Positions 1 to 55,312 of a DNA stretch of 55,312 nucleotides are shown piece after piece. This stretch comes from a virus (taxonomy: Duplodnaviria > Caudoviricetes), in IMG/VR virus record IMGVR_UViG_3300020182_002848, positions 1-55,312 of that record. One strand, given 5' to 3'. How positions within the stretch are numbered: position 1 is the stretch's first letter; every line of letters starts with the position of its first letter. The notes below the pieces were generated by a model, which was not told the origin of the DNA, ran no database searches, and saw only the letters and a list, made by a program, of their open reading frames with translations. Made by a program: the position numbers and the translations under genes.

Positions 1-306
1 ACAGGTGATGATGTTATGTCTGCAGGATCAAATACATCAGGATATGGTAATAGAACATTATTTGGTCCTGAAGGAGCAATAGCATTAAATAATAAAGATA
101 CAGTTATAGCAGGTACAAATTTATTTCCTAAAGGAAATGATGTAGTATCAGGGCCTGCAGGTTCTGTACAAATGCCAGATAATTCAGAAGCTAAAAGAAC
201 AAATGCTTTACTATCAAAACTTATTAACAGACCTGATCCTGTAATCGAAATGAACGGTGATAAATTAGGTACAGCTATTGGGAAATATGCTTATTCTACT
301 CAATAA
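1..306 (+). CDS. C-terminal fragment of a probable tail tape-measure/tail protein (open at window start)
   Basis: Frame is open from base 1 (TGDDVMSAG...). Gly/Asn-rich with repeated 'G.DV.S' and a terminal 'IEMNGDKLG' typical of tape-measure C-termini; precedes baseplate genes. Confidence 0.5.
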   Translation, partial: TGDDVMSAGSNTSGYGNRTLFGPEGAIALNNKDTVIAGTNLFPKGNDVVSGPAGSVQMPDNSEAKRTNALLSKLINRPDPVIEMNGDKLGTAIGKYAYSTQ

Positions 307-320
307 ACTATACTTTTACA

Positions 321-329
321 ATATTTATA
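321..329 (+). promoter_or_regulatory. Putative late promoter ATATTTATA
   Basis: Motif recurs at gene boundaries: 16031, 18594, 19532, 49435, 51091, 53118. Confidence 0.5.
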
Positions 330-360
330 ATAAATGTTTAACAATTAAAAATTCAAAATT

Positions 361-543
361 ATGCCTTTACTTAAAAAACTTGAAACTGAAGGATCTGTAT
401 TGACCCCATTACAAGGTCAACAACCAGTATCTTCATTACAATCAGGAGCAATTCCAGTAAATAATACATTCTCAAAAGGAACGTATGTTGATTATGTTTC
501 TGAAACACCAAGAGCAGTAGATACAACAGGTAACGTACAGTAA
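361..543 (+). CDS. Small hypothetical structural protein
   Basis: 60 aa ORF between a late motif and the baseplate genes. Confidence 0.6.
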   Translation: MPLLKKLETEGSVLTPLQGQQPVSSLQSGAIPVNNTFSKGTYVDYVSETPRAVDTTGNVQ

Positions 544-546
544 CCT

Positions 547-2562
547 ATGCCCTTAATTAATCGAAGAACCGACCTTAAATCCTTAAGGTATGGAAGTGAT
601 AGAATAGATAATGGTTCAAGTAACCAACCTTATGTCAAATCTTCTATACCAAGTGGATCCGGCCCGGGTCTAGGCGATGCTGATTTCCTCTTAAGAGGGG
701 GATCATTATTACCTAGAACTGTGGGAAGGGATGTTTCTAGGTTAACACAAATGATGTTTGATTTTAAATCTCCAAATGGACTTTTATTTTCAGTAAAACA
801 GAATCTTTTATCAAGATCCGCTGTTAACCCAATGGCGACTTCAAATGATGGTTCTGTAATAAACCTGTTAAGTAACCCTAATAAGTTACCTTTAAATAAT
901 GGTATTTACTTACCAACATCAACTATACTACAAGCAGCTGCAAACCCTTTAGGGGGACATTTACTAAAACAGGGAATTAACCCTTTTAAAAGTACTAATG
1001 ATGTTGCTAAGGGTAATATCTTATCTACAGGGTTTGGACCTGATTTACCTTTATCTATGCCCATTTACTTGGATACAGATGCTTACAATGAAAGAGTAAA
1101 TACACAAGGAGAACCTACTAGTAGATTATTATCTTTTACAAATTCCTTTATAAAAAGGGGAATAAATGATCCATTTGAAGATACACCTGGTTATTTTGTT
1201 TTAAATAATGACCCAAATCTTTATTCATACTCAGGAGGTCCTGGGTCAACATTGGGAGTAGGAAAAACAATAGTTCCTATAAAAAGTAGAACAGGAGTAA
1301 ATAATCCATTTTTAGCTGGGTATAAATCTAAAACTGATAGATTTTTTAATAATTTTAAAAAAATAGGTAGTGGAATTAATGCCTTTGAAGATTATTCAGT
1401 ATTTAGTAAACCAAGATCAGTAAATTTTCAAGGTGCAAAGATATTTAATGGTACATTAAGTACAGTATATCAAAATATTACTAACACCGATTTATTCCAA
1501 AACCAATTTAAAAAAGTAAATAGTGATACTAGTGCCTTAAGAACAAAAGATAATAGTGTTTTCCAATCAGGTTCATTTGACCCACAAGCACCTTCAGTTG
1601 TTCCCGGCTTATCAGATACTCTTAATTACAACCAGTTAATGGTTGCAGGTAATTCTGGATCTGTAGATAATGCCATATTACAAGATTTTAGACAAAATAC
1701 AGAAAATAGAGATATAAAACCTAAATCTATAGACTATACATCTCCTAATCAAAGGTTAGATGGCAGAGTCAATCTAGGTTCCCCAGGATCAAAATTTGAA
1801 AGAAAAAGCTATGTAATAGGAAGAGGTACATCATTAGATAAAATTAATTCTTTACCTTTATATCAATCTAGTAAAGTTGATAATCAAAAAACAGTAAATG
1901 ATTTATGTAAATTTAGAATAGGTATAGTTAATAATAATGACCCTAACTTAAAAACATATATTCATTTTAGAGCCTTTTTAGATGGTATGGATGATTCTTA
2001 TGCTGCTGAATGGGCTTCTCAAAAATACATGGGAAGAGCAGAAAGTTTATATAATTATCAAGGATTTGATCGCACCGTTAATTTATCCTGGACAGTTGCC
2101 GCGCAATCAAAACAGGAATTAATACCTATGTATAAAAAACTAAATTATTTAGCATCTGTTTGTGCTCCTGATTATTCAGATTCTGGGTATATGAGAGGTA
2201 ATTTAATAGAACTAACAGTTGGTGGTTACATATATGAACAAATGGGGATAATGCAAGGAATTAGTTACACTGTACCTCAAGATTCTCCATGGGAGATAGG
2301 AATTAATGATTCTTCAATAAATACAGAGGGATTTGATAAAAATAGATCTGATGATACTGTAAAAGAATTACCTATGATGATTAAAGTATCAGGCTTTTCA
2401 TTTAAACCCATTCAAAACTTTGTACCTAATAAACAAATTAATACATTCCAAGAGGTTGGAAATGAAGGACCTAATTCAAATGGAGATATAGCTGGGTATG
2501 GTCCACAACAATTTATATCATTAAAAAATAGTCGAAGTAATAATTACGATTCAAATGGGTAG
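547..2562 (+). CDS. Baseplate/tail-tube initiator-like protein
   Basis: C-terminal 'FRAFLDGMDDSY..W....YMGRAE..Y.YQGFDRTVNLSWTV....ELIPMYKKLNYL' resembles the contractile-tail tube-initiator domain; lies upstream of a LysM-like wedge gene. Confidence 0.6.
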   Translation: MPLINRRTDLKSLRYGSDRIDNGSSNQPYVKSSIPSGSGPGLGDADFLLRGGSLLPRTVGRDVSRLTQMMFDFKSPNGLLFSVKQNLLSRSAVNPMATSNDGSVINLLSNPNKLPLNNGIYLPTSTILQAAANPLGGHLLKQGINPFKSTNDVAKGNILSTGFGPDLPLSMPIYLDTDAYNERVNTQGEPTSRLLSFTNSFIKRGINDPFEDTPGYFVLNNDPNLYSYSGGPGSTLGVGKTIVPIKSRTGVNNPFLAGYKSKTDRFFNNFKKIGSGINAFEDYSVFSKPRSVNFQGAKIFNGTLSTVYQNITNTDLFQNQFKKVNSDTSALRTKDNSVFQSGSFDPQAPSVVPGLSDTLNYNQLMVAGNSGSVDNAILQDFRQNTENRDIKPKSIDYTSPNQRLDGRVNLGSPGSKFERKSYVIGRGTSLDKINSLPLYQSSKVDNQKTVNDLCKFRIGIVNNNDPNLKTYIHFRAFLDGMDDSYAAEWASQKYMGRAESLYNYQGFDRTVNLSWTVAAQSKQELIPMYKKLNYLASVCAPDYSDSGYMRGNLIELTVGGYIYEQMGIMQGISYTVPQDSPWEIGINDSSINTEGFDKNRSDDTVKELPMMIKVSGFSFKPIQNFVPNKQINTFQEVGNEGPNSNGDIAGYGPQQFISLKNSRSNNYDSNG

Positions 2563-2857
2563 ATATTCAGGAGTAATAACAAAAAGCACAGTTGGAGGAA
2601 AGAGGTATAAAAAAACAGTAAAATACCCTAACATTCCCCTAAGTTTTGATGATATCTATGTTTATACAGAGATACTTGATAGATTTGACATATTAGCTCA
2701 ATCTTATTATGGCGATCCACAACTATGGTGGGTAATTTCAATAGCTAATCCTCAATTAGAACAAGGCTCAATATACCCACCAGAGGGAATACAGATAAGA
2801 ATTCCGGGGAATATTGGTGGAATAATATTATCTTATGAGAAATTAAATGGAATTTAA
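2555..2857 (+). CDS. LysM-like baseplate wedge protein (gp53/gpX-like)
   Basis: 'DRFDILAQSYYGDPQLWWVISIAN...GIQIRIP' signature. Confidence 0.75.
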   Translation: MGRYSGVITKSTVGGKRYKKTVKYPNIPLSFDDIYVYTEILDRFDILAQSYYGDPQLWWVISIANPQLEQGSIYPPEGIQIRIPGNIGGIILSYEKLNGI

Positions 2858-2859
2858 TT

Positions 2860-5800
2860 ATGGCCGGAAATATAATAGGAGAACCAATAGATGCAACTAT
2901 ACTCGAGCAAATAGATAACAGACAATCTGTTAGTGGTGCTGGATATAATAGTAGTTCTATTCCAAGATCTCCTCAAGTTTTAAATTTTTTAAATAATAGA
3001 AGTTCTTGGGTAAAAATGGCTTCTGGTGTTTCTTTAGAAGAAGATGCCTTATTTCAGTTAGAAGAAATATCAAAACAAGAAGGAGGATACATTAGTGAGG
3101 ATGAAATTCAAAATCTTAAAGGTACAAGCTTAGCTAAAAATTTAGTATTATTCAATACAATCCAATCCTTTGATGCCCAGGGTAAAAAGGAATATACCCC
3201 AAGAAGTGGAGTTAGAAATGATAATTTACTTCAAAATAACCTTGGTAAAATGTATGGTGGTTTGGGTGGTAATTCCCAAGGATTACAACCTATAGGAGGT
3301 ATTACTGATATTAGTGTAGAGAATATTAATAGGGGATCGATTGCAAAAGCAACAGTAAATATTAAAGTATATAATCGTTTCCAATTTAATTTAATAGACT
3401 TAGCTTATTTAAAACTAGGTTATATAATGATGTTAGAATGGGGTTGGGATAAATATATTGATAATGTTGATAAAGAAAATAATAGTGTTACTATTAAGGA
3501 TATGCCTTATACCATAATTGAAAAAGAATGGTTTGATGGAAAAAGTTATACCCAAAAAAATATCTTAAATTTAATTAATCAAAAAAGATTTCAACATAAA
3601 GGAAATTATGATGGGTTTTTTGGTAAAGTATCTAATTATACTTGGAAAGCAAACCCTGATGGTAGTTTTAATATAACTATAGATTTAATTACCTTAGGTA
3701 GTGTAATAGAATCCCTAAAAGTTAATCTATCTCCAGAAGTACCTATTGATGAAGCAACACTTAAAAATAATCAAAAAAAGTTAGCTGAATTATTAGATGT
3801 AGACGAAGGAGAAGAAGGAGAATATGATAGCCCCTTAATTAATAATATGGGAGGAGATAAATTATCTATATTTTTATCTTCAACTGTAGTTAATTTCCCT
3901 GAAAAAAACTTAGATCATGTTTTTTTACCTGCTTTAACAACAGAACTTATTCCTTTATCATACGGTAATATAGCAACAATAGGTGCCATCCCAGTAGTGG
4001 GAACGTTGGCTGCTCCCGCCTTAGCACTTGCCAAATATTTAACTTCTTACACAGGTAATATTCCTGAAGAAGATCGTTATTTTGTAAGATTAGGTTTATT
4101 TTTAGATAAATTAAAAGGATTAACTATCCCTTATGTAAAAAATGGGGATTCATTAAAACAACCTTCTTTAGATGTAGATACTGGTGTAACTAATAATATT
4201 TGTAATTATGTTACTAATTTAATACCCTTAGATCCTTCTATATGTGTTTTTTCAATTCAATTATCTGAGGAATATGATAGAATAACTTATTTAGATGTCC
4301 CTAAATATAATTCTAATATGCGAACCTTTGCAATTAACAATGATGGGGTAGTATATGGACAAATAATGAATATTAACATGAATATTAATTTTCTTCAAAA
4401 AGCTATTGTGGATAATGTTGATAAAGATGGTAATTTAACTTTATTTAGTTTATTAGAAACTATATGTGATGGGATAAACCAATGTACCGGAGGAGCTACT
4501 ATGTTAGAACCTGCTATTAAAAATGATAATATCATATATATATTAGAACAAAACTCAATTAAGGGTTTCGGATTTGACAAAACAGATACAGCCCCAATAG
4601 ATATCCAAGGATACTCAGAAAATGGTCAATCAAATTTTGTACAAGATTTTTCATTTAATACCAAAATAACCCCTGATATGATGTCAATGATATCAATTGG
4701 AGCGACAGCTGAGGGAATTGATAGCAGACAAATAAATGCTTCTCCTTGGAAAAAATGGTATAAAGGAGTAAAAAATAGATTTGAGGAATCTTATGTAACT
4801 AAAGATAAGACAGTTGCAGAACCTTCTTTAGCTGAAAGGTGGCAAACACCTGAAAAAACAATTATAGCTAGGTTTAAAAGTGATCTTTTAGCTGGAAATA
4901 TAGATTATGACCATATTGCTCTTGCAGGATATGATTGGGAATGGAATAATCACGATTTAGCAGATATAGACCCTCCTGGTGCTTTTAATAGTGGGTTTTT
5001 TACTAGTAATAAAACAGCAGCAGATGAGTTAATTGGTAAGGATGGTATATTATCCCCACTAGCACAGGAAGTTGTAAGAAGAGTATGGGAAGTTGAAGAT
5101 GAAGATTATGAATTCCAAGTAGCAAATAATCTTACTGTAGTAGCAGATGAAACTGATGTACCTGAAGGTGAAGAATATAAACAATATTTTGTAAATGCCT
5201 TTGGTGGTAAAACGGGAACAGCGGATAAAAGAACTTTTTGGCCTGGTTATAGAGAGCTAGATGTAGATAGGGACGATAGTTTATGGTGGTATGGTAAGGA
5301 TAATAGTGATTTTATTAATAGAGGTAAAACTGCATTTAATACCTATATTGCCGACATAAACAATGCAGAATCTAAAGCAAACCCAGATAATGCCGCTAGT
5401 ACTAATGGTTTTATTCCTGTTGAGTTAGGTTTAACAGTAGATGGTATAAGTGGAGTAAAAGTATACCAAAAATTAGAAGTAACTCAAAGATTTTTACCTG
5501 TATCTTATAGTAAAGCATTAAGATTTGTTATACGTGGGGTTAACCATAAAATAACAGGTAATCAATGGATAACAGATTTAAAGACCATCTCTACATCTAT
5601 AAGTGATATGAAATCTAATGTTGAAGCTAAAACTACTTATAAGAAGAAAAAGACTAATTCTACGGCTCCTAAAACACCCGTTAAGATAATAGGTCCTTTA
5701 CCTCCAAAAAATCCAAACGACAAATTAAAAATTTATGATAATAGGACAGTAGCAGGAATACCTTATGACCCAAATACATACGGATCATACCAGAGTATAG

Positions 5801-6252
5801 ATTGGTTAGTTGGTGAGATGAATAAAAATACTCAAGATCAATGGAGAGGATTTTTAAATGCTTTAAACGAAAGATATCCTGGATATGAATTAAAAATTAA
5901 TGCTACTTATCGTACATATCAAAGATCAATAGAATTAAAGGCTATCAACTCAAGCAATGCTACTCCTGGGAAATCACCTCATAATTATGCCTTAGGTGTA
6001 GATATGAATGTTAAGGATCCAAACGGTAAAGTTTATCTTAAAAAGGACTATAGCTCTTGGAAGGCATCAGGAATCCCAGAAATTGCAGTTAAAGAATTTA
6101 AAATGAGATGGGGAGGTGATTTTAGTGGATACTTAGATTGTGTTCATTTTGATGTTTCAAGAGCAACTCCTACTATACTAGCAAACGCTAAAAAAGAAAA
6201 CCCAGGTCTCCCTCAAAAACAATGGGATACTCAAAATACTAGCTTAACATAA
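2860..6252 (+). CDS. Baseplate hub-like protein with C-terminal M15 (L-Ala-D-Glu/D,D-) peptidase domain
   Basis: N-terminal 'MLEWGW...GNYDGFFGKVSNYTW' hub-like segment; C-terminal 'YRT...ATPGKSPHNYALGVD...WGGDF...DCVHFD' matches M15 zinc peptidase motifs. Confidence 0.7.
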   Translation: MAGNIIGEPIDATILEQIDNRQSVSGAGYNSSSIPRSPQVLNFLNNRSSWVKMASGVSLEEDALFQLEEISKQEGGYISEDEIQNLKGTSLAKNLVLFNTIQSFDAQGKKEYTPRSGVRNDNLLQNNLGKMYGGLGGNSQGLQPIGGITDISVENINRGSIAKATVNIKVYNRFQFNLIDLAYLKLGYIMMLEWGWDKYIDNVDKENNSVTIKDMPYTIIEKEWFDGKSYTQKNILNLINQKRFQHKGNYDGFFGKVSNYTWKANPDGSFNITIDLITLGSVIESLKVNLSPEVPIDEATLKNNQKKLAELLDVDEGEEGEYDSPLINNMGGDKLSIFLSSTVVNFPEKNLDHVFLPALTTELIPLSYGNIATIGAIPVVGTLAAPALALAKYLTSYTGNIPEEDRYFVRLGLFLDKLKGLTIPYVKNGDSLKQPSLDVDTGVTNNICNYVTNLIPLDPSICVFSIQLSEEYDRITYLDVPKYNSNMRTFAINNDGVVYGQIMNINMNINFLQKAIVDNVDKDGNLTLFSLLETICDGINQCTGGATMLEPAIKNDNIIYILEQNSIKGFGFDKTDTAPIDIQGYSENGQSNFVQDFSFNTKITPDMMSMISIGATAEGIDSRQINASPWKKWYKGVKNRFEESYVTKDKTVAEPSLAERWQTPEKTIIARFKSDLLAGNIDYDHIALAGYDWEWNNHDLADIDPPGAFNSGFFTSNKTAADELIGKDGILSPLAQEVVRRVWEVEDEDYEFQVANNLTVVADETDVPEGEEYKQYFVNAFGGKTGTADKRTFWPGYRELDVDRDDSLWWYGKDNSDFINRGKTAFNTYIADINNAESKANPDNAASTNGFIPVELGLTVDGISGVKVYQKLEVTQRFLPVSYSKALRFVIRGVNHKITGNQWITDLKTISTSISDMKSNVEAKTTYKKKKTNSTAPKTPVKIIGPLPPKNPNDKLKIYDNRTVAGIPYDPNTYGSYQSIDWLVGEMNKNTQDQWRGFLNALNERYPGYELKINATYRTYQRSIELKAINSSNATPGKSPHNYALGVDMNVKDPNGKVYLKKDYSSWKASGIPEIAVKEFKMRWGGDFSGYLDCVHFDVSRATPTILANAKKENPGLPQKQWDTQNTSLT

Positions 6253-7091
6253 TGTATTATCCAAAATCTCAAATATTACCTAATTTATACACTAATGGTG
6301 AAGAATATATTTATTCATCAAATAGTAAAGAATATATAGGTTCTTATTTTGCAACTGCTGATGGTAAATTTTTTACAGGAGTTAACCCAAATGATAAACC
6401 TAACCATAGATTAACCCCATTATCAAATACCCCTGAAAGTAAAGACCCAACATATCAATCAGAAGATATCCCAGAAGATTACTATGTAATAGATGATTAT
6501 TATTATTATGCTAAAGGGGTAAATATATTTAATATGGGAACTCCACCACCTCTCCCTAAAAGCGCATTCCCAACTCCATCTCAAAAAGATTATGAAATAG
6601 GTGAAATTCAAAGGTATTTTATTAAAAAATATAATGAAGTATTATATATAGAAATTGATAAAGAAGATTACCCTAAATATGTTAAAAGAACACAACAAGT
6701 AAATTCTAGCTTATATTTACCCTTTACACTTCCTTGGATTATAACAGGTAATAGAAAAGAGGCATTTAAAATAAATAAAGCATCGGTTAATAGAATAGAA
6801 AGAAATAATTCAATACAAGGTTTTAAATCCTACTTTAAAGGAAGATTTGACCAATTATTTAAATATTCTAAAAATGAAAACTTGTACACTGAAGGGAAAG
6901 AATATAGATTATCTTCAAATGGTAAATTTTATAAAGGTTATTATCATATCCACCCACAAAAGGGAGCAATGGAAGGAAGACAACATACAAATACCCCACA
7001 TAATATATTAATACCTGTTAGTGGTTCAAATACTCAATTTATAGTTAATAAAACAGAAACACAAGTAATTAATAAATCTAGTGGTTATTAG
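6252..7091 (+). CDS. Hypothetical baseplate-associated protein with internal repeat
   Basis: Coupled to hub gene (TAATG). 'NLYTNGEEY..Y.G.Y' and 'NLYTEGKEY..Y.G.Y' are repeated at the two ends. Confidence 0.6.
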   Translation: MYYPKSQILPNLYTNGEEYIYSSNSKEYIGSYFATADGKFFTGVNPNDKPNHRLTPLSNTPESKDPTYQSEDIPEDYYVIDDYYYYAKGVNIFNMGTPPPLPKSAFPTPSQKDYEIGEIQRYFIKKYNEVLYIEIDKEDYPKYVKRTQQVNSSLYLPFTLPWIITGNRKEAFKINKASVNRIERNNSIQGFKSYFKGRFDQLFKYSKNENLYTEGKEYRLSSNGKFYKGYYHIHPQKGAMEGRQHTNTPHNILIPVSGSNTQFIVNKTETQVINKSSGY

Positions 7092-7109
7092 ATAAAGGTT
7101 TCGTATATT
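7082..7109 (+). promoter_or_regulatory. Promoter-like motif TGG-N17-CGTATATT
   Basis: Exact motif and spacing at the start of the replication block. Confidence 0.7.
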
Positions 7110-7127
7110 CAAGTAAAATAAGGTTAT

Positions 7128-8399
7128 ATGTACTGGCTTGTAGAAAACAGGGAACAGTTAAATGTTTTAATAAATAGTAGTTATAAAAAAGCGTTCATTG
7201 AGGTAATACCCTTTAATGACACAATACACCCCGTACTAAATCGTGTAAGTTTAGTGTATATTAGACCACTTGAAGCAACAAAAGGCTTTATGGTATGTAT
7301 TGCACATAGTGAATCTTTAAATGTATTAAACACGGGTATAGACAAATTAATAGAAAAATTTGAAGTGTTGTATTGTCGTGATAAAAAGGAAATGTTACAT
7401 TATTTTCCAAACAAAACTCTTTATGACATAACACCACCTCCTCATACGTATATACGTCCTACAACACAAACCCACGATTTATACTACCGTAAACATCAAG
7501 ATAACCGCGAGTTAAACTTAATTATACCGATTGTTAAACACTATGAATTGTGTGAGACGATTTTTAGAGATCTAAAAGCGAATATTAACATAGAAAAAAC
7601 AAAATATGATGAATTCTTTAACAATAAAGTATCCTTGGTATTCAACGCTATCGAGAGAAATGGAGTACGAATACACAATAAAACCTTCGAAGAATATTTC
7701 CATCCCGTTGATGGTGAATACGTCTACACTCAGTTCAACTTAAAAACAACAACAACAAGACCATCAAATAAATTTAAAAATGTAAATTATGCCGCACTTA
7801 ATAAAGAAAACGGATGTAGAAAAAGTTTTATACCACGTAATAATAGGCTTGTGGAAATTGACATCAGCGCTTACCATCCTAGCTTGTCTGCTCGCCTTAT
7901 TGGTTATGATTTTGCCAATGTTGATATTCACGCTCATTTTGCAACCCTATATGGAGTGGATTATAAAAAATCGAAAGAACTTACCTTCAAACAGCTCTAT
8001 GGAGGCGTTTTTGATAATTACAAAGGCTTGGAATTCTTTCAAAAAATCGAAAAATACGTATTAAGTCTCTGGAGTAAGTTTGAAAGCGACGGGTTTGTAG
8101 AATGTGAGGTTTCTGGATATAGATATGAAAAGGAAAAATTGCAAAATATGAATCCGCAAAAACTCTTTAATTATATATTACAAAATTTGGAGACGTCAAT
8201 GAATGTTCGTATATTATGGGATATGTTTTGTATACTAAGAAATTGCAAAACAAAATTGGTATTATATACTTATGATTCGTTTTTATTTGATTTAGACGAT
8301 AGTGAGGAAAATATACTAGAAGAAATTAAAAATGTATTTAAAAAATACAAATTAAATATTAAAGAAATAGAAGGTTATGATTACAATTTTACAGAATAG
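7128..8399 (+). CDS. Short family-A DNA polymerase-like protein
   Basis: 'TTTTRPS', motif A 'VEIDISAYHP', motif B 'KSKELTFKQLYG', 'NYILQ', motif C 'YTYDSFLFD'. Confidence 0.75.
   Translation: MYWLVENREQLNVLINSSYKKAFIEVIPFNDTIHPVLNRVSLVYIRPLEATKGFMVCIAHSESLNVLNTGIDKLIEKFEVLYCRDKKEMLHYFPNKTLYDITPPPHTYIRPTTQTHDLYYRKHQDNRELNLIIPIVKHYELCETIFRDLKANINIEKTKYDEFFNNKVSLVFNAIERNGVRIHNKTFEEYFHPVDGEYVYTQFNLKTTTTRPSNKFKNVNYAALNKENGCRKSFIPRNNRLVEIDISAYHPSLSARLIGYDFANVDIHAHFATLYGVDYKKSKELTFKQLYGGVFDNYKGLEFFQKIEKYVLSLWSKFESDGFVECEVSGYRYEKEKLQNMNPQKLFNYILQNLETSMNVRILWDMFCILRNCKTKLVLYTYDSFLFDLDDSEENILEEIKNVFKKYKLNIKEIEGYDYNFTE
8188..8215 (+). promoter_or_regulatory. Intragenic TGG-N17-CGTATATT motif
   Basis: Exact consensus and spacing inside the 3' part of the polA-like gene. 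Confidence 0.5.
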
Positions 8400-8844
8400 A
8401 ACCAATACGTATAATGCGAATTATGATGTTATAAAAGACATCCAAAACGCAGGAGATTTGAATAATAAATTATTTTGTACGTTTACAGACCTAGATGGTT
8501 TAGACGCACTTATTGAAGATATACAGTCAAAATATACAATTATATACAACAAAATGTTTGTCCTCGAGATCGTGGGTAAAGATGAATATGTTGTAACTTA
8601 TAATGTAGACCAAGGAAATGTACATACAATACCAGATAATACTATTTTAGTACATAGAAAAAAGGAATCTAATACCTTATACACAATTAATGCCCTTAAC
8701 GAACTTATTAAAAAGTTAAATGGTGGTGTAGTAGACACTAAATATAAAGTAGATTGGCAACATTATAGAAATTGTGTTTTACTTACACAGCACAATGATT
8801 TAAATCAATTAAATACAAAAATACATAAAATAATCGAAGTATAA
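8377..8844 (+). CDS. Hypothetical protein (true start may be TTG at 8458)
   Basis: ORF between the polA-like gene and SSB; 'NNKLFCTF...HRKKESNTLYTINALN'. Confidence 0.65.
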   Translation: MITILQNRTNTYNANYDVIKDIQNAGDLNNKLFCTFTDLDGLDALIEDIQSKYTIIYNKMFVLEIVGKDEYVVTYNVDQGNVHTIPDNTILVHRKKESNTLYTINALNELIKKLNGGVVDTKYKVDWQHYRNCVLLTQHNDLNQLNTKIHKIIEV

Positions 8845-8846
8845 TT

Positions 8847-8874
8847 TGGTTCCCCAAATTCCATTTCGTATATT
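8847..8874 (+). promoter_or_regulatory. Promoter-like motif TGG-N17-CGTATATT
   Basis: Exact motif, intergenic, upstream of SSB. Confidence 0.7.
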
Positions 8875-8916
8875 AGGTTACATATAAACAGTTATAATTA
8901 AAAATAAGTTACAATT

Positions 8917-9750
8917 ATGGATTTAAATGCACTAAAGCAGAAATTGGATACCCTCCAATCCAAACCACAGGGTCAAAAAACAGATTACTCAACCATTTTT
9001 TGGAGACCTACAGTAGGTAAACAGCAAATTAGAATCGTACCATCAGCGTATGATGCTTCAAACCCATTTACTGAGTTGAAGTTTTATTATGGTATTACTA
9101 ATAAGGTAATGATTTCACCTACTAATTTTGGTGAAAAAGACCCAATTGCTCTATTTGCTGGAAAACTACGTGAAGGTGAGTATAATAAAGAGAACTATGT
9201 GTTAGCTAAAAAGTTAGATGCTAAAAACCGTATTTTCGTTCCTGTAGTAGTACGTGGAGAAGAAGATAAAGGTACTAGATTATGGCAATTTGGAAAGCAA
9301 GTATATGAAGAATTATTAGCACTTGCTGTCGATGATGAAATTGGAGATTACACTGATATTGTAAATGGTAGAGACCTTACAGTTGAAACAGTAGGACCAG
9401 AATCAACTGGTACTCCTTATAATAAATCATCAGTACGTGTTCGTTTAAAAACTTCTCCACTTAGTGAAGATGCTTCTCAAGTAGAAGAATGGACAAATAA
9501 ACAACCAAACCCAAAAGATGGTTTATTTAAACGTTTCAGTTTTGATGAAATGAAATCAGCGTTAGAAAAATGGTTATCACCAGAAGAAGATTCTGAAGAA
9601 ATCGTAGCAACACCCGTTACATCAACACCAAAACCACCTTCAAATTTTAGTTTAGATACTAATCAAGCTAAACAAAGCAAGGTAGATAAATTTGATTCTT
9701 TATTTGACAGTAAAGATAGTACTAACGAAGTTGATGATCTACCTTTCTAA
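8917..9750 (+). CDS. Single-stranded DNA-binding protein (T4 gp32-like)
   Basis: 'FWRP..G...IRIVP', 'LWQFGKQVY', 'D...G.D', acidic tail ending 'DDLPF'. Confidence 0.8.
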   Translation: MDLNALKQKLDTLQSKPQGQKTDYSTIFWRPTVGKQQIRIVPSAYDASNPFTELKFYYGITNKVMISPTNFGEKDPIALFAGKLREGEYNKENYVLAKKLDAKNRIFVPVVVRGEEDKGTRLWQFGKQVYEELLALAVDDEIGDYTDIVNGRDLTVETVGPESTGTPYNKSSVRVRLKTSPLSEDASQVEEWTNKQPNPKDGLFKRFSFDEMKSALEKWLSPEEDSEEIVATPVTSTPKPPSNFSLDTNQAKQSKVDKFDSLFDSKDSTNEVDDLPF

Positions 9751-9752
9751 AT

Positions 9753-10826
9753 ATGGCAAGAAAACCATCGAAGTCTCTCTCGGCGGCAGTGTCCGCCGAG
9801 ATTAAGAGCAAATTTGATTTAAATAAGTTTAAATCGTCTAAAGGTTTAGATAAAAACGTTAAATTTAAGGAACAAAAATGGATACCATTATCTCCTGCTT
9901 TTCAAGAAATTGCTGGAGTACCTGGAGTACCAATGGGACATATTTCATTACTTAGGGGACACTCTGATACAGGAAAAACAACTGCTCTACTTGAAGCAGC
10001 AGTATCAGCACAAAAAATGGGGATATTACCTGTTTTTATTATTACTGAGATGAAATGGAATTGGGAACATGCCGCTCAAATGGGATTAGAAGTTAAACTA
10101 ATCAAAGATGATGAAGGTAATGTTATTGATTATGAAGGAAACTTTATTTATGTTGATAGAGAAACTTTACATACTATTGAAGACGTAGCAGCATTTATAA
10201 TGGATCTACAGAATGAACAGAAAAAAGGTAATTTACCGTATGATTTAGCATTTTTCTGGGATAGTATTGGATCAATTCCTTGTGCAATGTCAGTTGAAAA
10301 ATTGAAAAATAACAATGAATGGAATGCGGGAGCAATGTCAACACAATTTGGTAACACGGTTAACCAAAGTATTGTAATGTCTCGTAAAGAATCATCACCA
10401 TATACTAATACTTTAATTTGTATTAATAAAGTATGGACTGCCAAAGCAGAATCACCTATGGGACAACCAAAAATGATGAACAAAGGTGGAATGGCAATGT
10501 GGTATGATGCAACATTTGTAGTTACATTTGGAAATGTCTCTAATGCTGGAACATCTAAAATTAAAGCAATTAAAGGTGGTAAACAAGTTGAATGGGGTAA
10601 AAGAACAAACTTACAAATTGATAAAAACCATGTTAATGGTATGCAGTCAAGAGGTAAAATTGTTATGACAAACCATGGATTTATCCAAGATACAGATAAG
10701 GATAAAAACAACTATAAGAAAGAACACTCAGATGAATGGACTAAAATCTTAGGTGGTGGAACATTCAAAATTGTAGAAGACCAAGAAGATGTAACCCCTG
10801 TACTTTACGACGTACAAGACTTATAA
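9753..10826 (+). CDS. recA: RecA/UvsX-like recombinase
   Basis: Walker A 'GHSDTGKTT', Walker B 'FFWDSIGS', 'KGG.A..Y', 'KNHV'. Confidence 0.85.
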   Translation: MARKPSKSLSAAVSAEIKSKFDLNKFKSSKGLDKNVKFKEQKWIPLSPAFQEIAGVPGVPMGHISLLRGHSDTGKTTALLEAAVSAQKMGILPVFIITEMKWNWEHAAQMGLEVKLIKDDEGNVIDYEGNFIYVDRETLHTIEDVAAFIMDLQNEQKKGNLPYDLAFFWDSIGSIPCAMSVEKLKNNNEWNAGAMSTQFGNTVNQSIVMSRKESSPYTNTLICINKVWTAKAESPMGQPKMMNKGGMAMWYDATFVVTFGNVSNAGTSKIKAIKGGKQVEWGKRTNLQIDKNHVNGMQSRGKIVMTNHGFIQDTDKDKNNYKKEHSDEWTKILGGGTFKIVEDQEDVTPVLYDVQDL

Positions 10827-10834
10827 ACAAAAAC

Positions 10835-11875
10835 ATGAAACACAAAGAGTTATTTAATCTTCTGGATGATATCCAGGAAGATCAGGAGATCCCTACCCAA
10901 AATAGACACGACAGAGTATTAATCTTAGATGGTTTAAATTTATTTTTTAGAAATTTTGCTATGATGAATATGGTTAATCCTGATGGAGTTCATATTGGTG
11001 GGTTAGGAGGATTCTTTCGCTCTTTGGGTGCTATGATTAGACAAACAAATCCAACTTCTGTTTATGTAGTATTCGACGGAGCAGGTTCAACAGTAAATCG
11101 TAAGAACCTGCTCTCCGAGTACAAGGGAACAAGAAATTTATCTAGGATTACTAATTGGGAAGCATTTGATAACATTGAGGAAGAACATGACTCAAAAATC
11201 GACCAAATTGTACGTATAATACAATATCTAAAGCTATTACCTGTTAAAACCACCATACTCGATAAAGTAGAAGCGGATGACATTATAGCCGTGTTAGCTG
11301 AAAAATTAGTAGAAAAACACGATTCAACTTGTTTTATAGTATCTAGTGATAAAGATTTCCTACAGTTAGTAACAGATAAGATTATTGTTTATAGGCCAAT
11401 GGAAAAAGAATATTATACTCCTAAAACTGTAGAAGAAAAATTTGGTTTAAAACCCTCTAACTTTATTTTACACAAAACACTATTAGGAGATAGTTCAGAT
11501 AATATCCAAGGTATTAAAGGATTAGGTGCAAAAGGTATATTTAAAAAATTTCCTGAATTAAAAACCCATGATTTAACTTTAGATGATATTTTCGACATAT
11601 CTGCTAGGAAGTTCAAGGACCATGTTGTATATTCCCGCATTGTTCAAGAACAATCTAGGATTGAAACTAATTACAAAGTTATGGATTTAAGCACTCCAAT
11701 GATTGATGATAAAGGAAAAGAACATATAGACAATTTAATAGATGAAGATTTACCTGAATTTAATTCTGAAATGTTTATCTCATTTTACAATGAAGACAAA
11801 CTAGGAGGAATGATCAGAAATTTAGATTCATGGTTAAAAGATATATTTGCTCTATTTCCAACTTATGAAAAATAA
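10835..11875 (+). CDS. 5'-3' exonuclease / flap endonuclease (T4 RNase H-like)
   Basis: 'ILDGLNLFFR', 'VFDG', 'YKGTR', 'EADD', 'SSDKDFLQL', 'GDSSDNIQGIKGLG'. Confidence 0.9.
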   Translation: MKHKELFNLLDDIQEDQEIPTQNRHDRVLILDGLNLFFRNFAMMNMVNPDGVHIGGLGGFFRSLGAMIRQTNPTSVYVVFDGAGSTVNRKNLLSEYKGTRNLSRITNWEAFDNIEEEHDSKIDQIVRIIQYLKLLPVKTTILDKVEADDIIAVLAEKLVEKHDSTCFIVSSDKDFLQLVTDKIIVYRPMEKEYYTPKTVEEKFGLKPSNFILHKTLLGDSSDNIQGIKGLGAKGIFKKFPELKTHDLTLDDIFDISARKFKDHVVYSRIVQEQSRIETNYKVMDLSTPMIDDKGKEHIDNLIDEDLPEFNSEMFISFYNEDKLGGMIRNLDSWLKDIFALFPTYEK

Positions 11876-11886
11876 AAAGGTTATAA

Positions 11887-13260
11887 ATGACATTAAATAG
11901 TATAAATCAGTACGGACATGATTTTCAAATTAAAGTATTATCGTCTCTGTTAACTCATAAAGAATTCCTTACGAATATTCATGATATTATATCAGAAGAA
12001 TATTTCGAAAACCAGGCACAAAAATGGGCGATTAAAGAGGTACTTAACTATTATGATAAGTACCATACTACTCCCTCATTAGATATATTAAAAGTAGAAT
12101 TACAAAAGGTAGATAATGAAGTACTACAGATATCTATTAAAGAACAATTAAAACAAGCATTTGTTAGCTCGGATGATGATTTAGAATACGTACAAGAAGA
12201 ATTTACTAATTTTTGTAAAAACCAACAATTGAAGAAGGCCTTAATGTCGTCTGTGGACTTATTGAAAGCAGGCGATTTTGATGGTATTCGTTTTATTGTA
12301 GATAATGCTTTAAAAGCAGGACAGGATAAAAATATAGGACATGAATATGTTAAAGATATTGAAGAACGTTATAGAGAAAATTCAAGAGAAACTGTACCTA
12401 CCCCTTGGGACAAAATTAATAACTTATTACAAGGTGGATTGGGAAATGGAGATTTTGGTCTCATATTTGGTAATCCAGGAGGTGGTAAATCTTGGTCATT
12501 AGTAGCATTAGGAGGACATGCTGTAAGATTAGGATATAATGTCTTGCATTATACACTTGAATTAGGGGAAGAATATGTTGGTAAAAGATATGATGCTTTT
12601 TTCACTAAAATCCCAGTTAATAAAATAGATTCTCAAAGAGAAAAAGTGGAAGAAATCATACCTCAATTGCCAGGTAAATTAATAATTAAAGAATACCCAA
12701 CAGGTAGAGCATCAGTCTCAACTATTGAGTCACATATTGCGAAAAGCACAAGTATGGGAGTTAAACCAGATTTGGTAATTATTGATTATGTAGACTTACT
12801 TTCATCAAGAAAAACAAATCGTGAACGTAAAGATGAAATTGATGATATTTATACAAGTACTAAGGGATTAGCTAGACAGTTAGATATACCAATTTGGTCT
12901 GTTTCACAAGTTAATCGTGCAGGTGCAAACGATAACGTGATACAAGGAGATAAAGCAGCAGGATCGTATGATAAAATAATGATAACTGATTTTTGTATGT
13001 CTCTCTCACGTAAAAAAGAAGATAAAGTTAACAACACTGGTAGATTCCATTTAATGAAAAATAGATATGGAATGGATGGAATTACCTTTGGTATTGAAGC
13101 TGATACTTCTACTGGACATTTTATAGTAAAAAATGAATATGTTGAAGGGGATGAACCTGAAGCAGCAGCATTACAACCACGTTCTAATAAATTTGATACT
13201 GATGTAGATAATTTCGATAAACAATTGTTACGTAAGAAATTTTTTGAATTAAATCCTTAA
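11887..13260 (+). CDS. DnaB-like replicative helicase (gp41-like)
   Basis: Walker A 'GNPGGGKS', 'TLEL', 'IIDYVDL', 'SQVNR', 'KNRYG'. Confidence 0.9.
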   Translation: MTLNSINQYGHDFQIKVLSSLLTHKEFLTNIHDIISEEYFENQAQKWAIKEVLNYYDKYHTTPSLDILKVELQKVDNEVLQISIKEQLKQAFVSSDDDLEYVQEEFTNFCKNQQLKKALMSSVDLLKAGDFDGIRFIVDNALKAGQDKNIGHEYVKDIEERYRENSRETVPTPWDKINNLLQGGLGNGDFGLIFGNPGGGKSWSLVALGGHAVRLGYNVLHYTLELGEEYVGKRYDAFFTKIPVNKIDSQREKVEEIIPQLPGKLIIKEYPTGRASVSTIESHIAKSTSMGVKPDLVIIDYVDLLSSRKTNRERKDEIDDIYTSTKGLARQLDIPIWSVSQVNRAGANDNVIQGDKAAGSYDKIMITDFCMSLSRKKEDKVNNTGRFHLMKNRYGMDGITFGIEADTSTGHFIVKNEYVEGDEPEAAALQPRSNKFDTDVDNFDKQLLRKKFFELNP

Positions 13261-13273
13261 ATAAAAAAACTAA

Positions 13274-14260
13274 ATGGCAAAAAAAGACATCACACAAGAA
13301 AGAATTGTTTACAAACCTTTCGAATACCAACAAGCCTCAGATTATTGGCTTAAACAACAACAAGCACACTGGTTACATACCGAAGTCCCAATGATGAGTG
13401 ATGTTAATGATTGGAAACAGAATTTAGAACCCCATGAAAAAAACATTATTGGTACAATTTTAAAAGGTTTTGCTCAAACTGAAACTGTAGTAAATGATTA
13501 TTGGACTACCTTAGTAACTAGTTGGTTTAGAAAACCTGAAATAATTAAAATGGCTGTTACATTTGGAGCATTTGAAACTATCCATGCTGAAGCATATTCA
13601 TTATTAAATGAAGAATTAGGATTAGATAATTTTGCAGAGTTTTTAGAAGATGAAGCCACTATGGCAAAAATTGAGGCATTAACTGAAGTTAGAGATTCAC
13701 ATGATGGTACTCCTAATTGGCATGAAAGAGCAAAATCATTAGCAGTCTTTTCTGCGTTTACGGAAGGAGTTAATTTATTTTCTTCATTTGCAGTATTATT
13801 ATCTTTTAAATTAGACAATAAACTTAAAGGAGTAGGTCAAATTGTAGAGTGGAGCATCAGAGATGAATCATTACATTCAGAAGCAGGTTGTTGGTTATTC
13901 AGAACGCTAATGCAAGAACATCCAGAATACAACACACCAGAATTACAAGCTGATATAGAAGAAGCAGCTAAATTATCTTTAAAATTAGAATTAGATTTTA
14001 TTGATAAAGTGTATGAAATGGGAGATTTAAAAGGTTGTCCCAAATATGATTTAATTTCATTTATTAAACATAGAGTAAACACTAAAATGAGTGATTTAGG
14101 ATATGGACCTATAGTTAATGGGATAGATAAAGATGCAGTAAAAAGAATGAAATGGTTTGATAGCTTATCAGCAGGAAAACAACATACAGATTTTTTTGCA
14201 AACAGAGTAACAAATTATAGTAAAGGTGTTCAAAATTGGGACGCAAACAGTTTATTTTAA
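13274..14260 (+). CDS. nrdB: Ribonucleotide reductase class I beta subunit
   Basis: 'ETIHAEAYS', 'EGVNLFSSF', 'RDESLH', 'DFF..RVT.Y'. Confidence 0.95.
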   Translation: MAKKDITQERIVYKPFEYQQASDYWLKQQQAHWLHTEVPMMSDVNDWKQNLEPHEKNIIGTILKGFAQTETVVNDYWTTLVTSWFRKPEIIKMAVTFGAFETIHAEAYSLLNEELGLDNFAEFLEDEATMAKIEALTEVRDSHDGTPNWHERAKSLAVFSAFTEGVNLFSSFAVLLSFKLDNKLKGVGQIVEWSIRDESLHSEAGCWLFRTLMQEHPEYNTPELQADIEEAAKLSLKLELDFIDKVYEMGDLKGCPKYDLISFIKHRVNTKMSDLGYGPIVNGIDKDAVKRMKWFDSLSAGKQHTDFFANRVTNYSKGVQNWDANSLF

Positions 14261-14263
14261 AAT

Positions 14264-15979
14264 ATGGAAAACAACGCATTACAAGTAGATTATACAAATT
14301 GGGAAAAAGGAAAAAACTACCCAGAATGGATGGATGAAATTTCTTTAGCAACTATATCTAAAGGTTATTTACTCCCAGGAGAAGATGTAAAAAAAGCATA
14401 TAGAAGAGTTTCTAATGCCTCTGCTAATAGACTTAAAAAACCAGAATTAGCTAATAAATTCTTTAAAATTATGTGGAATGGTTGGTTAGGATTAGCATCA
14501 CCTGTATTATCAAATATGGGAACTGATCGTGGTTTACCAATTTCGTGTTTTGGTGTTGATACACCCGATTCAATACGTGGAATCGGTTTAACTAACGCGG
14601 AACTAATGAAATTAACAGCATCCGGTGGGGGTGTAGGTATTTCGTTAAATCGCATTAGAGAACGTGGAACTGAAATCTCAGGAAATGGTAAAAGTGAAGG
14701 TGTAGTACCCTGGGCTAAAATATTTGATTCATCAATTATTGCTACTAACCAAGGTAATGTTCGAAGAGGAGCAGCATCTGTTAATTTAGATATAGAACAT
14801 GGAGATATAGAAGAATTCTTACAAATTCGTAGACCAAAAGGTGATCCAAACAGACAATGTCTAAATTTACATCAATGTGTTGTTGTAGGAGATTCATTTA
14901 TGAGAAAGCTAGAAGCAAGAGACCCAGAAGCAATGAATAGATGGGCTACTGTTTTAAAGTCAAGAATGGAAACAGGTGAACCCTATATAATGTATAAGGA
15001 TAATGTTAATAAAGATAACCCAATAGCTTATAGACTAAATAATTTAGATGTAAGTATGACAAATATTTGTTCTGAAATTACATTATTTACAGATGAAGAA
15101 CATAGTTTTATTTGTTGTCTATCTTCTATGAATTTATCTAAATATGATGAATGGAAAGATACAGATGCCGTTGAATTAGCTACTTGGTTCCTAGATGGAG
15201 TAATGCAAGAATTTATTGATAAATCAGCAGGTAAAACTTCATTAGAAAGAACATATAACCATGCTCGTAAAGGTAGAGCTTTAGGTTTAGGTGTAATGGG
15301 TTGGCATTCTTTCTTACAACAAAAAGAATTACCCTTTAATTCAATAGCATCTACAGCACATACTCATAATATATTTTCAGACATTAGGAGTAAAGCAGAA
15401 AAAGCATCTATGGCCTTAGCTCAAGAATATGGAGAACCATTATGGTGTAGAGGTACAGGTATGAGAAATACACATTTATTAGCAATTGCTCCAACAGTAT
15501 CTAATTCAGTTATTTGTGGGGGTATTAGTGCTGGTATTGAACCTCTACCTGCTAATATTTACACTTTTAATGGTGCTAAAGGTACTTTTATTAGAAAAAA
15601 TAAAGTATTACAATCCATTTTAATTGAAAAGGGTGAAGATAAAGATAAATGGTGGGATCAAATGTTAGCTGAGGATGGTTCAGCACAAGGTTTACCAGAT
15701 AATATTCTAAACCCAGAAGAAAAAGAATTGTTTTTAACATTCCCTGAAATTAATCAATTAGAATTAGTGCGCCAAGCGGCAATTAGACAACGTTATATTG
15801 ATCAAACACAATCGTTAAATCTATCTTTTGATGTGAATGATTCACCAAAATGGATTAATCAAGTACATTTAGAAGGTTGGAAATTAGGAATTAAAACATT
15901 TTATTATCTAAGAACTGATAGTGTTATTAAAGGAGATTTAGGTTCTCGTATGGCCGATTGCGTTTCATGCGATGGTTAA
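14264..15979 (+). CDS. nrdA: Ribonucleotide reductase class I alpha subunit (no ATP cone)
   Basis: 'PISCF', 'GGGVG', 'TNICSEI', 'CCLSS', 'IAPT', 'KTFYY', C-terminal 'CVSCDG'. Confidence 0.95.
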   Translation: MENNALQVDYTNWEKGKNYPEWMDEISLATISKGYLLPGEDVKKAYRRVSNASANRLKKPELANKFFKIMWNGWLGLASPVLSNMGTDRGLPISCFGVDTPDSIRGIGLTNAELMKLTASGGGVGISLNRIRERGTEISGNGKSEGVVPWAKIFDSSIIATNQGNVRRGAASVNLDIEHGDIEEFLQIRRPKGDPNRQCLNLHQCVVVGDSFMRKLEARDPEAMNRWATVLKSRMETGEPYIMYKDNVNKDNPIAYRLNNLDVSMTNICSEITLFTDEEHSFICCLSSMNLSKYDEWKDTDAVELATWFLDGVMQEFIDKSAGKTSLERTYNHARKGRALGLGVMGWHSFLQQKELPFNSIASTAHTHNIFSDIRSKAEKASMALAQEYGEPLWCRGTGMRNTHLLAIAPTVSNSVICGGISAGIEPLPANIYTFNGAKGTFIRKNKVLQSILIEKGEDKDKWWDQMLAEDGSAQGLPDNILNPEEKELFLTFPEINQLELVRQAAIRQRYIDQTQSLNLSFDVNDSPKWINQVHLEGWKLGIKTFYYLRTDSVIKGDLGSRMADCVSCDG

Positions 15980-16000
15980 AAATATTATGAAAGAGAGATT

Positions 16001-16030
16001 AAGGAGAGTGCATTAGCACTCTCTTTTTTT
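16001..16030 (+). terminator. Intrinsic terminator after nrdA
   Basis: GGAGAGTGC-ATTA-GCACTCTCT followed by a T run; ATATTTAT motif follows immediately. Confidence 0.85.
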
Positions 16031-16096
16031 ATATTTATGAGCAAATAAAGTTGTTAAATAATATAGTTATCTACGTAAATAAATAAATCAAACTAT

Positions 16097-17299
16097 ATGA
16101 AAAAAATATTATTAATATTTGTATTTTTAATAACTTTACCTTCTTACGGTCAAGAACCAGCGACACCAGGTAAAAACAAATTTTTTAAATCACTTTATAA
16201 AGATTTTCTTAAATATGGAACAGTCTACGGAGCTGGAGATATAAATAACTCTGTAGAAGCAGCAGAACCTACTTATTTTTTAAGAACTAACCCAGATGGA
16301 AGTTTATATTCCATCCCAGACGTAGTAGATAATACAGAAACATTTCCATTTGATTATAGATATGGATTTGGTATTAGAAAATTAGCAAGGTTTGATTATG
16401 AAAGAAAACCTAAAAACTATTATGATGGTACAGAAGAACAATTAGTATTTGGTGCACCAACATCTGCGGTACAAGGTTTAGAATATCAATTCCATTATGA
16501 AAAAGAAAGATGGAGAGGTGAAGATTTTACTAATTTTAATTATTTTTTAAAACATACAGGTAAATACCATATTGTAAAAGTACAATCAAGAGAAGTAGGT
16601 AAAATTAACTTAAATTATAAATCAGCAGAAGTAAGAGCTAGATTACCTATTGGAAAAAAATTCTCATTTTCAGCTGGGGCAATAGCTAGAGGACATGAAA
16701 GAGCTTATGGGTATAATCCTATCGAAATATGGTTAAATGAAACTGATGAATTCGGAAACGCAATTAACCAATGGTATACATTAGGATATGAAAATGGATA
16801 CACTGATGTTTTCTATACATCAACAGATGCTAATGGTAATGTAACTAACGATTGGTGTTGGATAGATGAGAATGGAGTACAGGTAGCACACTCTGACTTA
16901 AGCTTTAGAGAAAATATAATGCCTATGTTAATGAATGAGTTTAATGGAAGAGCTTGGGATTTATTAGATCCTTGGATTGAAGTTGCTCCTATAGTAGGGT
17001 TTGATTTTTACCACTACAAAAGAAATTTTTGGTTACATGCTTACGGAAATTTAATTTTACCATACCACAAATATGTTGCTGGAGAAGAAGAATTCAGTTA
17101 TCTTAATAGAAACAATTGGGGTAGGGGTGGATTAAGACAAAATGCAGAATTAGAACAATGGACTGATTACTCATTTGGGGCATCATTAGGAACTAAAATA
17201 GGAAAAAATTTAGGAATTTTCATAGAAGGTGAATATTCTAAAATGTGGGATAGCAAGTTGTATCAAACAACATTCGGATTAAATTATACGTTTAAATAA
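16097..17299 (+). CDS. Putative outer-membrane beta-barrel protein
   Basis: Sec signal peptide, alternating aromatic beta strands, C-terminal beta-signal-like 'TTFGLNYTFK'. Confidence 0.6.
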   Translation: MKKILLIFVFLITLPSYGQEPATPGKNKFFKSLYKDFLKYGTVYGAGDINNSVEAAEPTYFLRTNPDGSLYSIPDVVDNTETFPFDYRYGFGIRKLARFDYERKPKNYYDGTEEQLVFGAPTSAVQGLEYQFHYEKERWRGEDFTNFNYFLKHTGKYHIVKVQSREVGKINLNYKSAEVRARLPIGKKFSFSAGAIARGHERAYGYNPIEIWLNETDEFGNAINQWYTLGYENGYTDVFYTSTDANGNVTNDWCWIDENGVQVAHSDLSFRENIMPMLMNEFNGRAWDLLDPWIEVAPIVGFDFYHYKRNFWLHAYGNLILPYHKYVAGEEEFSYLNRNNWGRGGLRQNAELEQWTDYSFGASLGTKIGKNLGIFIEGEYSKMWDSKLYQTTFGLNYTFK

Positions 17300-17301
17300 T
17301 T

Positions 17302-17874
17302 ATGAAAAAATTAATATTACTTTTAGCACTTGCTATTTTCTTTGGTTGTACTAAGGATGAGATAGTAGTTAATGATGGACAACTAGTATTTGAAATTGCA
17401 TTAGATGGTGATTCATTTGACCCATACGAAAGATACTCAGTTATAACCTCTTATGGTGGAGAAACATTAGGAATTGATGGTAAATTAAAAAAAATATTTA
17501 TACTGTATCTTCAAATAGATGATGGAGAACCGAGATTAGATAGACAACATTTTGCAATGTATTTACTAGATTCAGATGCAGAAGATAATGGTTTATTATT
17601 GGATACAGGTACATATACTTGGGAAAATCCTAATAACAAATATGCTGGAGTAGAAATACCTGGTAACGATGAGTATATAGTTTGGAACGAAGTTATAGTA
17701 GGAGAGATTATCGAACCAGATGCTTTTTATGACCCTTCGTTAATTTGTTTAACTGCTGAGGGAGAATTTTATAACCCCTACATTCAACGAACTATGACAT
17801 TATCAATGAGATTAGAAAACTTCCCAATAGGGCAAGATATAACATCAACACCTTACGGGTATTTATTAGATTAA
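17302..17874 (+). CDS. Putative lipoprotein
   Basis: Lipobox 'IFFG|C' followed by TKDE, an acidic Bacteroidota-style export signal. Confidence 0.7.
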   Translation: MKKLILLLALAIFFGCTKDEIVVNDGQLVFEIALDGDSFDPYERYSVITSYGGETLGIDGKLKKIFILYLQIDDGEPRLDRQHFAMYLLDSDAEDNGLLLDTGTYTWENPNNKYAGVEIPGNDEYIVWNEVIVGEIIEPDAFYDPSLICLTAEGEFYNPYIQRTMTLSMRLENFPIGQDITSTPYGYLLD

Positions 17875-17879
17875 ATAAA

Positions 17880-18164
17880 ATGGCAAAACAAATAGGTGAG
17901 GATACTAAAGTAATCCTCGATTTAAAAACAATAGCAATGATAGTAGGATTTGTAGTCTCATTATCTACAGTATGGTTTACATTAAAAGCAGATATTGCTA
18001 GAGCAATGGTTCTACCAGAGCCCGTTATTGAAAGAGTTGAATACGACTTAAAAGATGAGTTGGTTCGTCAAACTATAATGGATACTCAAGAAGATGTAGA
18101 AATGCTTTTAGAAAAATTTGATAAACTAGAAGAACGTCTATATGAGTTATCTAAAAAACCATAA
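17880..18164 (+). CDS. Single-TM coiled-coil membrane protein
   Basis: Hydrophobic segment 'IAMIVGFVVSLSTVWFTL' followed by a heptad-like region. Confidence 0.65.
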   Translation: MAKQIGEDTKVILDLKTIAMIVGFVVSLSTVWFTLKADIARAMVLPEPVIERVEYDLKDELVRQTIMDTQEDVEMLLEKFDKLEERLYELSKKP

Positions 18165-18165
18165 A

Positions 18166-18594
18166 ATGAAAAACATTATTCTTCTATTATTAATAACCCT
18201 TCCTATATTTTCTATTGCACAATCTCAATATGAAGTAACCCCTAAAAAATACTGGATTAATGATGTTAATTTTGAAGATAAAATTCATCCTAAAGATGCA
18301 TTTGGAGATGATGATTCTTCTTTAGTTATAGTAGAATTTTGGGCTAAATTTAATGAAGATAACTGTTTTAAAGATTGGAATAAATTAAAAAATGTTACTT
18401 ACTATAGAATAGATATAGCAACAGCCCCAATAGCTAGAAAAAAATATAGAGTTAGAATGGCCCCTACATTAATTTTATTTGTAGATGGGGTTAAAACTAA
18501 TGTATTTAAAGCAGGTTTAGATTTAGTACTTAAAGAAGATCTACTAGAAATACAATCCTCAATTGACGAAGCAAAACTTTCTAGTCAATTTTAA
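18166..18594 (+). CDS. Secreted thioredoxin-fold protein lacking CxxC
   Basis: Signal peptide; 'VIVEFWAKFN' in place of WCxxC; 'YRVRMAPTLILFVDG' cis-Pro motif. Confidence 0.65.
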   Translation: MKNIILLLLITLPIFSIAQSQYEVTPKKYWINDVNFEDKIHPKDAFGDDDSSLVIVEFWAKFNEDNCFKDWNKLKNVTYYRIDIATAPIARKKYRVRMAPTLILFVDGVKTNVFKAGLDLVLKEDLLEIQSSIDEAKLSSQF

Positions 18595-18633
18595 TATTTA
18601 TAACAAAATAAAGTTTCACCAAATAGTTATCTT

Positions 18634-18888
18634 ATGTTAAACAAATTAAAAGAAAAATGGATGGCATTTAGAGATATTTTTAAAGATAGTAATGATATAA
18701 ATGAAAAAACTGTAGTAGGTTTTGCTTCATTTGCCATTATGACTATATTTGCAATAGTAGACTTAGTAACAGGATACTTTGGAAAAGATTTAGTTATTAA
18801 TGAATTTATATATGACTCATTTTTATTTATTACTTTAGGTAGTTTTGGTATTGCTGAGTTAGGTACTATTTTTAAGAAAAGAAAATAA
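18634..18888 (+). CDS. Holin-like two-TM protein
   Basis: Two hydrophobic segments, basic C-terminus KKRK; lies after a late motif and before a peptidoglycan enzyme. Confidence 0.55.
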   Translation: MLNKLKEKWMAFRDIFKDSNDINEKTVVGFASFAIMTIFAIVDLVTGYFGKDLVINEFIYDSFLFITLGSFGIAELGTIFKKRK

Positions 18889-18894
18889 AACACT

Positions 18895-19503
18895 ATGAAC
18901 TGTTATACAAGAGAACAAATAGAAGCTACTATGGCTAGTAAAGGTTATAAATACTTTACAGGAGGGGATTATGATGTAAACATTATTGGAGTTAGAAACT
19001 CAGAGACTAAAAATAGAGTTACTAATGCCTTTGATGACTGTATAACTTTATCATATAAAATAGAAGGTGAATGGCAATTTCATTGTTTTAAATGTACTAC
19101 AGACCCGGGAACACATTGGGTAGAAAATGTAATAAATGAAAATGGGGTTGCAATACTTAAACCAGGTCAATATAGGGGTTCACATAAACTGAGATTACAC
19201 CAAGGAAAATACTTAGCTTTGGGGCAACAAAAACCAGTCAAAGTATATCGAGACAATGACAGAGATAGTAAATATGATCTATTTGAAGAAAGAGTAGAAG
19301 AAGGTATATTTGGAATTAATATCCATAGAGCAACTAGTAGATCTGGTGGTACTTCTACCAGAGTAGACAAATGGTCAGCGGGTTGTCAAGTTATAGCTGA
19401 TAACGATGATTGGCATGAATTTTTAGATATATGTCAAACCGCAAGAGAAATTTGGGGTAATTCCTTTACTTATACTTTACTTGAATCAAAAGATATAGTA
19501 TAA
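18895..19503 (+). CDS. YkuD/L,D-transpeptidase-fold protein, probable endolysin
   Basis: 'GINIHRA...WSAGCQV' matches the Hx14-17[ST]xGC catalytic motif; no signal peptide; follows the holin-like gene. Confidence 0.6.
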   Translation: MNCYTREQIEATMASKGYKYFTGGDYDVNIIGVRNSETKNRVTNAFDDCITLSYKIEGEWQFHCFKCTTDPGTHWVENVINENGVAILKPGQYRGSHKLRLHQGKYLALGQQKPVKVYRDNDRDSKYDLFEERVEEGIFGINIHRATSRSGGTSTRVDKWSAGCQVIADNDDWHEFLDICQTAREIWGNSFTYTLLESKDIV

Positions 19504-19543
19504 TTCCTTGGCTTGTAGCCACCCCCTTATTATATTTATAACC

Positions 19544-20731
19544 ATGCTGAAAAAAATAAAACAAGGAATGTTTCCATTCCTAATCGGACTTTCTGCTTTG
19601 TCAGTTTCTGCTTCTGCTGCTTTCTATTCTGTTAGTGGTCTAAGTAAACTATTTGCAGGTGCTTCTTTAGAAGTTATTATAATGGCGGGTTCATTAGAAT
19701 TTGCTAAATTAGTAACTGCTTCACTTTTATATCAATATTGGGATACTATTAATAAAACTTTAAGAACTTATTTAGCAATCTCTACAGTAGTATTAGTATT
19801 AATTACTAGTATGGGTATTTATGGGTTTTTAAGTGCTGCTTATCAAGAAACATATTCTAAACTATCCTTAGTTGAAAATCAAAAAGGTTTTATCCAACAA
19901 AAAATTGACTTTTACCAAAATGATGTAACAAGATATAATGAAGAAATTAAAAGAATATCTAGTAATATTAGTACTTTATCTAATGCAAAAGCTTCGACCA
20001 TCCAAGTACGAGACACCTCGGTATCTGGGGGATTTAGACAAACAATCTCTACAACTGAGCTTAGAATGGCGCAGAATCGTATTAATATTGAGGAGGAGAA
20101 TCGTAAGTTGGCGCAATCAAAACGAACAGTAGCATCAGATAGTTTACAAAAATTCCAATTACAAGTACTGAAACTTGATAATAATACCGAGGTAGCTGGA
20201 GAGTTAGGACCACTGCAATATTTATCGAGTTTAACGGGTTATCCTATGGATAAAATTATAAATGTACTACTACTTATTATAATATTTGTATTTGATCCCC
20301 TAGCTATATCTTTAGTAGTTGCTGCAAACTTTGCTTTTGATAAAGCATATCCAAAAAAGAAATACAAAGAAAATTTGTATGGGGAAGAAGTAGAATTAGA
20401 TTTTGAAGTTAAAGATGCTGAAGAAATGAAAACTCAAGAGGAATTTATAAAAAATTTAGATAAACTTGAAAAGATAAGAGATTGGGAGGCAGCAGAACGA
20501 AGAATGGAAATCATAGGCCAAAATGGCAATGATGGAGAACACTACTCAGAATTAGATTTAAATAAGGATGGGAAAATAGACCAAAAGGAAATTAAATTTG
20601 CTTTAAAAAGAATAAAACAAATAAAAAATACAAAAGGTGGGGATTTAAAACCTAATAGTGAAATAGAAAGAGAATTAAAGTCTTTAAAAAAATTAATAGA
20701 TGATTCTAATGATTTAACTAAAACTTATTAA
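19544..20731 (+). CDS. Multi-TM coiled-coil membrane protein with EF-hand-like loop
   Basis: Three N-terminal TM segments, a long coiled coil, a TM 'LLIIIFVFDPLAI', and 'DLNKDGKIDQKE'. Confidence 0.65.
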   Translation: MLKKIKQGMFPFLIGLSALSVSASAAFYSVSGLSKLFAGASLEVIIMAGSLEFAKLVTASLLYQYWDTINKTLRTYLAISTVVLVLITSMGIYGFLSAAYQETYSKLSLVENQKGFIQQKIDFYQNDVTRYNEEIKRISSNISTLSNAKASTIQVRDTSVSGGFRQTISTTELRMAQNRINIEEENRKLAQSKRTVASDSLQKFQLQVLKLDNNTEVAGELGPLQYLSSLTGYPMDKIINVLLLIIIFVFDPLAISLVVAANFAFDKAYPKKKYKENLYGEEVELDFEVKDAEEMKTQEEFIKNLDKLEKIRDWEAAERRMEIIGQNGNDGEHYSELDLNKDGKIDQKEIKFALKRIKQIKNTKGGDLKPNSEIERELKSLKKLIDDSNDLTKTY

Positions 20732-20749
20732 AAGTAATATATGGAGATT

Positions 20750-20804
20750 TGGTTACCCGGAATAGGGTTCGTATATTCACCATGTTGAGCGATTAAGCAC
20801 AACA
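20750..20804 (+). promoter_or_regulatory. Promoter + leader stem-loop cassette, copy A
   Basis: TGG-N17-CGTATATT then CACCATGTTGAGCGATTAAGCACAACA; near-identical to 51906-51960. Confidence 0.75.
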
Positions 20805-20818
20805 CAAAAATAAAGGTC

Positions 20819-20932
20819 ATGAAAGAATTTATCAAGTCAATTAAAGAAAATCCAAGAGAATTTGTAGAAACTATAGTGCTAATGAGTACACTATCAGTAT
20901 TGTTTTATGTTTCAATGTGGATATTTTATTAA
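20819..20932 (+). CDS. Small membrane protein (37 aa, not in ORF track)
   Basis: MKEFIKSIKENPREFVETIVLMSTLSVLFYVSMWIFY; first ORF after the cassette, TAAAGGTC before the ATG, TAATG-coupled to the next gene. Confidence 0.6.
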   Translation: MKEFIKSIKENPREFVETIVLMSTLSVLFYVSMWIFY

Positions 20933-21450
20933 TGTATAGTCCTTATAGTCCTGTAACGTCGAGAAAGGAGTTAGATAAGAAGTTTTCTAAACTACGTAAA
21001 CTAACCTATAATGCCTTTAGATGGTGGAGAATGTATGATAATCCAAATAAACCTTTGTGCAATAGATCACCCTTCCGTGATCGTATATTAAATGGTGATT
21101 TTGATTATTCACACTACAAATATCAAGCAGATTGGTGCGAACATGAAATGAATGATATTGCACAAGAATGTGGTGATGATATAGGTAAATTTGTTGAAAA
21201 AACATCTTTATTACGTTCTCGAAGAAAACGTTTGCTTGAAGATTTTGAAAAAGATGAAAATAGTAAATTAGAAATGTTAATAAAGGCATTTACTGTTCAT
21301 TTTAGATGTAATAAAGAACAAGTTTATGAAGAAATTGAAAAATGTAGTGGTTCCCTGATAGATCTTTATTATATTATAGAAGAGAAATATAAAATAGTCC
21401 ATATGCCTTATCCATTAAAGCGTAGAGGACGACCAAAAAAAGTTATATAA
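20932..21450 (+). CDS. Hypothetical protein with C-terminal AT-hook-like RRGRPKK
   Basis: ATG overlaps the preceding stop; basic tail. Confidence 0.65.
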   Translation: MYSPYSPVTSRKELDKKFSKLRKLTYNAFRWWRMYDNPNKPLCNRSPFRDRILNGDFDYSHYKYQADWCEHEMNDIAQECGDDIGKFVEKTSLLRSRRKRLLEDFEKDENSKLEMLIKAFTVHFRCNKEQVYEEIEKCSGSLIDLYYIIEEKYKIVHMPYPLKRRGRPKKVI

Positions 21451-22248
21451 ATGAAAGTATCACACGAAGTACCTAGATGTTTACTAAACGCATCACAAGT
21501 TTTTAATGATTATGATTATTGTTTACCTCATCTATTAGATCAAGATGAAGAATATAAACAATATTTTGAAAAGGCTAGGGATGAAGGACGTTATGTTATT
21601 ATGGATAACTCACTTCATGAATTAGGAGAAGCATATGATTATGATAGATTAAGATATTGGGTTAATGAATTAAAACCTAATGAGTTTATAGTACCAGATG
21701 TTTGGATGGATTGTTCTCAAACAGCAGCACAAGCTAAGTACTGGAAACAATTCAAATATCCTAAAAAAACAAAATTAATTGCTGTAATTCAAGGTGAAAA
21801 TAAAAACCAAGCATATCTATGTGCTAACCTATTAGCTGAATTAGGATATGACAAATTATGTGTATCTTATGGTGCTACTTGGTATAATGATTTCTTCCCA
21901 CATACTAACGCAGATATGGGAAAGGCATTAGGTAGAGTAAGATTTGTACAGGGTCTATTTAAATTAAAACAATTAAAAGATATTAAATTTCATTTACTAG
22001 GGTGTTCAATACCACAAGAATTTGGATGGTATGATGATGGATTTCCATCAAGAATTGAATCAATTGATACTTCAAACCCTATAATGGCAGCTTTGGATGG
22101 AACTAGATATAATAGTAATGGTATGAATTACAAACCAAATGCTAATATGAATGATTTTTTTGATATTGAATATGAAGATATAAATTATATCGATATACTT
22201 TATAATACAACTAAATTTAGAGAAATTAATAATTTAAAAACCAAATAG
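21451..22248 (+). CDS. TGT/DpdA-like guanine transglycosylase-fold protein
   Basis: 'IMDNS', 'VPDV', 'AVIQG', 'FHLLG', 'SIDTS' follow the motif order of TGT/DpdA TIM barrels; lies next to queC/D/E and folE. Confidence 0.65.
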   Translation: MKVSHEVPRCLLNASQVFNDYDYCLPHLLDQDEEYKQYFEKARDEGRYVIMDNSLHELGEAYDYDRLRYWVNELKPNEFIVPDVWMDCSQTAAQAKYWKQFKYPKKTKLIAVIQGENKNQAYLCANLLAELGYDKLCVSYGATWYNDFFPHTNADMGKALGRVRFVQGLFKLKQLKDIKFHLLGCSIPQEFGWYDDGFPSRIESIDTSNPIMAALDGTRYNSNGMNYKPNANMNDFFDIEYEDINYIDILYNTTKFREINNLKTK

Positions 22249-22250
22249 TT

Positions 22251-22442
22251 ATGATGTCACTTTATGATTACCGAGGTCACGCAGATAAAGACGGGACAGG
22301 ATTAAAAGTTAATGCTTATGCAATATTAACAAACCAACCTTATAAAAAAAGGTTATTAGAATTTAATAATATGGAAGTATTTTTATATAGGAAAGAATTC
22401 TTAGATGAATATTTTAAAGTTCAAGAAATTTTCAATAAATAA
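22251..22442 (+). CDS. Hypothetical protein
   Basis: Tightly packed ORF, 'SLYDYRG...FLDEYF'. Confidence 0.6.
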   Translation: MMSLYDYRGHADKDGTGLKVNAYAILTNQPYKKRLLEFNNMEVFLYRKEFLDEYFKVQEIFNK

Positions 22443-22445
22443 ATT

Positions 22446-22643
22446 ATGGCTAAATTAACAAGAACAGTAAATTATGCTAACTTCAGATGGGAAGAATACG
22501 TGCTAACAGAAGAAGAACTAACAAAGTGGAAAACAGGTGATGAAGATCTTCAACAAGAAATTATAGATGATGCGGATTGGGATCTAGTAAGAGATAAACC
22601 AATTGATGATTACAGTGACGTAGAATTTAAAGAAGACGAATAA
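22446..22643 (+). CDS. Hypothetical acidic protein
   Basis: Tightly packed ORF. Confidence 0.6.
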   Translation: MAKLTRTVNYANFRWEEYVLTEEELTKWKTGDEDLQQEIIDDADWDLVRDKPIDDYSDVEFKEDE

Positions 22644-22644
22644 T

Positions 22645-22830
22645 ATGGCAGAATTTATAAAACACGCATTAGGTCTTTGTGGAGAGCACTTTCATCCAAA
22701 TTTATGGACACTTCTTATAGGAGGGGTTGGATTCTCTACTTTCTTTTCATATGTTCGATCATATATAAAATGTAAATTTAATCAAGCGTTGGCCTATACG
22801 CAAAATACCTGGCAAAAATTAAATAAATAA
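22645..22830 (+). CDS. Small membrane protein
   Basis: 'HALGLCGEHFHP' followed by a hydrophobic segment. Confidence 0.6.
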   Translation: MAEFIKHALGLCGEHFHPNLWTLLIGGVGFSTFFSYVRSYIKCKFNQALAYTQNTWQKLNK

Positions 22831-22832
22831 AT

Positions 22833-23651
22833 ATGGCACATTGTGTAGTAAGTTTAAGTGGTGGAATGGATAGCAGCACCCTATTGTTAAGAGCTATCGA
22901 AGAGTATGATACAGTAACTGGTATCTCATTTGACTATGGTCAAAAACACAAAGTAGAGCTAGAAAGAGCTCAATCATTAATTGATTACCTTGCAAGTAAA
23001 GGTCACAAAGTAAATTATCGTCAAATTAAACTAGATGGATTAGTAGATTTACTAGATTCTGCATTAGTAGAAGGTGGAGATGATGTACCTGAAGGACATT
23101 ATGAACAAGATAATATGAAAGAAACTGTTGTTCCTAACAGAAACAAAATGTTTGCTTCTATTACTCAAGCAGTAGCTTTATCTATAGCAAATAAAAAAGA
23201 AGATGTTTGTGATATTGCTTTAGGAATTCATGCTGGTGATCATGCTGTTTATCCTGATTGTAGACAAGAATTTAGAGATGCAGATGATGCAGCTTTTAGA
23301 ATGGGAAATTGGGATGCTGATAGAGTAGGTTACTTTACTCCTTATTTAAATACTGATAAATTTGGTATTTTACAAGATGGAGAAAAATTATGTGAATCGT
23401 TAGGAATTGATTTTAACGAAGTATATAAAAGAACAAATACCTCTTATAAACCAATGAAAGTTTACAGCAGACCTGAAACAAATGCTTGGGAATGGTATAG
23501 TGATTATAAATCAGCTTCATCAGTAGAACGTATTGAGGCTTTTATTAAATTAGGTAGACCTGATCCTGTTGGATATGCTGATGAAACAGGTGTAGTTAGT
23601 TACCAAGTTGCAAAAGCTCATGTTGAGAAAGTTCTTGCTGAATACGTATAG
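22833..23651 (+). CDS. queC: 7-cyano-7-deazaguanine synthase
   Basis: 'SLSGGMDS' PP-loop, 'FDYGQKH', 'VPNRN', 'YPDCR'. The C-terminal Zn cysteines are replaced by Ser. Confidence 0.9.
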   Translation: MAHCVVSLSGGMDSSTLLLRAIEEYDTVTGISFDYGQKHKVELERAQSLIDYLASKGHKVNYRQIKLDGLVDLLDSALVEGGDDVPEGHYEQDNMKETVVPNRNKMFASITQAVALSIANKKEDVCDIALGIHAGDHAVYPDCRQEFRDADDAAFRMGNWDADRVGYFTPYLNTDKFGILQDGEKLCESLGIDFNEVYKRTNTSYKPMKVYSRPETNAWEWYSDYKSASSVERIEAFIKLGRPDPVGYADETGVVSYQVAKAHVEKVLAEYV

Positions 23652-23679
23652 ATACATATAAATATTTAATAATACAGTA

Positions 23680-23826
23680 ATGACAACAAATCAACAATCA
23701 AACAACGGACAAACCCAAGTTAATAGTGCTAGGGAAACGTTTAATTCAAAGGTATCTCGACTAAGTATGTTAGGGAAATCTAAAAAAGTTGCCTGGGATA
23801 GTTTTAGAAGAAACAGGTCAATTTAA
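23680..23826 (+). CDS. Small basic protein (48 aa, not in ORF track)
   Basis: MTTNQQSNNGQTQVNSARETFNSKVSRLSMLGKSKKVAWDSFRRNRSI; downstream of an ATACGTATA motif at 23642. Confidence 0.5.
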   Translation: MTTNQQSNNGQTQVNSARETFNSKVSRLSMLGKSKKVAWDSFRRNRSI

Positions 23827-23831
23827 ATTAT

Positions 23832-23922
23832 AGAGAGACAGTAAAGCTGATTAAATTGAGATTATGGTAAAGGTTAACCACTCATTAACGCAGTAACCTT
23901 GAAAGACCCGAAATGTCTCTCT
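23832..23922 (+). ncRNA. Candidate structured RNA with pseudoknot, family unassigned
   Basis: 9-bp closing stem AGAGAGACA/TGTCTCTCT; interrupted inner stem; loop AAGGTTA complementary to downstream TAACCTT; fills the gap up to the tRNA. Confidence 0.6.
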
Positions 23923-23927
23923 TAAAA

Positions 23928-24000
23928 TGTCCTGTGGTGTAATTGGTAACACGTCTGTTTTTGGTACAGAAGAGTATAGGTTCGAGACCTGTCGGGACAA
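23928..24000 (+). tRNA. tRNA-Gln(UUG), CCA not encoded
   Basis: Acceptor TGTCCTG/CGGGACA; D arm GTGT-AATTGGTA-ACAC; anticodon stem TCTGT/ACAGA with loop TTTTGGT (TTG at 23961-23963); T arm with GGTTCGAGACC. Confidence 0.93.
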
Positions 24001-24011
24001 CAAAAAGTTAT

Positions 24012-24248
24012 ATGAAAAAATTTATAGAATTTTCTCTAATTTGGTACAGCCAACAAATGGCAATTCCCTTTTGGGTTGTAGGTCATGTCCACCTTAGTAT
24101 AAATACCTATAAAGATATTCATGAAATAATTACTAGCTTAGGTTTAAACCTTCTAGTAGCAATTGGGTTTATAATAGATTATAAAAAAACAACAAAAAGT
24201 TATGAAAAAACAAAAACTACCAGACGCAAGAAAACACCAACAAATTAG
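24012..24248 (+). CDS. Small membrane protein (start corrected to lie after the tRNA)
   Basis: ATG at 24012 preceded by AAAAGTTAT; two hydrophobic segments. Confidence 0.55.
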   Translation: MKKFIEFSLIWYSQQMAIPFWVVGHVHLSINTYKDIHEIITSLGLNLLVAIGFIIDYKKTTKSYEKTKTTRRKKTPTN

Positions 24249-24366
24249 CTTTATCAAATCAGGAATCCGTATTTTAGGGTACGGAGCTTTATGGTATAGC
24301 TTGGATATTGCAGTTATTTTACTTATATTGAGTGAAATAGTAGGAATAGGAGAAGAATTAGTATAA
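24202..24366 (+). CDS. Small membrane protein (54 aa, not in ORF track)
   Basis: MKKQKLPDARKHQQISFIKSGIRILGYGALWYSLDIAVILLILSEIVGIGEELV; AAAAGTT before the ATG. Confidence 0.65.
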   Translation: MKKQKLPDARKHQQISFIKSGIRILGYGALWYSLDIAVILLILSEIVGIGEELV

Positions 24367-24386
24367 ATAAATTTAAATCAAAAATA

Positions 24387-24635
24387 ATGAAAACAATCCT
24401 TTATTTTACCGCTTCATGGTGTGGTCCATGTAAAGCATTAGCACCTAGAATGGAAAAACTAGCAAGTCAAATTAATTATAGAAAAATTGATGTTGACTCA
24501 AATCAAGATATGTCTATGAAATATGGAGTTCGAAATGTACCCTCTTTAGTATTAGTAGATGAAAATGGGACAGAATTAAATAGGATGGTTGGAGTACAAC
24601 CAGATCAAGCAATCTTAAATTTTTATAATGGGTAA
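24387..24635 (+). CDS. Thioredoxin
   Basis: 'FTASWCGPCK', 'VRNVPSL'. Confidence 0.9.
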   Translation: MKTILYFTASWCGPCKALAPRMEKLASQINYRKIDVDSNQDMSMKYGVRNVPSLVLVDENGTELNRMVGVQPDQAILNFYNG

Positions 24636-25092
24636 ATATCAATCAAGTAAAGTATTTGACGGTTTTAGTACAGTGTTTCGTCAATGGAGAGCAGAAAGTA
24701 CACACTGTAGATTTGTACACGGTTATGGAATTTCATTCAAAGTATATTTTGAAGGGGAATTAGATGACAGAAATTGGGTTTGGGATTTTGGAGGTATGAA
24801 ACGCGCTAAAACTCTAATTGATGGTAAACAACCAAAAGCTTGGATGGATTATATGTTTGATCATACAATGATTATAGCAGAAGATGATCCATGGATAGAA
24901 GCATTTAGACAAATGGATGAAGCAGAAGTTGCTCAAGTAAGAATCATACCAGCTACTGGCGCTGAGAAATTCTCAGAATATATTTATAATAAGTTAAATG
25001 AATTTGTAAAGACTGAAACTGATAATAGGGTTAGAGTTACTAAAGTTAAATTCATGGAACATGGTAAAAATGCAGCCTATTACTGCGAATAA
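24628..25092 (+). CDS. queD: 6-carboxytetrahydropterin synthase
   Basis: 'HCRFVHGY', 'WVWDFG', 'FDHT', 'GAEKF', 'EH...A'. Confidence 0.85.
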   Translation: MGKYQSSKVFDGFSTVFRQWRAESTHCRFVHGYGISFKVYFEGELDDRNWVWDFGGMKRAKTLIDGKQPKAWMDYMFDHTMIIAEDDPWIEAFRQMDEAEVAQVRIIPATGAEKFSEYIYNKLNEFVKTETDNRVRVTKVKFMEHGKNAAYYCE

Positions 25093-25135
25093 TAAGTTAT
25101 TAGTGAATGAAAAACCACTTAAAAAAATTAACAAT

Positions 25136-25921
25136 ATGCACAAACAATTGAAACGTATTGAGGATTACGATAAAAACCTCCCAATTGTAGAAATATATAC
25201 TGCAGTTCAATCTGAAGGCTCTAGAGCAGGATATCCAACAGTAGTAATTAGAACAACAGGGTGTACCCACAGATGTTATTTTGGTGAAGGGGGATGGTGT
25301 GATAGTTGGTATACAAGCATCCATCCAGAAAAAGGACATTTTAATTTTAAAGACATTATTCAAGCATATAAGGATAATCCTCATATTAAAGAGATGATGT
25401 TAACAGGAGGATCTCCTACTATGCATCCGGCATTAGTAAACGAATTAACACATTTTGCACATGAAAACAATATCTTTATTACTATTGAAACTGAGGGATC
25501 TCATTTTCTTCCTACCGATTATCCTATTAATTTGCTTAGCATTAGTCCTAAGTTTAGTAATAGTATCCCCGTTGTTGGTGTTGAAACTCCTCAAGGATCC
25601 ATTACCGACGAAAGAATGGTAAAACGTCATAATAAGTTTAGACTTAATTATGAAGCTATTTCACAATCAATTTCATACCATTCAGATTATCATATTAAAC
25701 CTGTATGGGATGGTAAGGATGAAGGTTCATTAGAAGAAATTCTTAATTTTATTAAAATTATGGATGTACCCCAAGATAAAGTATGGTTTATGCCTGCTGG
25801 GGATTCAAGAGAGGGTTTATTTAAATCTTATCCTTTAGTATTTGATTGGGTTAGAGATAATGGTTATAGAATGACTTGGAGACCACATATTATTGCTTTC
25901 GAAGATCAGCGAGAAGTATAG
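25136..25921 (+). CDS. queE: 7-carboxy-7-deazaguanine synthase (radical SAM)
   Basis: 'EIYTAVQSEG..AG.P.V.IRT.GC...C...WCDS', 'LTGGSP', 'IETEG', 'SISPK'. Start may be GTG at 25103. Confidence 0.9.
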   Translation: MHKQLKRIEDYDKNLPIVEIYTAVQSEGSRAGYPTVVIRTTGCTHRCYFGEGGWCDSWYTSIHPEKGHFNFKDIIQAYKDNPHIKEMMLTGGSPTMHPALVNELTHFAHENNIFITIETEGSHFLPTDYPINLLSISPKFSNSIPVVGVETPQGSITDERMVKRHNKFRLNYEAISQSISYHSDYHIKPVWDGKDEGSLEEILNFIKIMDVPQDKVWFMPAGDSREGLFKSYPLVFDWVRDNGYRMTWRPHIIAFEDQREV

Positions 25922-26061
25922 TGGATAAGCAAGAAGCCCTTCGTATATTAGAGGAAATAGAAGAGAACATCAATGTCTGTTGTGCTATAACAATGGAACC
26001 AGATGAAGTATTAGTATTAGTAGATAAATTAAAAAGTTATATAAATGGAGAACAAACGTAG
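25921..26061 (+). CDS. Small hypothetical protein (GTG start) overlapping a promoter motif
   Basis: Fills the queE-folE gap. Confidence 0.45.
   Translation: MDKQEALRILEEIEENINVCCAITMEPDEVLVLVDKLKSYINGEQT
25922..25949 (+). promoter_or_regulatory. TGG-N17-CGTATATT motif upstream of folE
   Basis: Exact consensus and spacing. Confidence 0.6.
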
Positions 26062-26740
26062 AAAAGTTCACGAAGAATTAGAAGTAGTAAAAGTAGGTTA
26101 TGCAAACGGGGTTGCCGAAGGATTTCCCTTTACAGATAAAGAAAAATTAAAAATGATTGATAAAGCAGAAAAAGCTTATGGTAAGTTTTTAGATGCTTTA
26201 AAATGTGATTGGAGAGATGATCCCAATTCAATGGAAACACCTCGACGAGTAGCTAAAGCTTATGTGAATGATTTATGGGCTGGTAGATATACAGCAATGT
26301 CCCCTATAACATCCTTTCCTTCGGATGGGTATGATGGAATCGTTATTGAAAGAAACATCCCTCTTACCTCAATGTGTTCACACCACCACCAAACAATTGG
26401 AGGTGTGGTACACATTGGTTATATTGCAGGAGAAGGTGGTCAAGTAATTGGATTATCTAAATTAAATAGAATTGTAGAATTATTTGGTCGTAGAGGAGCA
26501 ATACAAGAACAATTAACATCAGCTATCCATAATGCTGTAGATAAAATTACAGCAGGGAATAAAGGTGTTATTGTTACTATAGTAGGTACTCATAATTGTG
26601 TATCTTGTAGAGGTGTTAAACATCAAGGTGCAGCAATGGTTACAACTAAGGCATCAGGTGTATTTAGAGAAAATGATAATTTATCTCGTAAAGAGTTTTT
26701 TGATAGTTTAAAAATTAATAACGGAGGACATAATATATAA
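26045..26740 (+). CDS. folE: GTP cyclohydrolase I
   Basis: 'ETPRRVAK', 'SMCSHH', 'GLSKLNR', 'IQEQLT', 'HNCVSCRG'. Confidence 0.95.
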   Translation: MENKRRKVHEELEVVKVGYANGVAEGFPFTDKEKLKMIDKAEKAYGKFLDALKCDWRDDPNSMETPRRVAKAYVNDLWAGRYTAMSPITSFPSDGYDGIVIERNIPLTSMCSHHHQTIGGVVHIGYIAGEGGQVIGLSKLNRIVELFGRRGAIQEQLTSAIHNAVDKITAGNKGVIVTIVGTHNCVSCRGVKHQGAAMVTTKASGVFRENDNLSRKEFFDSLKINNGGHNI

Positions 26741-26745
26741 GAGAT

Positions 26746-27198
26746 ATGGCATTAAAAGCAGACAATAAAATATATTTATGTTGGGCGGACATTAATGACG
26801 CAGTTGATAATTTATGTAATAAAATTAGACACGATCAACCTAATATAGATTCTATTCATGGTATTGCTAGAGGAGGACTAATCCCAGCAGTATTAATATC
26901 GCATAAATTAGGTTTACCTTGGACGGATGTTATATTACCTAATACTTTAGTAGTAGATGACATATGTGATTCAGGAGCAACATTAGAAAAAGCCCCTGGA
27001 GTTTGGACAGCAGTATTACATTATAAACCCCACACATCATGTTTTCAACCTAGTATATGGTCTGAAATACATGAAGGGGATGAATGGTTAATTTATCCTT
27101 GGGAAACCAAAGATTCCAAACCTATTCAAGATTATTTAAAACCTGGAGCTAAAGAATGGAGAGATAAAGCAGATGAATATTATAAATCAAATAAATAA
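26746..27198 (+). CDS. Purine phosphoribosyltransferase (Gpt-like)
   Basis: 'GIARGGLIPA', PRPP loop 'LVVDDICDSGAT', 'W.IYPWE'. Confidence 0.85.
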   Translation: MALKADNKIYLCWADINDAVDNLCNKIRHDQPNIDSIHGIARGGLIPAVLISHKLGLPWTDVILPNTLVVDDICDSGATLEKAPGVWTAVLHYKPHTSCFQPSIWSEIHEGDEWLIYPWETKDSKPIQDYLKPGAKEWRDKADEYYKSNK

Positions 27199-27200
27199 AT

Positions 27201-27398
27201 ATGGAATATTGGCAAATTAAAACTCAAAACGAATTTGAGAATGAAAGAGGTAGGATACAAAAAACAACTGAATTATATTTAGTGGTAGCAGTATCAGCAA
27301 CTGATGCAGAAGCTAAGATGTACAAACATAATGAAGGTATGTCTAATTTTAGAGTTGTAGAAGTAAAGAAAACTAAATTTTTAGAAGTAATAAGCTAA
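27201..27398 (+). CDS. DUF4494-like small protein
   Basis: 'QKTTELYLVVAVSATDAEAK' resembles the Bacteroidota DUF4494 pattern KKVTE.YLVDA.SFTEAE. Confidence 0.55.
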   Translation: MEYWQIKTQNEFENERGRIQKTTELYLVVAVSATDAEAKMYKHNEGMSNFRVVEVKKTKFLEVIS

Positions 27399-27940
27399 TG
27401 GGAAAACAATTAAATTTTGGGTTTAATGACCCCGTAAACAAAGCAGTAGATGTGCCTTTTGTTAACGAAGTAGAAACATTTAATGGCACATTCGGAAAAC
27501 CAAATAATTATGAACCAACAATACCAGAAAAAAAGGAGTGGGAATTCGTATACGACTTTGTACTTGAAGAATTGGAAGAATATAGACAGGCTTGCGAAAA
27601 CGGAGACATCGTGGAAGTTTTGGATGCTTTGTGTGATATTGCTTATGTTTCCCTTGGGAACGGTACTATGTTACACGGTCTTAAAGGTAAGATATGGCCC
27701 GCGTATCAAGAAGTACAAGGAAGCAATATGTCGAAGTCTTGTAGCACTAAAGAGGAAGCCATGGAGACTGTCACCCTCCGCTCTAAAGAACAAGCTGAGC
27801 CATGTCACTTTGAACAGATCGAAGACCGATTCGTAGTATATAGAACACGTGATCGTAAAGTAATGAAGTCTATTAATTACTATAGACCAGATTTGAAACA
27901 ATTCTTTACACAAGAAGAATTAAAGAAAAAATATCTGTAA
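27398..27940 (+). CDS. MazG-like (all-alpha) NTP pyrophosphohydrolase
   Basis: 'EELEEY...D..EVLDALCDIAYV..G', 'EVQGSNMSK', 'KVMKS'. Confidence 0.85.
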   Translation: MGKQLNFGFNDPVNKAVDVPFVNEVETFNGTFGKPNNYEPTIPEKKEWEFVYDFVLEELEEYRQACENGDIVEVLDALCDIAYVSLGNGTMLHGLKGKIWPAYQEVQGSNMSKSCSTKEEAMETVTLRSKEQAEPCHFEQIEDRFVVYRTRDRKVMKSINYYRPDLKQFFTQEELKKKYL

Positions 27941-27947
27941 AAAACTT

Positions 27948-27975
27948 AGGCTCCCGTAGGGAGCCTTTGTATATT
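27948..27975 (+). promoter_or_regulatory. Hairpin/terminator superimposed on a promoter variant (AGG-N17-TGTATATT)
   Basis: AGGCTCCC-GTA-GGGAGCCT stem occupies the 17-nt spacer. Confidence 0.65.
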
Positions 27976-27996
27976 CACCCAAATAAAAGTTATATA

Positions 27997-29748
27997 ATGT
28001 ATAAAAAGTGTTATCAAGGTAAAAAATTAGGAGATAATTATTTTGAAATGCATCTATGGGAAGAAGATGGTGGTCATCAAATAGTACCCTATAGAAATGT
28101 AGTATACCAGGAGTGTACTGAAGAAGAACATACACATAAGGGGTTAAATGGTGAATTCCTAAAACCTATATCTAAGTGGTTTTATTCTAAAAACCCTGAT
28201 TATAGTGCTAAAAATACTCCTAATTTACATTTTCATGATATGAAACCCCACCAAAAGTTTTTAGTTGAGCGTTATGGTGTAAATGATGTTCCTTCTAAGG
28301 GACATAGAGAAGTTTTTTTTGATATTGAGTGTGAAATAGGAGGAGCATTAACTGAAGAATATATTGAAGATGCTCCTATGCCCATTACTTCTATTGCTTG
28401 GTGGGACAAACAAAAAGACTATTGGTCTATTCTTATTTTAGATAAAAAAAGTCAATTAGCACACACTAAAACAGGCAAAAATAAAAATAAAGAAATTATC
28501 CCTTGTACTACAGAAAATGAATTATTAGCTAAGTTTGTTGAAGCAATAAGAGAAATGGATCCTGATATTTTAGTAGGATACAATTCAGATTATTTTGATA
28601 TACCTTATTTATATTACAGAATGTGTAGAACCATAGGTAAAGATTGGGCTGATCATTTATCTCCTATTGGTAAAGTAGTTTCTAAGAAAAACAACAAATA
28701 CTTCTTTAAACAAAACCAATATGTAGATATTGTAGGTATTGAATCTTTAGATTACATTCGTTTACATAAAAAATATAGTTGGAAAGATGAACCTAGTTGG
28801 AAATTAGATGCAATTGGAGCCAAATATGTAGGTATGAATAAAGTTGAATATGAAGGAAACCTAGATCAATTATTTGAAACAGATATCCATAAATTCATTC
28901 AGTATAACTTTGTTGATGTTGAAATCTTACAAAAATTAGATGAAAAATTACAATATTTAGCTTTAACTAAAAATTTATCTCATAAGGGAAAACATAATTA
29001 TAGTGAAGTATATGCTAATAGTATATCCCAAGATGGTGCTATTTCAGCCTATTTACTCTCCCAAGACATAGTACCACCCCCAAAAGAACCATTCCCCCAA
29101 AAGAAAGATAGTTATGCAGGAGGGTATCTTTTTTGCCCTAAAGCAGGGTTATATAAGTATATGTTTGATGAAGATTTAACTTCGCTATATCCATCTATAA
29201 TAATGTCTATAAACATAGGTAAGGAAACATTTGTGGGGCGTATTGTAGATGCTGATGACCGTAATAATAGACTGGGTCTTAACGATTTAAAAGAACGTGA
29301 TCCTGAAGAAGAATTACTAGTTGAAAATAAAAAACGACAACAAACTAGTGTAAATGTTGGTAGATTAATAGCTATGATTGAACAAAATAACTTGGCAGTA
29401 GCAGCTAATGGTTCAATGTTTAGAACAGATAAAGAATCAGTTTTATCTACTATTCTAAAGAAATGGTTTGAAGAACGAGTTGTTTATAAAAACCGCATGA
29501 AAAAGGCTTATAAGGCAGGAGATAAGGAATTAGGTGAATATAACTATTTAATGCAATACACAATGAAAATTCTACTTAACAGTTTATATGGGGCTACAGC
29601 ATTACCTTCATTTAGATATGGTATGAACTTTCAAACCTTAAGTGAAGCAATCACCTTAAGTGGACACAGAATAATACAAGAATCGGCTTTATGTGCAAAC
29701 CGCCATATGAATAAAGTTATGCGTGAAGAAATAAAATTAGAAATATGA
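27997..29748 (+). CDS. Family-B DNA polymerase, N-terminal part (exonuclease + motifs A and B)
   Basis: 'FFDIEC', 'GYNSDYFDIPY', 'YNFVDV', 'DLTSLYPSI', 'KILLNSLYG', 'ITLSG'; ends before motif C. Confidence 0.9.
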   Translation: MYKKCYQGKKLGDNYFEMHLWEEDGGHQIVPYRNVVYQECTEEEHTHKGLNGEFLKPISKWFYSKNPDYSAKNTPNLHFHDMKPHQKFLVERYGVNDVPSKGHREVFFDIECEIGGALTEEYIEDAPMPITSIAWWDKQKDYWSILILDKKSQLAHTKTGKNKNKEIIPCTTENELLAKFVEAIREMDPDILVGYNSDYFDIPYLYYRMCRTIGKDWADHLSPIGKVVSKKNNKYFFKQNQYVDIVGIESLDYIRLHKKYSWKDEPSWKLDAIGAKYVGMNKVEYEGNLDQLFETDIHKFIQYNFVDVEILQKLDEKLQYLALTKNLSHKGKHNYSEVYANSISQDGAISAYLLSQDIVPPPKEPFPQKKDSYAGGYLFCPKAGLYKYMFDEDLTSLYPSIIMSINIGKETFVGRIVDADDRNNRLGLNDLKERDPEEELLVENKKRQQTSVNVGRLIAMIEQNNLAVAANGSMFRTDKESVLSTILKKWFEERVVYKNRMKKAYKAGDKELGEYNYLMQYTMKILLNSLYGATALPSFRYGMNFQTLSEAITLSGHRIIQESALCANRHMNKVMREEIKLEI

Positions 29749-30008
29749 CATTAAAAAAACAATCTATTAGGAAAAACCAAGTAATCACGGTAAATGGAGA
29801 ACCCATTTCTAAAGATGAGCTTATAACTAGAAGTAAAGAATGGAGTGAAATCCAAGAAAACTTTTTTAGAAAAATGCTTAAACAAGGAGGAACTTTTAAA
29901 GTAGCAGGAATAAAATATAAAGTAGAACTAATCGAAAGAAGTGATTTAGATTCTAATGGAAACAAACCAATAACAGTACCACCCTTACCAGGTGAAAGAA
30001 CATTTTAA
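29745..30008 (+). CDS. Hypothetical protein inserted between the polB halves
   Basis: ATGA-coupled to polB-N. Confidence 0.6.
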   Translation: MTLKKQSIRKNQVITVNGEPISKDELITRSKEWSEIQENFFRKMLKQGGTFKVAGIKYKVELIERSDLDSNGNKPITVPPLPGERTF

Positions 30009-30019
30009 AAAATAAATAT

Positions 30020-30403
30020 ATGTTAGTAGAAGTATCAAATGGAGAATTATTAGACAAAATTTCAATTTTAGAGTTAAAATTACTTAAAATTGAGGATGAA
30101 GAAAAGTTAGTAAACATTCAAAAAGAATTTGACACACTAAACCCTTTAGTTGTAGAATTATTTGAAAAGTATGATGGTCAATTACAAAATCATTATCTTG
30201 AATTAGCAAAAATTAATGGTGAACTTTGGAATATAGAAGATTGGATTAGAGATTGTGAACGTGAAAAGAGATTTGATAAGGAGTTTGTAGAGTTGGCTCG
30301 TTCTGTTTATATTACCAATGATAAAAGATGTGAAGTTAAAAAAATTATTAATTTAATGACATCATCAGGTTTAGTAGAGGAAAAATCGTATAAAGAATAT
30401 TAA
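30020..30403 (+). CDS. DUF6165-like helical protein
   Basis: 'VSNGELLDKISILELK...LW.IED.IR..E....FD.EFVELARSVY.TND.R...K..IN....S.LVEEKSY'. Confidence 0.7.
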   Translation: MLVEVSNGELLDKISILELKLLKIEDEEKLVNIQKEFDTLNPLVVELFEKYDGQLQNHYLELAKINGELWNIEDWIRDCEREKRFDKEFVELARSVYITNDKRCEVKKIINLMTSSGLVEEKSYKEY

Positions 30404-31338
30404 TGAAACATTTAGAAGAAACACCTTGGTGGATTTGTGATGAAGGGGATGAGAATTATTGTGCTTATGTAGATACAGACTCTAATTACTTTAATGCTGA
30501 ACCCTTACTTCTTAAATTACATCCTAATTTCGAAGAACTATCAGCAGAAGAAAAAGATGATATTTTAGAAAAAGTAGCAATGAAGTATCAGGACGTAATT
30601 AATGAGGATTATGATAGATTAGCTAAAGAATGTTTCAATGTAACAGAACATAGACTTGAAATGAAAACTGAGTGTGTTATTCGTTCAGCTTATTTTAGAG
30701 CAACTCGTCGTTATGCTCAATGGATCACTAAACAAGAAGGAATTGCTAAAGAATCTTTGGATATTAAGGGTTTAGAATTTATGAAAGCAAATTTTCCACC
30801 TATTTTAGGATCATTTTTTAATGATATTTTACAACAAGTATTAAAGGGTGAAGAAAAAGCTAGTATTTTAGATCAAATTAAAGTATTTAAAAAACAAATA
30901 CTAGATGGTACAATACCACTTACTAAATTAGGTAACCCTTCAGCAATTAAAAAACTAGAAAAGTATTCAGGTAAAAATACTAGAGCAGGAGAAATGTTTA
31001 CAGAAATACTTAAAGGAGCCCCTGCACCTGTACGTGCTACAATTCGTTATAATGATCTGTTAAGATTATGGCAATTAGATAAAAAACATAATTTAATTAC
31101 CCAAGCAGATAAAGTAAAATGGATTTATTGTAAAGATAATCCTTATAAAATAGAAGCATTAGCGTTTCAGGACTTTGATGTACCAGAAAAAATTAATGAC
31201 TTTTTAAATGCTTATGCTGACAGACAAAAAGTATTCGATTCAATATTATTAAATAAATTAGAAGGATTTTTCTCGGATCTCCAATGGTCATTAGATTTAA
31301 ACCCTTACACAAATGCATTAGCATCCTTTGAGATATAA
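30403..31338 (+). CDS. Family-B DNA polymerase, C-terminal part (motif C + thumb)
   Basis: 'YVDTDSNY', 'LEMKTE', 'RRYA', 'IKGLE', 'DKVKWIY'. Confidence 0.9.
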   Translation: MKHLEETPWWICDEGDENYCAYVDTDSNYFNAEPLLLKLHPNFEELSAEEKDDILEKVAMKYQDVINEDYDRLAKECFNVTEHRLEMKTECVIRSAYFRATRRYAQWITKQEGIAKESLDIKGLEFMKANFPPILGSFFNDILQQVLKGEEKASILDQIKVFKKQILDGTIPLTKLGNPSAIKKLEKYSGKNTRAGEMFTEILKGAPAPVRATIRYNDLLRLWQLDKKHNLITQADKVKWIYCKDNPYKIEALAFQDFDVPEKINDFLNAYADRQKVFDSILLNKLEGFFSDLQWSLDLNPYTNALASFEI

Positions 31339-31361
31339 AATAAATTTCATATATTACAACT

Positions 31362-32084
31362 ATGGTAAATAAAGCAACACTAACATCAGTTATTTCAAAA
31401 TATTATTTAAACGGATTAAATAATCAAGTAAAATGGCGTATTAAAGATAATCAACTAACGGTTTATGCTGGAGATAATGGTAGAGTATGTAAAGTAGTAC
31501 ATAATAACTTTAACCTTGAAGATGCAGAATTAGGTGTATTTGATACTCATAAACTTAGTAAATTACTTTCTATTACTAACGGTGAATTAAGTATTTCACT
31601 TGAAAAAATTAAAGCAGTTTATACTAAAATGAATATAGCTGATTTAAATTTTGATTTAACATATTCATTAGCTGATATTCTAATTTTAGGTAAAAATACT
31701 TATTATGAGGATCCTGAAGAATTTGAAATACAGATTGATTTAACTAGTGAAGATATTACACATTTAATTAAAGCAAAAAGTGCTTTAGCTGATGTGAACA
31801 ATATGTTAATTACTACAACAACAGATTTTGATGGTGAGAATATATGTGAAATTATATTTGGTGATAATACTGGCTTTTCAAATAAAATTACTTATCAACT
31901 TAGAGGTAATATTACTAAAGGAGATATTCAAATCCCATTCGACTCAGATATATTTAAAGATATATTAAATGCTAATAAAGATATGGAAAGTGGTACACTA
32001 AAAATATCAGAAGTAGGAATGTTAAAAGCAAATTTTAAAACATCAGAAACAGAAAGTGAATATTTCATCGCTAGAAATGAATAA
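31362..32084 (+). CDS. DNA sliding clamp-like protein (gp45/PCNA fold)
   Basis: 240 aa, acidic, beta-rich; 'GVFD..KL', C-terminal 'G.LK..F.....SEYFI'; follows polB and a clamp loader lies nearby. Confidence 0.7.
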   Translation: MVNKATLTSVISKYYLNGLNNQVKWRIKDNQLTVYAGDNGRVCKVVHNNFNLEDAELGVFDTHKLSKLLSITNGELSISLEKIKAVYTKMNIADLNFDLTYSLADILILGKNTYYEDPEEFEIQIDLTSEDITHLIKAKSALADVNNMLITTTTDFDGENICEIIFGDNTGFSNKITYQLRGNITKGDIQIPFDSDIFKDILNANKDMESGTLKISEVGMLKANFKTSETESEYFIARNE

Positions 32085-32101
32085 TCACATATGTATAATG
32101 G

Positions 32102-32166
32102 AACATAAAATTGCAGCTAGGGCGCGTTGTTATGTTTAAATTAAATTAACCGAGAGCTTCGGCCTC
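32102..32166 (+). promoter_or_regulatory. Structured 5' leader of hsp20
   Basis: Follows ATATGTATA (32089). Hairpin AACATAA...TTATGTT and a second hairpin GAGAGC-TTCG-GCCTC with a cUUCGg loop. Confidence 0.55.
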
Positions 32167-32181
32167 ACAAAACCAAATGAT

Positions 32182-32601
32182 ATGAGTACATTATTCAACG
32201 AACAATCAAAGTTCGACTTACTATTCCGTAACCTATTTAAGGCAGACGGAGTTTTTCAACCAACAACGTTTGAAAACAAACAACCCCACCCACTAGATAT
32301 TTTTTATGACGATGAAGGACTTCATTTTGAAGTTGCTTGTACTGGTCTAACTAAAAAAGATATTCAACTAGAAATTGATGGAGATCTTTTAAAGATTATC
32401 TATGATAAACCTAATGAAGAAGAATTTGATTATAGTGGCTACATCTATAAAGGATTAGCTAAACGATCTTTTAACTTAGGTTATAAAGTAGCAGCTAAAT
32501 TCGAACTAGAGAAATTAGAAGCAGAAATGAAAGATGGTTTGCTTCACCTATTTATTCCAATTGCGGAATCTAAAAAAGCAAAAACAATTAAAATAAAATA
32601 A
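32182..32601 (+). CDS. Small heat-shock protein (Hsp20)
   Basis: 'PLDI...EVACTG..K.DI', 'YIYKGLAKRSF', 'AEMKDGLL...IP'. Confidence 0.92.
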   Translation: MSTLFNEQSKFDLLFRNLFKADGVFQPTTFENKQPHPLDIFYDDEGLHFEVACTGLTKKDIQLEIDGDLLKIIYDKPNEEEFDYSGYIYKGLAKRSFNLGYKVAAKFELEKLEAEMKDGLLHLFIPIAESKKAKTIKIK

Positions 32602-32620
32602 AAGTTTTACCAAAAACGCG

Positions 32621-32648
32621 TGTCCTAGCGCAATATTATTCGTATATT
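32621..32648 (+). promoter_or_regulatory. Promoter variant TGT-N17-CGTATATT
   Basis: Intergenic, upstream of the groES/groEL operon. Confidence 0.6.
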
Positions 32649-32670
32649 CACGTCTAAATAAATAAGTTAT

Positions 32671-32988
32671 ATGACAACAAAAAGAAAGTCTATTCAGACT
32701 ATTACCGACCCTTTGCTTGAACCCTTCTTTATTACTAAAGATGAATACAGCTATACTGTAAAACAAAATGTGACATCTGATGCTTCCCATTTCAGGGCTA
32801 AAGGTAAGGCAAAAACCTATGAAAAATCATTATATTACTATGCTAATTTTGAACAAGCTTTACAAAAAATAGCTAATTTAAAGGCAGATGTAGAAAATTT
32901 TGATAATTTAGAAGAATATATTAACAATTATAAATCAATTAGTAATCAAATTAAAAATTATACAGATGGAATTAGAAGCGTTATTTAA
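32671..32988 (+). CDS. Hypothetical protein
   Basis: ORF after the promoter, overlapping the groES start. Confidence 0.65.
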   Translation: MTTKRKSIQTITDPLLEPFFITKDEYSYTVKQNVTSDASHFRAKGKAKTYEKSLYYYANFEQALQKIANLKADVENFDNLEEYINNYKSISNQIKNYTDGIRSVI

Positions 32989-33331
32989 TGCAGTCATTGT
33001 AAAACCAATTGAAGCCGAAGAAAGTACTTATGGTTCAATTATTGTACCTGATTTGGGAAGTGAAAAAAACCAAACAGGTAAAGTTGTATCCGTTGGCCCG
33101 GGTCAAAAAACATTAATGGGGGAATTTGTTCCTACTATTAGTAAAGTAGGAGATATTGTTGTCTTACCTACCCAAGGATTTACAAAATTACCTTATAATG
33201 GGGATGAGTATTATGTAGGTCCTGAAAACCAAATTTTAGCTAAAGTAAATACTCCTATAGAAGAAGTATTAGCACAAACACAAGTCACAAAAGAAGAAAT
33301 TAACCACTTAACAGATTTATCAAATGAGTAA
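32966..33331 (+). CDS. groES: Co-chaperonin GroES
   Basis: 'GSIIVPD', 'GKVVSVGPG', 'KVGDIV', 'ILAK'. Confidence 0.9.
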   Translation: MELEALFNAVIVKPIEAEESTYGSIIVPDLGSEKNQTGKVVSVGPGQKTLMGEFVPTISKVGDIVVLPTQGFTKLPYNGDEYYVGPENQILAKVNTPIEEVLAQTQVTKEEINHLTDLSNE

Positions 33332-34940
33332 ACAAGTTACATTAGGAAAAACAGCTAGAGAAAATTTAGTAAAAGGTATAGATATATTAGCTGATGCTGT
33401 AGTATCAACTTTAGGACCAAATGGAAGAAATGTAGTTATTGCAAATAATGGCTCACCACAATCAACAAAAGATGGTGTTACAGTTGCAAAATCAATTACA
33501 TTATCAGAACCAGAACAAGAATTAGGAGTACAATTAGTAAAGCAAGCAGCAATTCAAACCGCAGAAAAAGCAGGAGATGGTACTACAACTTCTACTTTAC
33601 TAGCACGTGAAATGGTAAAAGCAGGATTAAATGCTTTAAATAATAGTGAAAATGCGGTACAAATTAAAAGAGATATTGACGCTACAGTAAAATTAGTAAT
33701 TTCTAATTTAAAAAATAAAATATCTGAAGAAATCTCAGGTGAAGAACAATTAGAACAAATCGCATCCATTTCTGCAAATAATGACCCAGAAACTGGAAAA
33801 TTAATAGCAACTGCTATTGATAAAGTAGGAATGGAAGGAGTAGTTCATATTGAAGAATCTCGTACTGGTGAAACTTATCTTGAAACTGTTGAAGGATTGC
33901 AATTTGATAGAGGTTTTAAATCTCCATATTTTGTTACAGATAACAACAGTATGACATCAACCTTAGATAACCCACTTATTCTAATTGCTGATCAAAAATT
34001 AACACAGGTAAAGGAATTATTGCCCATTTTAGAAGCAGTAGGAGCTCAGGCAAGATCTTTATTAATTATTGCTGAAGATATAGATAATGAAGCTTTAGCT
34101 ACTTTGATAGTTAATAAAATGAGAGGAACATTAAGTGTATGTGCGGTTAAAGCCCCGGATTTTGGAGATAGACGTAAATTAGCTTTAGAAGATATAGCAG
34201 TTACAACAGGTGGAATTGTTTTTGATAAACAAAAAGGAATGAAGCTTGATAAATTTTCATGGGAATGGTTTGGTGAAGCTCGTACTGTAACTGTAGAAAA
34301 AGAACAAACAACAATTGTAGATGGAAAAGGAGGAATTGAACAAATTGAAGCACGTATTGAAGAATTACAACAACAAATCGATAAAGCAACAACACCGTTC
34401 GAAATCGAAAAACTTCAAGAAAGGTTGGCGAAATTCACAGGAGGAGTAGCTATCATTCATGTAGGTGGAAACACTGAAACTGAAATGAGGGAAAAGAAAG
34501 ATAGAGTTGATGATGCTTTACATGCAACAAAAGCAGCTATTGAGGAAGGAATAGTACCTGGAGGTGGAACTGCATTACTATATGCTTCCTCTGGTTTAGA
34601 AGCTAAAACAACAGGCGCACAAATTGTAATATCAGCATGTGCTAAACCATTTAACCAAATTCTTGTTAATGCTGGATTTGATGAAGTTAAAGGGCAAATT
34701 TTAGCTGATAATTTAGTTAATTCCGGAGATGATTTTTGGGCTGGGTATGATATTAAAACAGAACAAACTGTTAATATGAAAACAGCAGGTATTATCGACC
34801 CAACTAAAGTAGCTAGAACAGCACTACAAAACGCAGCATCAGTAGCAGGTACTGTTTTATTAACAGAATGTACTGTAGTTGATGAACCTAGTGATGATAA
34901 TAAACAACAACAAATGGACCCAATGATGGGTATGATGTAA
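33324..34940 (+). CDS. groEL: Chaperonin GroEL
   Basis: 'TLGPNGRNV', 'TKDGVTVAK', 'AGDGTTT', 'EGIVPGGG', 'GIIDPTKV', Met/Gly tail. Confidence 0.97.
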   Translation: MSKQVTLGKTARENLVKGIDILADAVVSTLGPNGRNVVIANNGSPQSTKDGVTVAKSITLSEPEQELGVQLVKQAAIQTAEKAGDGTTTSTLLAREMVKAGLNALNNSENAVQIKRDIDATVKLVISNLKNKISEEISGEEQLEQIASISANNDPETGKLIATAIDKVGMEGVVHIEESRTGETYLETVEGLQFDRGFKSPYFVTDNNSMTSTLDNPLILIADQKLTQVKELLPILEAVGAQARSLLIIAEDIDNEALATLIVNKMRGTLSVCAVKAPDFGDRRKLALEDIAVTTGGIVFDKQKGMKLDKFSWEWFGEARTVTVEKEQTTIVDGKGGIEQIEARIEELQQQIDKATTPFEIEKLQERLAKFTGGVAIIHVGGNTETEMREKKDRVDDALHATKAAIEEGIVPGGGTALLYASSGLEAKTTGAQIVISACAKPFNQILVNAGFDEVKGQILADNLVNSGDDFWAGYDIKTEQTVNMKTAGIIDPTKVARTALQNAASVAGTVLLTECTVVDEPSDDNKQQQMDPMMGMM

Positions 34941-34965
34941 ATTAATAATTAATAAATAATAAAAA

Positions 34966-35133
34966 ATGACAAAACAAGAAATTTTTGAGGTAATTGAAGA
35001 AAACTTTAATACCTTAGCAGAAAACAACGATGGGACAACTAAAGCAAGTCAAGCACGAGCTAGAAAAGCAGCACAAGCTATTAAACGAGTAATTACAGAT
35101 TACAAAAAAGCATCTGTGGCTGAGTCAAAATAG
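34966..35133 (+). CDS. Hc1/'histone H1-like' small DNA-binding protein (55 aa, not in ORF track)
   Basis: MTKQEIFEVIEENFNTLAENNDGTTKASQARARKAAQAIKRVITDYKKASVAESK; 'KA..ARARK......K....Y.K.S' pattern. Confidence 0.65.
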   Translation: MTKQEIFEVIEENFNTLAENNDGTTKASQARARKAAQAIKRVITDYKKASVAESK

Positions 35134-35144
35134 TTTCGTATATT
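35117..35144 (+). promoter_or_regulatory. TGG-N17-CGTATATT motif
   Basis: Exact consensus, abutting the ATG at 35145. Confidence 0.6.
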
Positions 35145-35414
35145 ATGGCTACAAAGATTGAAGAAAAAAATATCCTAATCGCTCGGAGAGTACCTCCGGG
35201 CGATAAATGGAGATTAGTTGCAAATGAACCTGATGGTCCTACACACAAAACATTAACTGATACTTTAGAAGCCTACATGATTAAAACAGGATTTAAAGGT
35301 CATTACAGATTAGAACCATTAAAAAGTAGTTTATATGCAATTGATTCAACAGAAACAGAAGTAATACCTGAACCAGAAAAGAAATATTCAATATATGGTG
35401 AATACGGAGAATAG
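35145..35414 (+). CDS. Hypothetical protein
   Basis: ORF before the clamp loader. Confidence 0.6.
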   Translation: MATKIEEKNILIARRVPPGDKWRLVANEPDGPTHKTLTDTLEAYMIKTGFKGHYRLEPLKSSLYAIDSTETEVIPEPEKKYSIYGEYGE

Positions 35415-36306
35415 TTTATTAGTAGAAAAATATAGACCATCTAAGTTAGAAACTTATGTTGGGAATGAAAATATTAAAAAATCAATTTCTAAATATTTAG
35501 AACAAAATGATATTCAAAACTTAATATTTTATGGACCAGCTGGTACAGGAAAAACTACTTTGGCAAAACTTTGTGTTCAAAATCTTGATTGCGATCATCT
35601 TTATATTAACGCCTCGGATGAAAGAGGTATTGAAACGATTCGTGATAAAGTGCAAGGATTTGCAAGCGTTGCTTCTTTTAAACCACTTAAAGTGGTCATT
35701 TTGGATGAAGCTGATTTTCTTACTATCCAAGCGCAAGCTTCACTCCGTAATATCATCGAAACTTTCTCTCGTACGACGCGTTTTATTATGACTTGTAATT
35801 TTGTAGAGCGTATCATTGATCCTTTACAATCTAGATGTCAAGTACTTAAAATTGTACCTCCAACTAAAAAAGATGTTGCTAAACATTTAAATTGGATACT
35901 ACAACAAGAGTCTATTGAACATGATATAAATGATTTAGTACCTTTAGTTAATCAATATTATCCCGATTTACGTAAATGTATTAATACTATACAGTTATCT
36001 ACACAAGATAATACATTAAAATTAGACCATTCAATATTAGTATCATCTAATTATATAGATAAAGTAATTAAAGCATTATCAAATAAATCTAAATTTAATG
36101 ATATTCGTCAAATTATAGCTGATGCTAATGTAAATGATTTCGATGAGTTATTTAAATTATTATATGAAAGAGCATCTGATTACTTACCAGGTAAAGAAGG
36201 AACAGCATCTATTTTAATAAATGAACACCAATATAAAGCAAACTTCCGTATTGACAAGGAAATAAATATAATGTCATTAATTCAACAAATATTAAATAAT
36301 AAATAA
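35395..36306 (+). CDS. Clamp loader large subunit (RFC/gp44-like AAA+)
   Basis: 'EKYRP', 'GPAGTGKTT', 'NASDERGI', 'ILDEAD', 'LQSRC'. Confidence 0.92.
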   Translation: MVNTENSLLVEKYRPSKLETYVGNENIKKSISKYLEQNDIQNLIFYGPAGTGKTTLAKLCVQNLDCDHLYINASDERGIETIRDKVQGFASVASFKPLKVVILDEADFLTIQAQASLRNIIETFSRTTRFIMTCNFVERIIDPLQSRCQVLKIVPPTKKDVAKHLNWILQQESIEHDINDLVPLVNQYYPDLRKCINTIQLSTQDNTLKLDHSILVSSNYIDKVIKALSNKSKFNDIRQIIADANVNDFDELFKLLYERASDYLPGKEGTASILINEHQYKANFRIDKEINIMSLIQQILNNK

Positions 36307-36308
36307 TT

Positions 36309-36554
36309 ATGCAACAACAAGCACCACCACAACCACAAATTGATTTAAAAAGCACTACTGCTATTACTAATTCAGAAGGAAAAAGTTTATTCCAATCAGG
36401 GGTTATTTTAAGAAAAATTTCTAAATTTGTAGCAGGGACAGATAATGATGCAATCATGCCTATTCCTGTATTTTTTGATCCTACTAATGGTAAGATTGTA
36501 AAAGATGGTTTACCTCTAGAACTTAGAGAAGAACTTAAAGATGAAATTTGTTAA
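36309..36554 (+). CDS. Hypothetical protein
   Basis: Packed between the clamp loader genes. Confidence 0.65.
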   Translation: MQQQAPPQPQIDLKSTTAITNSEGKSLFQSGVILRKISKFVAGTDNDAIMPIPVFFDPTNGKIVKDGLPLELREELKDEIC

Positions 36555-36968
36555 ATGAAAAATATCTTTGATTGGTTAAAAGCAATTAATAATACTAAAC
36601 CTCCTGTTGAATCTTTTACAAGTAAAGATTGGGAGGTTTGGAATAGTTATATGATTCATAGATTCATCTCAATGAACCCTGACTATATTGAAATTGTCAA
36701 TTATGTTCAAGATTTACCACCACAGGAAAAAAGAATGATTTATAATATATATAAAGAATTTATACCTAAAAATAATAAGTGGAATAAATATATTAAATCA
36801 AAAACTAAAGAACCAAACAAAGAATTAATTGAACATTTGAGAGATTACCTAAAGTGCTCCAGTAAAGAGGCAAAAGAAGCAATTACTTTGTTGGATAACA
36901 CAAAAATAAGTCGTATATTATCCAATAGAGGATTAGAAACTAAAGAAATTAAAAAAATATTAAAATGA
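36555..36968 (+). CDS. Clamp loader small subunit (gp62-like)
   Basis: 'IFDWLKAIN..K', 'YMIHRFISM', 'Y..S..EA.E...LL'. Confidence 0.75.
   Translation: MKNIFDWLKAINNTKPPVESFTSKDWEVWNSYMIHRFISMNPDYIEIVNYVQDLPPQEKRMIYNIYKEFIPKNNKWNKYIKSKTKEPNKELIEHLRDYLKCSSKEAKEAITLLDNTKISRILSNRGLETKEIKKILK
36892..36919 (+). promoter_or_regulatory. Intragenic TGG-N17-CGTATATT motif
   Basis: Exact consensus near the 3' end of the gp62-like gene. Confidence 0.55.
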
Positions 36969-37189
36969 GTAAATTAGTAGATATGTTACGTACATCTGCA
37001 CAGGCAGATAAAGCAAAAGCCTTATTATCACTTGAATTATTAGGTAATAAAGCAGTTGGTATTGGAGACCATTCAACAGGAGATTTTTACAAAAATGCTG
37101 AAGAAGCACTTATTATGTTAGTAGATGCTGACGATAGGTTAGAAGCATTAGACAAATATTTCAATACCAAAGGATTACTAAATGGGTAG
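36965..37189 (+). CDS. Small hypothetical phage protein
   Basis: 'VGIGDHS' motif; ATGA-coupled. Confidence 0.65.
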   Translation: MSKLVDMLRTSAQADKAKALLSLELLGNKAVGIGDHSTGDFYKNAEEALIMLVDADDRLEALDKYFNTKGLLNG

Positions 37190-37664
37190 TTCAGTAACAA
37201 AATATTTAGAAGAAAATGAGGGTCATTTTGGTAACAAAATAAAACAAATAACTATGAGCGATAGAGAAATTATGAATGCTAAATATCCAAATAAAAAAAT
37301 CAAAGAATTTATGGATGATGAAACAAATCAAATCATAACTATTTTTGAAGAAGAATACCCAGAATTATCTAATGAATTTCAAAACATACAAGATGAAATG
37401 TATGAAATGTTTGCTCGTAAACATATGGATTATGGGTTAAATAACATAGCATTAGGTGGAGATATCGTTAATAATAGCGATGATAAAAAATTCTCATTAA
37501 CTGGGTTAGCTATTAGACTAACCGATAAAATATCACGTTTAAGAAATTTAATGGTTAATGGGAAAAATTATGTTAAAGGTGAAAGTATGGAAGATACTTT
37601 CATAGACGTTGCTAATTATGGTATAATCGGTCTTTTAGTAGGTCGCGATAAATGGAAAAAATAG
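37182..37664 (+). CDS. DUF1599 / nucleotide-modification-associated domain protein (MazG-like fold)
   Basis: 'KHMDYG', 'IRLTDKISRL', 'ESMEDTFIDVANY'. Confidence 0.7.
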   Translation: MGSSVTKYLEENEGHFGNKIKQITMSDREIMNAKYPNKKIKEFMDDETNQIITIFEEEYPELSNEFQNIQDEMYEMFARKHMDYGLNNIALGGDIVNNSDDKKFSLTGLAIRLTDKISRLRNLMVNGKNYVKGESMEDTFIDVANYGIIGLLVGRDKWKK

Positions 37665-37665
37665 T

Positions 37666-38640
37666 TTGGCTAAAAAAATCCCAAAAATAGTAAAGGAGAT
37701 TAGAAATAATCCCCCACCACTTATTAATTATGCATATCAAAAGAATATATCATATTCTCAGATGTCCATATTTAGAGGATGTCCTCATAGATGGAAACTT
37801 CAGTACAAAGATAAAATTAAACGATTTACGTCTTCTATCCATACTGTATTTGGAACCGCTATGCATGAATCAATGCAATATTATTTAGATTATGCTTATG
37901 AAAAATCATTTGCTGCAGCCGATAGAAATATAGATTTAAAAGAAGATTTTCAAGGTAGGTATATAAGCGAATACCAAGTACAGTATAAAAAGAATAATGA
38001 TTCCCATTTTTCAGATGCAACTGAAATGAGAGAGTTTTTTGAAGATGGGGTTGCTATTTTAGAATGGTTTAAGAAAAAACGTAGCAGATATTTTAGCAAA
38101 AAAGGTACCTATTTAGTTGGTTGTGAAATACCTATTGTAGTAGCACCAAATAAAATGTTAAATAACGTATTATACATGGGGTATCTTGATGTTGTCACAT
38201 ACCATGAAGCAACAGAGACATTCAAAATAATTGACATAAAAACAAGTACTGGTGGTTGGAATGATTATGCTAAAAAGGATGAAAATAAACAATTCCAATT
38301 ACTACTATACAAACAATATTTCTCAGAGCAATATGGGATACCTTTAGATAAAATTGAGATTGAATTTTTCATTCTTAAAAGAAAAGTATTAGATCCGGAT
38401 GATGAAAAACTTATGTCACCCTATCAAGCTTATAGGGTACAACAATTTTCTCCACCTAGTGGTAAAATTAAACTAGGTAGAGCAAAAAATGCTATTAATG
38501 ATTTTATTAATGAATGTTTTAATTCAAGCGGTAAAATAAAAGAATCAGATTACCCAAAATCTCCCTCTAAATGGAATTGTAATTTTTGCCCTTATGGAGA
38601 AGATAAAGAATTATGTGGAGCCAAAGAACATTTTTCGTAA
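37666..38640 (+). CDS. PD-(D/E)XK exonuclease, Cas4/RecB-like
   Basis: 'SYSQ...CP', 'GTAMH', 'GYLD', 'IIDIKT', 'QLLLY', C-terminal 'CNFCP...C'. Confidence 0.85.
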   Translation: MAKKIPKIVKEIRNNPPPLINYAYQKNISYSQMSIFRGCPHRWKLQYKDKIKRFTSSIHTVFGTAMHESMQYYLDYAYEKSFAAADRNIDLKEDFQGRYISEYQVQYKKNNDSHFSDATEMREFFEDGVAILEWFKKKRSRYFSKKGTYLVGCEIPIVVAPNKMLNNVLYMGYLDVVTYHEATETFKIIDIKTSTGGWNDYAKKDENKQFQLLLYKQYFSEQYGIPLDKIEIEFFILKRKVLDPDDEKLMSPYQAYRVQQFSPPSGKIKLGRAKNAINDFINECFNSSGKIKESDYPKSPSKWNCNFCPYGEDKELCGAKEHFS

Positions 38641-38688
38641 GTTCACACATACGTATATATATAAATAATGTTTTAATAAATAAAGACT

Positions 38689-38889
38689 ATGACAAATAAA
38701 AAACAAATGACACTAACTAGTGTTAAAGTCAAAAGCGATTTATTCGAGAATTTTAAAATTGAATGTGTAAAACGTAAATTTTCTTTCCAAAAACTTGCAG
38801 ACCGTGCTTTGTTTTTGTATCTCACAGATGAAAGTTTCCGTAAACAAATTACTAATCAAATTAATCTCGAAATAAAAGACAATGAATAA
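38689..38889 (+). CDS. Small ribbon-helix-helix-like DNA-binding protein
   Basis: 'LTSVKV..DLFENFK..C....SFQKL..RAL'; follows ATACGTATA at 38649. Confidence 0.5.
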   Translation: MTNKKQMTLTSVKVKSDLFENFKIECVKRKFSFQKLADRALFLYLTDESFRKQITNQINLEIKDNE

Positions 38890-40321
38890 AGACTTTAAGT
38901 ATCTTCCTAAGGATAAAAGAAAAAAAATACTTCTAATATGTGATGATATTAGAGTCCATTCCGGTGTAGCAACTATAGCAAAAGAAATAGTGCTCCATAC
39001 TTCCCAACATTTTAATTGGGTACAAATAGCTGGATCAATAAAACACCCAGATAAAGGAAAAATTTTAGATTTATCTAAGTCAACTAATGAAGCTGTAGGT
39101 CTAACAGACGCAAGTACTATATTATACCCAGTAGATGGGTATGGAGATTCAACCGCTGTTAGAGAAATTATAGCACGTGAAAACCCTGATGCTGTAATGT
39201 TGTTTACTGATCCAAGATATTTTATGCATATTTGGAATATGGAACAAGAAATTAGAAAGAAAATTCCTATTACTTACCTAAATATTTGGGATGATTATCC
39301 TGCTCCAATGTATAATAAACCTTATTATGAAGCTTGTGATTTATTAATGGGTATTTCAAAACAAACAGTTAATATCAATAAATTAGTATTAAAAGGATCA
39401 GAAAAAAATACAATATTCAAGTATTTACCACACGGTAAAAACCAAAATGTATATACCCCTGTAGAAGATACAAATCCTGATCTAATGGGGTTTAGAAAAC
39501 AATTATTTCCTAATCAACAAGTAGATTTTGTATTATATTTTAATTCAAGAAATATAAGGAGAAAGCAAATCCCTGATACTATAATGGCTTATAGATTGTT
39601 TTTAGATTCTTTACCTAAAGAAAAGGCAGATAAATGTCGTTTTGTAATAAAATCTGAAAAAATTACAGATGCTGGTACTAATTTACACAAAGTATGTGAT
39701 TATATATTAGGTGAAGATTATGAAAATAGTTATATAATTTTAGATCGTAAATTCACAGAAACTCAATTAAACTATCTATATAATATAGCTGATGTACAAA
39801 TATTATTAACATCCAATGAAGGTTGGGGGTTAACAATTACAGAAGCAATATTAGCAGGTACACCAATTATAGCTAATACTACAGGTGGAATGCAAGATCA
39901 AATGAGATTTACTGATGATAAAGGAAAATGGTTTGAACCCGATGCTGATGTTCCTTCTAACCATAGAGGTACATACAAAAATCATGGTGAGTGGGCTTTT
40001 CCAGTTTATCCAACCTCTAGATCAATTCAGGGTTCTCCTCCTACTCCTTACATTTATGATGATAGATGTAATTTTGAAGATGCTACTAAAAGAATTATTG
40101 AGTGTTATGAATTAGGTAGAGAAAATCTAAAACAAAGAGGATTGAAGGGTAGAGAATGGGCTATAAGTGATGAAGCCGGGTTTACTTCTGAACATCAAGG
40201 AGAAAAAGTAATTAATGCTTTTGATGAATTATTTGAAATTTGGGAACCTAGAGAAAAATATGAAGTAATTAATGCCACAGAGTATAAAGGTAAATTTTTA
40301 AACCATAAAATTATATATTAA
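38882..40321 (+). CDS. Glycosyltransferase (GT4/GT-B)
   Basis: 'HSGVA', 'RNIRRK', 'NEGWGL..TEA...GTPII'. Confidence 0.88.
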   Translation: MNKDFKYLPKDKRKKILLICDDIRVHSGVATIAKEIVLHTSQHFNWVQIAGSIKHPDKGKILDLSKSTNEAVGLTDASTILYPVDGYGDSTAVREIIARENPDAVMLFTDPRYFMHIWNMEQEIRKKIPITYLNIWDDYPAPMYNKPYYEACDLLMGISKQTVNINKLVLKGSEKNTIFKYLPHGKNQNVYTPVEDTNPDLMGFRKQLFPNQQVDFVLYFNSRNIRRKQIPDTIMAYRLFLDSLPKEKADKCRFVIKSEKITDAGTNLHKVCDYILGEDYENSYIILDRKFTETQLNYLYNIADVQILLTSNEGWGLTITEAILAGTPIIANTTGGMQDQMRFTDDKGKWFEPDADVPSNHRGTYKNHGEWAFPVYPTSRSIQGSPPTPYIYDDRCNFEDATKRIIECYELGRENLKQRGLKGREWAISDEAGFTSEHQGEKVINAFDELFEIWEPREKYEVINATEYKGKFLNHKIIY

Positions 40322-41619
40322 TGAATAAGCCACGTTTTGTAATAAGTTGCCCATTTGATACCTATTCGGGTTATGGAGCACGTAGTAGAGATATAGTAAA
40401 AGCTATTATTAAAACTAATAAATATAAAGTTGAATTATTATCCCAAAAATGGGGGGAAACTTCATGGGGTTTTTGTAAAGAAAACCCTGAATGGGCTTTT
40501 TTGATACAACATTTAGCAAAACCAGATTGGAACCAAGTAGAAAAACCTGATATTTGGATGCAAATAACTATACCTAATGAATTTCAACCTATAGGAAAAT
40601 TTAATATAGGATGTACTGCAGGAATTGAATCAACAGCCTGTAAAGGGGAGTGGGTTGAAGGTTTAAATAGAATGGATATGAATTGGGTTTCATCAAATCA
40701 TGCTAAAAAGGTATTTGAATCTTCTCGTTTTGATAAAATAGATAAGAGAACAAATAAAAGTACGGGTCAAAGTATAGTATTAAATAAACCTATAGAAGTC
40801 ATATTTGAAGGAGTTAATTTAGATATATACAAACCATTAAAAACTAATGAATTAAAAACATTCGATTTATCAGATATAAAAGAATCATTTTGTTATTTAT
40901 TTGTAGGACATTGGATGAATGGCGAACATGGTCATGATAGAAAAAATGTAGGGGTTTTAGTTAAAGAATTTTTTGATACCTTTAAAAATCAAAAACAAAA
41001 ACCAGCATTAATTCTAAAAGCCTCTGTTGGTACTTCCTCTTATATGAGTAGAGAAGAAATCTTGGATAGAATTAGGAATATTAAAAAAACAATCAATTCT
41101 AAAGATTTACCTAATATATATCTAATAAATGGGGAGTTTAGTGACTATGAAATGAATGAGTTGTATAATAATCCTAAAGTTAAGGGAATGGTAACTACTA
41201 CTAAAGGTGAAGGATTTGGTCGACCTCTACTAGAATTTTCAGCTATTGGTAAACCAATAATTGCCTCTGGGTGGTCAGGTCATTTAGATTTTTTAAATCC
41301 TCAATATGTTACTTTACTCCCTGGATCCTTAGAAAATGTTCACCCTAGTGCCGCAAATAATTGGTTAATACAAGAAAGTCAATGGTTTCAAGTTAGTGGT
41401 AGTCATTTAAGATCTTCTTTTAAAGACGTATTTAAAAAATATAAATCATTTAGTGTTAAAGGAAAACAACAAAAACATTATGTTAAAACTAACTTTAGTT
41501 GGGAAGAAATGTATAAATTAGTTGATATTAGTCTTGATAAGGCAACATCTGGTTTACCAAAACAAGTAGAACTATCTCTTCCTAAATTAAATTTACCTAA
41601 AATGAAAAAATTAAATTAA
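40321..41619 (+). CDS. Glycosyltransferase (GT4/GT-B)
   Basis: 'SGYG', 'RKNV', 'GEGFGRPLLE...GKPII'. Confidence 0.88.
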   Translation: MNKPRFVISCPFDTYSGYGARSRDIVKAIIKTNKYKVELLSQKWGETSWGFCKENPEWAFLIQHLAKPDWNQVEKPDIWMQITIPNEFQPIGKFNIGCTAGIESTACKGEWVEGLNRMDMNWVSSNHAKKVFESSRFDKIDKRTNKSTGQSIVLNKPIEVIFEGVNLDIYKPLKTNELKTFDLSDIKESFCYLFVGHWMNGEHGHDRKNVGVLVKEFFDTFKNQKQKPALILKASVGTSSYMSREEILDRIRNIKKTINSKDLPNIYLINGEFSDYEMNELYNNPKVKGMVTTTKGEGFGRPLLEFSAIGKPIIASGWSGHLDFLNPQYVTLLPGSLENVHPSAANNWLIQESQWFQVSGSHLRSSFKDVFKKYKSFSVKGKQQKHYVKTNFSWEEMYKLVDISLDKATSGLPKQVELSLPKLNLPKMKKLN

Positions 41620-41620
41620 T

Positions 41621-42064
41621 ATGAATTTTGATAAAATAATAGATTGCCCTAAATCCGGTGGTGATTTATGTTATAAAACGGAAATAAATAAAGATATTAC
41701 TAATTATTATAGTTTATCATGTGGGTTTCATACTAATACTTTAATGTTAGAAGGTTCTGAATTTTATGAAGAGCAAGTAAGTGTTTTACCTGAAATCTAT
41801 AAGGATTTAGCATGGGTTGACCCTGAAACTAAATTAATATGGTTACCCAATATTGTTAATGTTAAAGAAAATGGAATGGTATTTGCCTCAGGGGCTGATA
41901 TAGAAAATTGGAGTTGGGGTGCAGTAAAAGCTATTGAAATACCAAAAGAAGAACAAGAAAAATATAAAGGTGAAAAATATAGAGCCGATATGACTACTAT
42001 AAAATATTTTAAAGAACGTGATTTTATGGATGCTCTTTCGTATATTGGATTATTACCAGAATAG
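41621..42064 (+). CDS. Hypothetical protein
   Basis: Packed ORF within the glycosylation island. Confidence 0.65.
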   Translation: MNFDKIIDCPKSGGDLCYKTEINKDITNYYSLSCGFHTNTLMLEGSEFYEEQVSVLPEIYKDLAWVDPETKLIWLPNIVNVKENGMVFASGADIENWSWGAVKAIEIPKEEQEKYKGEKYRADMTTIKYFKERDFMDALSYIGLLPE

Positions 42065-42066
42065 AT

Positions 42067-42693
42067 ATGAAGATAAGTTATGCGATAACAGTATGTAATG
42101 AGTTTCTTGAAATACAGAAACTTATTCCCTTTCTGTTAGAAAATAAAAGAATAAAGGACGAAATAGTTATTTTGTATGATAGTAAAAATGGTGATCCTGA
42201 AGTATTAAGTTATTTATTAAAATTTAATAAATTGCCTAATGTACAAACATGGAGAGGATTTGATTTTAATGGTCATTTTGCTGACTGGAAAAACCAGTTA
42301 ACAGAATATTGTTCAGGAGATTACATATTCCAAATAGATGCTGATGAAATTCCTCATCAAGTATTATTAGGTTACCTCCCAGAGATATTAGGTAATAATC
42401 CTGATAACGAAGTATATTTAGTTCCTAGAATAAATACAGTTGAAGGAATAACTGATGAACATATTAAAAAATGGGGTTGGAATGTTAATGATAAAGGATG
42501 GGTAAATTATCCTGATTACCAATGGCGTATATGGAAAAATAAACCTGAAATTAAATGGAAAAATAAAGTACATGAGGTTTTAGAGGGTTTTAAAACATAT
42601 GCCCCTATCCCTTCAACTGAGCAACTATCTTTATATCACCCTAAAACAATTGATCGTCAAGAAAAACAAAACGCTTACTACAATACATTATGA
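42067..42693 (+). CDS. Glycosyltransferase (GT2)
   Basis: 'ISYAITVCNE', 'IDADE', 'YPDYQ.R', 'VHE'. Confidence 0.85.
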   Translation: MKISYAITVCNEFLEIQKLIPFLLENKRIKDEIVILYDSKNGDPEVLSYLLKFNKLPNVQTWRGFDFNGHFADWKNQLTEYCSGDYIFQIDADEIPHQVLLGYLPEILGNNPDNEVYLVPRINTVEGITDEHIKKWGWNVNDKGWVNYPDYQWRIWKNKPEIKWKNKVHEVLEGFKTYAPIPSTEQLSLYHPKTIDRQEKQNAYYNTL

Positions 42694-43622
42694 TAAAAGG
42701 AAAAAAAATATTCATTACTGGTGGAGCAGGATATTTAGGTAAAAACTTAGTTAAACGTTATTATAATGATAATGAAATTACTGTCTACTCCAGAGATGAA
42801 GCAAAACATTATTATTTAAAAAAAGAATTTCCTAATATCAAATGTATAATAGGAGATATTCGTAATTACGATTTATTAACCCGTTCTGCTTTTGGACATG
42901 ATATAGGAATATTTGCCGCTTCTTTAAAACAAATAGAAGCTGTGGATCAAAATGTTGAAGAATCAGTTAAAGTTCTTGTAGATGGTGCCATTAATTCTAG
43001 AAGAGCAGCAGAAGATAATAATTTTGAAGCAGCATGCTTTATATCTTCAGATAAATCAAGAGCGGCAACTACATTATATGGCGCAATGAAATTTGTAGCT
43101 GGTGAGTCATTTATAGTGAATGCAGAAAATTCTAATGTGCGTTTATCTACAGCGATATACGGTAATGTTATTAATTCTACTGGTAGTATTATACCATTAA
43201 TTTGGGATTCAATTAATAAAAAATACTCATTAACTTTATATTCAGAACAAATGACACGTTTTGTAATTGATATAGAAGGAGCTATGAATTTAATTGAACA
43301 GGGATTGAAAGTTACAGGATATAATGTAATCCCTAATTTAAAATCATTTAAAATAAAAGACTTATTTGAAATATATAATGAAGAATTTAATTTAGAGTAT
43401 ATATTAGGAACTCCCCGTATATCAGAGAAACTTCATGAAATGATGATTTCAAAAGAAGAACTACCAAGAACATATTATAACTCATCTGATAACACTTATT
43501 ATATGCATTATAAAGAAATACAGGAAAAATGGGATAGCCGTGAATTTACTAGTGATGTTGTATGTATGTCTAAAGATGAATTAAAAAATATACTGAAAAT
43601 CTATAATTATTTTAAACCATGA
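42690..43622 (+). CDS. UDP-GlcNAc 4,6-dehydratase (PseB/CapD-like)
   Basis: 'ITGGAGYLG', 'SRDE.K', 'GDIRN', 'SSDK', 'YGAMK', 'YGNV', 'EKLHE'. Confidence 0.85.
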   Translation: MIKGKKIFITGGAGYLGKNLVKRYYNDNEITVYSRDEAKHYYLKKEFPNIKCIIGDIRNYDLLTRSAFGHDIGIFAASLKQIEAVDQNVEESVKVLVDGAINSRRAAEDNNFEAACFISSDKSRAATTLYGAMKFVAGESFIVNAENSNVRLSTAIYGNVINSTGSIIPLIWDSINKKYSLTLYSEQMTRFVIDIEGAMNLIEQGLKVTGYNVIPNLKSFKIKDLFEIYNEEFNLEYILGTPRISEKLHEMMISKEELPRTYYNSSDNTYYMHYKEIQEKWDSREFTSDVVCMSKDELKNILKIYNYFKP

Positions 43623-44350
43623 AAGTATTAGTATTAGGACATAAAGGGATGTTAGGACATATGGTACTAAAGTATCTAAAATATAATAATCCTTATAGTG
43701 AATTTGTAACAATAGATAAAAGGTGGCCTTCACCTAAATTTAAAGAATCTATTAAAGAATTTAACGGAGAATTTATTATTAATTGTATAGGAGCAATACA
43801 TCAAAGAACAAACCAATTTGATATTAATTGGGAGTTACCTCAATGGTTAGATGAAAATGCTGATTGTAAAATTATACACCCTGGTACTGATTGTGAAATA
43901 GATAATGATGATTATGGTAATTCTAAAAGAATAGCAGCAGAATGGATTAAATCATCAAGTAAAAATACTAAAATAATTAAAACTTCTATTTTAGGTCCTG
44001 AACTTAACACAAAAGCAAGTTTAATGGAATGGTTTTTATCTCAAAATGGAACAATAAATGGCTATTCAGAATGTTATTGGAATGGAAATACCACTTTAAC
44101 GTGGGCTAAACATTGCACCTTTTTAATGGCTAATTGGGGTACACAACAAATAGAAACTATATTAGAAGGTGAACGGGTTTCTAAATATAAATTACTATTA
44201 ACCTTAAAAGAAGTATATAGTCGATATGATATTAATATTAACCCAGTTAATGAACCTGTAATAGATAAATGTTTAAAAGGTAATATTAAAACCCCTAATT
44301 TAAAATCACAACTAATAGATTTACAATACTTTAATAATATTGAAGGATAA
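43619..44350 (+). CDS. RmlD-like NDP-4-keto-sugar reductase
   Basis: 'LGHKGMLG', 'INCIG', 'TDC', 'YGNSK', 'TSILG'. Confidence 0.8.
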   Translation: MKVLVLGHKGMLGHMVLKYLKYNNPYSEFVTIDKRWPSPKFKESIKEFNGEFIINCIGAIHQRTNQFDINWELPQWLDENADCKIIHPGTDCEIDNDDYGNSKRIAAEWIKSSSKNTKIIKTSILGPELNTKASLMEWFLSQNGTINGYSECYWNGNTTLTWAKHCTFLMANWGTQQIETILEGERVSKYKLLLTLKEVYSRYDININPVNEPVIDKCLKGNIKTPNLKSQLIDLQYFNNIEG

Positions 44351-45017
44351 ATTAAACATAACTATATCAATTGATGATATTAACCCATTAAAAGGTTGGG
44401 GGGCTGAAGGTGATATTCAGATGTCTTACTTAGAAGACCTACATAGAGAATTTGGTGCTAAATTTACACTATTTATTCCTTCTAATTATCACAAACAAGC
44501 TCCACTATCAAAGCATAAAGATTGGGTTAATTGGTTAAAATCAAAAAAATATTTTGAATTAGCTGCTCATGGGCATTACCATGAATGTGAAAATGAAGGG
44601 ATTGGTGAATGTGAATTTTGGGAGTTAAATACAGAAAAAAAAGCTAAGGACAGAATTAATTTAATGTTTAAAGAATGGGAAGCTGTAGGACATAAACCAG
44701 AAGGGTGGAGAAATCCTGGTTGGTTAGGTAATCCTATTGCTATTAAGGAATTAGGTAAACATTTTAAATATTCGGCAGTACATTATGAACATAATCGTAA
44801 TAATAAATGGTTATGTGAAACCTTTTATGGAGCAGATGGTATTGATATAACAGATATTAAAGTTCATAATAACAATATGATAATGTTTCAATCTCATATA
44901 GCTGGGGATTGGAATGATAATGTTTGGAATGAAAATAATTACCAGCAAATGAGAATATCTTTAGAACATTTATGCAAAATGAATTTCAAATTTAAAACAT
45001 TAAACGAATGTCTATAG
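44340..45017 (+). CDS. Polysaccharide deacetylase-like (CE4/NodB fold)
   Basis: 'ISIDD', 'AAHGHYH', 'WRNPGW', 'SH'. Confidence 0.75.
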   Translation: MKDKLNITISIDDINPLKGWGAEGDIQMSYLEDLHREFGAKFTLFIPSNYHKQAPLSKHKDWVNWLKSKKYFELAAHGHYHECENEGIGECEFWELNTEKKAKDRINLMFKEWEAVGHKPEGWRNPGWLGNPIAIKELGKHFKYSAVHYEHNRNNKWLCETFYGADGIDITDIKVHNNNMIMFQSHIAGDWNDNVWNENNYQQMRISLEHLCKMNFKFKTLNECL

Positions 45018-45898
45018 CATTTTTTACAGAAATGGGTTTTAATGGTAAAATTCCTAGTAATCATAATAATATGAGGACTGAATTTGCCTGGATGGTAGCT
45101 TTAAATGCCGACCATTATAACATTAATAATGTTCCAGATAAAAAATATGATTTAGGAATTACTATTATACCAAAAAATAACCCCCAATTTGATCTTAAAA
45201 GATTAAAGCAATATTGTGGTAAGGTAGCTGTAATGCAAGAAGGCCCCCACTGGTATTTTCAAGATTATAATTTAAATGATCAAATTAATTACTTTAATGC
45301 TTTAACATCAGCCGATATAATATTTGTTCATAATAAAGCCGATAAAATATACTATAGGGGATTAACAGGACATAAGGATGTTAGAGTAATGAGATCCCTT
45401 ATGATTGAAGAAGCTATTGGAGAAACAAAAATAGTTAATAGAAAAGGAGTTATTATTGGGGGTAATTTTGTAAATTGGTATGGAGGTTTTGATTCATATA
45501 TGGTAGCAAACAGTCAATTTGATGTTGTATCAGCACCAACAATGGGTAGAAAACAAGAAGGGGAAGAACAGTTATTGACTTTACTTCCATATATGAACTG
45601 GAAAGAATGGATTCATAAACTTAATGAATTTAAGATTGGAGTGCATTTAATGAGAACCCATGCTGCTGGTACGTTTGCTCTAAATTGTGCTTATTTGGGT
45701 ATTCCTTGTATAGGTTATAAGGGATTAGATACCCAAGAGCTATGTCACCCTGAACTCACAGTTAATGTTGGTGATTTGGGGCATGCTAAAGAATTAATAA
45801 AAGAACTTAATAATAATAGCGAATTTTATAGTGAATGTAGTAAACAAGCTAAAGATTATTATAGTATTTACTACCACGAAAATAATTTTAAAATATGA
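45008..45898 (+). CDS. Probable glycosyltransferase (GT-B-like)
   Basis: C-terminal 'AGTFALNCAYLGIPCIG'; island context. Confidence 0.6.
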   Translation: MSIAFFTEMGFNGKIPSNHNNMRTEFAWMVALNADHYNINNVPDKKYDLGITIIPKNNPQFDLKRLKQYCGKVAVMQEGPHWYFQDYNLNDQINYFNALTSADIIFVHNKADKIYYRGLTGHKDVRVMRSLMIEEAIGETKIVNRKGVIIGGNFVNWYGGFDSYMVANSQFDVVSAPTMGRKQEGEEQLLTLLPYMNWKEWIHKLNEFKIGVHLMRTHAAGTFALNCAYLGIPCIGYKGLDTQELCHPELTVNVGDLGHAKELIKELNNNSEFYSECSKQAKDYYSIYYHENNFKI

Positions 45899-46740
45899 AA
45901 GCATTAGTAACAGGAGGAGCAGGATTTATAGGAACAAACCTAATCAAACGTTTATTAAAAGATGGACATAATGTTGTATCCTTTGATAATTATAACACTG
46001 GGTTAAAAAATAACCATATTGGGGGAGCGATTTATGTTGATTTAGATATAACTAATTTCCCACAAAATGATAGTAGTTATTGGGAAAAGTTCGATGTTGT
46101 ATTTCATATGGCGGCAATTGCCAGAATACAACCTTCATTTGAAAACCCTAAAAATTACTTTAATACTAATGCTATGGGTACTTTAAATATAGTTGAAATG
46201 TGTTCAAAGGCAAATATCCCTTTAATATATGCTGGTTCATCTTCAAAACATAGTGGTAGATTTAAAAATCCTTATACCTTTTCTAAGGATGTAGGAGAGG
46301 ACATCATTGAGTTATATACTAAACATTATAATTTATTAGCAACAACTACTCGATTTTATAATGTATATGGTCCTCACCAATTAACTGAGGGTGGGTATAC
46401 TACATTGGTAGGTCGTTGGTTAAACAACATAAAAAACAACATACAATGTGAAATCTATGGTGATGGAGAACAGCGTAGAGATTTTACTCATGTTGATGAT
46501 ATTGTTAATGCCCTAATTGCAATCATGGAGGGTAATCATTATGGTTATGACTTTGAATTGGGTCGTGGGAAAAACATATCAGTTAATGAAGTAGCTAAAA
46601 TGATGGAAATAACACCTACATACAAACCTTCTAAACCTGGAGAAGCAAGACATACTCTAAATACAGATACTACAGCTAATGAAATATTAAGTTGGAATCC
46701 CCAAAAAGAATTATTAGATTACATAAAAACACAAATATGA
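45895..46740 (+). CDS. NAD-dependent sugar epimerase/dehydratase
   Basis: 'VTGGAGFIG', 'YTFSK', 'RFYNVYGP', 'GDGEQRRDFTHVDD'. Confidence 0.9.
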   Translation: MKALVTGGAGFIGTNLIKRLLKDGHNVVSFDNYNTGLKNNHIGGAIYVDLDITNFPQNDSSYWEKFDVVFHMAAIARIQPSFENPKNYFNTNAMGTLNIVEMCSKANIPLIYAGSSSKHSGRFKNPYTFSKDVGEDIIELYTKHYNLLATTTRFYNVYGPHQLTEGGYTTLVGRWLNNIKNNIQCEIYGDGEQRRDFTHVDDIVNALIAIMEGNHYGYDFELGRGKNISVNEVAKMMEITPTYKPSKPGEARHTLNTDTTANEILSWNPQKELLDYIKTQI

Positions 46741-47420
46741 GCCAAGATAAACAAATAAAAAATGTCAAAGTATCAGATAATACTGCCATTAAAGATTTTA
46801 ATAGATTTACTTACCCTGCATCCTCTACTTCTATTGATAGATATGTCTTTGCTAATACTTGGACTAAAGGTAAAACAGTATTAGATGCTGCAACCGGACA
46901 AGGTTATGGGGCTGGGATATTATTATCTTTAGGTGCTAAAAGTGTAGTAGGTATAGATACAGATGAACACGCAGTAGAAGTAGCAAATAATTTACTTCAA
47001 TCTCCAAAAGCAAATTTTTCAGTATGTGATATATTTGACTTAGAAAAAGATTTTAAAGAAAATGAATTTGAAGTATGTGTTTCTCTTGAAACTTTTGAAC
47101 ATTTACCTCCTGAAAGATTAGATGAATATTTACAGTCTATAAGAAAAGTAACATCAGAAACTTTAGTTATATCAACACCTCAAAGAAAAACTGAAGAATG
47201 GGTATATGATGGGGGAACACATTTATATGAATACAGTGCTGAAGAATTTTTAGAAGCTTTAAAAAGAAATTTTCCTAATGATGAAATAGGTGGGTTTGGA
47301 ATTATAGAAGCACCTTTAAAAACAGATTACCCAAACATTGATTATCAATGGGGATCAACCATAACTACTAATTTAAGTAGAGCTTGGGTAATGGTGGGAA
47401 TAATTTCATTAAATAAATAA
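46737..47420 (+). CDS. Class I SAM-dependent methyltransferase
   Basis: 'VLDAATGQGYG', 'GID', 'ETFEH', 'ISTP'; ATGA-coupled start. Confidence 0.85.
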   Translation: MSQDKQIKNVKVSDNTAIKDFNRFTYPASSTSIDRYVFANTWTKGKTVLDAATGQGYGAGILLSLGAKSVVGIDTDEHAVEVANNLLQSPKANFSVCDIFDLEKDFKENEFEVCVSLETFEHLPPERLDEYLQSIRKVTSETLVISTPQRKTEEWVYDGGTHLYEYSAEEFLEALKRNFPNDEIGGFGIIEAPLKTDYPNIDYQWGSTITTNLSRAWVMVGIISLNK

Positions 47421-47422
47421 AT

Positions 47423-48592
47423 ATGACAGATAAGATAACTTTTGTAATACCTAGTAGAAATAATTTAGAATTTTTACAACTAGCCTATGAGTCAATTCGT
47501 AATTTAAATACTACACATGAAATATTAGTATTAAATGATGCTAGTACAGATGGTACTGAAGAATGGATTAATTCTCAAAATGATAAAGATCTAATAGTAC
47601 ACCATAACCCAGGACCAGAAAGAATTGGGATTGTAGGAATGTTTGATAAAGGTATTGAAATGGCTCGTACTGATATTATTATAGCTTTTCATGCAGATAT
47701 GGTTGCTTGTAAAGATTTTGATATTAACATCCTAAAACATCTAAAAAAAGGTACAGTAGTAACAGGAACAAGAGTAGAACCACCTCTACATCCAGATGGT
47801 CCTGAAAAAATATTAAGAAACTTTGGTATTGAAGTTGATGAATTTAGTATGGAAGAATGGTATGAAAAAAGTGATTTACTAAAAAATGAAAGAATAACAG
47901 AAGGTATATTTGCTCCTTGGTGTATGTATAAAGATGATTTTTTATCTATTGGGGGACATGATGAATTATTTGCCCCTCAATCTAAAGAAGATTCTGATTT
48001 ATTTAATAGATTTCATTTAAATGGTTATAAGTTTATACAACCTTGGGATGCTCTTGTATATCATTTTACATCACGTGGTTCTAGATTTAATAAACACTCA
48101 GGTGGATCAGCAGGTAAAAATAGTGATGAATGGATTCAAACTACTACTAAAAACGGAAGGAATTTTATTCGAAAATGGGGGTGCTTTATTAAACATGACC
48201 CCTTAATGAAACCTATTGTGCCCCCTAAATACGATATTGGATTTATTGTTAAGACCTGTAATGCTTCTTTACTACACGCTTTAGAACCTTGGTGTAGTAA
48301 TATATACATCGAAGACGATATGGAGGTTATTAAATCACATTATATAGATAAAGAACAGAAAAATACAGAATATATTTTAAACTATAAGATTAAACCTTAC
48401 GACAATGAAAAACTAAATGAGATACTAGTTGAAATAGATGGTAAAACATTTAATGAAGAAGATTGGAAAATATTAATGCAACTATCAGAAATAATTAAGG
48501 ATAGTGGAAGTATAGGAAGATTTCAATTAAATAATATTATAATAGAAATAATTCAAATGAATGAATATCAAAATACTTTAATTGATTTATGA
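47423..48592 (+). CDS. Glycosyltransferase (GT2)
   Basis: 'FVIP', 'NDASTDGT', 'HADM', 'GGHDE', 'EDSD'. Confidence 0.85.
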   Translation: MTDKITFVIPSRNNLEFLQLAYESIRNLNTTHEILVLNDASTDGTEEWINSQNDKDLIVHHNPGPERIGIVGMFDKGIEMARTDIIIAFHADMVACKDFDINILKHLKKGTVVTGTRVEPPLHPDGPEKILRNFGIEVDEFSMEEWYEKSDLLKNERITEGIFAPWCMYKDDFLSIGGHDELFAPQSKEDSDLFNRFHLNGYKFIQPWDALVYHFTSRGSRFNKHSGGSAGKNSDEWIQTTTKNGRNFIRKWGCFIKHDPLMKPIVPPKYDIGFIVKTCNASLLHALEPWCSNIYIEDDMEVIKSHYIDKEQKNTEYILNYKIKPYDNEKLNEILVEIDGKTFNEEDWKILMQLSEIIKDSGSIGRFQLNNIIIEIIQMNEYQNTLIDL

Positions 48593-49410
48593 ATATAGGA
48601 ATAATAGGACAGGGTTTTGTTGGTAACGCTATATATCAGAGATTTAAAAATTACTATGATATTTTTACTTACGATTTAGATGTGAGTAAGTGTAACTCAT
48701 CTATCCAAAGAGCAATGGATAATGAGATTGTATTTGTATGTTTACCAACACCTATGAACCCAGATGGTAGTTGTAATGTTAGTATAGTAGATGAAACGAT
48801 TGATAGAATATTTAAATTTGGTGTAACTAAAATTGTGGTAATAAAATCCACAGTACCACCTGGTACAACAAAAACACTCAATGAGAAATACCCATCATTA
48901 GAAATTGTATTTAATCCTGAATTTTTAACTGAAATTAACGCTGTAGAGGATTTTAATAACACAACTAGAATTATATTAGGAGGTCCACGTAAAGCAACTA
49001 CAACATTAAAACGAATATATAGTAAAGTATTTGCTTATGCCCATATAGTAAAAACAGGATCTACACACGCCGAAATGGTAAAGTATGTAACTAATGCTTT
49101 TTTAGCTACTAAAGTATCCTTTGCTAATGAAATACATCAAATATGTGAAGGTTTAGATATCGATTATGATAAAGTTATAGAATATGCTACATTAGATAAA
49201 AGATTAGGTAAATCACACTGGCAAGTACCAGGTCCAGATGGTGATTTTGGTTATGGTGGGCATTGTTTACCAAAAGATGTTAAAGCATTAATTCATTTAG
49301 CAGAAGAATTGGAATTGTATCCAACTATGTTAAGAACCACCGATAAGAAAAACAATGTGGTTCGAAAAAATAGGGATTGGGAAGGAATGAAAGGAAGAGC
49401 CGTAATATAA
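48589..49410 (+). CDS. UDP-glucose/GDP-mannose dehydrogenase family protein (short form)
   Basis: 'GQGFVG', 'CLPTP', 'KSTVPPG', 'NPEFL', 'K...N...ATK..FANE', 'GYGGHCLPKD'. Confidence 0.88.
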   Translation: MNIGIIGQGFVGNAIYQRFKNYYDIFTYDLDVSKCNSSIQRAMDNEIVFVCLPTPMNPDGSCNVSIVDETIDRIFKFGVTKIVVIKSTVPPGTTKTLNEKYPSLEIVFNPEFLTEINAVEDFNNTTRIILGGPRKATTTLKRIYSKVFAYAHIVKTGSTHAEMVKYVTNAFLATKVSFANEIHQICEGLDIDYDKVIEYATLDKRLGKSHWQVPGPDGDFGYGGHCLPKDVKALIHLAEELELYPTMLRTTDKKNNVVRKNRDWEGMKGRAVI

Positions 49411-49411
49411 T

Positions 49412-49443
49412 TGGTTACTATATATTTCTTTCATATATTTATA
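49412..49443 (+). promoter_or_regulatory. Promoter variant TGG-N17-CATATATT overlapping ATATTTATA
   Basis: Intergenic; both motifs are superimposed. Confidence 0.55.
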
Positions 49444-49469
49444 TGCTGTAAGAATAAAAAATAAAAAAT

Positions 49470-49727
49470 ATGAAGTTAAAAATGATTTCTTGTATTAAAT
49501 GTGGAGAGGATATGCCTGAGTTAAGATTAACTCAATATGGTTATAAAGTATGTGTTAATTGTTCTACCGTAAGTACTAAACGTGGTGTACCAGTAACAAA
49601 AGGTTCAGGTGATCATACTTGGACTGAAACTGTAATAATGGAAGAAGACCAATATGAATCTTTTGTAAACTCAACTGCTAAAGAAAGAGGTAGTAGTGGT
49701 GATACTGTAACTTTTAAATTAAATTAA
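49470..49727 (+). CDS. DksA/TraR-type C4 zinc-finger protein
   Basis: 'CIKCGEDMPELRL...CVNC'. Confidence 0.6.
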   Translation: MKLKMISCIKCGEDMPELRLTQYGYKVCVNCSTVSTKRGVPVTKGSGDHTWTETVIMEEDQYESFVNSTAKERGSSGDTVTFKLN

Positions 49728-50344
49728 TGCCTAAGGCAAAACCATTATCAAAAGAACAAATATTAGCTGCGCAGGCAAAAACTAAATCAAATATGGCCGC
49801 AGCTAGATATCTTCATGTATCTTATCAACACTATAAGAAATGGGCTAAATTATATAAATTATTTGATAATCATAAAAACCAAAGTGGTAAAGGAATACCT
49901 AAATTCCTAAGAGGCCCTAAAAAAATGCCTCATATGTTGGAAATAATTGAAGGTAGAATAGCAGCTTCATCATTTGATCCTAATAAACTCAAATACGCCT
50001 TAATAGAACAAGGATACCTATCAGAAGAATGTGCAGTGTGTGCTTTTAAAGAAAGAAGGGTGCTAGATTATAAAATGCCTTTATTACTACACTTCCAAGA
50101 TGGTAATAGTAACAATTATAGTTTAGATAATGTTCAATTGTTATGTTATAACCATTATTTTCTAAATGTAGGAGATGTTTTTAATGAGAAAGATGTAAAA
50201 CAAATAGAATCTAAACAAGAACATTTTGGTACTAGTGAAAAAGTAGAATGGGAAGTAGATGATTATCATTTACAACGTTTAAAAGAATTAGGCTTAGATG
50301 GTGAAGATAATGATGACCCTAATCAATATGTAAGTAGAGTATAA
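49727..50344 (+). CDS. HTH + HNH-like domain protein
   Basis: 'AAARYLHVSY..YKKW' HTH; 'CAVC...LHFQDGNSNN...N..LLCYNH'. Confidence 0.6.
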   Translation: MPKAKPLSKEQILAAQAKTKSNMAAARYLHVSYQHYKKWAKLYKLFDNHKNQSGKGIPKFLRGPKKMPHMLEIIEGRIAASSFDPNKLKYALIEQGYLSEECAVCAFKERRVLDYKMPLLLHFQDGNSNNYSLDNVQLLCYNHYFLNVGDVFNEKDVKQIESKQEHFGTSEKVEWEVDDYHLQRLKELGLDGEDNDDPNQYVSRV

Positions 50345-50517
50345 TGGCTAAAAAAATTAAATTACTAAATAAAAAATATCATAAAATAACTAAAGATTAT
50401 GATAAACAAAAAGAACGCCATTTAGAAAAACTTGCGTCAAAAAGTTTGGATAATGATGAAACCTTTCGTAAATTGAAGGATAAGAAAATCAAGGGTGATT
50501 TCTTAAAAAATTTTTAA
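50344..50517 (+). CDS. Small basic protein (57 aa, not in ORF track)
   Basis: TAATG-coupled; fills the gap exactly. Confidence 0.6.
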   Translation: MAKKIKLLNKKYHKITKDYDKQKERHLEKLASKSLDNDETFRKLKDKKIKGDFLKNF

Positions 50518-50518
50518 T

Positions 50519-51100
50519 ATGAAAAATCTATTTAAAATTGGTGTATTAACTTTATCAGTTTTTTTATTAGCATTTAAAACTTATAGAGCTAAAATTGTAA
50601 ACCCAATAGTTAAATTACCAGTTAAAGGTATAACTCATATTGAAATTGCACCTTTAACAACACCCAAAATTGAGTTAAAAACTAATTCACACAGTGATTT
50701 TTTAAACGCAATTGGGTTTAAAGAATCAGGTAACAGATATGATATTGTAAACCGTTTTGGGTATATGGGTAGATATCAATTTGGTAAAAGAACACTTAGG
50801 GGTTTAGGGTTTAAAATAAGTAGAGAAGAATTTCTTAATTCACCTAAAATACAAGAGGAAGCAATGTACAAGTTACTTCAAACTAATAAAAGATATCTTA
50901 AAAAGTATATTGCTAAATATGAAGGCAAGTATGTACACGGAGTATTAGTAACAGAATCAGGATTATTGGCTGCTGCCCATTTAGGTGGAGCAGGAAGTGT
51001 TAAAAAATGGTTTAGAACTGGTAAAGTAAGAAAAGATGGTAATGGTGTAAAAATAACTACTTATATGGAGCGATTTTCTGGTTATGATTTATATTTATAA
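50519..51100 (+). CDS. Lysozyme-like/lytic transglycosylase with N-terminal membrane anchor
   Basis: 'KESG..Y..VN..GYMGRYQF', 'LLAAAHLGG'. Confidence 0.75.
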   Translation: MKNLFKIGVLTLSVFLLAFKTYRAKIVNPIVKLPVKGITHIEIAPLTTPKIELKTNSHSDFLNAIGFKESGNRYDIVNRFGYMGRYQFGKRTLRGLGFKISREEFLNSPKIQEEAMYKLLQTNKRYLKKYIAKYEGKYVHGVLVTESGLLAAAHLGGAGSVKKWFRTGKVRKDGNGVKITTYMERFSGYDLYL

Positions 51101-51113
51101 ACAAAAATAGATT

Positions 51114-51248
51114 ATGGCTAAAATAGTTGTTGGTGATTATAAATCCAATAGTAGAAAAAAACGACCAGGTATACATTCAAAGAATAATACTAGCAGTAGT
51201 AAAAACAGTAAAAATTATGTTAAAGCTTATAGGGGACAAGGAAGATAG
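51114..51248 (+). CDS. Small basic protein ending YRGQGR (44 aa, not in ORF track)
   Basis: MAKIVVGDYKSNSRKKRPGIHSKNNTSSSKNSKNYVKAYRGQGR; follows the ATATTTATA motif at 51091. Confidence 0.65.
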   Translation: MAKIVVGDYKSNSRKKRPGIHSKNNTSSSKNSKNYVKAYRGQGR

Positions 51249-51249
51249 T

Positions 51250-51402
51250 ATGGATTTAAGTACTTTATCTTTATTTAATCATATGACTGATGAAGATTTT
51301 TTAGCTGTTCATAATGCCGGTCAATTAAAAAATATGTGTTTAGCTTTAAGTTTAGATATGCAATCTCTTAAAGATAAGAAACTTAAAACTTATGAAGCAT
51401 AA
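51250..51402 (+). CDS. Small hypothetical protein (start corrected)
   Basis: ATG at 51250 directly follows the preceding stop. Confidence 0.55.
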   Translation: MDLSTLSLFNHMTDEDFLAVHNAGQLKNMCLALSLDMQSLKDKKLKTYEA

Positions 51403-51404
51403 CT

Positions 51405-51432
51405 AGGAATCCACAATAATATTTCGTATATT
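51405..51432 (+). promoter_or_regulatory. Promoter variant AGG-N17-CGTATATT
   Basis: Intergenic; followed by CAC and AATAAAGGTT-ATG. Confidence 0.65.
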
Positions 51433-51451
51433 CACGTATAAAATAAAGGTT

Positions 51452-51892
51452 ATGCTATACGAATTTTCAAATCTCAACAAACACGGTAATATTAGATCAA
51501 GAATAATATCTTGGCCTAAAGGCAAAGCATTTGGAATCAATCCAAATGGTTTTGGTAGTTTTATTGCTGTAAAAGTATTCAAATATGAATACCATCATGA
51601 ACTCAACCCACCAAGTTTAGCTAATATAGGTGGAAAAAAATATTTACTTCCAACTTGGCAAGAAGTATTACCTGAAACTGAATTGAGTGATATAAAATGG
51701 GTCAAACCAAAACCAAAGGTTAAACAAGAACCAATTATTGAAACCCATACTAGTAGTAGCAACGCAAATAAAACGTATAAAACAATGTATTATCCAGAAT
51801 CAGGTAAATTCCATTGCGATTGTCCAGGTAGATGGAGAGCGTTTGATAACCGTTGTAAACACATAAAAGAATTAGAAAAAAAAGTAAAGTAA
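51452..51892 (+). CDS. SWIM zinc-finger protein
   Basis: 'CDCPG.......CKHI'. Confidence 0.75.
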   Translation: MLYEFSNLNKHGNIRSRIISWPKGKAFGINPNGFGSFIAVKVFKYEYHHELNPPSLANIGGKKYLLPTWQEVLPETELSDIKWVKPKPKVKQEPIIETHTSSSNANKTYKTMYYPESGKFHCDCPGRWRAFDNRCKHIKELEKKVK

Positions 51893-51905
51893 TGCGCAGG
51901 AAATG

Positions 51906-51960
51906 TGGTTACCGCAGTAAGGGTTCGTATATTCACCATGTTGAGCAGTTAAGCACAACG
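51906..51960 (+). promoter_or_regulatory. Promoter + leader stem-loop cassette, copy B
   Basis: Near-identical to 20750-20804. Confidence 0.75.
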
Positions 51961-51978
51961 TTAAAACCAATAAGAGTT

Positions 51979-52197
51979 ATGTATATTCAAGTTAAAAACA
52001 CAGCAAAGAAAAGAAACAATCAATTTAGAGTTCAAACAATGTCTGCTGGATTAAAAGAAATTAAATCTAGAGGATGGATTGTTAACGATTGTAAATTTGA
52101 ACAATTAAGAGATGAGTTAGTTACTAACAAGTACAAAGAGTTAGACGGTAGAATGAATACTCGTGGAAAACAATTTGCACAAAGAGCTGGATTATAA
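51979..52197 (+). CDS. Small basic hypothetical protein (start corrected)
   Basis: ATG at 51979 follows the cassette and AATAAGAGTT. Confidence 0.6.
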   Translation: MYIQVKNTAKKRNNQFRVQTMSAGLKEIKSRGWIVNDCKFEQLRDELVTNKYKELDGRMNTRGKQFAQRAGL

Positions 52198-52200
52198 GAT

Positions 52201-52695
52201 ATGAAATTATCACCAACAAGAGAAATGCTTAGACCATATTCAGATTTGATTTTAGCATCATTAGATGTAAATCAAGTAGCAACTAGAGTAGGTGCTGTGG
52301 CTGAATTTATTTTAATGAATCATTATGGTTGGTTAAAAAATGGAGATATAGGAAACGAAAAAGGATATGATGCCACAGATAAAGATGGTAATAAACATGA
52401 AATAAAAGGTATGTCTTATGAAACAAAAACACACTATGTTGCCTATAAACATTCTTCAAAAATAGATAAATATGACTATTTAAGTATTCTTCATTTTAAT
52501 GAAAAAAGGGTAGCACATATTCCTAGAGAAGAAATAAATAAATTTATTGAAGAAAATAAACTACCAGGTAGAAAAACTAAATCATTACGTTTATGTTTTA
52601 ATGATCCTATTTTAACTAAACTTGGGAAACCAAGAAAAAAGTCATTATTTTTAGCATTATTTTTAAAATACGAAGATAAACAATTTACATTTTAA
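52201..52695 (+). CDS. Putative restriction-endonuclease-like PD-(D/E)XK protein
   Basis: 'G..AE....GYDATD...HEIKG' fits E...D...ExK. Confidence 0.55.
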   Translation: MKLSPTREMLRPYSDLILASLDVNQVATRVGAVAEFILMNHYGWLKNGDIGNEKGYDATDKDGNKHEIKGMSYETKTHYVAYKHSSKIDKYDYLSILHFNEKRVAHIPREEINKFIEENKLPGRKTKSLRLCFNDPILTKLGKPRKKSLFLALFLKYEDKQFTF

Positions 52696-52696
52696 T

Positions 52697-53110
52697 ATGA
52701 GTAGAGGAAGACCAAAAGAACAAGAAGCAATTCCATGGCAAAAATACACTCAAGAATTTCTTGAGGTACCAACTAAACCTGAATTAGGTAGTAGATCAGT
52801 TTGGCATTATGATAGAAGTAAATTTGCAAATGGACCTTGGAAAGTAGAAAATTGGGAAGTTAAAGGAACCAAACAAGCAAAACCTCAAATTGACCAACGT
52901 TTATATTCTAAAGGTATGTGTACAGTAGTAGTATTTAAAACATCAAATCGTTCAAATGCTAAAACTAAAATGAAGGTGATTAATAAAAATATTGATTATG
53001 TTCTATCAGCTAAAAAAATACCAGGTATACCTGCTATTGCTGAGTGGCTTGAAGTAGGAGTTGGTAATTCATTTATTAACAAATATAAGCAAAAATATAA
53101 TTTAGCCTAG
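52697..53110 (+). CDS. Hypothetical protein with N-terminal RGRPK
   Basis: Packed ORF. Confidence 0.6.
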   Translation: MSRGRPKEQEAIPWQKYTQEFLEVPTKPELGSRSVWHYDRSKFANGPWKVENWEVKGTKQAKPQIDQRLYSKGMCTVVVFKTSNRSNAKTKMKVINKNIDYVLSAKKIPGIPAIAEWLEVGVGNSFINKYKQKYNLA

Positions 53111-53152
53111 TCTTTATATATTTATAACAAAATATTAATTAATAAATTTATT

Positions 53153-53437
53153 ATGTTAAAAATTATAGGTCTTATAGTAGTAATTCTAGTAATCGGAGCT
53201 GCCGTTTATTATTTTGGTTTTTATAAAAAAGGAAAAATAAATGATCGTGATGGTGATTTTATTCCTGACGAAATCGAAGATGCAGTTGAAGATGTAAAAG
53301 AAGTAGTTAAAGAAACTAAGCGTAGAGCTAAAGCAGTAAAAAAAGAACTTAAAGATGTAGTTGATCAAGTAGGTGATGTAGTTGATGCTGCAAAAGGAAA
53401 AAAACGTAGAGGTAGAAAACCAAAATCAAAAAAATAA
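53153..53437 (+). CDS. Single-TM protein with acidic Ca-binding-like loop and basic tail
   Basis: TM segment, 'DRDGDFIPD', 'KKRRGRKPKSKK'; follows ATATTTATA at 53118. Confidence 0.6.
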   Translation: MLKIIGLIVVILVIGAAVYYFGFYKKGKINDRDGDFIPDEIEDAVEDVKEVVKETKRRAKAVKKELKDVVDQVGDVVDAAKGKKRRGRKPKSKK

Positions 53438-53441
53438 AAAC

Positions 53442-54329
53442 ATGAGTAAATATAATTTAACAGACATTTTAGAACAATATAGAATTGGATCAGGCTTTAC
53501 TACAGATTTTGACTATGAAGGAATGTTAAAAGCAGGATTAGAAACAGGAGTTGATACTGATATTAAGATTTTAAAAGCAATATTTGAAGATTTTACTGAT
53601 GTAAATTATCATAGAGAAGCAGAACATTTATCTTATGCTATTGATGCATTAGAAGAAGGTGCCATAAAAGAAGCAAGTATGTTTTTTGGGGATTTCCATG
53701 CTGCAATTAAAGCAACTATGGAACAATTTGGGATGGATATTGAACCAACGTTAGGTAAATTTATGGCTTCTAAAATGGAAGAAGGTGAAGAAGCAGTTGA
53801 TTTAGCAATTGAAGCATCTCAAGAAAAAGCAGGTATTAAAGAAGCAAGAACATATGCTTCTGTTGATAGAGAAGTAGCTGAACGTATTGAAGGTTTTTTA
53901 AACATACCAATGAAAGCGAAATTTTTAAATGCATTTGAAGATTTAATTTATGATTTATTAGATGATGAACCATTTTACGTTGATGATGTAATTGCTCATT
54001 TAAGTAATGAAATGGGAAAACGAATAGATGGTAATCAAATAGCAGGTGATAGATTAGCTGGTATAGATGAAGCAGCAGCTATTGATGAAGAAGATTCAGT
54101 TGAAGAAGGGTATATAGAAACAAAAGGTAAAGCACTTTATCCTATCCTCAAAGCAGGAGCAAATGCAACCGGAGATGAAGTTGAAATGTATGTAAAATCA
54201 TTAGCTAAAGATATTGAATTAAATGGTAAAGAACAATATAAAGACTTCACATCAGAAGATTTTGTTGAAGACTTTAAAGAATACATAGCAGATAAATCAT
54301 TACAAGAACATTTTAAAAGATTTATATAA
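53442..54329 (+). CDS. Acidic hypothetical protein (possible internal virion protein)
   Basis: Glu/Asp-rich, ends 'LQEHFKRFI'; start corrected to the ATG at 53442. Confidence 0.6.
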   Translation: MSKYNLTDILEQYRIGSGFTTDFDYEGMLKAGLETGVDTDIKILKAIFEDFTDVNYHREAEHLSYAIDALEEGAIKEASMFFGDFHAAIKATMEQFGMDIEPTLGKFMASKMEEGEEAVDLAIEASQEKAGIKEARTYASVDREVAERIEGFLNIPMKAKFLNAFEDLIYDLLDDEPFYVDDVIAHLSNEMGKRIDGNQIAGDRLAGIDEAAAIDEEDSVEEGYIETKGKALYPILKAGANATGDEVEMYVKSLAKDIELNGKEQYKDFTSEDFVEDFKEYIADKSLQEHFKRFI

Positions 54330-54358
54330 AAATAAATTTAAAATAAATTAAAGATAAG

Positions 54359-54390
54359 CGCGGTAACATTTGGTTACCGCGTTTTTTTTT
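54359..54390 (+). terminator. Intrinsic terminator overlapping the next promoter
   Basis: CGCGGTAAC-ATTTG-GTTACCGCG plus T9. Confidence 0.85.
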
Positions 54391-54421
54391 CGTATATTCA
54401 CGTGTTCGAATGGTTCGGGCA
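54371..54421 (+). promoter_or_regulatory. TGG-N17-CGTATATT promoter + leader hairpin
   Basis: Exact consensus; TGTTCGAA-TGG-TTCGGGCA hairpin follows. Confidence 0.7.
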
Positions 54422-54445
54422 ATTAAAAATAATAAAGGTTATATT

Positions 54446-54736
54446 ATGAAAACATTTAAAGACATTAAATTCAAACCACATAAAGTAGGTAAAGGAGCAA
54501 TTCAGGGATTACTTATGTTAGATAATGGTATTGAATTTTCAGTTGTAGCAGGTGCTGGTATGTACAGTACAGGTAAAGGTGGTGTTAGAGAAGCAATTGA
54601 TAAAGTTGAAGATGCTTCATCATTCGAAGTAGCTATATTTGATCAAGCTGGTAATTTTATTGGTGCTGATAATGATTTAGTTTTAGGTTGGCAATCAAGA
54701 GAAGATATTGATACATTAATTCAAATACACTCATAA
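54446..54736 (+). CDS. Hypothetical early protein (start corrected)
   Basis: ATG at 54446 follows AATAAAGGTTAT. Confidence 0.65.
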   Translation: MKTFKDIKFKPHKVGKGAIQGLLMLDNGIEFSVVAGAGMYSTGKGGVREAIDKVEDASSFEVAIFDQAGNFIGADNDLVLGWQSREDIDTLIQIHS

Positions 54737-54737
54737 G

Positions 54738-54977
54738 ATGGATAAAGAAAACAAAAGATACGTAGTAAAAATGGAAATGTATGTCTATGCTGATAATGAT
54801 TATATGGCTAAGAAACGAGCACATGATCTAAAATTATCAATTGAAAATAGACGTCATTCCGATTGTATAGAGGTAGTAGAAATGGGTGAACAACCATTTG
54901 CTAGTTTTGAATACCGAAAAATAGATGATCCTAAGTTTTATCCTAAGGGTTTAGTTGATGAACCATTACCATTTTAA
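54738..54977 (+). CDS. Hypothetical protein ending DEPLPF
   Basis: Packed ORF; SSB-like C-terminal tail. Confidence 0.6.
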   Translation: MDKENKRYVVKMEMYVYADNDYMAKKRAHDLKLSIENRRHSDCIEVVEMGEQPFASFEYRKIDDPKFYPKGLVDEPLPF

Positions 54978-54978
54978 T

Positions 54979-55116
54979 ATGAAAAAAGGAGATTGGATAA
55001 CATATAACAATAAACGTAAAAAGTGCTTTGGTATACATCATAATGGTAACATTTTAATAAAAATGAATGGTACCTTAGTACAAGTAAGTAAGGAAAAATG
55101 TAATATTTCCGCATAA
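54979..55116 (+). CDS. Small hypothetical protein (45 aa, not in ORF track)
   Basis: MKKGDWITYNNKRKKCFGIHHNGNILIKMNGTLVQVSKEKCNISA; fills the gap up to the next promoter. Confidence 0.55.
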   Translation: MKKGDWITYNNKRKKCFGIHHNGNILIKMNGTLVQVSKEKCNISA

Positions 55117-55121
55117 ATATG

Positions 55122-55175
55122 TGGTTACCCGGAGGAGGGTTCGTATATTTACCAGGTAAATGAGGCGCAAAGCCA
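55122..55175 (+). promoter_or_regulatory. TGG-N17-CGTATATT promoter + short leader hairpin
   Basis: Spacer similar to copy A; GGC-GCAAA-GCC hairpin. Confidence 0.7.
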
Positions 55176-55201
55176 ATAGAACACAAATTAAAATAAAGGT
55201 T

Positions 55202-55312
55202 ATGTCAAACGCAATTCAATTAGATTTATTTCAAGGAAAAGTATTAACAACTGAGCAGGAGCAAGAAATTGCTACTTGGATAGAAAATCAAGCTAAAAGA
55301 GCTGTTAAAGCT
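55202..55312 (+). CDS. Hypothetical early protein, truncated by the window end
   Basis: AATAAAGGTT-ATG; open to the end (MSNAIQLDLFQG...). Confidence 0.6.
   Translation, partial: MSNAIQLDLFQGKVLTTEQEQEIATWIENQAKRAVKA

What the first reader, a model, noticed from the sequence alone, without database searches (positions are those of the whole stretch)
21451..31338. 7-deazaguanine cluster coupled to a purine PRTase, an NTP pyrophosphatase and a split PolB: possible nucleotide-level guanine replacement
Seen: a divergent TGT/DpdA-fold gene, queC, queD, queE and folE. Directly after folE come a Gpt-like phosphoribosyltransferase, a MazG-like pyrophosphatase and the family-B polymerase; a second MazG-fold gene (DUF1599-like) is at 37182. 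No QueF/ArcS is visible in the window. Established: FolE-QueD-QueE-QueC makes preQ0, and DpdA swaps it into DNA after replication. Phages that fully replace a base (dZ, hmdC, dU) pair a nucleotide-forming enzyme with a canonical-dNTP-destroying pyrophosphatase. Inference: the PRTase or the TGT-fold protein could put preQ0 on a sugar-phosphate, RNR/thioredoxin could reduce it, and MazG could deplete dGTP. That would be a pre-replicative route rather than the classic DpdA exchange.
Basis: partly seen in the sequence, partly recalled or inferred. Interest (0 to 1): 0.8.

Follow-up and report, generated by a model that had tools for sequence, protein, structure and literature searches.

The report
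Phage 7-deazaguanine DNA replacement gene cluster
A fragment of an uncultured marine phage carries the gene set that related phages use to swap every guanine in their DNA for a 7-deazaguanine, and next to it sit a purine-recycling enzyme and a nucleotide pyrophosphatase that could help settle whether the swap happens before or after the DNA is copied.

Summary
Window 21451-31338 encodes a DpdA3-family TGT-fold enzyme, QueC, thioredoxin, QueD, QueE, FolE, a small XPRT-like phosphoribosyltransferase (PRTase), DUF4494, a MazG/HisE-like pyrophosphatase and a split PolB.

It is a new member of the known DpdA3 type of 7-deazaguanine system. Three tested DpdA3 phages replace 100% of G. No QueF was found in six near-complete relatives, so preQ0 or ADG is expected.

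New here: in 50,697 phage records the PRTase family occurs almost only in DpdA3 lineages (24 of 26 hit records). None of the ten commonest genera that carry a 9g-type DpdA is among those hits. In marine relatives, 32 of 35 clusters hold one of two alternative PRTase types.

One 96%-complete relative has DpdA3 and QueCDE but neither PRTase nor FolE. MazG-like genes were found in only 3 of 5 lineages.

Best reading (0.42): DpdA3 exchanges the base, and the PRTase recycles the released guanine into GTP for FolE. A pre-replicative route stays open (about 0.35-0.4), most plausibly with DpdA3 acting on mononucleotides. The PRTase as the nucleotide-forming step is the least supported variant. The question needs biochemistry.

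The parts
13274..15979 (+). Class I ribonucleotide reductase, small (13274-14260) and large (14264-15979) subunits; context only
   Evidence: Pfam Ribonuc_red_sm 4.6e-61 and Ribonuc_red_lgC 1.9e-98
21451..22248 (+). DpdA3-family minimal TGT-fold transglycosylase (265 aa)
   Evidence: 35% identity, E 8e-56, full length, to immuto DpdA. About 37% identity to CP220-type phage proteins. AF2 pLDDT 96.6. VIA Z 16.6, rmsd 3.3, 232 residues aligned to TGT. Foldseek finds DpdA 7ui4 at E 4.1e-07. D52, D83 and D206 are invariant in 54 homologues.
22251..22830 (+). Three small ORFs (63, 65 and 61 aa) of unknown function
   Evidence: No Pfam or PHROG hit. Found by tblastn in 9, 8 and 15 of 80 related loci.
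22833..23651 (+). QueC-like 7-cyano-7-deazaguanine synthase
   Evidence: Pfam QueC 2.9e-37. TIGR00364 scores 130.8, below its cut-off of 150.3.
23928..24001 (+). tRNA-Gln (anticodon UUG)
   Evidence: ARAGORN; Rfam tRNA 61.4 bits
24387..24635 (+). Thioredoxin
   Evidence: Pfam Thioredoxin 8.8e-19. Present in 51 of 80 DpdA3 loci.
24628..25092 (+). QueD-like 6-carboxytetrahydropterin synthase
   Evidence: Pfam PTPS 5.2e-13; phrog_2389 1.7e-40
25061..25921 (+). QueE-like radical SAM 7-carboxy-7-deazaguanine synthase
   Evidence: phrog_2076 1.8e-52. 78% DNA identity to immuto queE.
26045..26740 (+). FolE, GTP cyclohydrolase I
   Evidence: Pfam 2.8e-42
26746..27198 (+). Small XPRT-like type I phosphoribosyltransferase that lacks about 26 residues between the PPi loop and the PRPP motif
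   Evidence: Pfam 4.8e-08. NF006613 scores 43.7 against a cut-off of 138. PDB 1vdm at 9.9e-12, with the gap visible in the alignment. 56% identity to immuto gp211. Alignments.
27201..27398 (+). DUF4494 small protein (65 aa)
   Evidence: Pfam 3.8e-10. 64% identity to immuto gp209. Present in 37 of 80 loci.
27398..27940 (+). MazG/HisE-like all-alpha nucleotide pyrophosphohydrolase
   Evidence: Pfam PRA-PH 2.2e-09, 38 bits against a cut-off of 21.3. phrog_671 4.2e-27. 73% identity to immuto gp208. Present in 77 of 80 PRTase loci.
27948..27966 (.). G+C-rich hairpin (8 pairs) between the MazG-like gene and PolB
   Evidence: Terminator-like scan: 14 sites found against 3.0 +/- 1.7 in shuffles
27967..29748 (+). 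Family B DNA polymerase, N-terminal piece (exonuclease and start of polymerase domain)
   Evidence: phrog_262 4.5e-111, profile positions 23-569
29745..30403 (+). Two ORFs inside the PolB split: 87 aa (unknown) and 127 aa (DUF6165)
   Evidence: Pfam DUF6165 4.1e-14. No Rfam intron. Present in 56 and 23 of 80 loci.
30403..31338 (+). Family B DNA polymerase, C-terminal piece
   Evidence: phrog_262 2.5e-44, profile positions 565-842
37182..37664 (+). DUF1599 protein (Pfam name: Nucleotide modification associated domain 1)
   Evidence: Pfam 2.1e-08. Seen within 10 kb in only 9 of 80 PRTase loci.

Best explanation
The window is about a third of a roughly 160-kb uncultured marine phage related to Flavobacterium phage immuto. 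Genes 21451-27940 are a DpdA3-type 7-deazaguanine DNA-modification cluster.

FolE, QueD, QueE and QueC turn GTP into preQ0 (or its amide, ADG). No QueF is present, so the pathway stops there. The minimal TGT-fold enzyme DpdA3 exchanges guanine for that base, probably at essentially all G positions, as in the three DpdA3 phages whose DNA has been measured.

The PRTase most likely salvages the guanine that every exchange releases (guanine + PRPP -> GMP -> GTP). This returns it to FolE and halves the guanine cost of full replacement. The MazG-like enzyme acts on a guanine-type (d)NTP pool, and its substrate is unknown.

Shown here: gene identities, fold, family membership and co-occurrence. Inferred: the base made, the extent of replacement, the substrates of the PRTase and MazG, and that DpdA3 works on DNA.
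For: DpdA3 membership:
- 35% identity, E 8e-56, to the immuto DpdA.
- The family profile finds CP220 (3.3e-82), CC_R7 (3.6e-28), phiST (4.4e-25) and MaInes (7.4e-11).
- TGT fold at Z 16.6. The nucleophile motif aligns with bDpdA.
- DpdA3 phages replace 100% of G (passages of PMC10516641).

The pathway enzymes are present. QueF is found in 0 of 6 near-complete relatives, with immuto positive.

The PRTase is tied to DpdA3 lineages:
- 26 of 50,697 records hit: immuto 4, Campylobacter 13, Cellulophaga 5, Brevundimonas 2, unclassified 2.
- The 233 records with a 9g-type DpdA come from other genera. 0 of 5 PRTase-bearing representatives have that type.

Any guanine-type PRTase seems to do the job:
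- 23 loci have the XPRT-like type and 9 the Hpt-like type, out of 35 DpdA3 loci that reach MazG. 0 of 80 loci have both.
- The Hpt-like type scores 149.2 against the HGPRTase cut-off of 150.

The PRTase is accessory and goes with FolE:
- G036 (96% complete) has DpdA3, QueC/D/E and MazG but no PRTase and no FolE.
- In G001 and G002 the FolE-PRTase-MazG block lies more than 30 kb from DpdA3.
- FolE is adjacent to the PRTase in 69 of 80 loci and in MaInes.

D71, D72, D75 and K94 of the PRTase are invariant, as expected for a 6-oxopurine enzyme that uses N7 (mechanism recalled).
Against: - No DpdA3 has been shown to act on DNA. The authors' tests in E. coli failed.
- Guanine release also occurs in phages with up to about 30% replacement, yet the ten commonest genera with a 9g-type DpdA (188 of 233 records) are absent from the PRTase hits. 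The all-or-none link is stronger than a cost argument predicts.
- A dGTP-hydrolysing MazG would be pointless or harmful if replication uses dGTP, yet it is the best conserved gene of the module: 73% identity to immuto and 77 of 80 loci.
- The window-type PRTase lacks the segment that in other type I PRTases forms the catalytic flexible loop (role recalled), so it is not an ordinary Gpt.
- QueD-QueE-FolE-PRTase is the same enzyme set as the tubercidin core, in which the PRTase TubE uses 7-carboxy-7-deazaguanine.
- According to PMC10516641, ADG nucleoside was found in the cytoplasm of CP220-infected cells.
Confidence: 0.42

Rival explanations
1. Nucleotide-level base exchange (pre-replicative). 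DpdA3 is a transglycosylase for mononucleotides rather than DNA: dGMP + preQ0 -> 7-deaza-dGMP + guanine. The MazG-like enzyme makes dGMP from dGTP and so also removes the competing dGTP. Kinases raise the product to the triphosphate, PolB incorporates it, and the PRTase recycles the released guanine to GTP for FolE.
For: - It gives a role to every conserved gene: universal DpdA3, an accessory PRTase and the tightly linked MazG.
- DpdA3 is a bare 265-aa barrel. Only 59 residues follow the nucleophile Asp, whereas bDpdA has a 128-residue insertion there that forms its DNA-binding surface.
- 2 of 10 long homologues are fused to a PurN-type formyltransferase domain. PurN's own substrate is a ribonucleotide (recalled).
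- DpdA3 tests on DNA in E. coli failed, and ADG nucleoside was reported in infected cells.
- The logic parallels T4 hmC and the S-2L dZ triad (recalled; listing).
Against: - No TGT-family enzyme is known to use a mononucleotide.
- No match to the PRA-PH, MazG or dUTPase_2 families was found in CP220 or MaInes.
- A T4-type dNMP kinase was found in only 2 of 10 records, and in 0 of 6 near-complete marine relatives.
- The hydrophobic residue aligned with bDpdA's essential Phe265 is kept.
- pI does not discriminate.
Confidence: 0.26
2. PRTase-driven pre-replicative route. The PRTase puts CDG or preQ0 on PRPP, as TubE does. Kinases and the phage RNR/thioredoxin convert the ribonucleotide to the dNTP, MazG destroys dGTP, and PolB incorporates the analogue. 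DpdA3 only mops up residual G or has another role.
For: - TubE is a proven CDG:PRPP phosphoribosyltransferase that works with FolE, QueD and QueE homologues (passages of PMC6112128).
- The block QueD-QueE-FolE-PRTase stays together even when DpdA3 and QueC lie more than 30 kb away.
- The phiST gene order is PRTase, dNMP-kinase-like gene, unknown ORF, RNR large subunit. MaInes has RNR, dNMP kinase, FolE, PRTase.
- The PRTase is exclusive to DpdA3 lineages.
Against: - A 96%-complete relative keeps DpdA3, QueCDE and MazG without any PRTase. Two further, less complete records also lack one.
- Two different PRTase families, one scoring at the HGPRTase cut-off, fill the same slot.
- The N7-serving Asp is invariant (role recalled).
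- It leaves the universal, catalytically intact DpdA3 without a necessary role.
- It would also create a 7-deaza-GTP pool for RNA.
Confidence: 0.1
3. The PRTase and MazG are general nucleotide-metabolism genes that merely sit in the replication module and have no specific tie to 7-deazaguanine.
For: MazG-like homologues occur in 239 phage records of many kinds. A distant PRTase homologue (28% identity) sits in a 55.7-kb record without DpdA3, FolE or QueC. Loci L065-L067 have the PRTase beside ligase and repair genes, on fragments that are 6-34% complete.
Against: 24 of 26 PRTase-hit records belong to DpdA3 lineages. 32 of 35 marine DpdA3 clusters hold a PRTase of one of two types in the same slot. 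The lineages differ in polymerase and morphology, so the association arose or was kept repeatedly.
Confidence: 0.1
4. The que genes only raise queuosine precursors for host or phage tRNA; the DNA is not modified.
For: This older idea is quoted for DpdA-less phages in PMC6884629. A tRNA gene lies in the cluster.
Against: That tRNA is tRNA-Gln(UUG), which is not a queuosine tRNA (recalled). DpdA3 relatives are in phages whose DNA is fully modified. There is no QueF, which queuosine synthesis needs.
Confidence: 0.03

Closest known systems
[quoted passage not shown] 2023, PMC10516641)
   Same: It has DpdA3 (35% identity), QueD, QueE, FolE, the loop-less PRTase (56%), DUF4494 (64%) and the MazG-like gene (73%) in one cluster of a roughly 160-kb phage.
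   Different: Immuto also has QueF and the formyltransferase DpdN beside DpdA3, and uses a family A polymerase. The window clade has no QueF and no DpdN within 10 kb, and has a split PolB. A different final base is therefore expected (preQ0 or ADG).
Campylobacter phage CP220 (dADG, 100%) and Cellulophaga phage phiST (dDG, 100%)
   Same: Both have a DpdA3-family gene and a homologous small PRTase (28-31% identity).
   Different: Their PRTase lies far from DpdA3, about 109 kb away in CP220 and 17 kb in phiST, and keeps a short or full loop. CP220 has no detectable MazG, PRA-PH or dUTPase_2 family gene. phiST has a dNMP-kinase-like gene next to the PRTase.
Bacterial DpdA/DpdB preQ0 DNA insertase and tRNA-guanine transglycosylases
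   Same: They share the TIM-barrel fold and the nucleophile Asp motif, and presumably the double-displacement base-exchange chemistry (PMC10164549).
   Different: DpdA3 is 265 aa against 413-436 aa. It has no Pfam TGT hit, no large insertion after the nucleophile, no DpdB partner seen, and no conserved Cys/His cluster among its invariant columns. bDpdA modifies less than 0.1% of G, whereas DpdA3 phages reach 100%.
Tubercidin and toyocamycin biosynthesis (TubA/B/C + TubE; ToyH)
   Same: The same four enzyme types are clustered: GTP cyclohydrolase I, CPH4 synthase, CDG synthase and a purine-type PRTase. TubE condenses CDG with PRPP.
   Different: The phage cluster also has QueC and a TGT-fold enzyme. 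It has no UbiD decarboxylase, GMP reductase or Nudix gene. Sequence relatedness of the phage PRTase to TubE or ToyH was not tested because no sequence was at hand.
Pre-replicative base replacement in T4 (hmC) and cyanophage S-2L (2-aminoadenine)
   Same: A nucleotide-pool pyrophosphatase is encoded beside enzymes that make the replacement nucleotide and beside the polymerase (recalled; S-2L papers seen only as listing and abstract starts).
   Different: In those systems the nucleotide-forming enzyme is known, and no base-exchange enzyme is involved. Here the substrates of MazG, the PRTase and DpdA3 are all untested.

Membership tests
DpdA3 subfamily of DNA-guanine transglycosylases | Full-length sequence similarity to DpdA3 of phages with measured complete replacement | tested here: met
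   Immuto 35% identity, E 8e-56. CP220 group about 37% identity, 1e-35 to 4e-37. The family profile finds phiST at 4.4e-25.
DpdA3 subfamily of DNA-guanine transglycosylases | TGT/DpdA TIM-barrel fold | tested here: met
   pLDDT 96.6. Foldseek probability 1.00 to TGTs and to DpdA 7ui4. VIA Z 16.6, rmsd 3.3, 232 residues aligned.
DpdA3 subfamily of DNA-guanine transglycosylases | Nucleophile aspartate (bDpdA Asp256) | tested here: met
   D206 is invariant in 54 sequences. Its motif aligns with the bDpdA segment that holds Asp256 (E 0.041; residue role).
DpdA3 subfamily of DNA-guanine transglycosylases | General acid/base Asp and base-recognising Asp (bDpdA Asp95, Asp130) | tested here: inconclusive
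   D52 and D83 are invariant, but their equivalence to Asp95 and Asp130 was inferred from their order in the barrel, not from a residue-level superposition.
DpdA3 subfamily of DNA-guanine transglycosylases | Co-encoded CDG/preQ0 synthesis genes | tested here: met
   QueC, QueD, QueE and FolE lie within 4.5 kb. QueC is next to DpdA3 in 69 of 80 loci.
DpdA3 subfamily of DNA-guanine transglycosylases | Complete replacement of G in virion DNA; DNA as the substrate | not testable with these tools
   The phage is uncultured, and public runs are held as contigs only.
9g-type DpdA (DpdA1/DpdA2) | Detectable similarity to the phage 9g DpdA | tested here: not met
   The window protein's 25 tblastn hits include no Escherichia or Mycobacterium phage. 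The 9g DpdA finds 233 records but none of 5 DpdA3/PRTase phages.
Type I 6-oxopurine phosphoribosyltransferase (XPRT/Gpt-like) | PRPP-binding acidic motif and PPi loop | tested here: met
   R42-G43-G44 and D71, D72, D75, G77 and T79 are invariant in 18 sequences. They align to purine PRTase 1vdm at E 9.9e-12.
Type I 6-oxopurine phosphoribosyltransferase (XPRT/Gpt-like) | Segment between the PPi loop and the PRPP motif (flexible catalytic loop; role recalled) | tested here: not met
   9 residues in the window protein against 35 in 1vdm. The segment is also absent in immuto, short in CP220, and full in phiST, MaInes and the Hpt-like type.
Type I 6-oxopurine phosphoribosyltransferase (XPRT/Gpt-like) | Score above the NCBIfam XPRT equivalog cut-off | tested here: not met
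   43.7 bits against a cut-off of 138
TubE/ToyH-type 7-deazaguanine phosphoribosyltransferase | Activity with CDG or preQ0 and PRPP; sequence kinship to TubE | not tested
   Activity needs an assay.
MazG/HisE all-alpha NTP pyrophosphohydrolase | Family profile above the curated cut-off | tested here: met
   PRA-PH 38 bits against 21.3; phrog_671 4.2e-27
MazG/HisE all-alpha NTP pyrophosphohydrolase | Preference for dGTP | not testable with these tools
   No PDB relative by sequence (best E 0.43).
preQ0 pathway (FolE, QueD, QueE, QueC) | All four enzymes present above Pfam gathering scores | tested here: met
   144.6, 49.5, 29.8 and 128.7 bits against cut-offs of 27, 22.4, 29.5 and 22. All are below the NCBIfam equivalog cut-offs, so they are divergent.
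Family B DNA polymerase, split form | Two ORFs that together cover one polymerase profile | tested here: met
   phrog_262 positions 23-569 and 565-842. Separate PHROGs exist for each piece: phrog_2062 and phrog_1918.

The most novel reading that the evidence does not exclude
In DpdA3 phages guanine is replaced before replication, at the level of the nucleotide pool. The favoured form is that DpdA3 is the first TGT-fold enzyme that exchanges the base of a free deoxynucleotide (dGMP made by the MazG-like enzyme). The PRTase recycles the displaced guanine into GTP for the next round of 7-deazaguanine synthesis, and the polymerase then builds G-free DNA directly. The stated probability covers any pre-replicative route. 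The DpdA3-on-nucleotide form alone is about 0.26.
Probability: 0.36. Interest if true: 0.9.

Novelty: new member of a known kind. Interest (0 to 1): 0.6.

Why it matters
Phages that replace every G with a 7-deazaguanine resist most restriction enzymes. How they reach 100% is unsettled: a modified dGTP was proposed in 2019, and post-replicative exchange by DpdA3 was asserted in 2023 without any enzyme assay.

This window and its relatives add three things:
- The DpdA3 family is very large: 1,752 clusters at 50% identity and at least 589 IMG/VR loci. The window's region is held in marine metagenomes of 11 studies.
- DpdA3 clusters recurrently recruit a purine PRTase, of two interchangeable kinds, and often a MazG-like pyrophosphatase.
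- Three small soluble proteins (DpdA3, PRTase, MazG-like) are conserved at 35-73% identity in the cultured phage immuto.

A handful of in-vitro assays on those three proteins could therefore decide between pre- and post-replicative replacement. If DpdA3 works on nucleotides, it would be a new reaction class for the TGT fold and a tool for making 7-deaza-dNTPs enzymatically.

Tried and rejected
- AF2 model of the PRTase from an 18-sequence alignment: mean pLDDT 56.7.
- pI and net charge of 54 DpdA3 homologues (median pI 5.6): they do not differ from known DNA-binding proteins of the same window, so they say nothing about a DNA substrate.
- PDB sequence searches with the MazG-like and DUF1599 proteins: best E 0.43 and 0.39. 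No relation to a characterised dGTPase could be tested.
- dUTPase_2 family search in five DpdA3 phages: 0 of 5. The control rang in only 1 of 14 genomes, and HHpred in the paper's supplement does find this family in phiST. The search is therefore uninformative.
- T4-type dNMP kinase: 2 of 10 records (phiST weak, MaInes), and 0 of 6 near-complete marine relatives. It is not a general partner.
- Homologues of the immuto kinase, DpdN and QueF: 0 of 80 DpdA3 loci within 10 kb.
- Promoter scan: 72 sites against 67.4 +/- 8.2 in shuffles, so no signal.
- Rfam: only the tRNA, so there is no recognisable intron in the PolB split.
- Public runs: contigs only. The region is held in libraries labelled RNA from several studies. 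That shows neither transcription nor base modification.
- Crippen et al. 2019 (CP220 dADG) could not be read by DOI, PubMed id or PMC id. What is said of it comes from passages of PMC10516641 and PMC6884629.
- Earlier findings of this scan: none for this genome.
- Whether the hosts encode their own Hpt or Gpt was not tested.

Full report
**What is there**

The window is an IMG/VR viral contig of about 30% G+C with all genes on the + strand. CheckV puts it at 34% of a genome. Its nearest named relative by DNA is the 160-kb Flavobacterium phage vB_FspM_immuto (78% identity over queE only).

The window holds:
- a T4-like replication module: gp32, a RecA/UvsX-like protein, FEN, a DnaB-like helicase, RNR alpha and beta;
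- the cluster in question;
- a split PolB, Hsp20, GroES/GroEL, clamp loader, DUF1599 and a PD-(D/E)XK nuclease;
- a sugar/glycosyltransferase block.

Coordinates and scores are in the parts list. Three additions: a DUF4494 ORF lies between the PRTase and MazG; a tRNA-Gln(UUG) lies at 23928-24001; and two ORFs lie inside the PolB split.

**The TGT-fold gene is a DpdA3**

- It has no Pfam hit. It is 35% identical over its full length to the DpdA of immuto (E 8e-56) and about 37% identical to proteins of CP220-type Campylobacter phages.
- A profile of 54 homologues also finds phiST (4.4e-25), CC_R7 (3.6e-28) and a 266-aa protein beside QueE in Brevundimonas phage MaInes (7.4e-11).
- The AF2 model is confident (pLDDT 96.6). 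It superposes on tRNA-guanine transglycosylases at Z 16.6, rmsd 3.3 Å over 232 residues. Foldseek also finds the DNA preQ0 insertase DpdA, 7ui4, at E 4.1e-07.
- D52, D83 and D206 are invariant. The D206 motif aligns with the bDpdA segment that holds the nucleophile Asp256.
- Hutinet et al. 2023 (PMC10516641, passages read) defined DpdA3 from exactly these phages. They report 100% replacement of G in CP220 (dADG), phiST (dDG) and immuto (fdPreQ1). They state that insertion is post-replicative, and also that their attempts to test DpdA3 in E. coli were unsuccessful.

**Which base is made**

FolE, QueD, QueE and QueC are present and QueF is not. Because the window is a fragment, I searched near-complete relatives. 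QueF is found in 0 of 6 records at 96% completeness or more, and not in the 85%-complete closest long relative. Immuto, the positive control, has it. No DpdN homologue lies within 10 kb of DpdA3 in 80 loci. The clade therefore most likely stops at the QueC product, preQ0 or ADG. This is an inference.

**The co-occurrence test: named phage records**

By tblastn against 50,697 phage records:

| Query | Records hit | Where |
|---|---|---|
| Window PRTase | 26 | immuto 4, Campylobacter 13, Cellulophaga phiST group 5, Brevundimonas 2, unclassified 2 |
| MazG-like | 239 | many kinds of phage |
| Phage 9g DpdA | 233 | Mycobacterium 56, Escherichia 41, Pseudomonas 32, Vibrio 23, Rhizobium 14 and others |

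- Each of the four named PRTase lineages has a DpdA3-family gene.
- Ten of the 13 Campylobacter PRTase records also appear in the DpdA3 hit list. Two more are a separate contig of phage IBB_35, filed twice, and that phage's DpdA3 lies on another contig. CC_R7 has a divergent DpdA3 that only the profile finds.
- Two Campylobacter records, CJLB-14 and WX1, have DpdA3 but no PRTase hit at E ≤ 1e-3. Hits in that lineage lie near the threshold, at 4e-4 to 4e-6.
- One 55.7-kb unclassified record has a distant PRTase (28% identity) without DpdA3, FolE or QueC. The other unclassified record is a 4-kb fragment.
- None of the ten commonest genera with a 9g-type DpdA (188 of 233 records) appears among the PRTase hits. 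0 of 5 PRTase-bearing representatives have a 9g-type DpdA. That call had no internal positive control.
- The word 'phosphoribosyl' does not occur in the main text of PMC10516641. In its one held supplement it occurs only within the name of the PRA-PH family. 'DpdA3' occurs in no other relevant paper of the library.

The PRTase thus goes with the DpdA3 kind of system, not with 7-deazaguanine DNA in general.

**The co-occurrence test: metagenomic relatives**

Around 80 PRTase loci (identity ≥ 61%, flanks up to 10 kb, many cut upstream), tblastn finds MazG in 77, FolE in 69, PolB-N in 67, QueE in 63, QueD in 42, QueC in 23 and DpdA3 in 15. All 5 long records tested hold DpdA3 somewhere. In the two 100%-complete ones it lies more than 30 kb from the QueD-QueE-FolE-PRTase-MazG-PolB block.

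Starting instead from 80 DpdA3 loci (identity ≥ 49%):
- A whole-record search with the PRTase profile was run on the 39 of them whose contig is 20 kb or longer. It found a match in 20 of 39, and in 2 of 4 records at 90% completeness or more.
- One of the two complete 'misses', G029, has a different PRTase between QueE and FolE. It scores 149.2 bits on the HGPRTase equivalog, whose cut-off is 150. It is itself a large metagenomic family (1,000 proteins with E ≤ 1e-5 among 1,025 candidates).
- By tblastn, 25 loci have the XPRT-like type, 15 the Hpt-like type and none has both. Of the 35 loci that extend to MazG, 23 + 9 = 32 have a PRTase.
- The exceptions are L159, L160 and L170.
- L159 belongs to G036 (96% complete). 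It has DpdA3, QueC, QueD, QueE, MazG and PolB, but no PRTase by three searches (one search had two positive controls) and no FolE.
- G033 (75% complete) and G037 (47%, with FolE present) also show no PRTase.

**The PRTase itself**

- It is closest to XPRT/Gpt-type enzymes: 1vdm at 9.9e-12 and NF006613 at 43.7 bits against a cut-off of 138.
- It keeps the PPi loop, the acidic PRPP motif and a Lys-Pro and aromatic C-terminal hood. All are invariant in 18 homologues.
- It has 9 residues where 1vdm has 35. Immuto shares this deletion, CP220 has a short segment, and phiST, MaInes and the Hpt-like type have a full one. From memory, this segment forms the flexible catalytic loop of type I PRTases.
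- The AF2 model was too poor to say more (pLDDT 56.7).
- The family has 1,238 homologues with E ≤ 1e-3 among 1,252 candidates.

**MazG-like and kinases**

- The MazG-like protein passes the PRA-PH cut-off. It is the best conserved gene of the module (73% identity to immuto).
- A G+C-rich hairpin follows it, before PolB.
- Across lineages, a PRA-PH or MazG family match was found in immuto and G036 and weakly in phiST, just upstream of DpdA3 (1.8e-4; HHpred data in the paper's supplement). None was found in CP220 or MaInes.
- A dNMP-kinase-like gene lies next to the PRTase in phiST (PF21448, 3.2e-05) and two genes from it in MaInes, with FolE between (1.4e-11). The family is absent from 6 of 6 near-complete marine relatives, from immuto and from CP220.
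- Of 10 unusually long DpdA3 homologues, 2 carry a C-terminal PurN-type formyltransferase domain, 2 carry homing-endonuclease motifs and 6 have no Pfam hit.

**Weighing the mechanisms**

Three readings fit the anatomy.

(B) DpdA3 exchanges G in DNA, and the PRTase salvages the released guanine for FolE.
- It fits the homology of DpdA3, the interchangeability of two guanine-type PRTases, the invariant aspartate of the PRPP motif, and the PRTase-less and FolE-less genome G036.
- It explains neither the all-or-none link of the PRTase to DpdA3 nor the conserved MazG.

(C) DpdA3 exchanges the base on a free deoxynucleotide. MazG supplies dGMP and removes dGTP, and the PRTase again salvages guanine.
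- It accounts for every conserved gene. It also fits the bare barrel, the PurN-type fusions and the failed DNA assays.
- It has no precedent in the TGT family, and MazG is not found in all lineages.

(A) The PRTase makes the 7-deaza nucleotide, as TubE does (PMC6112128, passages).
- It fits the tubercidin-like gene set and the gene order in phiST.
- G036 and the Hpt-type replacement argue against it, and it gives the universal DpdA3 no necessary role.

I put these at B 0.42, C 0.26, A 0.10, unrelated housekeeping genes 0.10 and tRNA-only 0.03. The remainder is unassigned. The numbers are judgement, not computation.

**Novelty**

The cluster is a new, uncultured member of a kind described in 2023. 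The pre-replicative idea was already raised for Campylobacter phages (PMC6884629, passage). What I did not find in print is the specific, recurrent recruitment of a purine PRTase, of two alternative families, by DpdA3 clusters. Crippen et al. 2019 could not be read, so it may mention the CP220 PRTase. One GenBank record, F379, already labels it 'purine phosphoribosyltransferase / queuosine biosynthesis protein'.

Noticed in passing
window 23928-24001 (+): A tRNA-Gln (anticodon UUG) gene sits inside the que cluster, between queC and the thioredoxin gene. It overlaps the start of the mechanical ORF 23943-24248, which is therefore probably not a gene.
   Followed up: partly
window 27967-31338 (+): The family B polymerase is encoded as two ORFs that meet at profile position about 567. 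An 87-aa ORF and a DUF6165 ORF lie between them, and no Rfam intron is found. The split is conserved in relatives (PolB-C in 56 of 80 loci, the 87-aa ORF in 56, DUF6165 in 23), and separate PHROGs exist for each piece.
   Followed up: partly
L140 14733-15236 (record G029), and 14 other DpdA3 loci: Sister phages carry an Hpt-like PRTase (167 aa, at the HGPRTase equivalog cut-off) instead of the loop-less XPRT-like one, in the same cluster. In G029 it follows a staphylococcal-nuclease-like gene and a 4HBT thioesterase gene.
   Followed up: partly
record G036 (locus L159): A 96%-complete relative has DpdA3, QueC/D/E, the MazG-like gene and PolB but neither FolE nor any PRTase. The two genes appear to have been lost, or never gained, together.
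   Followed up: partly
proteins P0179, P0190 (447 aa): These are natural fusions of DpdA3 with a PurN-type formyltransferase domain. They match the DpdA3-DpdN adjacency in immuto.
   Followed up: no
window 38882-49410 (+): A block of glycosyltransferases (GT4, GT2), NAD-dependent epimerase/dehydratases, a UDP-glucose/GDP-mannose dehydrogenase, a methyltransferase and DUF2334. It is a sugar-nucleotide pathway of unknown target in a phage.
   Followed up: no
window 32182-34940 (+): Phage-encoded Hsp20, GroES and GroEL in a row. Immuto and CP220 also have GroES near their replication genes.
   Followed up: no
window 27948-27966: A perfect 8-bp G+C-rich hairpin lies exactly between the MazG-like stop codon and the PolB start codon. 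It may be a transcript boundary or a processing site.
   Followed up: no
L091 862-1662 (-), Brevundimonas phage MaInes: The hypothetical protein MAINES_00850, beside QueE, matches the DpdA3 profile (7.4e-11, N-terminal half). This siphovirus also has QueC/D/E, FolE, the PRTase, a dNMP kinase and RNR. It is a candidate for heavy 7-deazaguanine replacement that I did not see reported.
   Followed up: partly
window 20500-31500 in public runs: The region is held at 78-94% of sampled words by 14 marine metagenome runs, and at 74-75% by two libraries labelled RNA. In all, 11 studies hold it or a part of it, and many strain variants were seen. These are contigs only, so neither expression nor modification can be read from them.
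   Followed up: partly
window 18142-18594 (+) and 37182-37664 (+): A second, weak thioredoxin-like ORF lies upstream of the cluster. The DUF1599 protein ('Nucleotide modification associated domain 1') lies 10 kb downstream and is not consistently linked to the cluster (9 of 80 loci).
   Followed up: no

What the first reader, a model, noticed from the sequence alone, without database searches (positions are those of the whole stretch)
23832..23922. Unassigned pseudoknotted RNA 5 nt upstream of tRNA-Gln inside the que cluster
Seen: P1 AGAGAGACA(23832-40)/TGTCTCTCT(23914-22) encloses an interrupted stem: CTG/CAG, TTAA/TTAA, TGAG/CTCA, TGGT/ACCA. Its loop AAGGTTA (23870-76) is perfectly complementary to TAACCTT (23894-900) just 3' of the stem, with purine-rich joiners GTAAAG and GAAAGACCCGAAA. 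This topology (bent hairpin whose loop pairs with the 3' joiner) recalls c-di-GMP-II-type pseudoknot folds, but I cannot match the consensus nucleotides. It has no U-tract, so it is not a simple terminator. Inference: a riboswitch-like aptamer, a ribozyme processing the tRNA leader, or an sRNA released by RNase P cleavage at the tRNA 5' end.
Basis: partly seen in the sequence, partly recalled or inferred. Interest (0 to 1): 0.75.

Follow-up and report, generated by a model that had tools for sequence, protein, structure and literature searches.

The report

Summary
It is not a chance fold. The same RNA occurs in many phage contigs. On 96 aligned copies, 96.0% of pair cells are standard pairs against 77.1% in shuffles. 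The covariation score is 0.546 against 0.176, reached by 0 of 500 shuffles. This covers the closing stem P1, the base of P2 and the loop-to-joiner helix.

No Rfam 15 family matches it.

The que genes are incidental. The RNA travels with phage tRNA arrays, on the tRNA strand. A tRNA starts within 10 nt downstream in 54 of 92 loci and ends within 10 nt upstream in 31 of 92. It is single copy in 5 of 5 large phage records.

The model confirms copies in cultured phages of Klebsiella, Pectobacterium, Escherichia, Cellulophaga, Rhizobium, Vibrio and Flavobacterium. A Bacillus phage copy rests on reading only. Chance-level pattern hits aside, only 1 of 120 bacterial stretches held it.

A wider set includes circularly permuted forms, forms without P1 and forms with an extra hairpin.

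Best reading: a stand-alone stable RNA cut out of tRNA precursors. A riboswitch is unlikely, and a ribozyme or a self-assembling RNA stays open.

The parts
23832..23840 (+). P1, 5' strand (closing stem). The last base, A23840, may instead be the first base of the conserved AGU joiner.
   Evidence: Sequence. The MFE keeps it. 9 of 9 family P1 pairs change on both sides.
23841..23846 (+). Joiner J1/2 (GUAAAG). The family consensus is AGUGAAG followed by an invariant G before P2.
   Evidence: Column counts on A2: A 87/92, G 88/91, U 85/90, and G 94/94 just before P2.
23847..23893 (+). P2, an irregular hairpin. Base CUG/CAG is 23847-49 with 23891-93. Then come UUAA/UUAA, UGAG/CUCA and UGGU/ACCA, and an 8-nt loop at 23869-76. 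The middle varies in length and shape among relatives.
   Evidence: Base of P2: CG 92, UA 89 / AU 3, GC 77 / AU 10 / CG 5.
23870..23876 (+). Loop strand of the loop-joiner helix (AAGGUUA).
   Evidence: Complementary to 23894-23900. RNAalifold picks this helix on its own. Covariation.
23894..23900 (+). Joiner strand of the loop-joiner helix (UAACCUU). It follows P2 with no spacer.
23901..23913 (+). Joiner J3/1 (GAAAGACCCGAAA), the most conserved stretch of the main type. The window has one base more than the consensus before P1.
   Evidence: partly fixed by the search pattern.
23914..23922 (+). P1, 3' strand.
23923..23927 (+). A/U spacer (UAAAA) between P1 and the tRNA. Presumed to become the 3' tail after RNase P cleavage (inferred).
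   Evidence: The distance to the next tRNA is 2-8 nt in the 54 of 92 loci with a tRNA within 10 nt.
23928..24001 (+). tRNA-Gln (anticodon UUG), on the same strand.
   Evidence: ARAGORN. Rfam tRNA, 61.4 bits.
23680..23826 (+). Small ORF (48 aa) that ends 5 nt before the RNA. Context only.
   Evidence: RNA-library contigs run from this ORF through the RNA into the tRNA.
22833..23651 (+). QueC-like gene. Context only: the site behind it is a variable tRNA/ncRNA spot in this phage group.
   Evidence: Pfam QueC, 2.9e-37. Downstream content differs among the 80 QueC loci.

Best explanation
The 91-nt element is one copy of a single-copy gene for a small, stand-alone structured RNA. It belongs to a large phage-specific family that no library lists.

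Mechanism proposed:
- It is transcribed on the same strand as, and together with, the neighbouring tRNA genes.
- It is freed by the enzymes that mature those tRNAs. RNase P cleavage at the 5' end of the downstream tRNA would leave a tail of about 5 nt. Where a tRNA lies upstream, 3' processing of that tRNA would set its 5' end.
- Where no tRNA follows, some copies have a U-run right behind P1.
- P1 ties the ends together.
- The working part is the conserved core: the base of P2, the loop-joiner helix and the two purine-rich joiners. This part survives circular permutation, loss of P1 and insertion of extra hairpins.
- The RNA then acts as a free particle on something common to very different bacteria, or to their phages. 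It does not switch a downstream gene.

Shown here: the structure, the family, the tRNA-array context, the strand, the single copy and the restriction to phages.

Inferred: co-transcription, release by RNase P and RNase Z, stability, and action in trans. The partner and the cellular effect are unknown.
For: Structure:
- 96.0% of pair cells are standard pairs against 77.1% in shuffles. Covariation is 0.546 against 0.176, with 0 of 500 shuffles as high, and slid controls score at most 0.21.
- Wobble pairs are frequent on the + strand, for example U-G in 28 sequences at the innermost P1 pair. They would be A-C on the other strand, so the + strand RNA is what is conserved.

Context:
- In 92 loci every tRNA called within 3 kb is on the element's strand.
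- A tRNA starts within 10 nt downstream in 54 of 92 loci and ends within 10 nt upstream in 31 of 92. In the same loci 142 of 368 tRNA-tRNA gaps are 10 nt or less, so the RNA is packed like one more unit of the array.
- The flanking tRNAs are of many kinds.
- Some copies with no tRNA downstream have a U-run directly after P1: L076, L102, L117, L131. The Bacillus phage copy is followed by a hairpin and a U-run.

Copy number and range:
- One match in each of 5 of 5 large phage records searched whole, 3 of them at least 96% complete. One match in the window.
- Phage-specific: 94 of 119 pattern hits in viral contigs have the complementary loop strand upstream, against 12 of 121 in bacterial and archaeal genomes, which is the chance level. 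Only one of those, a 577-nt contig, is a real copy.
- The model confirms copies in phages of Klebsiella (70.6 bits), Pectobacterium (50.8 and 40.8), Cellulophaga (52.7), Rhizobium (37.2), Escherichia (35.3), Vibrio (26.6) and Flavobacterium (21.9, partial).

RNA libraries: contigs of marine metatranscriptomes from 4 studies cover the element. In three of them, one contig runs from the upstream ORF through the element into the tRNA; in the fourth, a 98-nt contig covers its 5' part.
Against: - No transcript ends were seen. The RNA-library data are assembled contigs, which cannot show starts, ends or strand, and DNA carry-over cannot be excluded.
- Release by RNase P and RNase Z is inferred from position only. 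By my reading, about 28 of 92 loci have no tRNA within 10 nt on either side.
- A core this conserved, with about 30 near-invariant bases, optional stems and natural circular permutation, is more typical of ribozymes and ligand-binding RNAs than of protein-binding small RNAs. This recollection comes from no call.
- No partner was found. No protein family recurs in more than 18 of 92 neighbourhoods.
- The single-copy count used the model of the standard form, so permuted copies could have been missed.
Confidence: 0.6

Rival explanations
1. It is a new class of self-cleaving or otherwise catalytic RNA. The conserved junction of P2, the loop-joiner helix and the joiners would be an active site. 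Cleavage would separate the RNA from its neighbours or cut another RNA.
For: The features below are those I recall as typical of hammerhead and twister ribozymes; that comparison comes from no call.
- Natural circular permutation. Of the 24 loci that the script sorted as permuted, 18 have P2's 5' strand lying downstream with a duplex of -7 kcal/mol or better.
- Optional parts: a hairpin inserted inside the joiner, and forms without P1.
- A small, highly conserved core with variable peripheral stems.
- Phage context next to tRNAs, as for the HDV-like theta ribozymes. I saw only the search listing and the start of the abstract of PMC10879173.
Against: - No match to any ribozyme family in Rfam, in the window or in 17 other loci.
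- The topology differs from hatchet, whose P1 is a hairpin with the cut at its 5' end (passages of PMC6561176).
- It also differs from HDV-like ribozymes, whose 5' strand pairs internally (recalled).
- It is single copy per genome, while up to 22 tRNAs were called within 3 kb of a copy. It therefore cannot be the general processing device of the array.
- Some copies have no tRNA nearby: Cellulophaga phi19:1 and Bacillus Eldridge.
Confidence: 0.13
2. It is a self-assembling RNA. The loop-joiner helix would form between molecules, not within one, so that copies join head to tail into a ring or a larger particle. This would be a small counterpart of the phage RNAs ROOL and GOLLD.
For: - In 24 of 94 members, the window included, the loop strand fills an 8-nt hairpin loop with 0-2 nt to spare, at the tip of a P2 of 9-17 predicted pairs. 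Its partner follows the base of the same P2 with no spacer.
- In the L085 group, P2 is a nearly continuous 11-bp helix that itself shows compensatory changes. The tip hairpin hangs on a 1-nt link on one strand. By my geometric reasoning, the tip cannot reach its own base there unless P2 melts.
- Covariation cannot tell pairing within a molecule from pairing between copies.
- Precedent: the ROOL J6/8-L8 and GOLLD L20-J13/15 pairings were found by covariation and proved to be bridges between chains in cryo-EM. Both RNAs are phage RNAs near tRNA islands (passages of PMC12286853).
- GOLLD lies in the same array as the element in L159.
Against: - The steric argument is reasoning, not a model.
- In the window's own subtype, the middle of P2 is A/U-rich and may be an open internal loop, which would give enough slack.
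- In 69 of 94 members the loop has longer links, mostly about 6 nt on each side. In some, the links are 11-16 nt on short stems. There a fold within one molecule looks possible.
- A switch between P2 and the loop-joiner helix would explain the same data.
- No data on size or stoichiometry exist.
Confidence: 0.2
3. It is a riboswitch-like aptamer for preQ0, preQ1, a cyclic dinucleotide or another ligand. It would control the downstream tRNA or the que genes, or serve as a free aptamer that soaks up a small molecule.
For: - The core is conserved and junction-centred, with variable outer stems, as in aptamers.
- In the window it lies inside a 7-deazaguanine gene cluster.
- A cultured relative, Flavobacterium phage immuto, also has it behind QueC.
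Against: - No preQ1, c-di-GMP or other riboswitch model matches at E <= 10.
- The usual downstream neighbour is a tRNA, and many copies lie between two tRNAs.
- There is no terminator or ribosome-binding-site platform. The promoter and terminator scan gave nothing at the element.
- Only 13 of 81 QueC-anchored sources hold it, and the closest QueC relatives lack it.
- Permuted forms, with their ends inside P2, cannot work as a 5' leader switch in the usual way.
- A free aptamer or 'sponge' role is not excluded by any of this.
Confidence: 0.05
4. It is a degenerate or unusual tRNA, or a tRNA-like RNA of the kind annotated in the T4 and T5 tRNA clusters.
For: - It occupies the place of a tRNA in arrays. 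In related QueC loci a tRNA-Ala sits where the element is in the window: L009 and L020 have tRNA-Ala followed 2 nt later by tRNA-Gln.
- It has a closing stem of 7-10 bp.
- T4 and T5 carry annotated stable RNAs of unknown function in their tRNA clusters, some called tRNA-like in the records.
Against: - ARAGORN and the Rfam tRNA model call the neighbours but not the element.
- It has no T-arm or anticodon arm, and no CCA or discriminator pattern after P1.
- The family model finds nothing in the T4 or T5 tRNA regions with filters off; the best scores are 13.8 and 13.2 bits, with E of 0.41 and 0.77.
Confidence: 0.02

Closest known systems
GOLLD and ROOL RNAs (Rfam RF02032 and the ROOL family)
   Same: They are phage and prophage RNAs of unknown function that lie near tRNA islands (passages of PMC5737381, and PMC12286853). 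GOLLD sits in the same array as the element in L159. Both have a covarying hairpin-loop to joiner pairing, which in their case joins different chains.
   Different: They are 400-800 nt and ornate, while this RNA is 90-135 nt. No sequence or model match exists. Whether this RNA forms multimers is untested.
Stable RNAs of the T4 and T5 tRNA clusters (T4 rnaC and rnaD; T5 rnaI, rnaIII, rnaIV, rna1, rna2 and others)
   Same: They are small RNAs annotated as stable and of unknown function. They are encoded within 1-6 nt of tRNA genes on the same strand (record annotation). The presumed maturation from tRNA precursors is the same (recalled for T4).
   Different: They are not homologous. The family model finds nothing in either region with filters off. 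By the T4 sequence read, rnaC carries a tRNA-like T-arm and rnaD ends in CCA; the element has neither.
HDV-like theta ribozymes of gut phages
   Same: They are small pseudoknotted RNAs placed directly beside phage tRNAs (listing and start of the abstract of PMC10879173).
   Different: They lie downstream of the tRNA and cut at their own 5' end (recalled). The element is most often upstream of a tRNA, its 5' and 3' ends pair with each other, and no HDV-type model matches. Catalysis is untested.
c-di-GMP-II riboswitch
   Same: In both, a hairpin loop pairs with a strand near the base of the structure (recalled for c-di-GMP-II).
   Different: No model match at E <= 10. The element has no downstream ORF or expression platform in most loci, and it is found in phages, not in bacterial 5' UTRs.

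Membership tests
Any Rfam 15 family (including c-di-GMP-I/II, preQ1-I/II/III, twister, twister-sister, pistol, hatchet, hammerhead, HDV-type, RNase P, tmRNA, YrlA, GOLLD, ROOL) | Match to the family's covariance model | tested here: not met
   The whole window at the gathering score gives only tRNA. Window 23650-24250 at E <= 10 gives nothing on the element. Nine loci with members at E <= 5 gave one overlap, a chance snoRNA match in L110 at E 0.6. Eight loci with variant and permuted members at E <= 5 gave nothing.
tRNA | Cloverleaf recognised by ARAGORN or by the Rfam tRNA model | tested here: not met
   Only 23928-24001 is called in the window. In the arrays the neighbours are called and the element is not.
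Riboswitch (cis-acting) | An aptamer in the 5' leader of a regulated gene, with an expression platform | tested here: not met
   A tRNA follows within 10 nt in 54 of 92 loci. No terminator-like site lies at the element. Permuted forms exist.
Riboswitch or aptamer | Specific ligand binding | not testable with these tools
   Needs in-line probing or calorimetry.
Self-cleaving ribozyme | Site-specific self-cleavage | not testable with these tools
   Needs in vitro transcription assays. The RNA-library contigs cannot show ends.
T4 rnaC/rnaD and T5 stable RNAs | Homology in sequence and structure | tested here: not met
   Model R1 with filters off gave a best of 13.8 bits in the T4 region and 13.2 bits in the T5 region, neither on an annotated RNA.
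Pseudoknotted RNA (a hairpin loop paired with a strand outside the hairpin) | Two helices whose strands interleave, both supported by covariation | tested here: met
   The base of P2 and the loop-joiner helix cross each other, and both have pairs that change on both sides. Whether the second helix forms within one molecule was not testable.
Homo-oligomeric phage RNAs (ROOL/GOLLD kind) | Assembly into defined multimers through contacts between chains | not testable with these tools
   There is only a steric argument from the loop and linker lengths and a precedent.

The most novel reading that the evidence does not exclude
The family would be a new functional class of phage RNA whose conserved core does chemistry or assembly on its own.

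One form of this reading: it is a small self-assembling RNA whose loop-joiner helix links copies head to tail into rings, a miniature of the ROOL and GOLLD cages. The other form: it is a new ribozyme class with natural circular permutations. Either way, it would be a single-copy gene kept by phages of at least six bacterial genera in three phyla by the model, and of a Bacillus phage by reading only. One carrier infects E. coli K-12.
Probability: 0.3. Interest if true: 0.9.

Novelty: new variant of a known kind. Interest (0 to 1): 0.8.

Why it matters
Phage tRNA arrays are known to carry RNAs nobody understands: the T4 and T5 stable RNAs, GOLLD and ROOL. This is a further, compact and very widespread one.

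- **Conservation.** About 30 near-invariant bases are held across phages of Proteobacteria and Bacteroidota, and by reading of one Bacillus phage. That points to a target or an activity common to very different hosts.
- **Modularity.** Circular permutation, an optional P1 and inserted hairpins define a minimal core, as for ribozymes and aptamers.
- **Tractability.** Copies exist in cultured phages, including one isolated on E. coli K-12 MG1655. Function, ends, partners and assembly can therefore be tested directly.
- **Annotation.** The site is unannotated in most records and lies under a 'hypothetical protein' call in some.

A model for this family would clean up phage genome annotation.

Tried and rejected
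**Known families.** Four Rfam scans gave no family for the element or its variants.

**T4 and T5.** I suspected the T4 species 1/2 RNAs and the T5 stable RNAs. The model finds nothing there.

**Hatchet ribozyme.** In the passages of PMC6561176 that I read, P1 is a hairpin and the cut lies at its 5' end, which is a different layout.

**Viral single-guide RNAs.** The passages of the 2026 preprint 10.64898/2026.06.01.729453 that I searched mention neither tRNA nor a pseudoknot. I judged it unrelated.

**Resemblance to 23S rRNA.** The joiner's 9-mer stands at E. coli 23S positions 2057-2065, and a 12-13-mer at about 668-680. I treat this as chance and composition. The same holds for a recalled likeness to RNase P conserved regions, which no model supports.

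**E. coli genomes.** BLAST of the mogra copy at E <= 10 found no match.

**Recurrent neighbouring proteins.** The largest cluster covers 18 of 92 loci, so none is universal. I did not name these clusters with Pfam.

**Promoters and terminators.** The scan found 7 promoter-like sites against 7.3 expected, and none of either kind bears on the element.

**Automatic sorting of standard and permuted forms.** The first try was too crude. The second had a coding slip and was discarded. I used together with the display. The 4-letter signature is weak, so I count only the loci where the downstream strand also forms a good duplex.

**RNA-library contigs.** They show presence and bridging only. Parts without cover, and the places where contigs stop, are not used.

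**Literature.**
- A full-text search for the joiner as a string found 21 papers. The 10 listed are unrelated primers or genes.
- Keyword searches listed no paper describing this RNA.
- Fremin et al. 2023 (PMC10690425) report 10,006 candidate viral RNAs. The passages I read do not mention this one. Its supplementary tables, which I could not see, may list it.

Full report
**What is in the window**

A 9-bp closing stem (P1) encloses an irregular hairpin (P2). The 8-nt loop of P2 holds AAGGUUA, which is complementary to UAACCUU. That partner strand follows P2 directly, and the joiner GAAAGACCCGAAA follows it.

tRNA-Gln(UUG) starts 5 nt after P1. A QueC-like gene and a 48-codon ORF lie upstream. 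queD-, queE- and folE-like genes and a family B polymerase lie downstream, all on the + strand.

The window is a viral contig estimated at 34% complete. Taken alone, the fold is only modestly better than chance: z -2.54, with 3 of 200 shuffles as good.

**It is a family**

I anchored on QueC and fetched 80 related viral loci. BLAST with the element hit seven of them. Reading them showed the same architecture with different stem sequences.

Of these, 94 have the complementary loop strand upstream.

I aligned 79 distinct copies. I had dropped 18 of 97 beforehand: some were chance matches, others were real copies with an unusual 5' motif. RNAalifold chose P1 and the loop-joiner helix by itself.

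A covariance model built on that alignment found 13 copies in the 81 QueC-anchored sources. These included divergent ones that the pattern could not have found. It found 96 copies in the 97 sources I gave it.

On those 96 copies:
- 96.0% of pair cells are standard pairs, against 77.1% in shuffles.
- The covariation score is 0.546 against 0.176. No shuffle of 500 reaches it, and slid structures reach at most 0.21.
- All 9 P1 pairs change on both sides, as do 2 of 3 pairs at the base of P2 and 2 of 6 pairs of the loop-joiner helix.
- The pair next to P2 in the loop-joiner helix takes three Watson-Crick forms: AU 43, UA 40, CG 5.

The alignment was fitted to this structure, and the pattern fixes part of the joiner. 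Even so, the stems vary freely, and the divergent copies keep the pairs.

**No known family**

Rfam 15 gives only tRNA in the window and nothing on the element at E <= 10. It gives no family in 17 further loci that hold standard, variant or permuted copies.

The T4 and T5 tRNA clusters carry annotated stable RNAs, but the model does not match them. Hatchet ribozymes have a different layout. I found no paper that describes this RNA. The supplements of a catalogue of 10,006 viral RNA candidates were not visible to me.

**Where it lives**

The que genes are not the common theme; tRNA arrays are.

- In 92 loci every tRNA within 3 kb is on the element's strand.
- A tRNA begins within 10 nt after P1 in 54 of 92 loci and ends within 10 nt before P1 in 31 of 92.
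- In the same loci 142 of 368 tRNA-tRNA gaps are 10 nt or less.
- The neighbouring tRNAs are of many kinds.
- By my reading, about 28 of 92 loci have no tRNA beside the element. In some of these a U-run follows P1.

The element is single copy in each of 5 large phage records searched whole and in the window.

It is gained and lost as a unit. The closest QueC relatives lack both the tRNA and the element. One RNA-library contig skips exactly 23827-23924.

It is a phage RNA.

Copies confirmed by the model in cultured phages:
- Klebsiella phage RaK2 and its relatives, directly after a tRNA-Gly.
- Pectobacterium phage PM2 (T4-like) and My1 (T5-like).
- Escherichia phage mogra, isolated on K-12 MG1655, between tRNA-Met and tRNA-Arg.
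- Cellulophaga phage phi19:1, with no tRNA nearby.
- Rhizobium phage RHEph12 and Vibrio phage Va1.
- Flavobacterium phage immuto, a partial match. The copy again lies two genes behind QueC and in front of a tRNA.

Bacillus phage Eldridge gave no model hit. By reading, it holds a permuted copy behind a ribonucleotide reductase gene, followed by a terminator-like hairpin. BLAST also points to Erwinia and Proteus phages, which I did not check with the model.

**A wider, modular family**

Together with the earlier viral loci that hold this loop pattern, they make 134 distinct sequence contexts. Of these, 41 lack the partner strand and look like chance matches in ORFs, and 93 have it.

Among the 93, the 3' joiner varies much more than in the first set. 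New forms also appear:
- A hairpin inserted inside the joiner.
- Circularly permuted RNAs, in which P1 is a capped hairpin and the ends lie in the outer part of P2.
- Permuted RNAs with no P1 at all.

The script sorted 24 of the 93 as permuted. In 18 of those 24, P2's 5' strand lies downstream and forms a duplex of -7 kcal/mol or better with the 3' strand.

What survives all this is the base of P2, the loop-joiner helix, one G on either side, and an A-rich stretch followed by ACC or ACA in the joiner.

**How it most likely works**

The gene is single copy, co-oriented with tRNA genes and packed like one of them. It is not tied to any ORF. Where no tRNA follows, it sometimes ends in a U-run.

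I therefore read it as a stand-alone RNA made from the tRNA precursor. RNase P at the next tRNA would set its 3' end. Processing of the previous tRNA, or a promoter, would set its 5' end. P1 closes the molecule, and the conserved core does the work in trans.

These steps are inferred. The only RNA-level data are metatranscriptome contigs from four studies that cover the element. In three of them a contig bridges the upstream ORF, the element and the tRNA. They show neither ends nor strand. The partner is unknown, and no neighbouring protein recurs.

**Rivals**

- **Ribozyme.** This fits the permutations, the optional stems and the tight core. But there is one copy against arrays of up to 22 tRNAs called near it. 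Some copies also have no tRNA nearby. It is thus not the array's processing device.
- **Cis riboswitch.** This fits poorly.
- **tRNA-like RNA.** This is not supported.
- **Self-assembly.** This is the more interesting rival and concerns the loop-joiner helix. In 24 of 94 copies, the window's included, the loop strand fills an 8-nt loop on a P2 of 9-17 pairs, and its partner abuts the base of the same P2. In one subgroup P2 is a nearly continuous 11-bp helix with its own compensatory changes, and the tip hangs on a single nucleotide. By geometry, the tip can hardly reach its own base there. Pairing between copies would solve this. For ROOL and GOLLD, which are also phage RNAs near tRNA islands, such covarying loop-joiner pairs were shown by cryo-EM to bridge chains. 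In the other 69 copies the links are longer, and folding within one molecule looks possible. The point stays open.

**Verdict**

Its interpretation is partly right.

The object is a new, widespread and modular family of small pseudoknotted phage RNAs of unknown function. I file it as a new variant of a known kind, the unexplained RNAs of phage tRNA arrays.

There is a real chance that it will prove to be a new catalytic or self-assembling RNA. It can be tested in E. coli K-12.

Noticed in passing
L115 685-791; L076 3709-3814; L061 3793-3868; also L189, L197, L088, L090 (spacers next to the element): A second conserved, unassigned element of about 55-105 nt lies between tRNAs and the pseudoknot RNA in several arrays. 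It has a G/C-rich hairpin core shared across loci. No Rfam match was found in L115.
   Followed up: partly
L104 and L199, the 118- and 101-nt spacers downstream of the element: A third shared spacer sequence lies between the element and the next tRNA. It is alike in two unrelated loci and unassigned.
   Followed up: no
L084, L116 and L158 (85-nt spacer upstream of the element); L087 (113-nt spacer): These stretches have a clear T-arm-like hairpin that ARAGORN did not call. They are probably unusual or degenerate tRNAs.
   Followed up: no
L159 758-1169: A full-length GOLLD RNA (257 bits, gathering score 150) lies in the same tRNA array as a copy of the element at L159 1959-2083.
   Followed up: partly
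window 23827-23924; loci L003-L008: The element is present or absent as a unit. One RNA-library contig joins 23826 to 25 with 5 other letters between (read: 23826 to 23925). The QueC relatives at 92-96% identity have neither a tRNA nor the element behind QueC.
   Followed up: partly
window 23999-24020 and 24188-24210: The same A-rich sequence context precedes the ATG of two small ORFs (about 27 and 54 codons). It looks like a shared translation-start context without a Shine-Dalgarno sequence.
   Followed up: no
window 22833-29748: A 7-deazaguanine gene set (QueC, queD-like PTPS, radical SAM queE-like, GTP cyclohydrolase I) lies next to a phosphoribosyltransferase-domain protein, a MazG-like pyrophosphohydrolase and a family B DNA polymerase. 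This is consistent with modified DNA bases in this phage.
   Followed up: partly
L330 (E. coli K-12 rrlH), 23S positions 2057-2065 and about 668-680: The most conserved joiner of the RNA shares an exact 9-mer and a 12-13-mer with two universally conserved parts of 23S rRNA. I treat this as chance and composition, but a mimicry role was not tested.
   Followed up: partly
L329 1563-1662 (Cellulophaga phage phi19:1): A weak second match (17.3 bits, E 0.025) lies directly behind the confirmed copy. It may be a decayed tandem duplicate.
   Followed up: no
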